From Convolutriloba macropyga (lineage: Eukaryota), in contig NC_134471.1 of the NCBI RefSeq assembly GCF_964194025.1, positions 5,704,001 to 5,768,000 of the forward strand: a DNA stretch of 64,000 bases, written 5' to 3'. A program made the translations under genes and the position numbers. Of this stretch, positions 1 through 64,000 are shown piece by piece. How positions within the stretch are numbered: the stretch's first letter is position 1; each line of letters opens with the position of its first letter. Under the pieces are notes generated by a model. The model was not told the origin of the DNA, did no database searches, and saw nothing but the letters and a program-made list of their open reading frames with translations.

Positions 1-1399
1 GGATCTGCTCCGTTGCGAAAAATTCTTATGTTAAATCAATATTATTTTCTTCAAATATGTTTCACGCGAGTAGATTTTTTCCCAAACATTCTTGCTAAGT
101 GCCAGCTACTGATTACGGCGGACGTTTTGTCATACTGCGGTGCAAAGATAGTAAAAATTTGAATGATTAAAAAACACGACCAAAAAAAGTTTATTTCTTT
201 AGTTCCAACGACGGCTCGAAATGCGTGTTTCTCCTGGAAGCTCATTTTTAAACAAGAAAAAAACTATCATGTTCTACTTCAAACTGACTTGAAGAGGAAA
301 ATGATTCAATCAATGTAAATCAATGTATCAATTTTATGTAAATCAATTTTTTGAATGAAAATTAGTCGATCTGTTTCTTTTTGCCCAATTTCAAAGATCA
401 GTAATTCAAAGTAAGCCAACCAAAAGTTTTAAGTCCTCCAATTTTTACTAAAACAAAGTAAAAAAAGAATTCGGGTTTTAATGTTGGCTTTGAGGTACTT
501 ATATTGCAGTACCGTGCTATGGATACGTAAACGACTGGGTTAATCGCGGCACCACATGTATAACTTCAGAGTTCAATCCCTAGTTCAATTCTTGATATAT
601 AGTTAAGTATCAATGAAGTTTCAATGCAAATATGAATTTACAAGTTCATAGTAAACAGCTCTAATAACTATGTGAGTTTGAAGGGGGGATAGATTAATTG
701 AAGTGACGATAAACGAAATAGCAAAAGTCAGAACAGGTTGATTAATTCTAAGTTAGTTGTAAATAAAGTAGATCTTAAGAGATGTTATATTGGATGTACC
801 TGAATTCCAAAATGTGCTAAACTAATAATTTTTAACTTAGAAAGTTCTTCTTTGAGAACTAGTCACAAAATATTCTAATTTAGAATTGTCATCTCAATAA
901 GAGCAAAGGGGAACGACACAAGCTTTCTTTTACTAATGGACTCGTGTCTCTCTAGTATCATAGTGGATGGAGATACACAATTGACAAAGTTTTCAATGTC
1001 AAAATAATGTTCTCAAAGTGGCGTGATGTTATCACGTCACGATAATATCAGTTTGAATTTGTGATCAAAAAATATTACTTGTTCAAATTGCTTAGTATTT
1101 TGTTCACGTGTTAAATGCGACATTGTCCGCATCAAGTTTGTGCTTCACGCACTATAACCTAATTCTCAAATTATCAGTAAGATTATTAAGTCACGTTACT
1201 GAGTGTAGCAGACTTCAGTACATCCCATATCGGTCTATAGGTATTGATTCAAACCGTCAATTTCTACAACAATAATTATATCTGTAACTAAATTTGCATT
1301 ATTAAGCGTTCAATGTATTTGAGTTTGAAAACTTTTTTATATCTTTTCTTGAGAGTTTATGCTTGACGAAGGGTGATGATGTCCTGAATTACATTGTCG

Positions 1400-2720
1400 T
1401 TCAAAAATGCAAGTCCTTTTTTGGGTTGGCTTTTTATAAGCAATTTGTATCTTTTCTTATGAAGATTGATAACTGCTAATACATCACTCGATATAGATTC
1501 AAATACAAAAAAAATATTAATTCTTTTGTATATAGTGACAAGCAAAAGTTTTGAATACACAAATTTAAAAAAGGCGCTTAAAACCATAAGGGTTATTGTG
1601 GCGGAAAAATTCCCCAAATAATGAATTCTGTTTCGTAATTCACCTTGAAGTGAAATAAATGCTAAATACGGATTATTTGTAAAGAGCTTTGAAGCGGTAT
1701 TTCATTGTTGATTGTTAAATTGTTTTTATGAAGAAGGGTTATAAGATTATGGATTTTACTTTTAGTCATGAGTTCGAAAAAAATGAAAATTTTTTTCTGT
1801 TCGAAATCTTCAAGAAATAAAATAACTTCTCACTTAAAATCAGAGCAATATATTTTGGCAATTTCTACGTTTGTTGTTAAAAATTACTTTTTAGGAAGAA
1901 CTATCCAAGCAATTTCACTATCAGTGGTCGATAAGCAATAATCCCTAAACAATTCACTATCAACACCACCGTGAAAAGATGCATTCAATCTGAAATTTAA
2001 ATAATTTAATCGAGTAATTCAATAAATTTTTATAGCGATTGGAGAAAATTAGACTGTAATTTCTTAATTGTTCTAATGGTGTATAAGAAAAACTCTAGGT
2101 CCATTAGTGCCATCTCTAAGATGCTGAAAAAGTATGTTATCATCACTAACCTTCGTTAGACCAAACCAAAAGAACAATTTCGTTTAGTTTGTTGTCCCTT
2201 GCAAATAAGATTACTTCAGGTTTTTTTTCATGGAAAAATATAGTTCAGTCACATGTTTCACGGAGCTATTAACGCAAATAACTTAAATCGGGCAACTTAA
2301 TGTAACATGATGAAAAGTTTTACGAAAGTTTCGAAAGAATTTGATATCTACTTTGTGAGTGAGCATTACTAAATAGAATAATTTAGTGGTTTAAATTTAA
2401 AATTATTGAGATGAAGAATGTCCTTAGTATGAAATAATTTCAGTATATCAAACAAATCGTATAAGTCAATCTGATGAAGATAGACCGCATTTTCATTACA
2501 ACCACTGTCTTGTAAGAATAAGATAATTTATTTTAATTCAAATGTCCTGCAGACTAAATATTGAAGCTAAATATTTGAGAAAAATGAAGCTTAAGTTAAT
2601 TGTGATTCATTGAAATCGGAAAGACCACAATAAGTTTTGAAACATTTGATGTCTACTCGAAGAGTATGCATTTGCGATGCATTACGTAACAAATATGATA
2701 ACTAAAGTAACTCTAGGTAC
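1400..2720 (+). mobile_element. Highly decayed non-LTR retrotransposon (LINE) RT relic
   Basis: Broken motifs appear in LINE ORF2 order: DWRK (~2040); VYKKNSRSISAISKMLKK (~2080-2135, cf. PIxKK..YRPISLLSxxSKxLEK); KVSKEFD (~2325, cf. DFSKAFD); YAFA (~2665, cf. YADD region). There are many stops and frameshifts, and the boundaries are approximate. Confidence 0.3.
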
Positions 2721-4089
2721 AGTTCAATGGAGGTAGGAGAAATTTTGGTTATGGTTTCACGAACGCCGGAGTATGAAGATGGAGAGGAGATTTTGAAGAT
2801 CTTTAACCACAACATTTATCTATTCCTGCGGTCAGAACTGCTGAACCCGAAAAACCAGATCTAATTTTTGATTGATTAACCTGGTGTGGATATGAAGTTG
2901 GTGCCTCAGATTATTTTTTGTTACAGAATTTTGGTGATTTGCTGTTCAAGCTGCTCTGAGCGGTTCTGAGATAAAATTTTGTTTAGTTGGTAAGTGAATG
3001 TAACAACCAGAAGAGCAAGGTTAGCTCTCATCTTATGAAAAAGTACTTGTATTGTTTGTCCATTTAATTTTTCATTACTTGGTAGATAAAATTTCTTTTG
3101 CAACAAGTAACCAGTGATGTTGAATCGTTTGATGTTGTGTTGTAGTTGGTAGATCAAACTGGATCGTAAATTGGAGGTCCATTAAAATTGGGGGCTTTTG
3201 CATGTCGTTCAGCTAGATGCTTTTTTCAGCAGTCTTGCAGGGGTAGATGTGTTTTGTAGGAGACTAACAATGTTTGTCTTGAAGAATGAGAAGTCGAAGT
3301 GTTGGCTAAAACGTTGGGTACGGAGGTCTTGGTCTTCGGTATATCTGTTTTTGGTGATTTTGCTGGGCTTAATGCTTCGCTAATGAATTCTTTGCGATAG
3401 TATCTGTGGTTTTATGTTTTTTTCAGGGCAAAGGTAAATGATAGCCAGAACTAATGGTTCAATTTGAATAGCTGAAACTGTGATTGTTGATAATAGTGTA
3501 GTAAAAGCTGCAATAAGATTGTCGATTGAACTGAGCAAGACTTCAGTCGATCAAGTGGTTGAATTTCAGATTGAGGTTTTGAAGATGCTAGGCCGGTGAA
3601 ATTGGGCCAACCACTTGAAGGTTCTGTCTGAATGCAGGGTACCAGCTTGTTAGTGATAGAAAGTAATTCCTAACACATCAAGCATTCTCCAACCTTTTTC
3701 TGTTCTCAGAATTGTTTGCAAACTTTCTCGTTTCCATTTTTTCTAATCTAAATTGAGTCAAAGACGATGATGAAGTCAGTCAGCTTATTCATGCATCCTA
3801 CAGATTGCTAAAATCCATGTTTCATTAATGATTAAATTTTAAACTGCACACGTAGGAACGATGTGATTATTTCTATTTTTCCTCGATTGTAATCAACTAT
3901 AAGTAAGTTAGGACAGTGTTACTTATACTCATTACTCATGTCGCGAAATTTTTGTGTTCTACACCAATCGTAAAATGGAAATTGAACAGGTCTTACTCCA
4001 AAATTATTTTTAGTGTTTTTAGAATTTGAAACTTGTTTGAGTCGTTCCTCACTTTCCCTATTTTTTTGTTTTCCAATATAGATCTAATA

Positions 4090-5125
4090 AATTATAGTTA
4101 CAACATATCAAATGCTGAGGCAAAGAGTGCGTAACCAAAACAGTTAGTTGCTTCTGTAAGTTTTTATATGATTTGATCTGATTAGTTATAGAATTATGTC
4201 TGTGAGTAGCTTATTAAGCCAAAATTTAGCATAGAAAATTCCTTATTGCTCAATTATGTATTGTATATCCCTGAAGCTTTCAACAATTTTAATGGATAAA
4301 AAATGCATGAGATGAATGAGTCGAGATGGATTTCTGGAGTTCTAGAAGTTTGGTCCTGATTTGTTTGAAAAAAATTTTTTTTTCTTTACTAACAATGTCA
4401 TGGTGAAGCCTTTGGCATCTCTTTCGCATTTTATATCATATCGCATTTTACTTTTTGTATGAGTAAAAAAAGCTCGAATGCTTGTATTTATGATACTCTT
4501 AATTTGTTGAATGTACATATGTGGTGTGAAGAGTTCGGTTCCTATATTTTTAGTTTTTTGTGGGGTTAGTTCAGTCCAACGACAATTTTTTTCAACATAT
4601 AGTTGAAATAAATATTCATCTTCATCAGAAGACTGTTGTTCTTTGGCTTCAGAGAAAGTTTGTCTTGACATAGGATCAACAGATTGTATTTCACCCTCGT
4701 AAAGAATAGGAATTTTATTGTAGTACTTATTCGGAATCTGTAGAGGTTAACGAAATTCAGGGCAGTCTTATAGGCAAGCAACAATGCCAGTTGTTAAGAG
4801 AAACATAGATGTGTTTTTAGTAAAGATATATCCATTTGAGCATGGATTTGCATGAGAAATCATTAAGGCAATGAGAATGGAGGAGCGTTCTGGCTTAAAA
4901 TCATTTCTTAATAATTTCAAAGCAGAGTTTTGTAGCTGCCGAAGATCATTAAATGGCGAATATTCAATCTTTGTTCCCAGATGTGCTTCGAAATAAAAAT
5001 TATCACAAACTTGAGTGTGTCTCGTATCAATTGTTTTGTTGTCAATGAAATATATTTTATGCTTTAAAAGAATAGTACCAGTATCAAATTGGTATTTTCG
5101 AAATGGTTCTCCAGTGAAGGGAAAG
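4090..5125 (-). pseudogene. Decayed viral/retrotransposon envelope-like glycoprotein (class III fusion, chuvirus G / gB-like env) fragment
   Basis: One frame from 5125 to 4342 has only two internal stops: ...FEAHLGTKIEYSPFNDLRQLQNSALKLLRNDFKPERSSILIALMISHANPCSNGYIFTKNTSMFLLTTGIVACL*DCPEFR*PLQIPNKYYNKIPILYEGEIQSVDPMSRQTFSEAKEQ...WTELTP. Further downstream is a hydrophobic TM-like tail, YIIEQ*GIFYAKFWLNKLLTDIIL*LIR, and after a frameshift LTEATNCFGYALFASAF. Confidence 0.6.
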
Positions 5126-5789
5126 TTGATCAGATGTAACTTGGGTCTGGAACGTCTGATCAGGGTTAATTTCTGTCATGAAAGTCTGATCAGATGAAAT
5201 TTTGGGTCTGGACCTCAAACTGGGAAGTGTATAAATAAAACAAGCGTCTACTGATCACTTTAATATTTTGAAGTTGCGCTCAGGTTGTAACATTCAATCT
5301 AGATCTTCGAAAAGCTCACTAATGATGCTTACCTCGATGGACCTTCAGGAACCTGTAGTAAAAATAAGGAACGGAACATGAGAACTACGACATCTAGAAA
5401 ATTTCCAATGGCAAAACTGCATCGACGCAGTTTTGCCATCGCAGAATCTAGATGTTGTACTTCTCGAATTCCTTTCCTTAGTGATGCTGCAGTTTCCTGA
5501 AGGTCTAACAAGGTAAAGTAAATTCTTGACTAAGAAGAGGAACAATGGGTACCTGGCTCTTCGAGTTTATTTTTGATTTCTTTGTTACGTTGCGCAGTCG
5601 CGGTTCTCAGCCTTAAAAAACAAAAAAACTTATAATGATATAGATTATGATAAACTGCACTTCTCAGATGAGCTCGCTCATTACGAGTTTGTTCGACAAT
5701 GAGGCGTTTTTTCTATAAGTAATCGAAAATTATTCTTTTTCACCAATTATTAAATAATAGAATCATTTTTTATCAAATTTTTGATCGCA

Positions 5790-7860
5790 TTGCCTATCGT
5801 ATATTGTCCATGAGTTTTTTAAACAACTCCAAGCTATCCGGTTAAACTCCTGACCAGCCGCTACTAAATACAATATGAATGGCTGAACTACCATAAAAAT
5901 TTTTGCATATCTATGGTGCTCTTATGTTCCAGTGGTCCTCGCATGCTTCAATGCACCGATTGTTTGTTTTACTGGTTTTTTGTGGTATGCTGATTTTTTT
6001 CTATTTTGATTATGGTCATGTGAAGATCAATCCGGTAGGCTAAATTTGCTCGTGGCATTAAAGTGGAGAAGAACAAAAAAAATATCAAAAACCAAAATCA
6101 AAAAAGGTAAACTTTTCATTTACTATCCCGTGATATAGTCTAATATGTTTTTTGGGGTTGTAATATCCGGGATTTAGGTTTTTTACCAAAGAAAAAAATG
6201 GCAAGAAACGCTGTGAATTACCACAAGTGATATTGTTTTGATAGCTACTTTTTTACCGCTTTTTACCACAAATTCGACATTATTTTTGACCAATATCTTG
6301 ACCTATTTTGAACATGGCAGCTCCTTTAAAGTTTGCGCTGTTTTAAAAAACACGCAGTTGATTCTAGAAAGAGATTTAAGCTGCCTTTGTTCAGCAAAGA
6401 CCTTATTGGCAATCACGCTCATCTCTGGACAAAATAGTCACAATCAGAAATAACGTTGTCATTGTCTAGTGCTGGTTGCTGTTTAAGGAAAAAATACATT
6501 CAAGTTTGCGGTGATTTGTTGTAGTGGTAGCTAGTAAAAACTCTTAACTCGCTATCTTGTTCCGCATGAGAAAATTAGCAGTTGTTTACATTATTAAAAG
6601 AAACTGTTTGTCAGATTTAAATTTCTTTTTTCATTTTTGATATCAAATAAACCCTTATCTTTTGAGCGGGATGAAATTCTGCCATTTCTTTTGTAAATTA
6701 CGCATCGATAAGAGAATTCACTATTTTGAAACAAATGTGGTCAGAACGTATTCTCTAGTACGCAGTTGACAACATTCTCAGCAAATTTAGAGGTTCAACA
6801 TATGATTTTTCGTTTTACCAATGTTGCCTATCGTATATTGTCCATCAGTTTTTTTTAAACAATTCCAAGCTATCCGGTTAAACTCCTGACCAGCCGCTAC
6901 TATGTACAATATTAATGGCTGAACTACCATAAAATTCTTGCATTTTATTGGTGCTCTTATGTTTCAGTGGTCCTCGATTTCTTCAATGCACCGATTGTTT
7001 GTTTTACCAATTTTTTGTGCTATGGTGACTTTTTTTCTATGTTGATAATATTCATGTGAAGGTCAATCCGGTAGAGGAGGCTAAATGTGCTCGTGACATT
7101 AAAGTGGAGAAGAACAAAATAAATATCAAAAACCAAAATCAAACTAAGTGAAATTCTCAATCGCCGTCCAGTGATGTAGACTAATACGTTATTTGAGGTT
7201 GCAATTTCCAGGATTTTTTAGCGGTGAACAAAAAGAACAAAATTGCTGCCAATTACCACAAGTCATTTTATTTTGATAGCTACTTTTTCACCACTATTGA
7301 CCACAAATTTAACAATACTTTTTTGACCAAAATCTTGAACCTATTTTGAACGTGGCAGCTTCTTTAAAGTGTGCGCTCGTTTTAAAAACAAGCACTTATT
7401 TCTAGAAACACATTTAGGCTGCCCTTGTTACGATAAAGAACTTATTGGCAATCACTCTCGTTTCTGGACAAAATAGTCACAAACAGACATAATTCGCCAT
7501 TGTCTATTCCTGGTTGCTGTTTAAGAAAAAGGTTAATTCGAGATTTGCGGTGATTAGTGGTAGCGGTAGCTGGTAAAAATTCTTAACTCACTATCTTGTT
7601 CCGCAGGGAGAAAATTAGCATTTGTTTGCGTTCTTACAAGAAACTGTTCGTCATATTTGATTTTCTTGTTTCATCTTTGATAACAAATAATCACTTCTCT
7701 TTTGAGCGGGATAAAATTCTGCCATTTTCTTTTGTAAAACACACGTTGATAAGAGAATTCTTTATTTTGAAAAATAAGAATGTGGTTTGAACGTATTCTA
7801 GAGTACGCAGTTACCAACATTCGCAGCAACTTTAGAGATTCAACTTATTACTTTTTTGGG
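5790..7860. repeat. Diverged tandem duplication of a ~1.03 kb unit
   Basis: ttgcctatcgtatattgtccat...ccaagctatccggttaaactcctgaccagccgctact starts at ~5790 and again at ~6824. The two units stay colinear throughout, with many substitutions. Confidence 0.9.
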
Positions 7861-10157
7861 TTGTTTAAATCCAGCGACTATTCCGTTGTTGGAGTTTTTC
7901 TAGTATTCATGAAAGTTATAGAGGCACACCATAAAGAAAATGCGCAGAGGAGCGCAGATTAGCGTTAGAAACTAGTTTTTTTCACCCGAAAGCAACCTAA
8001 CTTTGGCGGTTCGTTTTTGTACGAATGAACGGAGTATTTTCAACGCTTTCGTTCATCTTAGTATAAAAATCTGCCAGTTATCAAAATTTTAAACGCACAT
8101 CTGCCCCTACATCTTTGTGAACTGTGCCACAACTGCGCCAGATATAATTTCTTTAAAATTTTCAAATGTATTTAAACAGAATCACTCTAATTTATGGTGC
8201 GCAAATCACGTTGAGGATTTTATAAAGTTAACGAAATGGTGAAAAAAATTTTGCAGGATAAGAAGTTCGTAGTGGTAAATTTTTCATATTATTTCACTCT
8301 TATAAACACAAGACAATAAAAACTTTACCACTGACGGTTCGGCAGTCATTCAAGTCGTGAATAACAGTAGAATTTGCAGTTTTCAGCGGGGAAAATTCAT
8401 CACCACCAATTTCACGGCATTCTTTGTTAAAAACCTATTTTCCCACGAATCATTTTTCTAAATACCAATTTTATCTTGTAGCGTTGACACTTCAATCCTG
8501 GTGGAAATGTTTTCATAGCGTTTTTTCCCGATAACTACCTTGATGACAGACTGAGAACTTCTTAAGAGAATTTTTGTCAAAATCAGCTTTTTAACTTTTA
8601 TTTTTCCCCTTTGCTGCATGAGATATAGTTTTAAAGCTCATTTAAGTATAAATTACATAGTGGGACATGAACAGAGAAATGGGAAGGGGAAAAAACAGAA
8701 TAATTTTTGTCATGAATCAGCGCTGATGTGCTCTGCCACCAAGCTCCGGGGATCTAGTTTTTCAATTGCTGACACAATCTCTCCCTCTCATTGGCTGCAC
8801 TCTTTGGTGGCTTACGTCTAGTAAGGTTAGTACACCAAAAATAGTTGGCTGCACTTTTAGTTACTCGTACGCCTGGAGGCGTAAAAAGCAAATGCTGACA
8901 AATGCTTATGGGGTGGTAGAATAGATCCCTAAACTAACAAAGCAATAAACGTTTCACTATGTAATGGCACGTGCTCTATAACTGGGGGTCAATAACGTAC
9001 TGGGGGGAGGGGAGAAAAGATCCGATTTTCAGATCTGAGATCTTTTCGATATTTGACCCGCCCCTCTAAAGTATATGCCCCACGATTGTCCACCTTTCGA
9101 CAAAACTTCAGGAATTTTATGTTGTGTCGCATACAAGTACGGTGTCACGAGCGGGATGCAGATAATTTGACACTCAAAAAATTTATTGGATCTTTTCCGG
9201 GATTTATTCTGTGTTGATCGCCCAGCTTAGTGGGCATATTTATTTTAAAAAACACCTGAAGCGATAAAAGCGGTTAAATAAACTGCCAGTGTAATAAATT
9301 TTAATGCCTGATCAAAACTGGAAAAACACTTCAGCATTAGACTACAATTTTATCACGCTCTTTTATCTCCACTGTTACTAAGTAAACAGTGGCGATAAAA
9401 GAGTGGTGGTAAACTCGTAGTCTAATGATGGAAACAGTTTGATAAACTTGTAGTCTAAAAAACAAACATGACCACAACGGGTGTTGATTTAAAAAATTAC
9501 CAAACGGTTGTTATCAACCTCGAAGTTGTCATAACACTTCGGCTTCGCCTCGGAGTTTGATAACTTCTCGCTGGCGATATCAACCGTTTTTCATAACAAA
9601 ATATAATTTTGTAACCGGGGCCGTAAAAAACACTGGGGGGGAGGGCGGGGCAAAACAGTATAAATCTCTTCTCCGTTTGTCCAGCCCCCAGGTATGTTAT
9701 ACTCCCCCAGTTGCACAGCACATGCCATTTCTTGGAAAATCATTTTGTAAAAATATGGCACGTGCATCGAGGGTAAGGGTGCAAATAATATACACCCACT
9801 AAAATTGTGGGGAGGCACAGCTCAGTAAATAATGACTTGCAGATTTTAGATTGCCGAAACTCTGAGGGTCCAAAATGGATAGCCAAAAGTTGACTTCCGT
9901 AAACTTTCACTATTTCAAAACCTACGAATTTCAGGTCTGTCCCATCATAGCCTCCCCCTGAAACTATAGCCCCCGTTATGGTATAATTACCACGATTGGG
10001 GCTATAGATTATCTGACCACTAAGCGTGGGGAGGGCGTGCAAATTTTAAAATGCCGAAAGTCTGCAGTGTCAGATGTTAAAATGCCAGAAGTTGCTACTT
10101 AGCCAGAATTTGAATTCCGTTGACTTCTGTCATTTTAAAAGGTGCGCGTTTCGTGTT

Positions 10158-10790
10158 TTAAGCATGGTTAGATGCCATTACAGAAGTCACCTAGAAATTT
10201 CTACTAAATACCTCGAACCGTTTCGCGGATCTCGATAAACGCCAGAAGTTCTCAGTGACTTCGAGCAGAGTCACTTAACCATTACTTAAGCATTGTTAGG
10301 TGCCCCTGCAGAAGTCACTTCGAAATTCTGACTAAATACCTCGAACCGCTTTACAGATCTCGATAAATGCCAGAAGTTCTCAGTGACTTCAAGCGGAGTC
10401 ACTTAACCATTACTTAAGTATGGTTAGGTGCCTCTGCAGAAGTCACTTCAAAATACTGACTAAATACCTCGAACCGCTTTACAGATCTCGATAAATGCCA
10501 GAAGTTCTCAGTGACTTCAAGCGGAGTCACTTAACCATTACTTAAGTATGGTTAGGTGCCTCTGCAGAAGTCACTTCAAAATACTGACTAAATACCTCGA
10601 ACCGTTTCGCGGATCTCGATAAACGCCAGAAGTTCTCAGTGACTTAAAGCAGAGTCACTTAACCATTATTTAAGCATGGTTAGGTCCCTCTGCAGAAGTC
10701 ACTTCGAAATTCTCACTAAACACCTCGAACCGCTTTGCGGATCTCGATAAATGCCAGAAGTTCTCTGTGACTTCAAGCAGAGTCTCGTAA
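10158..10790. repeat. 128-bp tandem repeat, ~5 copies
   Basis: cagaagtcac recurs at 10181, 10309, 10437, 10565 and 10693 (period 128). Each unit contains the inverted pair gaagtcac/gtgacttc. Confidence 0.95.
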
Positions 10791-11293
10791 TCTACAAAAA
10801 CTTACGTCAAGCACAATTTCCGCAACGCTTTTTCCCTAATTTAGCGATTTTTGACCTTTGACTTTAAATTCAAGGATAAAAATTGAAGTTGAGTTTTTCG
10901 GTTTTCAGTTACTCGTTTTTTTCTCTATATTTGGTCCTTTACAAAGAATACCTCCTTATACAAGCATTGATGTGGTCTTTCTCATCACAGTCCCCCCTAG
11001 CACAAAAATAAAGTCCTTCATATCGGTTAAATTTGTTAAGTGAAGGGGGGCTACGCGTTATGTAACCACTACGCTGGGGGAGGAGGGCTGTATTGGGAAA
11101 CACCCCCAGTAAAGAATCATCAATTTTGTATCAAAATTTGGGTCTTTCCCGTTATATCCCCCCTCCCGAGCTTAGTGGTCAGTTAACCTTTACCCCCCCC
11201 CCCCCCAATCATGCTAAATATACCATAATGGGGGGCTATAATAGGAAAGACCACTGTTATTTAAGAAGTTTATCTTGCAACGAATCTATAACA

Positions 11294-11546
11294 ATGATAT
11301 CATCTACATCTCGTCTGACGGTAAACTTCATAATTAATTTCGCTCTTGCAGTCATTTTCGCAGCAGCCACAGACTTGGCTCAGAATTTCAGTGAGAAGCG
11401 TGCGATTGTAAATGGGTACAATGCACCCAGTCGGCCCTTTTACGTGAGACTGTACATTGACGAGGGGGGAGAGGGATTAGTTCTTTGTGGGGGCTCAATC
11501 ATCTCACCCTATTATATTCTCACAGCGGCCCATTGCGTCAGTCGTG
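11294..11546 (+). CDS. S1A (chymotrypsin/trypsin-family) serine protease, exon 1
   Basis: MISSTSRLTVNFIINFALAVIFAAA (signal-peptide-like), EKRA|IVNG activation site, LCGGSII, and ILTAAHC with the catalytic His. Donor G|GTAAAT, phase 1. Confidence 0.93.
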
Positions 11547-11686
11547 GTAAATACTAATCTGGCTTCTTACAATTGGAATGCGTGTACATTTATAACAGAT
11601 ATTGAATCTACTCTGCCCCCCCCCCCACCCAGCTTAGTGGGCAAATACTTTTACGCCCCTAAGTGCACGTGCTGTTTTTTACATAG

Positions 11687-14600
11687 AATAATAATAAATT
11701 AGTTCTCGAGTTTATTCCATTGCTTGCATTTATAAAATTACAAAGAACAAAACAAAACCCGAAAGGACATCAAAAGGTCAATAGACCTGTCAAGTGGTGC
11801 TTTTTAATTCTTCTCAAAGTCTACTTATTTGTTAATTCAAACCCTCTCAAATCACATTTCATCCAGGTAATACCATTTTCCAATCAACCTTAAAAACTTC
11901 TAAGGAAAGGTTTAATAAGAAGACCAATTTTACAAAAAAAAATGCAGCTCGCTTTATTCCTTACCAAAAAAGGTTAACAAAAAATCTGTTAACTATAATA
12001 AATGATTCTCTAAAACAATGTAAAAAGTTTGTTAAATCCTGTGCATTAAATGAGCATAGTTTTGGAACAATACTTTCATCCATTTTAGTTAAAACATTAT
12101 ATAAGCGTCTTAATCTATTAAGGAGTGACTTGTTTTTTTGCTTCGTTAGCAAAAATTTTCTTTTGATTAGATGAGTTCTTTAATTTATTTGGATATTCTT
12201 TTCAATTAATTCAGGAAATGAGATATTTAAAAGTTTTACAGCAATTTTATCATTTCATATTTGTGTAACTCTTTAACAGAAAACAACTTGTGTTTACATC
12301 GCAGTTCGCCGATGCTTTGGAATCTCTTAGCTGAAAAAAAACAAACGAAAAACTTTGCTTTGCCGCCACCCTAATTTTTGAAAATCGCTTTCATTGGCCA
12401 CTCAAACAAAACCCCGTACTGTTATACTGGTTGAATGTAACCTTTTTATCATCGGACTAGTTTGTGTCTTTTGAAAAAGTTTTTTTACTGATAGATGGCC
12501 GCTGTTAATGAATTCATACGACTAACTATTTTCTCAATATGTGATTTGAAGCTCAGTTTACTATCTATGTAGACACCCAAATACTTAATTTGGTCGACAA
12601 ATTCGATGTTGAAATCATAAATTTTTATTTCAGTTGTCTCATTAGTAGCACCAAAACCTATAGCCTTGCATTTATCTCTATTTATTGCTAATTTATTTGA
12701 TTCCATCCAAACTGACACTTTTTCTACTGTATAATTAATTCCATCGTCCACCTTTCCGTAAATATTTGTATCATCAGCGAACATAGTTACATTACAGTTT
12801 GTACCAAAAGCCGGCAGATTGTTTACATAAATCAAGAACAGAAGTGGCCATAAAACAAAACCCTGCGGTACACCGCAAAAAATTTTTTTCAAAAGATGAT
12901 CGCTGCTTGCTAACTGAAACACATTGTTGTCTGTTGGTCAAATATGAATTAGGAATGTCTTAAATTTTTCCCCTCAAACCATACGCAAAACATTTTTGGA
13001 GCAAAATTTCATGACTCACAGTATCAAAAGCTTTCGTTAAATCAATAAAAACTCCATAGTAACTTTCTCTCGAACACAAAGAAATTCGTATTGTTTCAAC
13101 AACCTCCGACACAGCATCAATTGTGTTTTTCTTTGCCTGATATCCAAACTGTGTCTTGTTTATTACTGAGTACTTGGACAAAAAAAAGGGAATTTTCTGT
13201 AGAGATTTCTCAACAATTTTTGTAATAACTGGGAGCAGTGATATTAGTCTATAATTACCGAATTCGATTTCGTTGCCATTTTTGTACAGAAGTATAACTT
13301 TGGCAATTTTTAGAGTTCTAGGGAAATGGCCCTCATCAAAGCAACGATTAATTAATTTTGCCAATCTTTCACACACGCTTGGATTAATGAACATAATCAG
13401 TTGATTTGAAATGTTATACAAATCAGCGGAAGTTTTTTTGGGCATTTGCTTGATAAAATCGAGAACTTCTTTGGCTGTGACGTTAGTTAAGAACATGGAA
13501 TTTTCTAACTTTCTGACCCGGCTTAGATCTGACGGCAGATTACAACTTTCAGATAATTTCTTTCCTGTTTCAACAAAATATTTATTGATTTCATCAGCAT
13601 CTAGAATACCAATGTTTTTTTTTATTTTCGTTCCCTTAATATCGTCTATTATTGATAAAAACCGTTTATTTTTGTTTGCCTTTTCTTCAATTTTTTGTTC
13701 GTAAATTTCTATTTTTGCTTTTTCGTTAGGTTTTTTAAACGATTACGCAGCTTATTATCTTGTTTTCTATTTTCGACAGACTGTTCGTTCTTCAATGTCT
13801 GTTCGTTCTTCAAACTTTTTAAGACTGGGACTTTTCAACAGGTTATTCAACCAAGGCTTTTGAACCTGTTTGAATTTTTCGTTAGTGTGCTTTTTTAATT
13901 GTTGCAGGGGTACATAATGATTCAACGCCTGGTTTTTGACCCTCGTTGAATTCGTAAAACTTAAATCTAAATCAGAAGATAGATATAGTTTATTTTTTGT
14001 TCCCAGTTTTTTTTTGCAATACTGTAATTTAAATCTAACCTGAATCTTTTTAGGGGCCTAAAAAGAGATTTTTTGTTTTGTTTTTCCGGATCAACTCTTG
14101 TTTCCTTGCAGCTCAATTCTACTCCTTTGTGGTCAGAGATCATTGTATCCTTCACGTTTACGGAGGCTTCAAAATTCGCGAAAAGAATAACAATGCATGC
14201 TGCCGTACAAGAAGTGACTCTTATCGGTTCTGATCTATTCTTTATTTGCAGTCCTGCACAAAAGAAAAAATACCCAAAACCTTATAAATTTTGTTCGATT
14301 GTTCAATCACATTTAAAATGAATTCACCACAAAAAACTTGCAAACTCTCCGGTTTGATAGTGAACTTATTAAGTTGTTCTTGAAAAACGTTTATGTACTC
14401 ATCTATACCATAATTTGGAGTTTTAAAACCAACAGTCATCACTTTTTCATTTTGATATCCTAAAAACGCAACTGTCAACAATTGTACATGTTCTTTGTTT
14501 GTCTTCGCTTTAATTTGAACTTTGATGCCTTTCCTAAAAAAAATCCTTCACCTTCACCTCTTTTTTCTCTGTCACTCCTCAACAACTGGCCATATCCATT

Positions 14601-16007
14601 CAACTGGTAAGCATTTTGGAAAAAATACTGGTTGCACCAGGTTTCTCTTAATGCAATCACATCAGGTTTTGATTTCTCTTGGTTTATAAAGTGATCTAGC
14701 TCATTAATATCTCTATGGATTGATCTTAAATTTTGAAGTAATATTCTAAAAGTCATATATGTCCAAGAAGTATTCTGACAAAATTGCAGCCATAAACCAT
14801 TTTTTCTTTTTTGACTTTTTTCGAATCAGTTTTACCGGTTGTCGCGGAATCGCAGCGCAGAACAGAAAAACTCAAGCCTTTATTGAGTCAAATAATTTGT
14901 TTTTGAAATAAAGATTAAACAAGTTTAGAGGATTATAAAAGGATTTACAGGAGACGGAAGCCGCGGTAATCGCTGTACTTCAGACTAAATTATTTTCTGA
15001 TCCAAAGTGCTATCAGTGACAAAACAATATTTAAAGTTCACTCAGCTTGCAACAGGCCGCGGAAATCGAAGCGCCCGATGCAAGTTTTTGTTTATGAAGA
15101 AGTAAAAAGAAAAACAAATTCAAATAACATGGTTGAAACCGCGGAATGCCTGAAACCGCGGAAATCGCAGAACCTCCTGCAGTAAAATTTGAAAAAAATA
15201 ACAACCAAAAGCACGTAAGGCTTACACAGATAAAAATAAGCTAATTAAAAAAAATCAAGAAAATTAGTTAAATATTAACTTTTCTTTTTTATCCTTTTTT
15301 CATCTTTGAGAAGTAAGCTTAAATGAAACTTGTATCAAAAAACATAAATCATATTGCGCACATATTTTGTGTCTTCAATACTTTAGACGTTAACAAAAAG
15401 TTATAATGAGTTACTCTCAGTTCAAACTTTTTCCAGCACTTTAATTGGCTTTTCCAATTTCAAATATAGCTTTGTTTTCTTCAGGAGAGAATGATGTAAA
15501 TAGCCGATCAGCACGTCCATCATCAGTCAGTCAAAGTGGCTGCTTTGGTTTAAGGAAACCAGAAACTTGATCTTGGCTACGATTCTGCTCTCGCACAATT
15601 GGATTCTTTACATTTTCCAATTCAGTAACATCATTTATGTTACAAGTTTTTTCGCCCATCTCCTTGATCGCAGAATACGGACACCGTGCAGTTATTAGTA
15701 CTTGTTATGAGTCCTTTGCCTTCCGCGAGTTTCTTGATATAAGCATCCATTGCAGGTAATCCTTCTCGTGCGTAAATATTCTGTTGATTTATTTCGTTTT
15801 TTTTCCTTTGAGGTACCTTCGATTCGCATATATCTGGTTTTTATCACAAAAGTAAAACAACTTGACAATCACGGTAGCCATTTGACCTCTATCTTCCGCT
15901 CAACAACGTAGAATATGACACGCTTTGATTTTACTCGGTTCCAATTCATAGCGCAGAAATTTTTTAATGAAATAAACAATCCGTTCCAATAATGCACCGT
16001 TCCAATA
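11687..16007 (-). mobile_element. Near full-length decayed LINE (CR1/L2/Jockey-group) in protease intron 1
   Basis: APE endonuclease motifs: ILLQNLRSI, PDVIALRETW (14475-14756), SDH (~14130). RT motifs: NYRLISLLP, QFGY, FIDLTKAFDTV (12960-13496), GVPQG, MFADDT, KYLGVYID (12485-12922). The 3' end has the hairpin aggtc-tatt-gacct, AATAAA and a (TTA)n tail. Multiple frameshifts. Confidence 0.92.
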
Positions 16008-16585
16008 ATAGTAACGTGCTATTGTATATAACAACACATAAATTGTAATTGCGGGCATAAAGAACACGTATCTTTTCTGTTCGTCCCCCCCCCCGCCCGA
16101 GTGGATCCACAGTATTTGCATCCCTCAGACGCACTTGCCATATTTTTAGATAATGATTTACTATGTAATGACACGTGTTCTGTAACGGGAGGGGGCGCAT
16201 AACGTACTGGAGGGTACAAACGGAAACGAAACATAAACACAGGGGACCGAAAAAGAATAGATCCAGATATTAGATTAACACATGGGTCATAATTTGCAGG
16301 TGAGAGTTTCAGAAACTTTTCTTGGGCTAGGTGTTTACGGGCTATGTACAACAATGATTATCTTGAATCTTTGGGTCTTTCCCATTATAGCCCTATCTCC
16401 CAGTTTAATGGTCAGATGACCTATCCCCCCCTCCCCCGCATCATGGTAAATATACTATAAGGGGGATATAATTTCATTTGGGGGCGGGGGGCTAAATAAA
16501 AAAAACCCACGTCTCTCTCTCATATCCTCCCCCTTTACAGAGCCATTACACCATTACTATGGATAACAGAAAATATCCAATAACT

Positions 16586-16712
16586 GGGTCTTTCCCATTA
16601 TAGCCCCCATGAAATTATAGCCCCCCATTATGGTATAAATACCACGATTTGGGGGCTATAGGTTATCTGACCACTAAGCGGGGGGGGGGGGGGGCTATAA
16701 TGGGAAAGACAC
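16586..16712. mobile_element. MITE family A (TIR GGGTCTTTCCCATTATAGCCCC), 8-bp TSD
   Basis: TIRs at both ends and a perfect TSD caataact (16578-16585 / 16713-16720). Related copies lie near 9934, 11140, 16373, 17986, 18988, 22620, 29913, 31021, 40330 and 50259. Confidence 0.9.
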
Positions 16713-16749
16713 CAATAACTTTTCTCACATTTTTCACTGAACATTTCAG

Positions 16750-16892
16750 CTCAGTCAATAGAGGTGCAAGTGGGTGATTTTTCTGACCCAGAGAGTGAGA
16801 AGAGGTCAGTGTCTGGACAAGCTACAGTGCACCCTGATTATAACTGGATGGATGACAGTCAGGACATTGCCCTCATAAGACTGGAGCACAAG
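16750..16892 (+). CDS. Serine protease exon 2
   Basis: Acceptor tttcag| in phase 1 (G+CT = Ala). AQSIEVQVGD...VHPDYNWMDDSQDIALIRLEHK contains the catalytic Asp (DIAL). Donor AAG|GTACTT, phase 0. Confidence 0.92.
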
Positions 16893-17929
16893 GTACTTTA
16901 TAGCCAAGCGCAGAAGCTAAAACACCCGAGCGCAATTTATAAAATGTTAATAGTCTCCAGTACCAAAAAATGTCAAAAGTTCCTTTTAAATACCACCAGA
17001 ATTTCAATATTTCGAAGTGAATTCTGCTGAACCTTGCTTTAAACACGAATCTTGCAAGTTTGAAAGAGCCGAAATTTCCTAGAAGTCAACTTCTAGCTCT
17101 GTTTATAGGGACTTCTGGCAGTTTAACTTCTGGCACTGCAGACTATCGGCATTTGAAATCTTGCAGGAGCGTGTTTTAAGTTGCTGCTGTGCTTTAAATC
17201 AGTGCTTGGAGTAGTGAGAATTTCTGGCGCTTCTAATGATGAACAACCGCGTAGCCGTTAGAGACGTTCAGCTAGAATTATGAGGTTATTTCTGCAGAGT
17301 CACTTCAACTTGATTAATGACGAAATTTGGATCTATTCTGTTTCGGACCTCCAACTTTTTTTGTATCCCCCATAAAAGATGGGGGGGGAGACAGAAAAGA
17401 TCCCGAAATGTAATGAAAATCAATTTCTGGCTCTGCATATAGTGATTTCTGGCATTTCATCTTCTGGCACTGCAGACTTTTGACATCATATCTCGTGCAA
17501 TTCTTGTTGTTTCAAGCAAAGTTAGTTGACAATATAGAAGTCACTTCAATATTCTGGTTCCATCTCTAGCCGCTACCCTGTTATCGACAACCGCCTGAAA
17601 TTACTCAGTCATTTATCCTGAAGCAGAGTTGCGTGACGGGATCTATTCTATTATGCAGTATATGCAAAAACCGGATCTATTCTATTTTGCCCCCCCCCCC
17701 CCCCCCGCTTAGTGGGCATAAATCTTTTATGACCCCCAGGCGCACGTGCTATATTTTACATAGTAACGTGGGATCTACACTGTTTCGCCCCCCCCCCCCA
17801 GTGTTTTTTATGACCCCAGTTACAAATTTTATGTTGTTATATTGCACGTTACTATGTAAGAAAATAGCACGTGCGCCTGGGGGTCATAAAAATTTATGCT
17901 CACTAAGGTGGGGGGGGGCAAAACAGAAT

Positions 17930-20900
17930 AGATCCGTAACGTGCTATATAACAACATATAATTTGTAACTGGGGGTCAGAAAAAAGGGTCTTTCCCATTA
18001 TAGCTCCCCCATGAAATTATAGCCCCCCATTATGGTATAACTACCATGATTGGGGAGCTATAGCTTAGCTGACCACTAAGCTGGGGGGGGGGCTATAATG
18101 GAAAAAGGCCCTTTAAAAACACTGGGGGCGAAACAGAATAGATCCGTGTAACCTATACATGATGTTCAAGTTTTTCAAATTGCGAGTTCTGCGCAGTGTC
18201 AGATCCTAGAATGACATAGATTTTCCATAAATAGTGATGTATTTTAAAAATAGCAAATAACGTGTTACGTACATGTTACGTGACGTGTCTCTACAAAGGT
18301 CACTTTGAATCTCCCTCTACCATCATGAACTCCTGCGTCGTTCTAGATGATGCCAAATAACCTTTTCTAGAAGCCAGATAACCTACACATATTTTCCGTT
18401 TTTGACTGCGCAACTTGTCAATGCATGCCAATTCCAACCCCCAGGCCTACATTCTATATTTGCATTCAACGGCTTGCTAAATGATGAAACAAATAGTTTG
18501 AGCCGGGGCGCATAATATACTGGGAAGTCAATATATCAAACCAAAGCGAAGCGAAAAAGTTAGAAAAGTCAACAGGTATGAACGGTAAAACTTTAGACCT
18601 TTTCAGTTTCATATGGGACGCTAGGTATCGCTTCAGCGCAACAATTTGAACAAATTCTCTGAATACTTTTTAACAGCCGCGAAGCGATAGTGGCTATTAT
18701 TGGGGACTTCGTGGTTTTTACAATCAAATAATTGGATTGTATTGGTGCTCTGTCTTTTTTTTACAATTCAAAGAATTTGAATTGTATTGGGGCGCTGTCT
18801 TTTTACGACTCGAAGAGGAGTATTGGAGAAGTCTTTTTTAATCTCTTTTTTAATCAATTTTTTTGAAAAGATTTTGGTGCTGAAGAAAGGTGGAGAGCGG
18901 AGCCAAAAGAAAGTGGTTTTTGTCCATACCGCTAGATCCGTAACGTGCTATATGACATATAATTTGTAACTGGGGGTAAGAAAAAAGGGTCTTTCCCATT
19001 ATAGCTTCCCCATGAAATTATAGCCCCCCCATTATGGTATAACTACCATGATTGGGGGGCTATAGCTTATCTGACCACTAAGCTGGGGGGGGGGCTATAA
19101 TGGAAAAAGACACTTTAAAAACACTGGGGTTGAAACAGAATAGATCCGTGTAATCTATACATGTTCAAGTTTCTCAAATTGCGAGTTCTGCGCAGTGTCA
19201 GATCCTAGATTGACATAGATTTTCCATACATAGTGATGTATTTTAAAAATAGCAAATAACGTGTTAAGTACATGTTACGTGACGTGTCTCTACAAAGGTC
19301 ACTTTGAATCTCCCTCTACCATCATGAACTCCTGCGTCGTTCTAGATGATGCCAAATAACCTTTTCTAGAAGCCAGATAACATATTTTCCGTTTTTGACT
19401 GCGCAACTTGTCAATGCATGCCAATTCCAACCCCCAGGCCTACATTCTATATTTGCATTCAACGGCTTGCTAAATGATGAAACAAATAGTTTGAGCCGGG
19501 GCGCATAATATACTGGGAAGTCAATATATCAAACCAAAGCGAAGCGAAAAAAGTTAGAAAAGTCAACAGGTATGAACGGTAAAACTTTAGACCTTTTCAG
19601 TTTCATATGGGACGCTAGGTATCGCTTCAGCGCAACAATTTGAACAAATTCTCTGAATACTTTTTAACAGCCGCGAAGCGATAGTGGCTATTATTGGGGA
19701 TTTCGTGGTTTTTACAATCAAATAATTGGATTGTATTGGTGCTCTGTCTTTTTTTTACAATTCAAAGAATTTGAATTGTATTGGGGCGCTGTCTTTTTAC
19801 GACTCGAAGAGGAGTATTGGAGAAGTCTTTTTTAATCTCTTTTTTAATCAATTTTTTTGAAAAGATTTTGGTGCTGAAGAAAGGTGGAGAGCGGAGCCAA
19901 AAGAAAGTGGTTTTTGTCCATACCGCTGTTTTTGAGAGAGCGAGAAGCTGATGTGTGAAAAAACTTTCTCTAAGCAAGCGAAATTTTTTGTTCACGTGCG
20001 GCTTTTAAACACAGTTTTTTGCAACTTTTGATGATTATGAGGTTTGATTATGATATTGTATTAGTTTTATGCTTGTTGTGATATGAACTGAAGGTTTCAA
20101 GTAGTTAATTTGAGTTTATTGCTAATTTTGAGGTTTTTGATCATTTTTGCTGATTTTTAGACGAAATTTAATAATTTTTTGCCTGTTTTTTGTTTTACTG
20201 CTTAAAGTGGAATTCAAATAGAAGCTTGTTACTTAAGGAATTTTCAGATTCCAATTGATTAAAGTTTTGTTGGTATAAAATATGTTTTTCTAAGGAAAAC
20301 TGACAGAAAAATTGAGAAAGTTTAAACCATTTTTCTTTTTTTTTGCAGCTTTCGTTTTATTTAATCTTAGACAATTTTTTTAGCCTATCATTACTTGCCC
20401 ATTATTTTGCGAGATTTTCATAGCTCTGATTCGAAAGGAACTTTATTCGCTTTTATGTTTCCTTTTTATTGAAAAAACTCATTAAATTTTTCTAGTTCTT
20501 TTTTGTACAATTTGTTTTTTAATGCCGTTTCTAATGTTCCTTATTTTTTATGGCATTTGTGGAGGTTTAGGCTTCACAATAGTTGTTCTAGTTGTTTAGT
20601 CATAATTATGGGCAGTTTTCTCCTTCGAGTCGTTTCCGGAATTCTTCCTGCTATGTTTTTTTTCTAAGATCTGTTCACACATTTTCATGATTTTTGACGT
20701 CAAATTGGAGTAGTGATTCAGAAAGTGAACAGTAACCTATTATCAAACCCTAAAGAAGGTTCCCGGGCCATTGAGACTGGACGAGCCTAAAAATTGACAA
20801 ATTAAAAAAAATTGCTGATATTTGTGATATTAAAATGTTGGAAACCATTCCATTGCCATCAAACATTTTGCAGTAACCCATTACAAAAACCTATAGGAAA

Positions 20901-23900
20901 TGGGGCTGGAAAATTCTAAATAAAGACAGAATATGTTAAGAAATTTGTAAAACAAAAATGCAAGTTTTCATCAAAATGTTGCTAAAAATATTGCATCATG
21001 ATGTTAATATGATTAAAGTCGTTATATTACATTTATAAACTATGCATTAATCTATTATTAAACTCTGGAGGAGTTTCCGTTACACTTAGGGCTGAAAAAA
21101 ATCAAAATATAACAATATTTAAAATTAGTATAAAATTGCGTATTAGTACCGAAAAATATAGCTCTTGAAACGATCATAAAAAGTTATTATGTCTTGCAAA
21201 GATCTTTATCAACTTTTCAGAAACCCCAATTGTAGAGTGGCTCATAAAAAATTTGAAAATGACGAAGAAACGCACAAAATTGCAACATTTTGGTCTCGAA
21301 AACTCTTAAAAATTACCTTTGAAACATGAATTAAGGCCTGCCCCGTCGCTTCACCGCTCTAAGAACTTGACGGACTACTCAACAGGGCTAAGGACCGCTA
21401 ATGAAATTTGATGCCCGCCTAACTTTACCTGTTTATCCCGTTTTTAAAGCTCGAAGTCAAGAAAAAAGGTGTGAAAACATCCTACAGAAATAAAAACATA
21501 GCAGGACAAGTCCTGACGTACAATTCAAGGAATTTTCATTGACTAAACAGAAAACTAGACTAAAAACGGACTATGAATGGATTGGGAAAACCATTTAGAA
21601 AAAATTCCAGTCCAAAAAATTGAAAAGACTGCAAAAATCAAAGTGAAATTGCCGCATGTAAACAAAAAAAACCACTAGCGAGAAGGCGAATTTTTGTTGA
21701 AACACCGTTTTCTAACTCTACAATCCACAAAACACAAACCGTTTTTCTCTTAGAGCTAAAAAACTTCAAGCCACAAAACAACTCGTTTTTTCACTCCACT
21801 TCCTGTCACGCCGAAACAGGAAGTGGAGTGAAAAAACGAGTGGTTTTGTGGCTTGAAGTTTTTTAGCTCCAAATTTAAAGTAGAGTGAGAAAACGGTGTT
21901 TGAACAAAAATTCGCTGCCTCGCTAGCGGTTTTTTTGTTCACATGCGGCAGTTTCACTTTGATTTCTAAAGTTTTGTCGATTTTTTGGATCGATTTTTTT
22001 TCTAAATGGTTTCCCAAACCGTTCATAGTCCGTTTTTGGTCTAGTTTTCTGTTTATTCAAAGAAAATTCTTTGAATTGTACGCAGGACTTGTCCTGCAAT
22101 GTTTTTATTTTTGCGAGATGTTTTCACACCTTTTTTCTTGACTTCGAGCTCTAAAAATGGGAAAAACGGGTAAAGTTAGGCGGGCATCAAATTTCAATAG
22201 CGGTCCTTAGCCATGTTTAGTAGTCCGTCAAGTTCTTATAACGGTGAAGCGACTGGGCAGGCCTTAGTTCAAGTTTTAAAGGTCATTTTTAGGAGTTTTC
22301 GAGACCAAAATGTTCCAATTTTGTGGGTTTTTTCGTCATTTTTCAAATTTGTTTTGAACCACTCTACAAATGAAGTTTCTGAAAAGTTGATAAAGATCTT
22401 TTCAAGACATAATTACTTTTTGTGATCATTTTAAGAGCTATATATCTTGGTACTAATACGCAATTTTATACTAATTTTAAAATTTTTTACATTTTGACTT
22501 TTTTCAGGCCTAAGTGTCACGAAAACTCCTCCAGAGTTTAACAATAGAAACACTTTAAAAGCACTGGGGTCGAAACAGAATAGATCCGTGTAACCTATAC
22601 ATGTTCAAGTTTCTCAAATTGCCCCCCATTATGGTATAACTACCATGATTGGGGAGCTATAGCTTAGCTGACCACTAAGCTGGGGGGGGGGGCTATAATG
22701 GAAAAAGGCCCTTTAAAAACACTGGGGGCGAAACAGAATAGATCCGTGTAACCTATACATGATGTTCAAGTTTTTCAAATTGCGAGTTCTGCGCAGTGTC
22801 AGATCCTAAAATGACATAGATTTTCCATACATAGTGATGTATTTTAAAAATAGCAAATAACGTGTTAGGTACATGTTACGTGACATGTCTCTACAAAGGT
22901 CACTTTGAATCTCCCTCTACCATCATGAACTCCTGCGTCGTTCTAGATGATGCCAATTAACCTTTTCTAGAAGCCAGATAACATAATTTCCGTTTTTGAC
23001 TGCGCTACTTGTCAATGCATGCCAATTCCAACCCCCAGGCCTACATTCTATAGTTGCATTCAACGGCTTGCTAAATGATGAAACAAATAGTTTGAGCCCG
23101 GGCGCATAATATACTGGGAAGTCAATATATCAAACCAAAGCGAAGCGAAAAAACTTAGAAAAGTCAACAGGTATGAACGGTAAAACTTTATACCTTTTCA
23201 GTTTCATATGGGACGCTAGGTATCGCTTCAGCGCAACAATTTGAACCAATTCTCTGAATACTTTTTAACAGCCGCGAACCGATAGTGGCTATTATTGAGG
23301 ACTTCGTGGTTTTTTACAATCAAATAATTGGATTGTATTGGTGCTCTGTCTTTTTTTTACAATTCAAAGAATTTGAATTGTATTGGGGCGCTGTCTTTTT
23401 ACGACTCGAAGAGGAGTATCGGAGAAGTCATTTTTAATCTCTTTTTTAATCAATTTTATTGGAGTGATTTTGGTGCTGAAGAAAGGTGGAGAGCGGAGCC
23501 AAAAGAGAATGGTTTTTGTCCATACCGCTGTTTTTGAGAGAGCGAGAAGCTGATGTGTGAAAAAATTTTCTCTAAGCGAGCGAAATTTTTTGTTCACGTG
23601 CGGCTTTTAAACACAATTGTTTGCAACTTTTGATGATTATGAGGTTTGATTATGATATTGTATTAGTTTTATGCTTGTTGTGATATGAACTGAAGGTTTC
23701 AAGTAGTTAATTTGAGTTTATTGCTAATTTCGAGGTTTTTGATCATTTTTGCTGATTTTTAGACGAAATTTAATAATTTTTTGGCTGTTTTTTGTTTTAC
23801 TGCTTAAAGTGGAATTCAAATAGAAGCTTGTTACTTAAGGAATTTTCAGATTCCAATTGATTAAAGTTTTGTTGGTATAAAATATGTTTTTCTAAGGAAA

Positions 23901-26165
23901 AATGACAGAAAAATTGAGAAAGTTTAAACCATTTTTCTTTTTTTTTGCAGCTTTCGTTTTATTTAATCTTAGACAATTTTTTTAGCCTATCATTACTTGC
24001 CCACTATTTTGCGAGATTTTCATAGCTCTGATTGCAAAGCAACTTTATTCGGCTTTATGTTTCCTTTTTATTGAAAAAAAACTCATTAAAATTTTCTAGT
24101 TCTTTTTTGTACCTTTTGTTTTTTAATGCCGTTTCTAATGTTCCTTATTTTTTATGACATTTGTGGAGGTTTAGGCTTCACAATAGTTGTTCTAGTTGTT
24201 TAGTCATAATTATGGGCAGTTTTCTCCTTCGAGTCGTTTCCGGAATTCTTCCTTCTATGTTTTTTTCTAAGATCTGTTCACACATTTTCATGATTTTTGA
24301 CGTCAAATTGGAGTAGTGATTCAGAAAGCGAACAGTAACCTATTATCAAACCCTAAAGAAGTTTCCCGGGCCATTGAGACTGGAGGAGCCTAAAAATTGA
24401 CAAATTAAAAAAAATTGCTGATATTTGTGATATTAAAATGTTGAAAACCATTCCATTGCAATCAAAAATTTTGCAGTAACCCATTACAAAAAACCTATAG
24501 GAAATGGGCCTGGAAAATTCTAAATAATGACAGAATATGTTAAGAAATTTGTAAAACAAAATGCAAGTTTTCATCAAAATGTTGCTAAAAATGTTGCATC
24601 ATGATGTTAATATGATTAAAGTCGTTATATTACATTTATAAACTATGCATTAATCTATTATTAAACTCTGGAGGAGTTTCCGTTACACTTAGGGCTGAAA
24701 AAAAATCAAAATGTAACAATATTTATATTTTATATTAATTAGTATAAAATTGCGTATTAGTACCGAAAAATATAGCTCTTGAAACGATCACAAAAAGTTA
24801 TTATATCTTGCAAAGATCTTTATCAACTTTTCAGAAGCATCAATTGTAGAGTGGCTCATAAAAAATTTGAAAATGACGAAGAAACGCACAAAATTGCAAC
24901 TTTTTGGTCTCGAAAACTCCTAAAAATTACCTTTAATACTTGAATTAAGGCCTGCCCCGTCGCTTCACCGCTCTAAGAACTTCACGAACTACTAAACAGG
25001 GCTAAGGACCGCTAATGAAACTTGATGCCCGCCTAACTTTGCCTGTTTATCCCGTTTTTAAAGCTCGAAGTCAAGAAAAAAGGTGTGAAAACATCCTACA
25101 GAAATAAAAACATAGCAGGACAAGTCCTGACGTACAATTCAAGGAATTTTCATTGACTAAACAGAAAACTAGACCAAAAACGGACTATGAATGGATTGGG
25201 AAAACCATTTAGAAAAAATTCCAGTCCAAAAAATTGAAAAGACTGTAAAAATCAAAGTGAAATTGCCGCATGTGAACAAAAAAAACCACTAGCGAGAAAT
25301 CGAATATTTGTTGAAACATCGTTTTCTAACTCTACAAGCCACAAAACACAAACCATTTTTCTCTTAGAGCTAAAAAACTTCAGGCCACAAAACAACTCGT
25401 TTTTTCACTCCACTTCCTGTCACGCCGAAAAAGGAAGTGGAGTGAAAAAACGAGTGGTTTTGTGGCTTGAAGTTTTTTAGCTCTAAATTTAAAGTAGAGT
25501 GAGAAAACGGTGTTTGAACAAAAAATCGCTGCCTCGCTAGCGGTTTTTTTTTATTCACATGCGGCAGTTTCACTTTGATTTCTAAAGTTTTGTCGATTTT
25601 TTGGATCGATTTTTTTTCAAAATGGTTTTCCCAAACCATTCATAGTCCGTTTTTGGTCTAGTTTTCTGGTTATTCAAAAAAAATTCTTTGAATTGTACGC
25701 AGGACTTGTCCTGCAATGTTTTTATTTTTGCGAGATGTTTTCACACCTTTTTTCTTGACTTCGAGCTCTAAAAATGGGAAAAACGGGTAAAGTTAGGCGG
25801 GCATCAAATTTCAATAGCGGTCCTTAGCCATGTTTAGTAGTCCCGTCAAGTTCTTATAACGGTGAAGCGACTGGGCAGGCCTTAGTTCAAGTTTTAAAGG
25901 TCATTTTTAGGAGTTTTCGAGACTGAAATGTGCCAATTTTGTGCGTTTTTTCGTCATTTTTCAAATTTTTTTTGAACCACTCTACAATTGAAGTTTCTGA
26001 AAAGTTGATAAAGATCTTTTCAAGACATAATTACTTTTTGTGATCATTTTAAGAGCTATATATCTTGGTACTAATACGCAATTTTATACTAATTTTAAGA
26101 TTTTTTACATTTTGACTTTTTTCAGGCCTAAGTGTCACGAAAACTCCTCCAGAGTTTAAAAATAG
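17930..26165. repeat. Recent complex tandem duplication/triplication in protease intron 2
   Basis: A ~0.9-1 kb block occurs three times (~17930-18932, ~18933-19925, ~22620-23527). The following ~2.6 kb occurs twice (~19925-22548 and ~23527-26165). Copies differ by scattered substitutions and small indels. Confidence 0.92.
19664..22548 (+). mobile_element. Helentron-type non-autonomous element, family C, 3'-truncated copy
   Basis: Starts with the 5' hairpin taacagccgcgaagcgatagtggctatta and has the same body as the 41573 copy. It is cut by the duplication junction. A shorter 5' fragment lies at 18669-18932. Confidence 0.75.
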
Positions 26166-27462
26166 ATTAATGCATAGTTTATAAATGTAATATAACGGTT
26201 TTAATCATATTAACATAATGTTTTTTAGCAACATTTTGATGGAAACTTGCAATTTTTTTACAGATTTCATAACTTATTCTGGCATTATTTAGAATTTTCC
26301 AGCCCCAGGTGCCAAGAAACCTCTTATAGGTTTTTGTAATGGGTTACTGCAAAATTGTTGATGGCAATGGAGTTGTTTTCAACATTTTAATATCACAAAT
26401 ATCAGCATTTTTTTTTTAATTTGTCAATTTTTAGGCTCCTCCAGTCTCAATGGCCAAGGAAAATGTTTTAGGGTCTGATAATAGGTTACTGTTCAGTTTC
26501 TAGTGGCAATGAAAGAGTTTTCAATTGAAGTCACGAATTTAGCTATTTTTTGCAAGCTTTTCTGAAAACTTTTCAACAGACATTTTCCGTCACAATGGCC
26601 CCAGGAACATCTTTTAATGTGATATTAAGTTACTGCATAGTAGCTAGAGGTAATGGATTGGTTATCAATGTTTTAATAACACGGGTTTAGGGCAATTTTT
26701 TGATAGAAATTAATTTTTGCAATTTTTCTGAATTTGTATAGAGTTTTACTAGTCAATGACACTATTGAAGGCTTGAAATGGAGATACTCGATAGGTTCTG
26801 TAGGAATAGAAATGGTTCTGAGGATATTATTATCAAAAATTTTAGCAAGATTTTTTTTAAATTTGCCGTTGTTTTAAATTTTTTAGGAAATTTTCAGAGT
26901 TAAGCGATCTTTAACGATCCAATGAAGTCTTGCAAATGGTTTAAATGACAGAAATTCAGAGACAAATAAATGGTTTGAGCAATTTTTTGAGAAATTTAGA
27001 AACGTTGTTTAAATTTTGCGCTTTGGTAATTGAAGCATTTGTCGTTTTTTTTCGAGTTTATCTACCCTTAGTGGATAATAAATCTCTTTCAAGGCTTGTG
27101 CGTGAGTTGATAAGCATATTGAACGGTATTATATTTGCCCTTCAGGGTAAAAGCTTCAAGAGTTTTATCAATGATTATTTTGTTTTCTTTGGTGTTTTAG
27201 TTAATCAACCTTTTATATTGTATTTTCGGCTGGGATTGTTCAATTGATCTGCTGGAAAATCAATTTTGAAAAAGCTCTTTTAGGGCTTTTTCTTTATAAA
27301 ACGTATGTGTCAAAAAATTTACAGTCCGAATCTAACCCAAAAATAGTGCTCTATTAAAGGACTTGTGTTCGATCTGTCTATCTTATTTCTTTAGTTGTTT
27401 CAATTAGTGGAATGCCACAAGCTTTTATCGCTTCTATTTTCCGGCAATCTGCCACCTATGTC
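23265..27462 (+). mobile_element. Helentron-type family C, long copy with internal inverted repeat
   Basis: 5' hairpin at ~23266. Degenerate 3' subTIR plus stem-loop tcgcttctattttccggcaatctgccacctatgt at ~27428-27461. Confidence 0.75.
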
Positions 27463-28677
27463 TCTTATAAGAAAGTTTGCATGTTTTTTGGAACAGGGTC
27501 TGAAAACATCAAATACGTTTCTATAGACAAATGTACTTTTTTAAAAAAAAGTTTCAGTTGGACCTGCCAAAATTGAAACTGTGTAATAAGACAACAAAAA
27601 CTGCAACAAAAATGACAAACTCAAGCATTCACAAATAATTTTAACAGTGTCAATACAAAAACACAGTGCCAAAGTGCCAAAAAAATCAATAGCTGCCCCT
27701 TGACCGATCACAACATTAGAAGATATGGCCCATTAAAACACATATATAAGCTTTTGTAGCATTCCCGAGCCGATCAACAGGAGAAACAAAAAAACCATTG
27801 AATTGCCGCACGTGAAAAAGACTCTAAGGATCAAAATTTTGTTCAAACACCAGGATCTTGATCAAATTAAAATGAATTTGAAAAGTTTTGTACTACCCAT
27901 TTTACCTGACCACTCCATTTACTGTTTCGGCGTGACAAATATCTTTACTCCATTTTATACTCTTATTGTCATTTAGGGTTAAAAAAAATTAAACGCACTT
28001 TGAAAAAATACAGCAACCATTATAGTTGAAATATTTATGATTGTAGACATCCACCATGAAAGCAATAATAACCATCCCATTGTTTAGCATGTATTATGTT
28101 TACGCCATTGTTCCAAAAATTATTTAAAAAATCTAAAACGAACCAAGAATAGCACAAAAAAAACAAACTGAAATCTGTTCTAAATTGGTAAATTATCAGA
28201 AAAATCAGAGTAAATTATCCAAAAATCTTGCAAAAACATTGAACCAAAAGATTCAATAACCCTATCTCATTGCAAAAATTATTTTGTCATTAAGTACACT
28301 CAATTTATTGTTTCAAAATAAAACAAATATATACCAAAAAACTCAAAAGCCAACGCAAAAGGTGAAAATCGCATTATATTCACAAAAATTCAAATCCGTT
28401 AACTTCAAAATATTTGAAAAAGCTTTTTGATTGCAGATTCTACGCTTTACGGGTCTCTCGCTTTACGCTTTAATGATACCACCCACAGCTCTACCAGAAA
28501 CATATCAATCGGCCAAAGTTGAATTAAAAGAAAGAAAAAAAACCCGTTAGTTCCTCCCCAAATAAATAGGGTCGAACACAAAAAACTGAACTAGCGTTTC
28601 TAGATTGACATATAAACGATTAATTATACCAATTATTGTTCTCAATGACAGTATTAATTTTGTTGTTTTACCATCAG

Positions 28678-28890
28678 GTCAGCTCTGCCCTGGCGATTAG
28701 TCTCTGCACACAATCCTACAAGTCACAGCCAATAGCAGTGAGTGGTATGGGCAATACTATGGGTACTGGCGGGGGAGGAAAGTACCCTGACCAGTTGAAA
28801 GAAGTGCAAATGGAAGAAACAGCCAAAAACTGTCCAACAATCAGGCCATTCAGCCCCACGAAAAAAGTGTGCTTAGTCGACTCAAAAAAG
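28678..28890 (+). CDS. Serine protease exon 3
   Basis: Acceptor catcag|, phase 0. VSSALAISLC...VSGMGNT...YPDQLKEVQMEETAKNC...KKVCLVDSKK fits the GWG / L-x-x-V / C168-C182 region. Donor AAG|GTGACA. Confidence 0.88.
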
Positions 28891-29227
28891 GTGACAAATA
28901 TTACCCGGGTTAAGGTTTTGACCGGGTGTTGCTAAAAACCGCTAAAGAATAAAAGAACTGTTGTGAATGGATGTAAGAAATGTTTTTTAGTGTTGAATGC
29001 GGTGAATGCGGAGAAAAAAATCATTGCTCTAAATACCAAATCTTATACACCTCAATTGCAGCTAAAAGATGTGGGCTCTTTACAGCTAAAGTTTTGGTTT
29101 TTGTCATCTCTATTCGGCGCGAGTGTATGACAAATTGAGCTAAACATTTTCATCATCATAAATTGCAAAATTAATTGACAGCATTTTGTGCTGATTAATG
29201 ACTCTCAAACTAAGATTGTAGCATTTA

Positions 29228-29590
29228 TTAATTGCTCTTGAACAAAGTTCATAGCAATTATTACAAACGTGTTGGTCTTATGCAAGTTTTTTGCTTGACC
29301 GTTTTTGCGCTTTTCTTCTAGACCATTCTTTATCTTCTCACGTGACTTTTTCACGCTTTCGTTCTTCATTTTGAGTTATCGCTATTGCTCTCACTCCGAA
29401 GTAATGCTTGTTGCTAATATAAAATAGTTGCAGCAAAAGAATAAGAAGTGTCTGATGGGACAGTGGGTAGTGCATTTGGTTAGGGATCGCGAGGCGAGGT
29501 CAAGGGTTCGAATCCCTGAATGGTCGACAAACTTTCTACCAGCCTGTCGTTCGAGAGCAATTATTCCGATATTAGTCGGCTTACATTATT
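29228..29590 (+). mobile_element. Helentron-type non-autonomous element, family D, with internal tRNA-like segment
   Basis: 5' hairpin taattgctcttgaac-aaa-gttcatagcaatta. 3' subTIR gttcgagagcaatt followed by the stem-loop ccgat-att-agtcgg. Internal A-box-like tgggacagtggg and T-arm AGGG-TTCGAAT-CCCT (29503-29517). Confidence 0.7.
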
Positions 29591-30990
29591 AATAGCCGTG
29601 TCAGCAATTCCAGGCGGCTATTATTAAAATTCTATATTTTTTACAATTTAAAGAATTTGGATTGTTTTGGGCCGCTGTCTTTTTTTTCACAATTCAAAGA
29701 ATTTGAATTGTATTGGGGCGCTGTCTTTTTTTAAAGATCTGTTCGCACACTTTCATGATTTTTGAAGTCAAATTACAGTAAAGATTTTGGTCAAGCCGAA
29801 AGGAACGAAAAAACGAGTAGTTCTGCGGCGTGAATTTTTATATTCCAATTTTAAAGCAGAGTGAGAAAATGGTGCTAGACCAAAAATTCGCTTTCTCGCT
29901 GGTGGTTTCTTGGGGTCTTTCCCATCATAGCCCCCCAGCTTAGTGGGCATGTAACCTATAGCCCCCCCCCCCCAGATGAAAATTCATAACCACCTCTTTA
30001 ACACAAAATCGGAAATCGATGTAGGCGAGCCACTGAAATTAATAACCACTTCCTTAACACGAAATCAGAAATCATTGTAGGCGAGCCGCCGGATGATGAC
30101 ATGGGCTTGCCCATTATAAAATCAATTATAATGGGCAAGCCCATGTCATCGTCATTCATATCTTGCGGAGTTCCTGTTCAGAAAGCATGTTTCTCGAAAA
30201 GACCTGGACCCGTTCCATGAAATAATGACGGCGATTGGAAAATTCCAGCATTCGATACTGGAACAAAACAAAAACTTGTAACCAACAATTGTAAGCATAA
30301 ATGATGAATTTAATTGTATGCTATAACTTGATTTTTGGGGGGCTATAATTTTGTGGGGGGGGGCTGTAATGGGAAAGACCCGTTTTTTGTTCACACGCAC
30401 AAATTTGACTTTGATTTTCTCACTGTTTTTTTTTAATTTTTAACGGATTTTTTCCAATTTTTGTCGGATTTTTTCCAATTCATTCATAGTTTATTCTAGC
30501 CCTAGATTTGTGTTTGAACCAAATTTCCCTTTCTCTCTGGTGGTTTGTTTTGTTCACATGCGGAAATTTTCAATTTGATTTTCTGTTTTTTGTGTTTTTT
30601 TAAATCTGAATTTCTTCAAAATGGTTTTCTCAATTTTTGTTTCGTCTTATCCTGACTTCTCTGAATTAACTTTTTGAATGACATCAGTGACTTCTACAGC
30701 TTTGCAGTAAAAATTTGTGTTCGAGACGTCATTTCTCCTTTTAGGTCAATTGCGTGACTTACATCCCTAAAAAAATGAAACCTGAAATCAGTTAAAGAAC
30801 TTTAATTTTTATGAGCTTTTACTAGTTAAAAATCAAAAGTGTGCATCCAAGTAGTGCCCAACGTATATGCCCTAATTCTTGAGTATAGAGCACTAGAGTC
30901 TAATCAATCTGTTTATCTTATTTCTTTAGTTGTTTCAACTCATGCTAGGCCACAATCGTCTATCGCGGCTATTTTGCAGCAATCTGTTTA
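29589..30990 (+). mobile_element. Helentron-type family C copy abutting the 3' end of the family D copy
   Basis: 5' taatagccgtg...gcggctatta and 3' tcgcggctatt at ~30963 with a decayed stem-loop. Contains a nested family A MITE. Confidence 0.7.
29913..30381. mobile_element. Expanded MITE family A copy
   Basis: TIRs gggtctttccca.../...tgggaaagaccc with TSD gtttcttg / gttttttg. It interrupts the family C motif ctcgctggtggtttttgttcac and carries extra internal sequence including a 25-bp-arm palindrome. Confidence 0.8.
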
Positions 30991-32249
30991 GACCTGCGGT
31001 GCATTTTATGGAACTATTTGGGCTCTTTCCCGTTACCCCCCCCCCCACAAACACACACAGATTAATGGTCAGATAACGAATAGCCCCAATCATATTAATT
31101 ATACCATAAATGGGGCTGCAATTTCATGGTGGGCTATAATGTGAAACACTCACATTTCGTACTACCGACATCTTGTCTAAACTTTTTTCAATTGACTCTT
31201 TTGACTTTGTGTGCTCACAAACGGGATAAACAGGTCAAACCCGGAGGCCTTTAAATCGCTCTTATAACGTTGCGCCATACTAGTCTCTAAGTATGCAGTT
31301 CAAAGAAGCTGTTGCTTAGCTATCCTTCCTAGGCCTTAGCTAGCTACTGAGGGACGTAGACCAACAATGGCCGGTGGTTATCAGAACAATTTGCCCGATG
31401 CTGGTCGGATTTGTTTATAATATCGAAAATGCCAGTTTGCTCCCACTTTTGCCCCAACCAAATTACAATCAATTTTATATTATAATTGACGATGTATGAG
31501 AATCAATTGGTTGTTAAGCTAAGTATTCATGTTTAAGGCTTTAAGGGCTCTAATTTGAACCACAGTAGACAAAATTGCGTTTTTCAAGATAATTTATTTT
31601 GTGCAAGCTTGCTCTCAACTAGAGAACTTTGAGTAGAAATTGGGGCTTATTTATCCCCATAAATTAGAGCTCCAATTAGGCTTGAACTGCAATCGAACAT
31701 CTTCAAAGTTTTTCGGGTCCTGCCCATTATCAAAAAGTGACACTACAGCACCAAAAGAAAAAAGCAGCGCTTCTTTAATTAAAACAAACACGCACATACA
31801 ATAACAATGGTAAAATTGGAATCAGATGTTGTTTATAGATCACTCATATTAAATTAGCCTAAATATTTTCTCTTCTTCACAACGATAACATTACTGCAAA
31901 AATTTGCCTGTTAGGTTTATTCAATGTTAGGTAACTTTTTTATCATATTTTTAACAATTCACAACTCTAACTTTCTGTTTCTGTCATTGTAGATTTTATA
32001 GCATATCAGTTTTGTTTCGACAAAACACTACGTAATTTGGCAATGTTTCGACAAAACACTACGTAATTAGAATCATAACAATACAGCAATGAATCAAATG
32101 CTGAAAATGCTCTTTACAAATAACTGAAAATGCTCTTTACAGAACCGTAGAGTCTTTGCAGCTGCCCACGAGGCTGTTTAAAAATCGTAGCGTGCTCCAT
32201 TCTGATGGAGTCAGGCGCAGACGATTGCCTTACTGAATAAAAATGCTCG

Positions 32250-33560
32250 TCAATAGGAAAAATACACATTTTTCTTACAAGAAAATATTTTGGACGTGAT
32301 TGCTGGTATTGGTAGTCGCTTTCGTTGACTACTACCAATGGACGCTATCTGACTTCCATTTTCCTCAATTTGGAAGAGATGCTGTCTGTGGACTTTTGCG
32401 CGACGTTTTACCCAATAGGGTATCGCCGTATGCAACAAATTGTTCATCAGGAAACTGATTATTCCAGTTTCTTGTTGCTTGACAGTTAATAGTGCCGGCA
32501 AACTGTCGTTTGTCAATGGTCCTAAACTGTTATATTTTCTTATGATTGGTTTTAAAATTCTGTTTACTTCCTTCTCGCTCTCTGGCGTTCTGAACTTTTT
32601 GATCACTTCAAAGCAGAAACTGGATACAGGCTCCTCTTTTGAAATACCAAAATTAACTAAATTTTGGAGGGTTGGTAATGCTAAAAATTGATGGTCGATA
32701 GCGCTTTGGAGTTTGATATCGATTTTCAGGGCCGGCATCTACTTGCACCATTTCTCAAGAAAACGTTTGGGCCGTCGATTTGTTCCTCACATTTCAATGA
32801 TATAGTGTACGTCTAACATCCTTCAAGAACTTTACTGTTCAACTGGTTGGAATTACTGTGGTTTGATTGATTAGTAAAGAGTTAGATGAGGCTGCTAGTT
32901 TTAGCCAACGGCTGTATTCTATGTTAACTGTTTCTTTCCTGAACTGGTAAAGTTTCAAAGTTCATATGACAAAATTGAAAAGCTTTGTTTGAATTGTGGT
33001 AGATCAAAAACAACACAAGGTAACTGTTCTATGTTCATCGTCGGGAACGCTTGGTCCCATATAGAAAAAACGCTTGATCCGTGGCACCGATTCATGTCTC
33101 CGTCATTCAAGAGAGCTTTTCTCGACTCAGTTTTTGAAATTCCGGTGTATTTAGGTATAGAGACTGTCTCTCATAACATGGCTAGATTGTCTTCCAAAAA
33201 CGATTCTTGCATGGGCAGTAGAACAGACGTTGCCATTTGAAGGAATGTTTCTCTGCGGTGGGTTTCTGTGCAAACAAGCTGTTTGATAATGTCCCCTTTC
33301 TCCACAGTTCCGGTAGATTACTCGTCTATTTCCTCTGGAATTGCGTTGACCTCTGGAATTGCGTTGACCGCAAAACTACCATTGGAATGGTTGCTCTATT
33401 GCTGGTTTTAACTGGCTCCATTCTCGCTCTGTCTCGATTTGCTTTGTCCTTTTGTCCTCTTCAAAATCACTTCTTACTGCATTTGAGAGTTGCTCGTAAA
33501 ATTGTAGCGCTTCCTCTTATAATTGTGGTCTGAGAAGTAGGAAAAGATGTCGTCGGCCAG
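32250..33560 (-). mobile_element. Decayed gag(-protease)-like retroelement relic
   Basis: The minus strand reads GQRNSRGQRNSRGNRRVI-YRNCGERGHYQTAC (33315-33274), a CX2CX4HX4C knuckle whose first Cys is TAC (one change from TGC). KALLNDG and LPCVVFDL...SILSYEL follow (weak retropepsin-like pattern), then stop-broken frames leading into ORF 32250-32738. Confidence 0.5.
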
Positions 33561-34257
33561 TGGGAAGCACAGAATACCAAGGGAAATTTACTTTTAATTT
33601 GTAAAGTTTACTGCAAATTCGTAAAGCTTACTTCAGTCAAATTTTTAAAGTTTAATTCAAACTTCTAAATCTTTACTTTAATTTTTCTTTGAAAAACTTC
33701 AAAATCTTCAGATGGCAAACCACTAATTTTAATTTTTAAAAAGTACTGGTTAGGCTGAGTTAACATTAAATGGTGCTCGATGAACGACAGATCTTGCTGC
33801 ATGTACTACTGGTCCCTGCGCTGGGGCGCAGGAGGTTCTGGATATTGAATTTGTAGTACGTTTTCTGGATCCATTCGGAGGTTTGTAATTAGAATTTAAT
33901 ATAAATAAAAAAACACAGGTTTGACGATAAGTAAAGCTAAAGTTAAACTGTGTTGACGTTTTTTGAATTATTCTTAAGTCTTATTATTGTTGAAAGATTA
34001 ATGAAAACTTTTGGAAGGTTTAGGACAAAGAAATTAAAGTGAATATTTAATGGAGCTTTCTTTTTAAATCTCTGTCGCTATGTTACATCTTTACTTTTGA
34101 AGGTATATCTATCTTTTTTTTGTTTCTTTTAGTGTTTTTGTAGGGAAAAACAAAAGTGTTCAAGCAAGATTAAATGATTCTGATTGTCAACTCTCTATTA
34201 TTTCCAATTATTTTATTGTTCTAATTTTTCACCCCAGATATTATTCACACCCGGCCC

Positions 34258-36445
34258 CAGGTGTCAACGCTGAAAAAACGCAAAATTGTGTAAGATTGGC
34301 GTTGAATGCGTTGAGTTTATGTAAGAGCTACGCTTGAGCGTAGATCTTACATATATTCAACGCTTTCAACGCCAATCTTACATAATTTTGCTTTGAATGT
34401 TGGCGTAGTTCTTACATATTTTGCGTTGAAATTTGGCATAGATCTTTCATATTTACCGTTGAGTTTTAGCGTTGATCTTACACATTTAGCGTTGAATTTA
34501 GCGTAGATCTTACATAAAATCAACGCATTCAACGCCGATCTTACATATTGTCCGTTGAATTTTGGCGTAGATCTTACATAAATTCAACGCAATCAACGTC
34601 AATCTTACATATTTGGCGTTGAATTTTGGCGTAAATTTTGCATATTTAGAGATGAATTTTAGCGTAGATCTTACATAAATTCAACGCTATCAACGACAAT
34701 CTCACATATTTTTTTGCGTTGAGTTTTTGCGTAGATCTTACATATTTAGCGTTGAATTTAGCGTAGATCTTACATAAATTTAACTCATTCAAAGCCAATC
34801 TTATGTTTTTAGCGTTAAATTTTAGCTCAGATCTTACATATTTAGCTAGCGTAGATCTTACATAAATCCAACGCATTGATCGTCAATCTTACATATTTTG
34901 CGTTAAATTTTTGCTTAGATCTTACAAACTTAGCATAGAATTTTAGCGTAGATCTTAGATAAACTCAACGCATTCAACGCCAATCTTACATATTTTGCGC
35001 TCATTTTTGGCGTAGATCTTACATATTTAGCGTTGAATTTTTTCCATTACATTTCAGACCAATTACTATTTCAAGAGTTTTTCAATTTTTTCAAAAAGTC
35101 AATTTTTTCACTGTTTCGATCCCTATACTTCACAGGTGAGAAAAGCGAAGTCAGCAAAAAACCACTCTTTAGTGCTCTTTTATAGTGCAAAATGGATTTC
35201 AAACCATTTTACGATTTCAAATTTTTTTTAAGTTTTCTCGAAAAATCAATTTTTTCACTGTTTCGAACCCTATAATGCTGCAAAGGTGAGAAACATGAAG
35301 TCAGAAAAAAATCATTTTTAGTGCTCTTTTATAGTGCAAAATCCAATTCGGACCATTTTACCAATTCAAATATTTCAATTTTTTTTTCGACTGTTTCGAC
35401 CCCTGTACTGCACAAGTGAGAAAAATGAAGTCAGCAAAAATAACCTTTGAGTGCTCTCTTACAGTGCAAAAACAATTTCAGACCATTTTAGGTATTCAAA
35501 TTTTTTTCAAAACTTCAAAAAAAATTTTAATTTTTCCCAGTAGGCCTTACATGGTAAATGCGTTGAATACATTGAAGATCTATGCTGATTTCAACGAAAA
35601 ATATGTAAGAGCTACGCTAAATTCAACGAAATAAATGCAAGTTCAACGCTAAATTCAACGCAAAGTATCTAAAGTCTACGCTAAAGTCAACGCAAAATAT
35701 GTAAGATTTACATTTTATAAGGATTGCGGCTCTTAAGGAACTAAGAAACTGTGGCACAATGGTAGAAGAGGCGACAAGAAAGGAGGAGGTCAGTTGTTCG
35801 AGTCCCATACGCAATTGTAGGTTAATAGTTCAATTGAACGCTTTGATTTTTTGTAAGATCCACGCTAAATTCAACGCAAAAATATGTAAGATCTACCTTA
35901 AAATCAACGCTAAATATATAAGATCTACGTTAAAATCAACGCAAAATATGTAAGGTCTACGCTAGATTCACCGCAGAATATGTAATATCTACATTTTATA
36001 AGGATTGCGGCTCTTAAGGAAACCAAGAAACTGTGGCACAAAGGTAGAAGAGGCGACAAGCAAGAAGGAGGTAAGTAGTTCGAGTCCCATACGCAATAGT
36101 AGGTGAATAGTTCAAGTGAACGCTTTGATTAATTGTAAGATAAGCGCTAAATTCAACGCAAAATTATGTAATATCTACGCTAAATTCAACGCTAATTATG
36201 TAAGATCCACGCTAAATTCTACGCTAAATATGTAAGATCTACGCTAAATTCAACGCTAAATATGTAAGATCAGCGGCAGCTAGCGTTGACAAGTCGGAAA
36301 ATTCACCGCCATTTCTTACATAATTTTGCGTTGAATGCGTTGAGTTTTTGTCTTTAAATTGAACGCATTCAACGCAAAATTATGTAAGAAAATTGCGGTG
36401 AATTTTCCAACCTGTCAACGCTAGTTGCCGCTGATCTTACATAAT
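34258..36445. repeat. Foldback-like structure of inverted ~30-35 bp minisatellite arrays
   Basis: Units with gcgtagatcttacata repeat over ~34340-35040, and the reverse complement tatgtaagatctacgc repeats over ~35560-36270. The spacer holds ~3 tandem units of ~130-150 bp. A terminal ~185-bp hairpin lies at 36260-36445. Confidence 0.85.
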
Positions 36446-36559
36446 TTTGGCCAAATTCCTTGGCCCGGGCAGCGCAGATTGGCTTTAATTTAATACAATA
36501 CTTTTTTATATGCAATATATGGCATTGTGAAACTATAGTTCCTCCAAGATGGACCTCAA

Positions 36560-36745
36560 CTGTTCAGGTGTGTTTTTCAGGTAAATTTAAGGTATGTTCA
36601 GGTAAAAGTTCAGGTGGTGCCCCCTTAATTTTTCAGGTAATTTTCAGGTAAAGTTGAGGTAAGTTAAGGTAAGTTCAGGTAAGGCAAAACTACCTGAACG
36701 TTTCAGGTAAGTTAAGGTATTTTTTCAGGTAAGTTTACCTGAACT
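36560..36745. repeat. Degenerate (TTCAGGTAAG)-type short tandem repeat
   Basis: Many ttcaggtaa/ttaaggtaa units. Confidence 0.8.
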
Positions 36746-36976
36746 TTATTTAGTGTGTATGTACATTTACAATGATTGGTGACGGGGCTAAATCTTTTGT
36801 AACCACTTAGCTAAGGGGCTATAGTGGGAAAGACTCAGTGATTCAATTGATTTTTATTTGGTGTTAAACTTTTGCCTAAACACCCAATGCCAAAATAAAC
36901 AAATAGACATGTTACCCTTGTATTGGGTGTTTTAGGAACGGGTAAATTGTATGACCTTTCAGCTTCCGCGTTTTAG

Positions 36977-37165
36977 GAGAATTCTTGTGGGGGTGACTCG
37001 GGTGGACCTGCTTACCCCTTGACGAAAGGCAACAAAGCTCAATGTCTGTATGGCTTGGTGTCTTATGGCCCAGAAAAATGTGATGGATATAGTGTGTACA
37101 CGCGGGTGTCAGCTTACGCCGAATGGACAAAAACAAAACATGAACTAGTCATTGTGCAGTTTTGA
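36977..37165 (+). CDS. Serine protease exon 4 (last); not in the ORF track
   Basis: Acceptor ttttag|. ENSCGGDSGGPAYPLTKGNKAQCLYGLVSYGPEKCDGYSVYTRVSAYAEWTKTKHELVIVQF* contains the GDSGGP catalytic Ser. The four exons total 798 nt (265 aa + stop). AATAAA at ~37334. Confidence 0.92.
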   Translation, partial: ENSCGGDSGGPAYPLTKGNKAQCLYGLVSYGPEKCDGYSVYTRVSAYAEWTKTKHELVIVQF

Positions 37166-37399
37166 CCACCTAAGCAACTAATTTTCACAGAACATTAACA
37201 GTTTTTGCAATTTTCGACCAACTAGGTAACTGAGTAACTGATTTTCAGTCAAATAAGCATTTTAAGAAAACCTCAATCACTATTCTTGCTGAAACAAAAT
37301 GCAAGGAACTTTTTTCTTTTCATTTTTGATAATAATAAATTGTTCCCATCAGGCATCTACAGTGCGTTAGTGAAATTTGCAGTGCATTAGTGAAACTTA

Positions 37400-37871
37400 T
37401 TAATTGCTCTCAAACGAAGTTTGTAGCAATTATATTAGTCCTGTCGGTCTTTTTTTATGCGATTTTTCGCTTGACCGATTTTTCGTCTGACGTTTTTGAC
37501 TTTTCGTCCTCGAAAACGGGATAAACAGGTAGCGCCCAGCGGGTATACTGTACGGGTACAAGACATACTTATGGTGTGAAGAGCGGTTCCTAGAGGTTGA
37601 AGACCCCCCCCCCCCCCAACTGTTGACCCCCCCCCCCCCCCACTATGGCCCCCCACTATTAGTGGAAAAGTTTCCACTAATGTGGAAACTTTTCTTTTGA
37701 ATTTTGCACTTTCAGTTTTTTTTTCTATATGATTTAGTTACTAACAAGTCTAGAAAACTTAAAGTTTTAGAGCCGAATCTCATCATGGAAAAAATTCCCA
37801 GCTCTCTCTCAATCTCTCTCTGTGTTGGCTGGCGTTTCTTTCCCTCTCTTTCTCGCTCACGTTTAATCTCG

Positions 37872-37904
<33 letters not shown>

Positions 37905-38091
37905 TAACTCTTTTGTTGATGCCGCACTTCAGCGGCTGTTATGTGGCATGATGTCATCGTCTATTACCCTAATCTCAGTTCCCTTCAAGCAAGCTAAAAC
38001 TAACCCCACTAATCAGTGGCTAGGTACTGACGAAGCCAACCCTTCGCCGGTCGTTTGAGAGCAATTCGCCCGACGTTAGTCGGTTATGTTC
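37400..38091 (+). mobile_element. Helentron-type family D copy
   Basis: 5' taattgctctcaaac-gaa-gtttgtagcaatta and 3' gtttgagagcaatt plus stem-loop ccgac-gtta-gtcgg followed by ttatgtt. Internal (CT)n at ~37875-37902. Confidence 0.65.
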
Positions 38092-39556
38092 AATATTTTT
38101 GATACATAAGACAGCGGGAAGGCATAATTTGGGCCGATGACCTGTTTTTAAGTGTGGGCAAAATTGTTCTGAACAATAAAACCCACTAAAAATAAATAAG
38201 AAAATTGCACTCTTTCAACCATTTAACAACTTGTTCTCAAAATCAGCGCATTAAGTTTTTTTAGGCATTAAGTTTTTTTAGAGACTTTCAGCTCACTAGA
38301 CCCCAAATATGCGATTCACAGAAACTGTTTTGGATACTTAAACCTATGGTGTGAAGGGCGGTTCCCAGAAGCAATGTTACTCGGTTATTTTTATTGCTTT
38401 ATCAGATATGTCTGCTTAGAATAAATTTCATCCCTTAAAGGTATATTATAAGACAACTGTGCAAAGCCCAGAGGTCATCAACTGGCAGGGTAGCTCTCTT
38501 AGAGCCTTACTAGTCTAAATATGCAATTCACCAAAAATGTTTTGAGGGAAAATTAAGGTGTGAAGGCCGTTAATAGTCTCAAATTTTTTACCCTCTCCGT
38601 CACCTCTAGCCCCTACACGAACATGGCGAACTGCACCACCCTCTCGAACAGTTCCCACAAAACCTTACCTCCACTCCGTTCACCCCATCCAATGCTTGCA
38701 TTCCTAAACCCCAGCCGGATACTACCGCATTATGCTACCGCATTTTTAATTTCTGCATTATGATTACCACTGATGACTTTTCAAAAAAATTCTTGACTAA
38801 ATTTAGCCTCCAAGGTTTTATTTTCAGTTTGGTTTTACTGATGCCGCATTGAAAGTCAAATGATAGGCCGCACATTGAGGATTCAATGATGGCTGCAATG
38901 ATGATTCCACGTTTCAGACGCAAACAACGTGCCAAAGTCAACAAAAAGGAGCAATGCTGCTCACAAAATGTACAGCCTGAAAAAAAGCAGCCGAGAGCAA
39001 GTTGCTGTTGCTTAATGCTGTTATAATGTGATTAGGTTGAGACACCAATTATTAATTAACTTCAATCTGAAATGCCACAGCCAAATTGCAGAGACAAGCC
39101 ATCTTGCGTGACTTTTGTCTGCAAAAGTTTGGTTCCGAATATGGTATTTGCAATGACTCCTTCGGGAGCTTTATTGGAAAGAGATTGCAAAAGCTTCACC
39201 AAAATCTTTATCATTGAGTGCTCAGTTGGCAGTTTCCTACTAACTACGGCTTCTTAGGCCATTTATTTCACCTTTTAAACCACGCTTTGCCTCTGGATTT
39301 CTTTAGGTCTGGCATTTGTCGATTTTGGGGCAATAGTTTCAGATCTTTTTAATTGAAGGACGATCTTCAAATTTCCATAAAAGAATTTCATTACCGAATT
39401 TTATTTCTAAATACAATACACTACTTGCCAATATGGATTACATCAAACGGACGGAATGTTTTTAATATTTAGAAACTTTGAAATCTTCAAAATAATGAAT
39501 AGCATTTCTGGTATCACGTAATTAACTTTAAGAATAACACAAAAAGAAGTTTGTTT

Positions 39557-39706
39557 CTATGGGCAGTTGGTCTGGTCAGTGACGACAAAGTCATTGATGT
39601 CAACTCCGATGGCTGTCAAGTTGGCGGAGAGAGAAGAGACGATAGATGGTGCCAGAGTGCTCTGTCTGGACAGAATCCACGCATATTGGGCACCCACGCC
39701 CAAAAC
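39557..39706 (-). CDS. ApoD-like lipocalin, exon 3 (not in the ORF track)
   Basis: Acceptor ttttgcag|. VLGVGAQYAWILSRQSTL...TDQTNCP* has SCR3 (AWILSR) and the ApoD-type terminal Cys. The three exons total 567 nt (188 aa). Confidence 0.93.
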   Translation of the reverse strand, partial: VLGVGAQYAWILSRQSTLAPSIVSSLSANLTAIGVDINDFVVTDQTNCP

Positions 39707-40076
39707 CTGCAAAAGGTCACAAAATTTAATACAAACATTGTTTGCAATCGGAAATCATAAGGCAGGATTTTTTCGACTGATATCTGTTTTCAAACATAGA
39801 TTAACCGTTTTCAAACTTTAAAAAATTGACTGATTCCGCGCCTTTTCCGACGTTTTTGCATATAGCAATAGTGTCAAAAATATAGTGGTATAGAACTTCG
39901 TACTTAAATCCCAAAAAATACGTCAGTTTAAGGTTTTTCTCGTGTTGAGGGGGTGTTATAATTTATTTCACCAATAAGTTACGCAACTTGTTATCGCAAC
40001 AAAAGTTGATTAAAGCCCAATAAAATTAGTGTTCGTTCTCTCAAGAAGGTTGTTCTGAATTACAACTGAAACTTAC

Positions 40077-40276
40077 ATCTGAACAACTGTAGATGAGAGC
40101 ATATTGAGATGTGTCAAGGGCTATGAGGTTGTAGTTGGGCACTGTTGGTACGAAAGGGTTCACTCCGAATGAGACTATGAATGCACCCAGGGGAGGGGTG
40201 GGCTGGGTGGCCTTACCAATCACACTAGTGTACTCAGATCCATCGAAGCCAGTGTTGTTCACATTCACGTAAGGAC
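40077..40276 (-). CDS. ApoD-like lipocalin, exon 2
   Basis: Acceptor ttaag|, phase 1. GPYVNVNNTG...PNYNLIALDTSQYALIYSCSD (SCR2 region). Donor GAT|GTAAGT. Confidence 0.9.
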
Positions 40277-40863
40277 CTTAAACCAAGATAAACAGACCGG
40301 TTCAATCGAACTAAAAAGTACAAATATTAGGACTTTCCTATTAGACCCCTCCCCCCCCCCCCAAGCTTAGTGGCCAGATAACCTATAGCCCCTCCCATCC
40401 AATCATGATAACTATAACATAGGGGCGGGGGAATCGACTGAGAAAGACCCCACATATTCATATTTCTGGCACCGAAATTATAACGGCCACTACAGGTGCT
40501 ATTAAAAAAACTCAAATGTGTAATTAGTGAAATTAAAAATAAATATAACCGACTACCGTCAAACTACACGTGATTGAGAACGATCTATTCTATGTCTCCC
40601 CTATAATGGGGGGAGAGTCTATTTTCTTTCATTTCTTGCGCAGGCCACTGACACCTTGATCAAAATAGGGACGAGGCATGTCTCCGCCTCCACAAAAATG
40701 GGTTTTTATTACTATAGGATATCACAGGGAAGTCTGCCGATTGCTCTTCAATACTTCATTTTTGTCTGATTCAAATTATTTCAAAAACAATTTTAACGCA
40801 TTTCCTACCAGTAACAAAAGGCCAGTTTCAATACATTTGCATTTTTTTCATTTTATCACTCAC

Positions 40864-41080
40864 CTGATGAGTCGCTCATGAGAGTGTACTCGGCGTAGTT
40901 GCATTCCAGTCCTCTCTCGAAAAAGTTTGTGAATTTTTGGATCTCGTACCACTTGCCCATGTAGGCCGACAAATCTGGCACGTCCACAATTTTGCCAGTG
41001 ATGTCTGGGCAGGTGCCAAAGTAGGGCTCACAGAAACATACTGCAAGTGAAACAGCAATCACTGCCAAAGTTCGCATCAT
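40864..41080 (-). CDS. Apolipoprotein D-like lipocalin, exon 1
   Basis: Signal peptide MMRTLAVIAVSLAVCFC, FGTCP, SCR1 motif YMGKWYEIQKF, FERGLECNYAEY. Donor G|GTGAGT, phase 1. Confidence 0.93.
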
Positions 41081-41572
41081 TTTTTCAATCAATTTAGCAA
41101 AATTAAAACGATTTAAGAACTACTGAACTTAAAACTGCAAAACAAGAAAATGATAATAAGTTGTTTTGCAGCACAAATTGAGCTTTCAAAGTGTCAAATA
41201 TTTGCATTTAATTGTTTACTTATTTTCATGGTCATTGTCATTTGATTAACTTATAATGGATGCAGGAAAATTATTAGTTATCAGGCCTACGCCAGGGTGA
41301 AAAACAAACACTTCAGAATTTTGTTCAAAGGGTTAGAAAAGTTTAATGCAAACGCCAAGAAAAGCAATCACATCTTTCAGAGAGCAAATATTTCAAAATA
41401 AACAACTAAATAGCAATGGGTGATAGAGAAATTGGTCGACAGGGGGTTTAACCGACAAGTAGGAAATCAGAAAATTACCGGACAGCTTAACTCTGATTGC
41501 CAACAAAACTGACCCGTCAAAACATCACTGGTTCGTCCGTTAATTACATTTGGTGTGAGGTCGGGTTGTCTG

Positions 41573-44085
41573 TTTAATAGCCGCGAAGCGATAGCGGCTA
41601 TTATTGGGGACATCGTGTTTTTACAATTCAAAGAATTTGAATTGTATTGGGGCGCTGTCTTTTTTACGACTCGAAGAGGAGTATTGGAGAAGTCCTTTTT
41701 TTTTAATCAATTTTATTGGAGTGAATTTTGAAGCGGGAAATGAAACGCGTGAAAAAATTTGGAGTGATTTTGAGTGCTGAACAAAAGTGAAGAGCGGAGC
41801 GAAAAGAGAGTGGTTTTTTGTTCATACCGCTGGTTTTGAGAGAGCGAGAAAGTGATGTGTGAAAAAATTTTCTCTGAGCGAGCGAAATTTTTTTGTTCAC
41901 GTGCGGCTTTTAAAAGCAGGTTTTTTGCAATTTTTCTTGTTTATGAGGTTTGATTATGATATTGTATTGGATTTGGGCTCGTTCTGATAGGAATTGAAGG
42001 TTTCAAGTAGTTAATTTGAGTTTTATGCAAATTTGGAGGTTTTTGATCAGTTTTGGTGATTTTTCGACGAAATTTAATGTATTTTGGCCTTTTATTTTGT
42101 TTTAATGCTTTAAGTGCAATTTTCATAGAAGCTCGTTACTCAAGGAATATCAGGGATACAAATTGATTACAATTTTGTTGGTATAAAACATTTTTTCTGA
42201 GGAAAAATGACAGAAAAATTGAGAACTTTTTAACCAGTTTTTTAAATTTTTTGCTTCTTTTCGTTTTTTTTCAATCGTAGACAATTTTATTAACTTGTTA
42301 TGACTTGCCCATTATTTCTCGAGCAGTTCATTGCTCTATTTGCTCAAAGTAACTTCATTTGGCTTTATTTTTTCTTGTAAAATTTTAAAAACACCTTATT
42401 TTTCTCGTTTTTTTTTGTTTAATTTGATTTTAAATGTCGTTTCTATTCTTCCTCAGCCTTTGAGAGCATTTGGGGAGTTTTCTAGTGGAATTCAGTTGTG
42501 TTAGCTCTTTTGGATGTCTCTCATTTTGATTAATATTAGTTTCGAGTTGTTTTTGTTAAAGAAAATCGAGTAAATCAGAGCAAATTTTGGCCACTTTTTG
42601 TCATTTTTCTAAGTTTTTTTGCCTATTTCTTCCAATTTGATGTTTTTTGCAGGCAACTTTTTCCCAATAAGGAGCATTTTTGTAGGTGTTCATACTATGA
42701 ATTTTCACTTGAAGGCTTAGCAGGGCAGTTTTCATTTAAACAAATTATACAAAACTCTAATTCGTCAAAGAGTTTTTCTTAGTCTTTTTTAGTTTGTTGT
42801 TTAACGTTTCTCTGCAAGTACTAGGTGGGCGATTGATCTAGCCAAATATATAACTAATTGATTTCTATGAGTTATGGATGGGAAGCTGCATGTTATCTTT
42901 TGGTAGAGAATTTTCTTTAGATTTTTAGAGAATAATTTTTTTTTGATTTTGTCCTTTGTGAAGTTTCCAGTCTTTTCTTTGTGAATTGGTTACACTGTCT
43001 GTCGATTGCTAATATGCTGGTGATTTCTACTTCGAGTCGTTTCCGGAATTCTTCCGGCTATGTTTTTTTTTAAGATCTGTCCACACATTTTCACGATTTT
43101 TGAAGTCAAATTGGAGTAGTGATTTTGGTCACGCAGAAACAGGAAATGGAGCGAAAAAGCGAGTAGTTTTGCGGCGTGAATTTTTTTCGCTCTAATTTTA
43201 AAGTAGAGTGAGAAAACAGTGTTTGAACAAAAATTCGGTTTCTCCGTAGTGGTTTTTTGTTCACATGCGGCAATTTCACTCTGATTTTTTGCTGTTTTTT
43301 CGATTTTTTGGATCGGATTTTTTTCTAAATGGTTTTCCCGATCATTCACAGCTCATTCTAGGCCTAGCTTTTTGTTTGAATTAAATTTTCATTTCTCGCT
43401 AGTAGTTTTTTTGTTCACATGCGGCATTTTGACATTGATTTTCTGTTTATTTCTTATTTATTTGTTCTGATTTTTTTAAAATGGTTTTTATCAATTCACT
43501 CATAGTCCATTCTAGGTCTAGTTTTTCTGTTTAGTCAATGAAAAATCTTTGAATTGTACGTCAGGACTTGTCCTGCTATGTTTTTTTGTAATTCGTCGTC
43601 TCCATCGATGATTCTTACGACCTGACTTCTTGGAATTGACTTCTTGGAATTGACTTCAGTGACTTCTATTGCTTTGGAGTTAAAATTTGTGTACGTGACG
43701 TTGTTTCTGCTTTTAGGTCAATTGCATGACTTACCTCACTCAAAAAATTGACTTCTGAACTCACTTATGGAACTTTAATTTTTAATGAAGATTTACTAGT
43801 TAATAGTGTGCATCTAAGTAGTGCCAATCTTGTATGCCCTAATTCGTGATTATTAGTGTTGAGTTTTTGATTTCGAATATCAATTTTGAAATAGCTCTTT
43901 AAGGGCGTTTTCCTTATAGAACGTATGTGTCAAAAATTGAGTCCGAAGCTAACCCGAAAAGTCTAGTGGTCTATTGGAGGACTGGTGGTCGATCTGTCTA
44001 TCTTATTTCTTTAGGTGTTTCAATTCCTGGAAGGCCACGAGCGTCTATCGCGGCTATTTTCCGGCAATCTGCCGGCTATGTTTTT
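41573..44085 (+). mobile_element. Helentron-type (DINE-1/HINE-like) non-autonomous element, family C, complete copy
   Basis: 5' subTIR aatagccgcga (41576) with the adjacent inverted repeat gcggctatt. Exact reverse-complement 3' subTIR tcgcggctatt (44048-44058), then stem-loop ccggca-atc-tgccgg (44061-44075). Both ends lie in T runs and there is no TSD. Confidence 0.82.
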
Positions 44086-44996
44086 CATATTTGTTGGTTG
44101 ACGGTTAAACTCACTGTCGGCCAATTCGACTATCAACCTATAGATATTAATAAATGGAATGTAGAATGAAATGTTAAGCTATGTCACAAAAGTTAGTTGA
44201 TCAGCCCAGCCCACACTTGTTGAAAGTTCATTCATAATATTTGACTTTTAGTTCACTCGACCAATGACCAAAAAGTGAATCTTCCGTTAAAGTCTTCGAA
44301 TGAACTCATAAAAAGCGAGCAAAGTGCAAGTAATAAATTGAATGCGGAATCAAATTGCATATTTGGAAATTTAATTGTTCCGTCCATCTTATTCAATTAG
44401 GTACCATTTATTATCACCTCGGTTCAATCAATTTTCGGTCGATCGATATAGTTGCCGTAGAAATTCGCAAACGCTTAAAATCAAAAAGGCATTCATGCGT
44501 CAATCTTTTTTGAATTTCGTTTTCTTCGATATGATACGGCGATTCAAAGTTCTTGGTTTAACTTAGGCTAAGTTGACTGAAGTTAGGCACAAATTACAAA
44601 TTTTGTCCATATACGACAAATTAATCCAGAGTTCGTACATTTTGTATCTTGAGAAACAAGACTAAGAAATTGAAATGATTGGAAGATATTATTAGTTTTT
44701 AGTGTAGAAAATTTAGTGTAGCGATAAAAAAAAATTGGCGCAAAATGATCTTCACCCATTTAGAAAAAGGCTGCTGCGTCATAATAAATTTCTTAAAAAG
44801 TAATGGGCAAATGTAATGAAAAATTAGTGGATAAATAAAATATCAATGAAGCAAGCGTTTTGATTATTCAGTGTTTCCAAGAACTGTGTAATTTTAAATT
44901 GATTAATTATGTCCTCATTTATCTCTAAGTTTTAGCCAACTTTAAAACAAACTACATCAAAAAATCTTGGCTAAATTAAATGTTATTAGAATGATC

Positions 44997-45168
44997 GGAT
45001 CTTTTCCGTTTGTGCCCCCCAGTACGTTATGCGCCCCCAGTTACAGAGCACGTGCCATTACATAGTAAATCACTATGTAAAAATATTGCACGTGCGTCTG
45101 GGGGTTGCAAATAATATGCGCCCACTAAGCTGGGGGGGGGGGGGGGGGGGCACAAACGGAAAAGATCC
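44997..45168. mobile_element. MITE family B (TIR GGATCTTTTCCGTTTGTGCCCC), 8-bp TSD
   Basis: Perfect TIRs and perfect TSD gaatgatc (44989-44996 / 45169-45176). Related copies lie near 8950, 9600-9820, 16070-16265, 17670-17935, 49740-49997 and 52648. Confidence 0.93.
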
Positions 45169-48100
45169 GAATGATCTTTTGAGTTTCAGTTCCCGAGAGA
45201 GCTGTTGAGGTTGATGTTTCGCCGAAGCTTTGAAGTCTTTCGTCACACTATTTTCATTTAATCTTCATTTTGTGTGTGTTCAGATATTATGTCCCCAAAT
45301 GTCACCACCAAAAGTTTTTATACTCAAAATTCGCCTTCATAGTGGTAATTTACATAATCTGTCATTGAGCGTTTCATTTATTTCACCTGTCGACAAAAAC
45401 AATAATCAAAAACATTTCAAAAATGCATATTCACCCTTTGAGTTTTGTACGTGAAACCACTGCCACCCTCTTTTTTGGTAATTTCTTCCATCAGCCATTG
45501 TTCAACATCACGCTGTAAAAATTTGGTTTTCAGGGCATTAAACAGAAAAATCAATAAAAGTTATTATAGCCCCGACGAAAAATAATTTATGAGCCGGATT
45601 TCTAAATTTCGCTATTATTCAGAGCTTCAGAAACTATTAAGGTTTTTTTTATCTGCCTTTTCTGCACTAACAAATCGCGTTTCCGTAAAAATTTTGCACA
45701 AATGGATTGAAAAAAAATTGAATGGAATTGCTAACTATTATATCGGCGTACAACTACTCAGCTATCAATCTCTGAGATCTAACGCTTTAGAGTTTTGATG
45801 CCTTCCTATTTCCTCTCTATTAAATTTTCAATATAAATTTTAGAAATTTTCATTTTAATTTTGGTAAAAATTGGCTTAGTACTTTTAAGATTTCAGTTAC
45901 TTTACAGTAAACCTGATCCAATGTATTCAATGAAAATTAAATGAACCTAACCTACTTTCGGTTCATGGGCACTTTTTCCGAGAAAACAAAAATCAAATCT
46001 CATGAGTTTATAGAATCTGTTGCTCTCATACAGATAACTTATCCCCCAGTCTGGCAAAAATTTACTACAATGTTTCATATTTTCAGTTCAAATGTTGCAA
46101 TAAAATTATCTAAGAGAAACAATTGTACTAACGAAAGTTCAAATATTAAAACTTTCTGGCAATTTTTATTTAAGAGTTATCTGAAAGATTTGAATAATTA
46201 GAGTTTATTAACAATCTTCAGCTAACTTGACTGCAAATTCTGTTAAATTTGTCAAATCTAGCTTATCCCTATCGTCGCTTATTTTTTCGCAGAAAGTCTG
46301 CCGGTTTGCCTCCTTTTTCATCAGCTTTATCGCATTCTGCCTTATTTCATTGTTTTAAGCAGTTGTACTATTTTGTCCTATTTTTTAGGCAAAGGTATAA
46401 ATTTTAATACCTCTTTGGATTGTTATTAAATTGTTTGATTTGAATTCTATGTTCGCAAGTAAACTATAAAAATAAGTCAACGTATGGTCCTTAGAACGGC
46501 GTCACGTTAGCAATACTTCGTTAAAGCCAAAATTATTTTCAAAAGAAAAAACGGTCGTTTCAGTTGAACCTTTAGTTAAATATAGTTTAGAGTAGAGGAA
46601 ATCAATTTGATCTAAAACTTTTTTCATATGGGCGAATTGTCATGGTTTTGGGCAATTATTTCAGCTTAATATCCGTAGAATAACTGAAGCTTGTGTTTTC
46701 GCCAGATCTTTCAATAAATATGCAACACTAAACTTAGCAAACGACCAGGCATCAAAAACAATCACAAAAACTTTTATCCATTTTTTGTCTTTCCTTCGGA
46801 GTTAATTGACCAACTGTTTAAAAAACAAAAACGCAAAGATTTTAACAGAAGTTCAGTAAAACTTTCGTTTCCCAAAAAATTTACGTATTCGACAATTTCT
46901 TTGCGCTCTTTCCGCCATAAAATCTTCTCAAACTTAAAGTTTGTCGCAACATAGCCTTTCCTGGTTTACGTTAAAAACAAAATTTTCTTTCAACTAATAT
47001 TTTTCTGGTGTCCTGACATCCGTTGGCTTTTAATTCGGACTTCATTAAACTGAGATTTAAGAAATAATTAGCACAAAGTTTTAATTTGTCTCAGTTGATT
47101 AATTTTCAGTTAATTTTCTCAGTTGATACACATCTTAAGTTCAAAAATTAAATTGAAAGATTCCAACTTTCGGAAACTTTCTTAATTCATTAAATAAAGT
47201 GAAAAATTCCAAATTACCAATTCAACAAATGAGGTAAAAAAAATCAAAAATTAAAAAAAATCCACAAATTTAGATTCCTGTTTTTAGGTTTCTGACATCT
47301 GCAAGTTCTTTCTTACTGGCAGTAGACAAAAAGCAAGACAATTTAAAGAGGAATGATTGAGAATGATAGAGGCATGAACGTATTACCGAGTTTTTCTTGT
47401 TTAATATTAATTTCCAAAAGTTTTGCAGCTAATTGAGCTCATTACGAACGATTTCGCAAAACTATTTTTTTCGACAAATTATTTTGTCCAGTTAATGTCA
47501 GCATTCTCTACTTCAACTAGCAAGTGCAGAACTCCTTTTTTAAACGAGGCGAATTCTCTATTAGCTAACAATCACAAAATGACGCAAAAATAGAGCAGAG
47601 TAGTCGTGTACACAAAATTAATTAGCTAGTGATAAATTTAAAAAGCTGATGTAAAACTATAAGCCGCGCCAAAAAAGGTTGCAATAAGTTTGAAGTAGGC
47701 GCCAACTAATAAGAAAGCTCTTATAAAAGCACCCAAAACTCAGTTTTAGAATAAGAATTAGAAAAGATTACAATAAGATTAGATTAAAAAATTTCGAGAA
47801 TATAAAACGAAACAGGAATGAGCATTTTCCAACAATTTCAAAATTTTCAAAATCTTACCAATTGAATGAAAATTTTCATTAACTATCATGAAGAAAGGAG
47901 AGTATTAAATAAAGTGGAGCCCAGCTTTTACAAAAACCAAGAAAAGCCATCTTGGTCGAAGACAAAATCGTCCAAAATCGTACAACCTCAATTTACCTCC
48001 AACAATAACTGTATTATTCAAATTTTGGGAGGACTGATGCCAATAAGGCGAAAACGCGCGACACTCCCACACTTGTAATAACATTTCTGCGCAGATTAAA

Positions 48101-49074
48101 AGCATGTACTTAAAAGTTAAACAAAACTCGCTTTCAGATGACCCACTATCATTAATTTTTAAAACTATCAACTAGGAATGAAGGCAATAAATCAGAAATC
48201 GTTCCATCAAAAAGACCCGGTGGTTTTTAATTTTTGACAAAGTAAATAATACTTGGCCTAGTCGACTTACAAATTCAGAAAACAAATTTTTTTACAAAAT
48301 TTATCCAAACATTGCCATAACCCGAAGTATGAATATATGGCCGACAAAAAATTTAGGCAAAACATTTTATGCGCGATTAAAAATAACCTCTGAAAATAGT
48401 TTGAAATTTTTATGACAATTATTTTTTAACAAACTTAAGGAACCGTCTAGTGCAATTCTTTTAGAATTTGTTAAAATTCGAGGCGGCCTCCATAAACGCA
48501 GACGAAATTTTGGTCGATGTTTATAATCCTAGAAAATCAGCAAAACTTCCAATAATCGAGATCAGGAACAAAATGTTATATTACAACACAATTGCTTAAA
48601 ATTTAGCAAAAAAATTCTAATGTACTTTTAAGACTGCACCAAGATCTTTTAAGCAATTTTATAGAATTTTTGCTTTGAAAATGTCGCACGTAAACCATAA
48701 TTGTCAAACTTCCAGCACAATTTTTAACACCTGCTTCTTAGCACTCTCAGCTATATCTCTATCGTAGCTATTAATAACATCACAAGTCACTATACCCAAT
48801 TTGCTTGCTCAAAGTTTTCAACTTTACAACTCGTGCCTCTGAATTTTACAGACTATTTGAAGACTTCGTCCCAATTAATTCAGGGGTCAACCCCCGACCT
48901 CTGGAATAGGATACCGAAGCATTAACTTCTCGGCTATCAGTGACTTGTAGTAATTTATCTCACAATCGGTTTTGTTTAAACAGACTTAAATTCTGAATAA
49001 GAGCAATTGAAGTCACTTGAGAGTGGAATCGAATGTTCCAGAACAAAACGGTCAAGCAAAAACAATGCATAAAA

Positions 49075-49408
49075 AACATTAACCGAAAAATGTCGGATGA
49101 ATTGCTCTCGAACGACAGACGGGGTTAATTTTATTTAGGTGTGTAGCTTAGAAATTTATGGGTGCAAAAACTCGTATCTCATAGGGCCGAGGCTCGAGAC
49201 CTCATGGATATGTCAGACATCTTAATCACTAAGCTACAATGGCTTTGTGAATCAACCGCTAACAACCACTTTTATATTAGCAACAAACTTCATTCGAAAT
49301 GCGAGCAATTGAAATCACGAAATATGAAGTGAAGCGTGAAAAAGTCACTCAAGAAGTAAAAGAAAATTCGAGAACAGAAGTTTCTACAACTTCGTTTGAA
49401 AGCAATAA
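49075..49408 (-). mobile_element. Helentron-type family D copy with tRNA-like segment
   Basis: Same termini as the 29228 copy, and a shared internal gtgactttttcacgctt...ttgctaatataaaa. tRNA-like tagcttagtgattaag...GAGG-TCTCGAG-CCTC at 49243-49184. Confidence 0.65.
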
Positions 49409-50258
49409 AAATCTAGTTCTTATTAATAAACAGCTTATGTGAATTACATATCCATCCTCACCTATCACCCCGCGTGCTTTGTTTTCTCATTTTGAAAAAA
49501 AATTCCCGAATATTTTTCAATTATGAACATTTGTACAATATACAATTTCTACAAATACTGTAAATATAGTTACTTCTGATATTATAGAAACAACGACCTA
49601 AGTATGAAATTCATGATTTGCTAAGAAAGGCACAAAACGCACGCAAGAGGATACTGCTGGTAGGGGAACTACCTGTAATGTGGTAAGAATATGAGAAGGG
49701 AAATTGAGAACAGTCAGCTGGTGGCCAATTACTGTATATTTTTGATTTGTGTCCCCCAGTACGTTATGCACCCCCCAAATACAGAGCACGTGTCATTACA
49801 TAGTAATGACACGTGCTCTTTTCCGCTCCCCCGCTCCCCCCCCCCCCCCCCCGCCCACCCCATTATGTTAAGCTCCCCCCAATAACAGAGCACGTGTCAT
49901 TACGTGGTATCATTTTGTTAACATATGGCACGTGCGTCTGTGGGTGCAAATAATACGCACCCACTAAGCTGGGGGAGGGCCACAAACGGAAAAGATCCCA
50001 AAAGAGATATAGAGACCGAGAAATAAAGCTTCAAGGATTTTCCGCAGATTGAGATTGGAATACTGTTCGATCATTTTAAATTTAGTTTGCTTCATAAATG
50101 ATGAGGGGAAGATTAACCAATATCAATGCAATTCATAATTTTTGTGATTATTTGAACAGGTGCCGCGCGTTTTCACCCCCATTTGTTTAACCCCCTATCA
50201 TTTCACCCCGATTTTAAACCTTTTGGTACTATTAACATTGGTAATATTATCATTTGCC

Positions 50259-50371
50259 GGGTCTTTCCCATTTTAGCCCCCCCCCCCCCCGCTTAGTGGT
50301 CAGATAACCTATAGCCCCCATAACCATGGTAAATATAGCGTAATGGGGGGGAGCTATAATGGGAAAGATCC
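50259..50371. mobile_element. MITE family A nested in another inverted-repeat element (~50160-50560)
   Basis: TSD catttgcc / cattttcc. The outer element has inverted tcatttcaccccga / tcggggtgaaatga arms. Confidence 0.8.
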
Positions 50372-50584
50372 CATTTTCCATGCTTCGCGTGCCATGGCCA
50401 TGCCACATCGGCCCGTGGGACTTGATATGAAACTATCATAACCGAACATTGAACTAAATTATCCACTTAATCATCAAAAAACATGGTTATACGGCCGACT
50501 TCTAAATTTCGGGGTGAAATGATATGGTGTTAAATGAATCGGGGTGAAAAGAGGTGGAAACAGTTCGCCAATGCTTTACGAAGT

Positions 50585-50832
50585 TTAATTATTTTCAACG
50601 GTGAAATTAGCACTTCTGACGGACATTACCCCACCTCCACTCGTCTGGCCCTGAATTCCTGCCGCACTTGCAACCAAACCTGATTCATTCAACAGGCCAT
50701 GGAAGTATCTGGTTTGAGCCATTCTGTTGAAAAAGTGTGAGAACTTAATACGAGACCTGTCCTGAATGGTTGAAAAGACCTCATCTAGCGCAGCTTGTGT
50801 CGGTATAGGGTAGTTGGACTTGGAGGTAGACA
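50585..50832 (-). CDS. CSTPP1: CSTPP1 homolog, coding exon 3
   Basis: Acceptor ttccag|, phase 1 (G+TG = Val). VSTSKSNYPIPTQAALDEVF...ENN*. The three exons total 954 nt (317 aa). Confidence 0.8.
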
Positions 50833-51227
50833 CTGGAATAACAACAAAACATTTATTGGTTCAACACTGAATTCCGAGTCAGAATCAAATAAACAACTAC
50901 TATAATTCACTACTCGGCAGTGTAAATATTTATTTGCCTATGAGTAAAAAATTAAAAACTATACTCTACTTGGAAACAAAAACAAATACATTGGCTTTCA
51001 AACTTTGCTTAAAAAAATCTGAAATTTAAAATATCCGCGTGGTTAATGTTATATGCTTGCAATTTATAAATCTCAACATTTTCCTAAATAAGTACAATCT
51101 AAGGTCTGTTTCCTAAAACTAATCTTGTAAAAATGTAATTGCACCCAGCTATTTTCATTCTCTTGTTATTCCTTCATGTCGTTTCGACCCTCAAAAATCT
51201 GATCAATTATTTTCATATCCGACCTAC

Positions 51228-51606
51228 CTAGTTGTCTTAGCCGATCTTTGAAGGTCGTTGAGTCAACGCTCTCAGCATGCGACAGAAAAGACGTAGATTT
51301 AGAAGTCGAAAGCGCGCCAGACGTATCCTGTCTAGAGGTCACGGGGGCAACTGAACTATTTTGACTTCCGCTATTTGACATCACAAGGTCATTCGGGTTC
51401 ATATTATTGTTCATAGCTTGTAAGGTCCTGTAAACTTTAATTGAGTCTGTTAGGAATTCGTCCAGGAAGAATTGCAGTTCGAAGTTTGTCAAGAAAGAAG
51501 AAAAAGTAGCAGGCTGAGCGAGTGTTAGTCCCGAATTGAGAAACGATCGTTGGATTAGTTCAATCGGCAGGTCAGCGCAAAGCATGAGCAGCAATGAATG
51601 TAACTC
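51228..51606 (-). CDS. CSTPP1: CSTPP1 homolog, coding exon 2
   Basis: Follows a 70-nt intron. ELHSLLLMLCADLPIELIQ...FSSFLTNFELQFFLDEFL...NPNDLVM (cf. EYHCLLQLLCPDFPLEL...FSDFLFAFQIQFYYSEFL). Donor G|GTAGGT, phase 1. Confidence 0.85.
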
Positions 51607-51676
51607 CTAAACGACAAAACTGTAGAATGCTATTTCAAAGTAAAATATCGAACCAATTCTTGATAAGACGGATTAC

Positions 51677-52003
51677 CTGCAGAGATAGCTGCTCAGTTGA
51701 CTGCAACAGATACTGGTAACTTTTCCTCACTCCCTTCAAAAATGAGAGTCGATTGTGTGGGGTTGCCACTATGAATGACACGCCTCGAAACATCACGTGA
51801 TTTTCAGTCAGAACAGAAGCAAAATAGTCTGCTAAAAATTTGGCACTTTCACTTTGTGACCGTGGCGTGTGTTCCTGTAGTGCCATTTGCGAAAGTGCAT
51901 CTTCTAGGTATGTTAATACGTGATGTCTGCGAAGATATGCTTCCGGGGATAATTTAGCTGTGGGAACAGTTGCACCCACAAGCGAAGGGTTCACCTCTCT
52001 CAT
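51677..52003 (-). CDS. CSTPP1: Centriolar satellite-associated tubulin polyglutamylase complex regulator 1 (C11orf49/UPF0705) homolog, coding exon 1
   Basis: YLRRHHVLTYLEDA, FLADYFASV, HVMFR and ATPHNRLSFL match the recalled human C11orf49 N-terminus (YLAQRHVLTYMEDA...HILFRE...ATPHNRVSFL). Donor CAG|GTAATC. Confidence 0.85.
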
Positions 52004-52164
52004 TTGAAATCTGAAAGTCATAAAAGGAACACAAGAGTCATTCACGTCACTAGCATAGTATTTGGTGGACAAAAATTATTTATATTCTGACCATATGCTC
52101 ACCATCTCACAAATATGCCAGATATCAACTTCCAAAAATTTCGCAATCATAAGAGGATTCGCTT

Positions 52165-52400
52165 CTCTCTGAGAGCGTGGCACAAAAGAACATAGTCGTC
52201 TAATGTCGAAAGAATTGCTCTCGAACAACAGACGGGCGCGTGATTATTTTGCAACCTGCTTCCGCCTGTACGATAGAAGTTTTGAGTCGATGCTTCAAAT
52301 TAACAAGCCCGATGTTTGGAAATTTGTGGAGGCGATACACAGAAAACAAGCACTTCAAGAATTCACAGTGGCACAACAAAAAGGGGGAAGCAGGTAGTTA
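52165..52400 (+). mobile_element. Possible MULE-type transposase C-terminal relic
   Basis: AWHKR near 52177 and SFESMLQINKPDVWKFVEAIHRKQALQEFTVAQQKGG resemble the EGWH...HPxIWxFIxxLxxEQ...QxxxG tail of MULE transposases. Confidence 0.4.
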
Positions 52401-52441
52401 ACGAAAGAGAATAAAACGAACTGTTTGTGCCGCTCACGAAT

Positions 52442-53408
52442 AACATAGCCGGCAGATTGCCGGAAAACAGCCGCGATAGATGCTTGTGGCGTTACTAGAA
52501 TTGAAACAACTATAGAAATAAAATAGACAGATCGACCACCAGTCCTTTAATAGACCACTAGACTTTTTGGGTTAGCTTCGGACTATCATTTTTATGAGAC
52601 ACATAAGCTCTATAAGGAGAAAGCCCTAATAGGGCTTTTGAAAATTAGGACCTTTTCCGTTTATGCCCCCTCAGCTTAGTGGGCGCATATTATTTGCACC
52701 CCCCAGATGCACGTGCAATATTTTGGGGGGGGGGAGGGACAAACGGAAAAGATCCCAAAATTAATATTCGAAATCAAAAACTCAAGACTCTAATATTGAA
52801 GAATTAGGGCATATGTTTGACACTACTTAGATGCACACTATTGACCTTTAATAAGTATATGTTTATAAAATTTAAAATTTCATAAGTGAGCTCAGAAGTC
52901 ATTTTTTTTAGTGAGGTATGTCATTGAAAAAGTAAATTCCAAGAAGTCACGGTAAGACGAAACAAAAATCAGTCAGACGAAGTAAAAAAAAACATAGCAG
53001 GACAAGTCCTGACGTACAATTCAAAGAATTTTCATTGACTATACAGAAACCTAAACCTAGAACGGACTATTAATGGTTTGGCAAAACCATTTAGAAAAAA
53101 TCCGATCAAAAAAACAGTAAAAATCAAAGTGAAATTGCCGCATGTGAACAAAAACCACTAGCGAGAAAGCGAATTTTTGTTCAAACACCGTTTTCTCACT
53201 CTACTTTAAATTTAGAGCGGAAAAAAAATTTTACGCCGCAAAACCACTCGCTTTTTCGCTCCACTTCCTGTTTCGGCGTGACCAAAATCACTACTCCAAT
53301 TTGACTTCAAAAATCATGAAAATGTGTGAACAGATCTTAAAAAAAGGATCTTAAACAGATCTTAGGAGCGCTATAATAGCCGCCAAGAATTGAGGACGCG
53401 GCTATTAA
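52442..53408 (-). mobile_element. Helentron-type family C, short copy, with nested MITE B (52648-52755)
   Basis: The 3' end reads aacatagccggcagattgccggaaaacagccgcga on +, and the 5' hairpin is at 53375-53408. The nested MITE has TSD gaaaatta / caaaatta. Confidence 0.8.
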
Positions 53409-54383
53409 TCAACCAACAGAATATTTGCGACCAATTGCTTCAAACATGTCATTTTGAGAAACTGTTTCAATTTTTTGCTTTCTCTGTGCAATTGTGTAAT
53501 AATATAATTCATTCAATTTAATTTGATTGATTTTAAATCTCTTTGACAGGCAATTGGGGGGGGGGGGTTATTTCCGTTGTTTTTTTCCGTGGGAGTTTCT
53601 CCGAGGGTTCTTTCCTACCTAATTTTGGATGGGGGTCTTTTTTTGTGGGTCTTTTAAGTGAAAATCAGAATCATTTCTGCGGGCTTGTCAAGTTAAATTG
53701 TTAATCAACTGTCGACAGTGGTTCGTTCAGCTGCTTAAAAATGTGAAAGCGAGCGATTTTAGATCCAGCAAAAGTGAAGACGTCAGATATGATAAAATTT
53801 CGAAGAGTCAAAACTTTCAAAAATTTTTCGGAAAACGCACAGCAATGATTGCTTCACTATTCGTTCGAGATCAGTTTGAAAAAGCATCAAACAAAAAGGC
53901 CATTGAAAAATTAAGAGCACCAAACAAAAAGGCTATAGCAGAAAATCAATTCTACTTCTAGTTTGATAGAACATTTAAACATTGCCATGAGAATTCAGTT
54001 GCTAAAAACTTATGAAAGTCTGACGAACAAATAGAATCTGAAACAACCAATAAATGTGAGAAAGGCTCTCGAATGAGTAGCGACAGGTACTTAAATACCA
54101 ATATTAAAAACAGAATCACACCAAGTTTGGCGCACTTTTCATTTGACTTTTAGTAAACGGCAGTCACTTAGAGTTCCGCTGCTTAAAACTGTGAATGAGA
54201 GAAACTAAGATCAGGCAAAACTTGAAGGCGTAAAGGTCACTTGAAACGTCGAAACGGTCCCGCAGAAATTTTGCGGAAACAAAAAAGCACGAACATTTAC
54301 GAAAATTATTTCAAACTAAGTTCGAGAGCAATTACTCTTCAAAAAGTTTACCGAGTTTATTCTCAAAGGGCTGCCAGAGCTTT

Positions 54384-54449
54384 GGTGACTCATGCAGTCT
54401 CAGTCGGTGACTCATGCAGTCTCAGTCGGTGACTCATGCAGTCTCAGTC
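54384..54449. repeat. Perfect 22-bp tandem repeat x3
   Basis: ggtgactcatgcagtctcagtc occurs three times, each containing TGACTCA. Confidence 0.95.
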
Positions 54450-55064
54450 ATAACAGCATGCGGTGCAGTTCACTCTGATTGCAAAGATAAAAGATTTTAA
54501 GGGGCCAGTCTAAAAACTGTATTTAAGATGTTTTTGTCTCTCTAGGTGCCACCCAATCAGTTAGGAGCTCAAACAATATTTAAATCGATAAAACCATGAC
54601 CCTCTGCGGAGGGAACGCCAAGAACGAGAACAGGAAGGCTAGGCCCTTCAAGATTCCCAATATTCAGGAGACAGAATATTTCCGTTACCCCATTGATTTG
54701 AATTGATCTGGCGATAACAATGAGCGCGGGTTGCGGCGAGTGTTCTGGGTTGTGGAATGAGAAATAAAAAAAAACCGCAGTCCTAATATAATTGCTACAA
54801 GCTTTGTTTGAGAGCAATTAACAAACGTTTTACAAAAATGGAGCTAAGTATTTTTAAGCCATCAAATTATTGCGCGTAACCTTCTGCGACACCCCTCCAA
54901 TGTAGAATTAAAAGGAAAATGCTGAGCAAAACATCAAAACGGGTCTTAATCAACACTGACCTTGATAAGGTTAGAGCTTTACAACAAAAATGTCACGACA
55001 AAGAATAAATTGGAGCAAAAAGCGTTGGACTAAATAATAGCATTCAATTCCCAACGGCGTCATA

Positions 55065-55710
55065 TCACATATCACTTTCATTGTACACAGGCTTGATGCT
55101 GGTTCCTTTTCGAATCTGACCCCAGCCAATCAAACGGAAATTCTTCTCTATTCTTCTGCTCAAAGCAATTTTCTCGCCAATTTCTGTACAAACAGGTGTG
55201 GTCAGAACAAATTTAGCCAAATCAGCTTTAACTGCAACCACCCTCGCTTTAGCCGATAAAGAGCCAATATTCACCATCAACATTTCATTCTTGGTCAGTT
55301 TCTGAACCTTAGCTCCCTTTTCTTTCCCTTCAACTCGAACACCCAGTAACCTTCTGAGAAGGTAGAATGAAATTTCCAGTTCAATAAAGATATCGGGAAG
55401 GGTTCCAACAGCACCCAACACTTGACCGACCATTCTGTCTCCTCGACACAAGGTCGGGTCAATTTTGGTTCCCACTCCCAACAGACCTCCAGGCACTGCA
55501 TATTGCAAATCATTCTTCTCAGCGAAAAGCGATAAGACCAGAGTCTTGATAGGAGTGCACACCATCTGATTGTTCTCGCCTTTCCTCACAATTCCAGGTC
55601 GGATTTCGACTTCCTGGCCAACTTTGAGAACTCCTTGAAGAATGCTGCCACCGGCTACTCCTCCCTTGAGGTCGTCGACCTCTGAGCCCGGTTTGTTGAC
55701 GTCGAATGAT
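55065..55710 (-). CDS. EIF2S3: eIF2-gamma exon 4 (last)
   Basis: RSFDVNKPG...GGVAGGS...[18 protein letters not shown]. With the micro exon the CDS totals 1461 nt (486 aa). Confidence 0.97.
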
Positions 55711-56277
55711 CTAGAATAGAGCACTGCTCTACATTCCAAACTAGGATAAAAATATGTACTCCAGTAATGGTGATAAAAGACTTCAATTTAGAGAAGTGAG
55801 AGGTTCCGATAATTCGTCAGAAGATTATTACATCAGGGCACAAAAATACATTTAACTGATTAAAAGCAAATTTTATTGGGAAAAAAATGCTCAACTTAAA
55901 GCCATGATCTTTAGGACCCACGCCTATACTTTATACAGCAGGTGCAAGGACAATTAATGTCGAACTTGAAATCACGCAGTCTCCGACAGTATAGTTTCAA
56001 TCGGGTCTTTTATTCGTAGAAATTGTAAATGGACACCTGGAAATGGAAAAGAAATGGAGAAGCTGATCCCATAAATCCGTTTCAAGTCATGGTAAACCAC
56101 TTTGAGACTAAATCAATCTCTTCATGCATACTGTTGCTTTGCTTATTTTTTTTTTCAATTGCCAAAAATGATAATTTTTACGTACATAAACAAACTTTTC
56201 TGCAATAGTACACGCAGAAGTACTTTTTTTAGGATTAATTTACACAGTTAGTGACTACAATGGATTACATTACTGAC

Positions 56278-56748
56278 CTGATGATGATTAGCTTTGCAGG
56301 AAGGTTGAAAACTCTGGTCGGGACTGGAACTTTTTCACAGAGATACTGGCAAACTACATCTACATTGTACTTCAGCTGTGCTGAAATGGGAACAATGGGT
56401 GCTTCTGCAGCTACTGTACCTCTCACGAATTCCAAAATCTCTTGATACTGCTCTTTCGCAGCCGTATCCCTTACAAGATCAATTTTGTTCTGCAGAATTA
56501 TAATGTGTTTCAATTTCATAATTTCAATTGCCGCCAAATGCTCGGATGTTTGGGGTTGTGGACAAGGTTCGTTTCCTGCGATCAGGAGCAAGGCGGCGTC
56601 CATGATGGCCGCCCCGTTTAACATGGTTGCCATCAAAATGTCGTGACCAGGACAGTCCACAAATGACACATGTCGTACAAGTCTGTAATTGCCGCCACAG
56701 CCAACAGCTGCGCATGGGAAAACATCTCGCATGTCACTACTACATGAC
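56278..56748 (-). CDS. EIF2S3: eIF2-gamma exon 3
   Basis: [42 protein letters not shown]. Phase 2 at both ends. Confidence 0.97.
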
Positions 56749-57199
56749 CTGCAACACACAACGATTACATGCAAATATTTTTTAAAAAAAAAAACACTAA
56801 GGAAATGGAAAGGCAGATTGCTTTGCTCGATAATCAAACAAAATATTAAGTCAAAACTGCAGCTGATACAAAATTTCAAACCAACTGAAAGTTAACCCAG
56901 GCACATCTAAATTCAGTTTGTGTCTGAGTTTAATTCCATTGTCAGATTTATGATACTGTGACATAAAGAGAGAGTGTATGAATAAAAGTAGAGCAATTCC
57001 AGAAAATAGAGAATTAAGCAAATTACTCAGTGCGAATATTTCAACAATCTGAGTGCAAAAGTATCTCAACATTTCAAATTGGAAATGTATTGTTATCAGC
57101 ATAGGTTAGATTTTGTTCAATTAGACAAACAAATTTGCTTAAGAGTGTTCTTAAATCTACGGATTGTAATCTTAAAGCAATTCCATTAACACTAGAGAC

Positions 57200-57418
57200 G
57201 AAACAGCTAGTTATTATTACTATTATTGTTTTAAGCATCATTTAAAATCTCAACAGTGCAGGAAAATTAAAACAGATACGTTTTGAGTTTTTGCCTGAAT
57301 AAAATTTCAGATGGTATAAGTTTCAAATCAAAAGAGAGTTTATTCCACTCAACAGCGACGGCATGTGAGAACGAACGTCTTCCAAAACTAGAGCGAAATT
57401 TGGAAACAAGTAAATTGT
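57200..57418 (-). mobile_element. L2/CR1-type LINE 3' end, distal half
   Basis: YNLLVSKFRSSFGRRSFSHAVAVEWNKLSFDLKLIPSEILFRQKLKTYLF* is a typical L2-group ORF2 C-terminus. Confidence 0.8.
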
Positions 57419-60012
57419 AAAACATAGCTGGCAGATTGCCAGAAAATAGCCGCAATAGATTCGTAGATCGGCAGTCTAAAAAAACAGGAAAAAAGACAGA
57501 TAAAAAAAAATTGTCTTTTGATTGAAAGCTTATCTGTTATATTTTGATTAAAAATCTGTATAAGTTATTGCTGCCTCTATTAGCTGATCTCAAATAACCT
57601 TCATTTAGAGTGACACACACCCATTTGACCTTATCTCTTTGAATTAAAGTAAATAAAAGTCAATTTCAAAGTGAGGAAGTCATTTTTGAGAGTGAGGTAA
57701 GTCAAGTGTGACCAAAAATTTAATCACGCGAATGAACAAAAAACTCGCTCCACTAAGAGCGAAAAATGACGTCACGCATGCAATTCAGTTGAAATTGCAT
57801 GAACGAATGAACAAAAAGTGGCTGTGACGTCATATGGTCGTAACAAAAATCATGACGACGAAATAAAAAAACATAGCAGGACAAGTCCTGAAATACAATC
57901 CAAGGAATTGAATGAAAAACAGTCCTAATGTACTTGACCAGCAGATCAATTGAACAATCCCAGCCAAAAAGACGAAATCTCGATAGTTGAGAAACTACAA
58001 GAATCAAACTAAACAAAAAAAACAATTATTCCTAAAACTCTTGAAGCTTTTAACCTGAAGGCCATTTATGACACAATGCAATATAGTCATTAACTCCCGC
58101 AAAAGACTTGAAAGAGATTAATTTGACACTAAAGGTAGATAATCTCGAAAAAATGACAAGTGCTGCAAAAAGAAATGTGAAAAATGCTTCAAATGAAAAG
58201 GAAAAATTTAAAAATATTTTTCGAAAACGTGTCTGGAAATAATGTTCAAATTCATTTTTTCTCTATGGAGTTCTGTTTTGTAACTCATCTGCAACATTAA
58301 AAAAGATTTCGTTGGCCAATAAAGATAGTTAAACTAAGAAAATGACAAAAAAAATTCAAAAAATTTGAGAACAATCAAAAAACTCAAATTGCAAGCTTTT
58401 TAAAAAAAATTACTTATATTTGCAATCTAAAAAACCAGAAAACTATTTTGTTGCCACTAGAAACTCTGCAATAACATACTAGCAAACTCAAAAGCAGCAA
58501 ACCCCTGGCCACTGAGGAAGAAGTCTAAGATTTCAGGAAGTCAAAGAAAAAATTACAATTTGAAAATCGCTAAAATTTGTAATATTAAAATCTTGAAACA
58601 CATTCCCCATTACCACTAGGAACTATGCAGTAACCTATTATCAAAACCTAAAGGAGTTGTTTTGGCTGTTCCGATTAGAGAAACCTAAGAATCGACAACA
58701 ATTTTAAAAAAATTTGAAAAAATTGGCTCATGCCATGGCAAATAAAAATTTTTGAAGTAAACTATTAGCAAATCCTAGACAAGATTTCTTGCCCCCTGGA
58801 GCTGGAAAACTTGAATAATGACAATTAATGTCAGAAAATTGGAAAAAAGTGCAAGTTTTATCAAAAAATTGGTAAATTTCGTGAAGTTGAAAACCATTCC
58901 ATTACCACTAGAAACTATAAAATAACCTATTATTGTGACACCAAGAGCTGAAACAACAAAATTCAAAAAACTTGAAAAAATTTTAAGAATTAGAATAAAT
59001 TACCGTGTTTATGTTTGGTGTAGCAATACATATAGCTCTTAAAATGGGCATAAAAAGTAATTACGTCTTGCAAAAGACCTTTACCAACTTTTATAAACCT
59101 CAATTTCAGACTGGTCCAAAAAAAAATCCGAAAGAAAGACAAACAAATTGCAACATTTTGGGCTCAAAAACTTTTGAAAATGACCTGTTAACCTTGAATT
59201 ACGGCCTTCCCAGTAGCTTCACCACTCTAAGTACTTGCAGAACTACTAAACGCGGCTAAGGGCCTCTAATGAAACTTGATGCCCGCTGAGCTTTACCTGT
59301 TTATCCCGTTTTGAAAGCTCAAAGTCATGAAAAAAGGTGTGAAAACATCTTACAAAAACAAAAACATAGCAGGACAAGTCCTGACGTACAATTCAAAGAA
59401 TTTTCATTGACTAAACAGAAAAACTAGACCTAGAATGGACTATGAGTGAATTGAGAAAACCATTCTAAAAAATCAGATCAAAAAATAAGAAAAACAAAAA
59501 ATCAATGTCAAAATGCCGCATGTGAACAAAAAAACAACTAGCGAGAAATGAAAATTTAATTCAAACAAAAAACTAGGCCTAGAATGAGCTGTGAATGGAT
59601 TGGGAAAACCATTTAGAAAAAAATCCGATCCAAAAAATCGAAAAAACAGTAAAAATCAGAGTGAAATTGCCGCATGTGAACAAAAAACCACTATCGAGAA
59701 ACCGAATTTTTGTTCAAACACCATTTTCGCACTCTACTTTAAAATTAGAGCGAAAAAAATTCACGCCGCAAAACCACTCGCTTTTTCGCTCCATTTCCTG
59801 TTTCGGCGTGACCAAAATCACTACTCCAATTTGACTTCAAAAATCATGAAAATGTGTGAACAGATCTTAAAAAAAAAAGACAGCGCCCCAATACAATTCA
59901 AATTCTTTGAATTGTAAAAAAAGACAGAGCACCAATACAATCCAATTCTTGGATTGTAAAAAACCAAGAGAAGGCCAATAATAGCCCCAGCTATCGCTGT
60001 GCGGCTATTAAA
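57419..60012 (-). mobile_element. Helentron-type family C, complete copy in an eIF2-gamma intron
   Basis: 5' hairpin at ~59977-60010 and 3' subTIR/stem-loop at 57421-57456. Inserted in a T run within an L2-type LINE fragment. Confidence 0.82.
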
Positions 60013-60160
60013 AATATTGAGACCTTGTAACCATCGTGTTTCGTTTCATTAGTTCCGATAAATATAGTGGGAGTTTGCCAGGATGGTGTACAAAGCGATG
60101 CGCATACAATAAAATTTCGAACACAATGCGTTGCCTTATTTGCGACCAGTGTAGCTGGTA
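60011..60160 (-). mobile_element. L2/CR1-type LINE 3' end, proximal half
   Basis: QLHWSQIRQRIVFEILLYAHRFVHHPGKLPLYLSELMKRNTMVTRSQY (cf. LHWLPxxxRIxFKIL...PxYLS...RS). Confidence 0.8.
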
Positions 60161-60260
60161 ATTGAAACTGAATTTACTGACCTAAAAAACTTAATATGGA
60201 ATTTTTAAGTATGAGAAGACCAACGGTTCCCAAATGTCGAGTCAGTCATACTACACAAAC

Positions 60261-60588
60261 CTGTAACAATCGGGCGAAGGACACTTTCCGTCACATTTGT
60301 AAATCTTGGCATTTGCATATCCCAATTTGATTGTAATATTCCGGACCAGTTCATTTTTGAATCTGACAGTTTGAACACCTGATATTGACTTCACAAGGGT
60401 CGACTTCCCATGAGCCACGTGTCCAATTGTACCAATGTTGATGGTCGCCTGGCGACTAATGACCTCTGGGGTCAAAGGTGTCAGGGCATCAATGTCAAGC
60501 TTGCTCAGGTCTTGAACTGCTAAACCGGAGTCGACTGGACCCGCACTGGATTCACTGGCTTCTGATGGAAGAATGTTTTCCATAATTT
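60261..60588 (-). CDS. EIF2S3: Eukaryotic translation initiation factor 2 subunit gamma, exon 2
   Basis: [26 protein letters not shown] (P-loop) and [26 protein letters not shown]. Donor AG|GTTTGT, phase 2. Confidence 0.97.
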
Positions 60589-60925
60589 CTGGAAAGATGT
60601 TAGAGAACAATTAGATCAATTTTATCAGTCTTTTTAAAGTTTCTTAGCACTGCTACTGGCATCACTTGACTAGGACCATCGGACCTATTGATGACCTATC
60701 AAGTAAGTGGCGGTTCTGTGGGGCCTGGTTTGTACAGCAATGCTAACTTACTTGGAAACAAATTTACTAATAATATATTAGTGACAAAATCAGTGAGTAG
60801 TTGATTCTTCGCATGATCTAACGTTAAAATACGCAGTTCTCTAAAGGTCTGTAAGTCAACAGCAACAGCAGAAATTAACAGGAAAACTGGACCCTAATAG
60901 AAAAAATCAAAGAGAAAACTTGTAC

Positions 60926-60941
60926 CACCAGAATCCGACAT
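60926..60941 (-). CDS. EIF2S3: eIF2-gamma probable micro exon 1 (MSDSG)
   Basis: caaaATG TCG GAT TCT GGT G|GTACAA gives phase 1, matching the ttccag|AA acceptor at 60588. An in-frame ATG at 60583 is the alternative start. Confidence 0.55.
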
Positions 60942-63212
60942 TTTGATCTTAGTGTCTAGAGAACCCACAATATAATAATTCCTTGAAACTGAGTTCGAGA
61001 GCAATGCAAAAATTCCAGAAACATAGTAAAACTTAAACGCTTTAAAACAAAAACCAAAACTTAGAACTAAGCAATACGGCCACGGTTTAGTGAGTCTAGC
61101 TTTAGCTTAATTGAAGTAGACTTAAGGTGAGCGCACCACCCTTCACACCATATCCCATTTTGTTTATCCCATTTTGCTACCTGTTTATCCCATTTTTGAG
61201 GGCAAAAAGTCAAAACGAAGAAATATTGAGGCGAAATTCAAAAATCAATCAAAATTTTTCAAAACAAATCATTTCAAACGTCTTAAAAATCATTAGCCTT
61301 ATACAAATTAATTCTTGATAAATTTACTTAAGTCATTGCAAAAGGACCTATCGTTGGTCAGGCTAAGCAAAAGAAACGGACTAAACATTCAGAAAAATGG
61401 CAAACAATTTGCAAAAACACAAACTATTGAAGCCATTAAAATCATTAGCTATTATCTGAAAGCTGTTTGTTTATTTCAATTGTTATTTATACTAATTCAG
61501 CTAAAATTATACTGAAAAACTAAATACCGCAAATTGTCCAACACACAAAACATCAGTTACGACATGTAAAAACAGGCACGTTAAACTTTGAATTACAAGG
61601 AGTTAGATGGGACCTCTCAATGATGAGAATAAGTTACAAGTTGACAAAAAGACAACAAACTGTAGAGTGGATTTTTTTGAGAACGAATATCACAAAATTA
61701 TAGACAAATCGCTATCGAATTTCTGCAATGAGTTAGATAATTCAATCAGTCGTCAACTAAAAGCTTATGAGATCTCTCAGAATTTTAAGACAAAGAATTT
61801 AAAAAAAAAACAGGCTAAAACAAATTCAAAAAAACTGGAAAATGTCAAAGTCATTAACAATAAAATTTTTAGAAGAAAAGTTTTCTAAAATCAATTACTG
61901 TTTTAACAGCAATGGGATTCTTCCCTTTTTAAACAATATGACTTAAACAAATCAACAAAATATGTACAAAATATTAAAACAACGAAACTTTTCAGCAAAA
62001 ACGAAGTATCGAAGCCATTAAATTCAATAGGTTTCAACGGTTGTCAATATAAACGCTAAAATATGCGTTCATAGGTCATCAATAACACATCACAATAAGT
62101 CTTATGACAAAATCAACGAAGGCAAAAACCAAAAATTCAGTAGAAAAATGCGAGAACGTGTAGAAGCCATTTGAACCATAAGCTTTTCTCGGAAAACTTT
62201 ATCTATGATCCATTGAACGTCTTCTCTGAGCCAATGGGAATTATCAACAATAGGATACTGTGATTAGATTTCAAAAGGAACCAAAAATTAAAAATAGGAA
62301 CCAAAATAGGAAATAAAGTCCAAAAATATATGAAAACTCGTGGCATCGAAGTCAGAAAACCAATAGCTGGAAGATCAAACCGCTAACCAGAAAAATTTTG
62401 GTTTCATCAGAAAAGCAGGGGGTCCTGTGAATACTGAGAGTGACTCACAGTTACATAAATAAGTTTAAAATAAGTTAATTTTACAAAAATCGGAAAATTA
62501 TTTTTCAAGTCTTAACAGCCATTAGCTGTACACTCAAAGCACTAGTTGGTTCACTTAATGCTCATTAGGACGCCTTTTGTACTTTTTTCATGAATGACTC
62601 TATGCTGGAGGACTACACATCTTTAGTAAAATCTCAAAGAAAATCAATTTCATTTAAAATTACTAAAACTCAGTCGAAGCGAAAAAAACAAGGGCTATTC
62701 CATGAAAACGAATTTTTTGTTCATTGGGCATCATTTAACTGGAATGAGGTTTGTCATTAACGGAAACTCGACATGAAAAATGACCAGTCTCTAAGTGACT
62801 TAAAAAAACAAAACAAACAAGTTTTCTAAAAAACAAAGAGCTCTAAAATAGAATTCGATTTTTCTGATAGTAAACTTCCCTATGAGACTAGAACTAGCCT
62901 TTTTTAATCGCCTTTCGTCTATTAGGAACAAAAAAATTGATTCATTTTGTAGCGTGAAATAAAAGTTTGAATTAATAATTTTAAAGAAAAATTCTTGAAC
63001 AAAAATTACGCTAAAAGTGAACACAATCATGCCCAATATATCATGTTCACACTAAACCTCGATAACTCTTCGAAAAAAACGAGATTAAAAAAATCTTTTC
63101 AATTTCGAATTCTGCTCTGGACCAGATTTTTATTGATACCACTCACATTTATCTACGATGAATATATCGATCTGCCAAAATTGACCGAACAAAAAACCCA
63201 TTTGAGTATATA

Positions 63213-63254
63213 GCTGCTGCTGCTGCTGTTGCTGCTGCTCCTCCTCCTCCTCCA
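63213..63254. repeat. Compound (GCT)n(CCT)n microsatellite
   Basis: gctgctgctgctgctgttgctgctgctcctcctcctcctcc. Confidence 0.9.
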
Positions 63255-64000
63255 TTGTCACAAAATAGTAATTCCTTAAATCGCACTTCGGAATGCCGCA
63301 ACTTAAAAAGCTCAGAGCTTTTCCAGGGTGATATTCGCATGGTTCTGATGATAAATATCAATCGCTCAAAATTTAATGAACAAAAAAACAAACTCGTGCA
63401 TGTACAAACTCCCATCAACTAGAAAAACTGAAGCGATACATAACGTTTTAATTCAAACTAAAGCGAATAATCAAAACATTGAAAGTATGTCGTACATAAT
63501 TTGTTCACATTACACACAGTGAATACTTAATTTAAGCCTCTCGGGTTCCTTCGTGTACGCATTTGAATGGATACTAGTTTTACTGTATTTTCTTCGAACA
63601 TCAGCTGAAAAGAGTCGTGTCGCCGAACTGATAGTTTGTCGACCTGAAAATATAAAAGTTTTCAACTTAAAGAATTCAAATATTGTTAACAATAACAGCA
63701 AAATACAAAACAATTAAATAAATCGCAAGTTAGCTATTACATTACCACACAAATTTTTTTTGCAAACTTTTGAAAATTTAGAATAAACACATTCAAAGGA
63801 GCATTGCTATACAACTATGGATTTTGATGGAGGGGCAGAATAGATAGCACATTTCATTATCAAATGGCAAAATTTTATTTGAACAATTTTATGAAAAGCA
63901 AGCAACATTTTCAAACAAAATTATTTCACAAATTTATGTTCAAATATATATAATTAGCAGTCAAAAAAAATTGTCAGCCTGCTTTCCCTAAAGTATTACC

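Follow-up and report, generated by a model that had tools for sequence, protein, structure and literature searches.

A decayed env gene in Convolutriloba macropyga, very probably the 3' remnant of an old copy of a gene-rich LTR retrotransposon family

The 64,000 bp of Convolutriloba macropyga sequence analysed here (contig NC_134471.1, positions 5,704,001 to 5,768,000; hereafter the window) contain a broken minus-strand reading frame with motifs reminiscent of viral fusion glycoproteins, which raises the question of what kind of element left it there. The original prediction, made from the letters alone, described about 260 codons in one frame with two stops, and 258 codons are indeed counted from the start of homology at 5116 to a stop at 4342, with two stops inside. 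The 109 aa credited to the open reading frame track correspond to the ATG-started ORF, which is a 134-aa stop-to-stop ORF minus 25 residues. The predicted motif series and broken hydrophobic tail are present as well: TKIEY, ANPCSNGY, GIVACL*DCP, KYYNKIPI, VDPMSRQ and GIFYAKFWLNKLLTDIIL share the same minus-strand frame, and FGYALFASAF lies in a different one.

The env relic occupies positions 3900 to 5116 (minus strand, low end approximate) and covers the 3' half of the gene, starting near residue 471 of 899 and including the tail; the N-terminal half of Env is absent. An Env from elsewhere in the genome matches window positions 4240-5115 at 53% over its residues 471-768 (tblastn, E=1e-75), thus the homology is not due to chance. 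At the DNA level, a family copy matches 2888-5116 at 66% with gaps. Stops and frameshifts interrupt the relic. Compared with a genomic copy, 5116-4470 is free of indels (215 codons), two short compensated out-of-frame patches follow (approximately 4470-4422 and 4332-4308), and from about 4166 on the frame breaks down. Four conserved cysteine positions are altered. The relic itself is dead. Its 5' break is abutted by a 30-bp tandem repeat of 3.1 copies (5120-5212) that lies outside the element.

Downstream of env the relic continues, all on the minus strand, through the remains of ORF4 (2927-3696; three tblastn pieces at 44-51%, E 4e-21 to 6e-12), of two small ORFs that belong to a set of five paralogues, d (105 aa; 2378-2668, 48%, E=3e-25) and e (108 aa; 1707-1988, 47%, E=1e-24), and of ORF f, a 40-aa hydrophobic peptide (1525-1643, low end approximate) in which NYETEFIIWG is still readable. 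A polypurine tract position at 1223-1240, aligned with the tract of four copies, adjoins a complete 3' LTR of 723 bp with TG...TA ends (500-1222), which aligns end to end with the family LTRs at 73-77%. DNA similarity to family copies is found at 499-885, 928-2010, 2370-2656 and 2888-5116, at 66-77%. The fossil of an env-bearing LTR element that had been proposed is borne out by this continuation and by the gag-pol-env order of the family. The LTR and the four to five ORF relics downstream of env had been overlooked; of the statement that neither LTR nor pol in the window could be linked to the relic, only the part on pol stands. No gag, pol, ORFs a-c, antisense exons or 5' LTR of the parent family were found in the window and 20 kb of its left flank, where the sole pol match (24%, locus L040) belongs to another element. 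As the relic has no 5' LTR, its target duplication and LTR age are unreadable. The genome gave 619 candidate partners for its LTR, of which 40 were scored and none was close (best 71-79%), and none of three old LTR-like matches examined was accompanied by env. Window positions 500-5116 are very probably the dead 3' quarter of an element inserted long ago, a member of an env-bearing LTR retrotransposon family 18-19 kb in length, likely Ty3/gypsy errantiviruses.

A search of the genome with the 134-aa relic ORF gave 1384 candidates, and the 150 that were scored include at least 149 env matches besides the window itself, at 48-56% identity. About 45 of the 149 are in open frames of at least 896 aa (hand count). 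Intact copies downstream of gag-pol had been suggested as a check, and the gag-pol-env order is seen in all six of the regions that were studied over 30 kb, one with gag partly masked. The genes measure 458 codons for gag, 1898 for pol where it is unbroken (two of six regions), 899-902 for env and about 284 for ORF4, with a 4.5-kb gap separating pol from env. LTR pairs of 794-815 bp that are 99.5-99.9% identical delimit four of the six regions, giving an element length of 18.2-18.9 kb; one region has an internal duplication and one a masked stretch. All four copies with LTR pairs have a 4-bp target duplication, TG...TA ends, a primer site and a polypurine tract. The primer-site pattern has 26 matches in the genome versus none for a control, and two matching loci that were scanned were both called tRNA-Ile(AAT) at the match. 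Genes of the tRNA-Ile(AAT) type, a few of which were called with other anticodons, are densely arrayed at G000:C2:790904-855545. It is clear that the young copies have spread recently in this genome.

The window copy is far older. Measured against the reference copy along the 3' portion of env, identity is 92-98% for 14 young copies, 86-92% for 13 older ones and 69% for the relic. A tree built on 39 Env segments places the relic inside the family clade (support 100/99). Mismatches by codon position are 66/61/95, stops included, and this third-position excess, seen in env, ORF4, d and e with a rough omega of 0.3-0.5, together with the stops is consistent with an older lineage that was under selection and a copy that later decayed neutrally. 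It is unlikely, though conceivable, that the relic stems from a sister family, separate and now extinct, whose 5' half was different, rather than from an ancestor of today's family. Over env, its identity to each of the 13 older copies is much the same (62-68% with gaps), its K2P distance to the reference copy is 0.35-0.40, its end branch in the tree is long (0.62), and no close relative was seen among 40 scored DNA matches. Against this, gene order and LTR ends are the same as in the family, and its place in the tree is apart from the relatives at 44-54%. On the reading preferred here, an insertion from an older subfamily would have shed the 5' three quarters of its length and, free from selection, decayed. 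As the 5' half is missing, the family is the basis for supposing that the copy had gag, pol and ORFs a-c of its own.

The parent family is likely a Ty3/gypsy errantivirus, judging by its sequence matches. Pol has Pfam domains in the order protease (weak, E=0.1), Macro, RT, RNase H and integrase; the family matches include Retrotrans_gag, RT_RNaseH_2, Integrase_H2C2 and SH3_Tf2-1. A TTTAAAC slippery site is found just upstream of the gag stop. A BEL/Pao parent whose env came from a chuvirus, as in the mosquito elements described by Dezordi et al., would have a similar Pol domain order and env type, as far as these are set out in PMC13524379, and is very improbable. There is no BEL/Pao peptidase or BEL/Pao-type Gag or Pol match in Pfam at E up to 1, and among solved structures the best match of the RT is Ty3 (E=1e-33; foamy virus 1e-21). 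The target duplication is 4 bp, whereas that of BEL/Pao elements is usually 5 bp.

An insert in Pol between protease and RT matches human TARG1/OARD1 (C6orf130; PDB 4J5R) over 124 residues (E=1e-19). The likeness is in sequence, and the difference is that the domain here is embedded in Pol. It retains the LITK and CGLD motifs, which in TARG1 we take to contain the catalytic Lys84 and Asp125. Macro-domain proteins encoded as extra ORFs are described from fish epsilon-like ERVs (PMC4977317).

The identity of Env as a class III fusogen, of the kind represented by chuvirus G and herpesvirus gB, is supported by sequence profiles and modelling. With X at its stops, the relic frame matches Pfam PF24664 (Monjiviricetes_fusion) at E=3.7e-4, its 19 bits being below the Pfam cut-off of 27; the genomic Env reaches E=1e-36 against the same profile. 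A model built from 17 sequences has an overall pLDDT of 53 and pTM of 0.35, and is confident over much of residues 50-290. Its Foldseek matches are headed by herpesvirus gB in the PDB (best E=3.4e-9; baculovirus GP64 at rank 36) and by chuvirus-type and related glycoproteins in BFVD (best E=9e-25). The profile and structure comparisons that had been recommended therefore point the predicted way; since the overall model is weak and TM-scores are 0.2-0.3, the fold match is one of local similarity only. The top matches, chuvirus G (BFVD A0A0B5KJV8) and herpesvirus gB (PDB 6ESC, 5V2S), are aligned by the model over most of the ectodomain, but the family Env is only 9-16% identical to them, is borne on a retroelement, and has a 180-residue leader with two hydrophobic stretches. 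Hydrophobic segments are at residues 12-42, 137-184 and 762-794; in the family, env sits after pol, with the ectodomain between the N-terminal segments and the membrane anchor, and conserved cysteines are seen. Many unlabelled relatives (P0007-P0020, P0205-P0223) are found at 32-54% identity, and 2141 representatives at E up to 0.001 make up a large unlabelled fusogen clade.

With chuvirus-type glycoproteins as the best viral fold matches, and with family gag and pol missing from the window and its 20-kb left flank, the insertion of a piece of chuvirus glycoprotein mRNA or genome without a retroelement might be considered. This second suggestion of the original prediction, a free-standing viral element, is refuted by the LTR and the gene order: the relic runs into ORF4, d, e, f, polypurine tract and LTR in family order, and its identity is 12-16% to chuvirus G versus about 60% to genomic copies. 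Any remaining chance for it is negligible. Domestication of the env by the host, as a syncytin-like or receptor-blocking gene, could draw on the 215 indel-free codons and the third-position excess, and is just as remote given two stops within the indel-free stretch, later frameshifts, the missing N-terminal half, four changed conserved cysteines, and the same excess in ORF4, d and e, which shows that it dates from selection acting on the lineage of the element prior to insertion.

The env of the family, a Ty3/gypsy element on the preferred reading, is accompanied by further genes. Three ORFs of 103-109 aa (a, b, c) are upstream of env and two of 105-108 aa (d, e) are downstream of ORF4. They align to one another along their length, with mutual matches at E 1e-18 to 6e-7 within blocks and 3e-5 to 0.4 between blocks, and by this measure are five paralogous proteins of about 105 residues. 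ORFs a-b-c-env are packed stop to start, with an ATGA overlap, a 3-base gap and TAAATG (L042:1266-1271, 1578-1586, 1893-1898). In genomic copies ORF4 is 284 codons from stop to stop, without a Met, and has weak coiled-coil-type matches at its C-terminus.

Selection was assessed in 27 copies by comparing substitutions shared by at least three copies with private ones; the omega values are rough, being counted against one natural copy with multi-change codons ignored. Shared omega is 0.14, 0.09, 0.23, 0.07 and 0.14 for ORFs a to e, 0.19 for ORF4 and 0.13 for the Env ectodomain. Private omega, in contrast, is 0.6-0.85 in a-e and ORF4 (Fisher p 0.003 to 1e-6), and shifted frames give 0.6-2.6. The 180-residue Env leader showed no significant selection among family copies (omega 0.48, p=0.17). 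Of 14 candidate ORFs near the 3' end, one is clearly selected, one borderline (p=0.025) and 12 are not. The selected one is ORF f, hydrophobic and 40 aa long (shared omega 0.06, p=3.6e-4 in copies), likely a peptide with a single membrane span. At L042:7026-7190, corresponding to window positions of about 1300-1460, the borderline candidate is a possible extra exon or ORF without a start codon. Counting a-e, ORF4, f and the antisense gene described below, the substitution patterns indicate that at least eight accessory genes are under purifying selection in the family.

The model of ORF e has a pLDDT of 90 and a pTM of 0.83. For the small-ORF family there was nothing below E=0.16 in Pfam, nothing below E=0.049 in BFVD and no match in Atlas; in the PDB, the best Z of 6.3 (SAS-6 head, rmsd 3.2, 95 aligned) and the Z of 5.6-5.8 for KTSC are within the range of chance arrangements. 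Its 119 database matches look like the parent family's own copies. These null results establish neither a novel fold nor a function.

A six-frame scan of the parent family revealed a selected ORF antisense to the element, downstream of pol. It is likely exon 1 of a two-exon gene, which if spliced as predicted would encode about 200 aa (minus strand, L022:4204-4560 and 3802-4041), between pol and env and in the same slot in 24 other loci. In 21 of 23 rows a GTRAGT donor is present at one shared codon boundary, and the acceptors are rich in pyrimidines and in phase. The shared omega of the gene is about 0.2. In exon 1 the antisense omega of 0.21 is nearly equal to the 0.28 of the mirror sense frame, and the antisense strand was chosen on the basis of the open frame and the predicted splice sites. 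Identity in exon 1 ranges from 99% down to about 30-35% between copies, and protein identity is as low as about 35% between copies that agree at 96-98% in the pol end and the a-c block. The exons have no Pfam or PDB match and only five close database relatives. The stretch from pol to ORF a (L022:5300-7000 and equivalents) is also a variable slot, with five sequence types in 25 loci and no ORF common to the five. It is perhaps a swapped regulatory module.

From established Ty3/gypsy biology, the element would replicate by tRNA-Ile-primed reverse transcription, and Gag-Pol would be made through a -1 frameshift at TTTAAAC. Env may act as a gB-like trimeric fusogen by which particles pass between cells, the germ line likely among their targets. 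Less firmly, ORFs a-b-c-env might be translated by stop-restart coupling, the macrodomain might remove ADP-ribose marks, and the swapped antisense gene could be a counter-defence or self-recognition module. More speculatively, ORF4 might be expressed from a spliced message.

Complex retroviruses have genes additional to gag-pol-env. Among the copies seen, the relic may be the oldest of a 'complex' invertebrate retrovirus, a Ty3/gypsy element with an envelope, intercellular spread and its own counter-defence kit, a reading that falls a little short of probable. The kit would consist of an ADP-ribose eraser in Pol, a viroporin-like peptide, the spliced antisense gene and five proteins without a recognised fold that are translated jointly around env. 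The backbone would stay constant and the many antisense alleles would be exchanged on it, in an arms race against the host or sister elements. The accessory kit likely aids movement between cells and evasion of host control. It is also old, with env, ORF4, d, e and f together across about 0.35-0.40 substitutions per site.

The 'undescribed lineage' that had been suspected is so in part. The family and its accessory kit were not found described in a search of mainly open-access papers. On the other hand, gB-type env genes on Ty3/gypsy elements are already published, being widespread in many phyla according to Chary and Hayashi (eLife 2026, PMC13524379). Their HSV/gB-type 'ancient errantiviruses', as presented there, share with the family a Ty3/gypsy-type gag-pol-env organisation, a tRNA primer site, many near-identical copies, and a gB/chuvirus-like Env flanked by hydrophobic segments. 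The family here differs in its length of 18-19 kb, its 4.5 kb between pol and env, and its eight accessory genes. By its env alone it is another member of this published kind; the extras are unusual. The first screen outlined in that article was of regions up to 10 kb with, outside insects, at most 1 kb from pol to env, and later manual steps extended 3-5 kb. Term searches found neither 'macro' nor 'accessory' in its main text, and neither 'Acoel' nor 'Xenacoelomorpha' in its text and seven supplementary files, figures aside. The mosquito BEL/Pao elements with a Chuviridae-like glycoprotein (Dezordi et al. 2020, as summarised in PMC13524379) likewise combine a chuvirus-type class III env with an LTR retrotransposon. 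Their Pol lineage is different, and an accessory block was not seen reported in that summary. In bdelloid rotifers, LTR elements have extra ORFs beside gag-pol-env, which are ORF3 enzymes or env (PMC5408684); here, by contrast, a five-member paralogue family, a membrane peptide and a swapped, putatively spliced antisense gene stand alongside env.

The fossil is a product of ordinary decay, but it points to a family with recent activity and a gene content as rich as that of the complex vertebrate retroviruses, which belongs to another lineage and has a gB-type fusogen. Element surveys that are limited by length would tend to overlook such a family. Its proteins open to experiment are a domain resembling TARG1, a set of small proteins that fold well in the model, and the product of the hypervariable antisense gene.

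Elsewhere in the window there are a broken non-LTR retrotransposon with RT pieces (12485-14825, minus strand; Pfam RVT_1), one or more trypsin-like protease genes with exons amid repeats (11066-17030, plus strand; Pfam), and a gene for eIF2 gamma with few large exons (55065-60610, minus strand). Two ORFs of 146 aa at 51166-52075 (minus strand) resemble host gene exons, without a convincing match in Pfam. Repeats include a MITE-like inverted repeat (5329-5516), a 1.04-kb tandem duplication (5815-7732), an array of five 128-bp units (10158-10797) and a near-identical 1-kb duplication (17954-19847).
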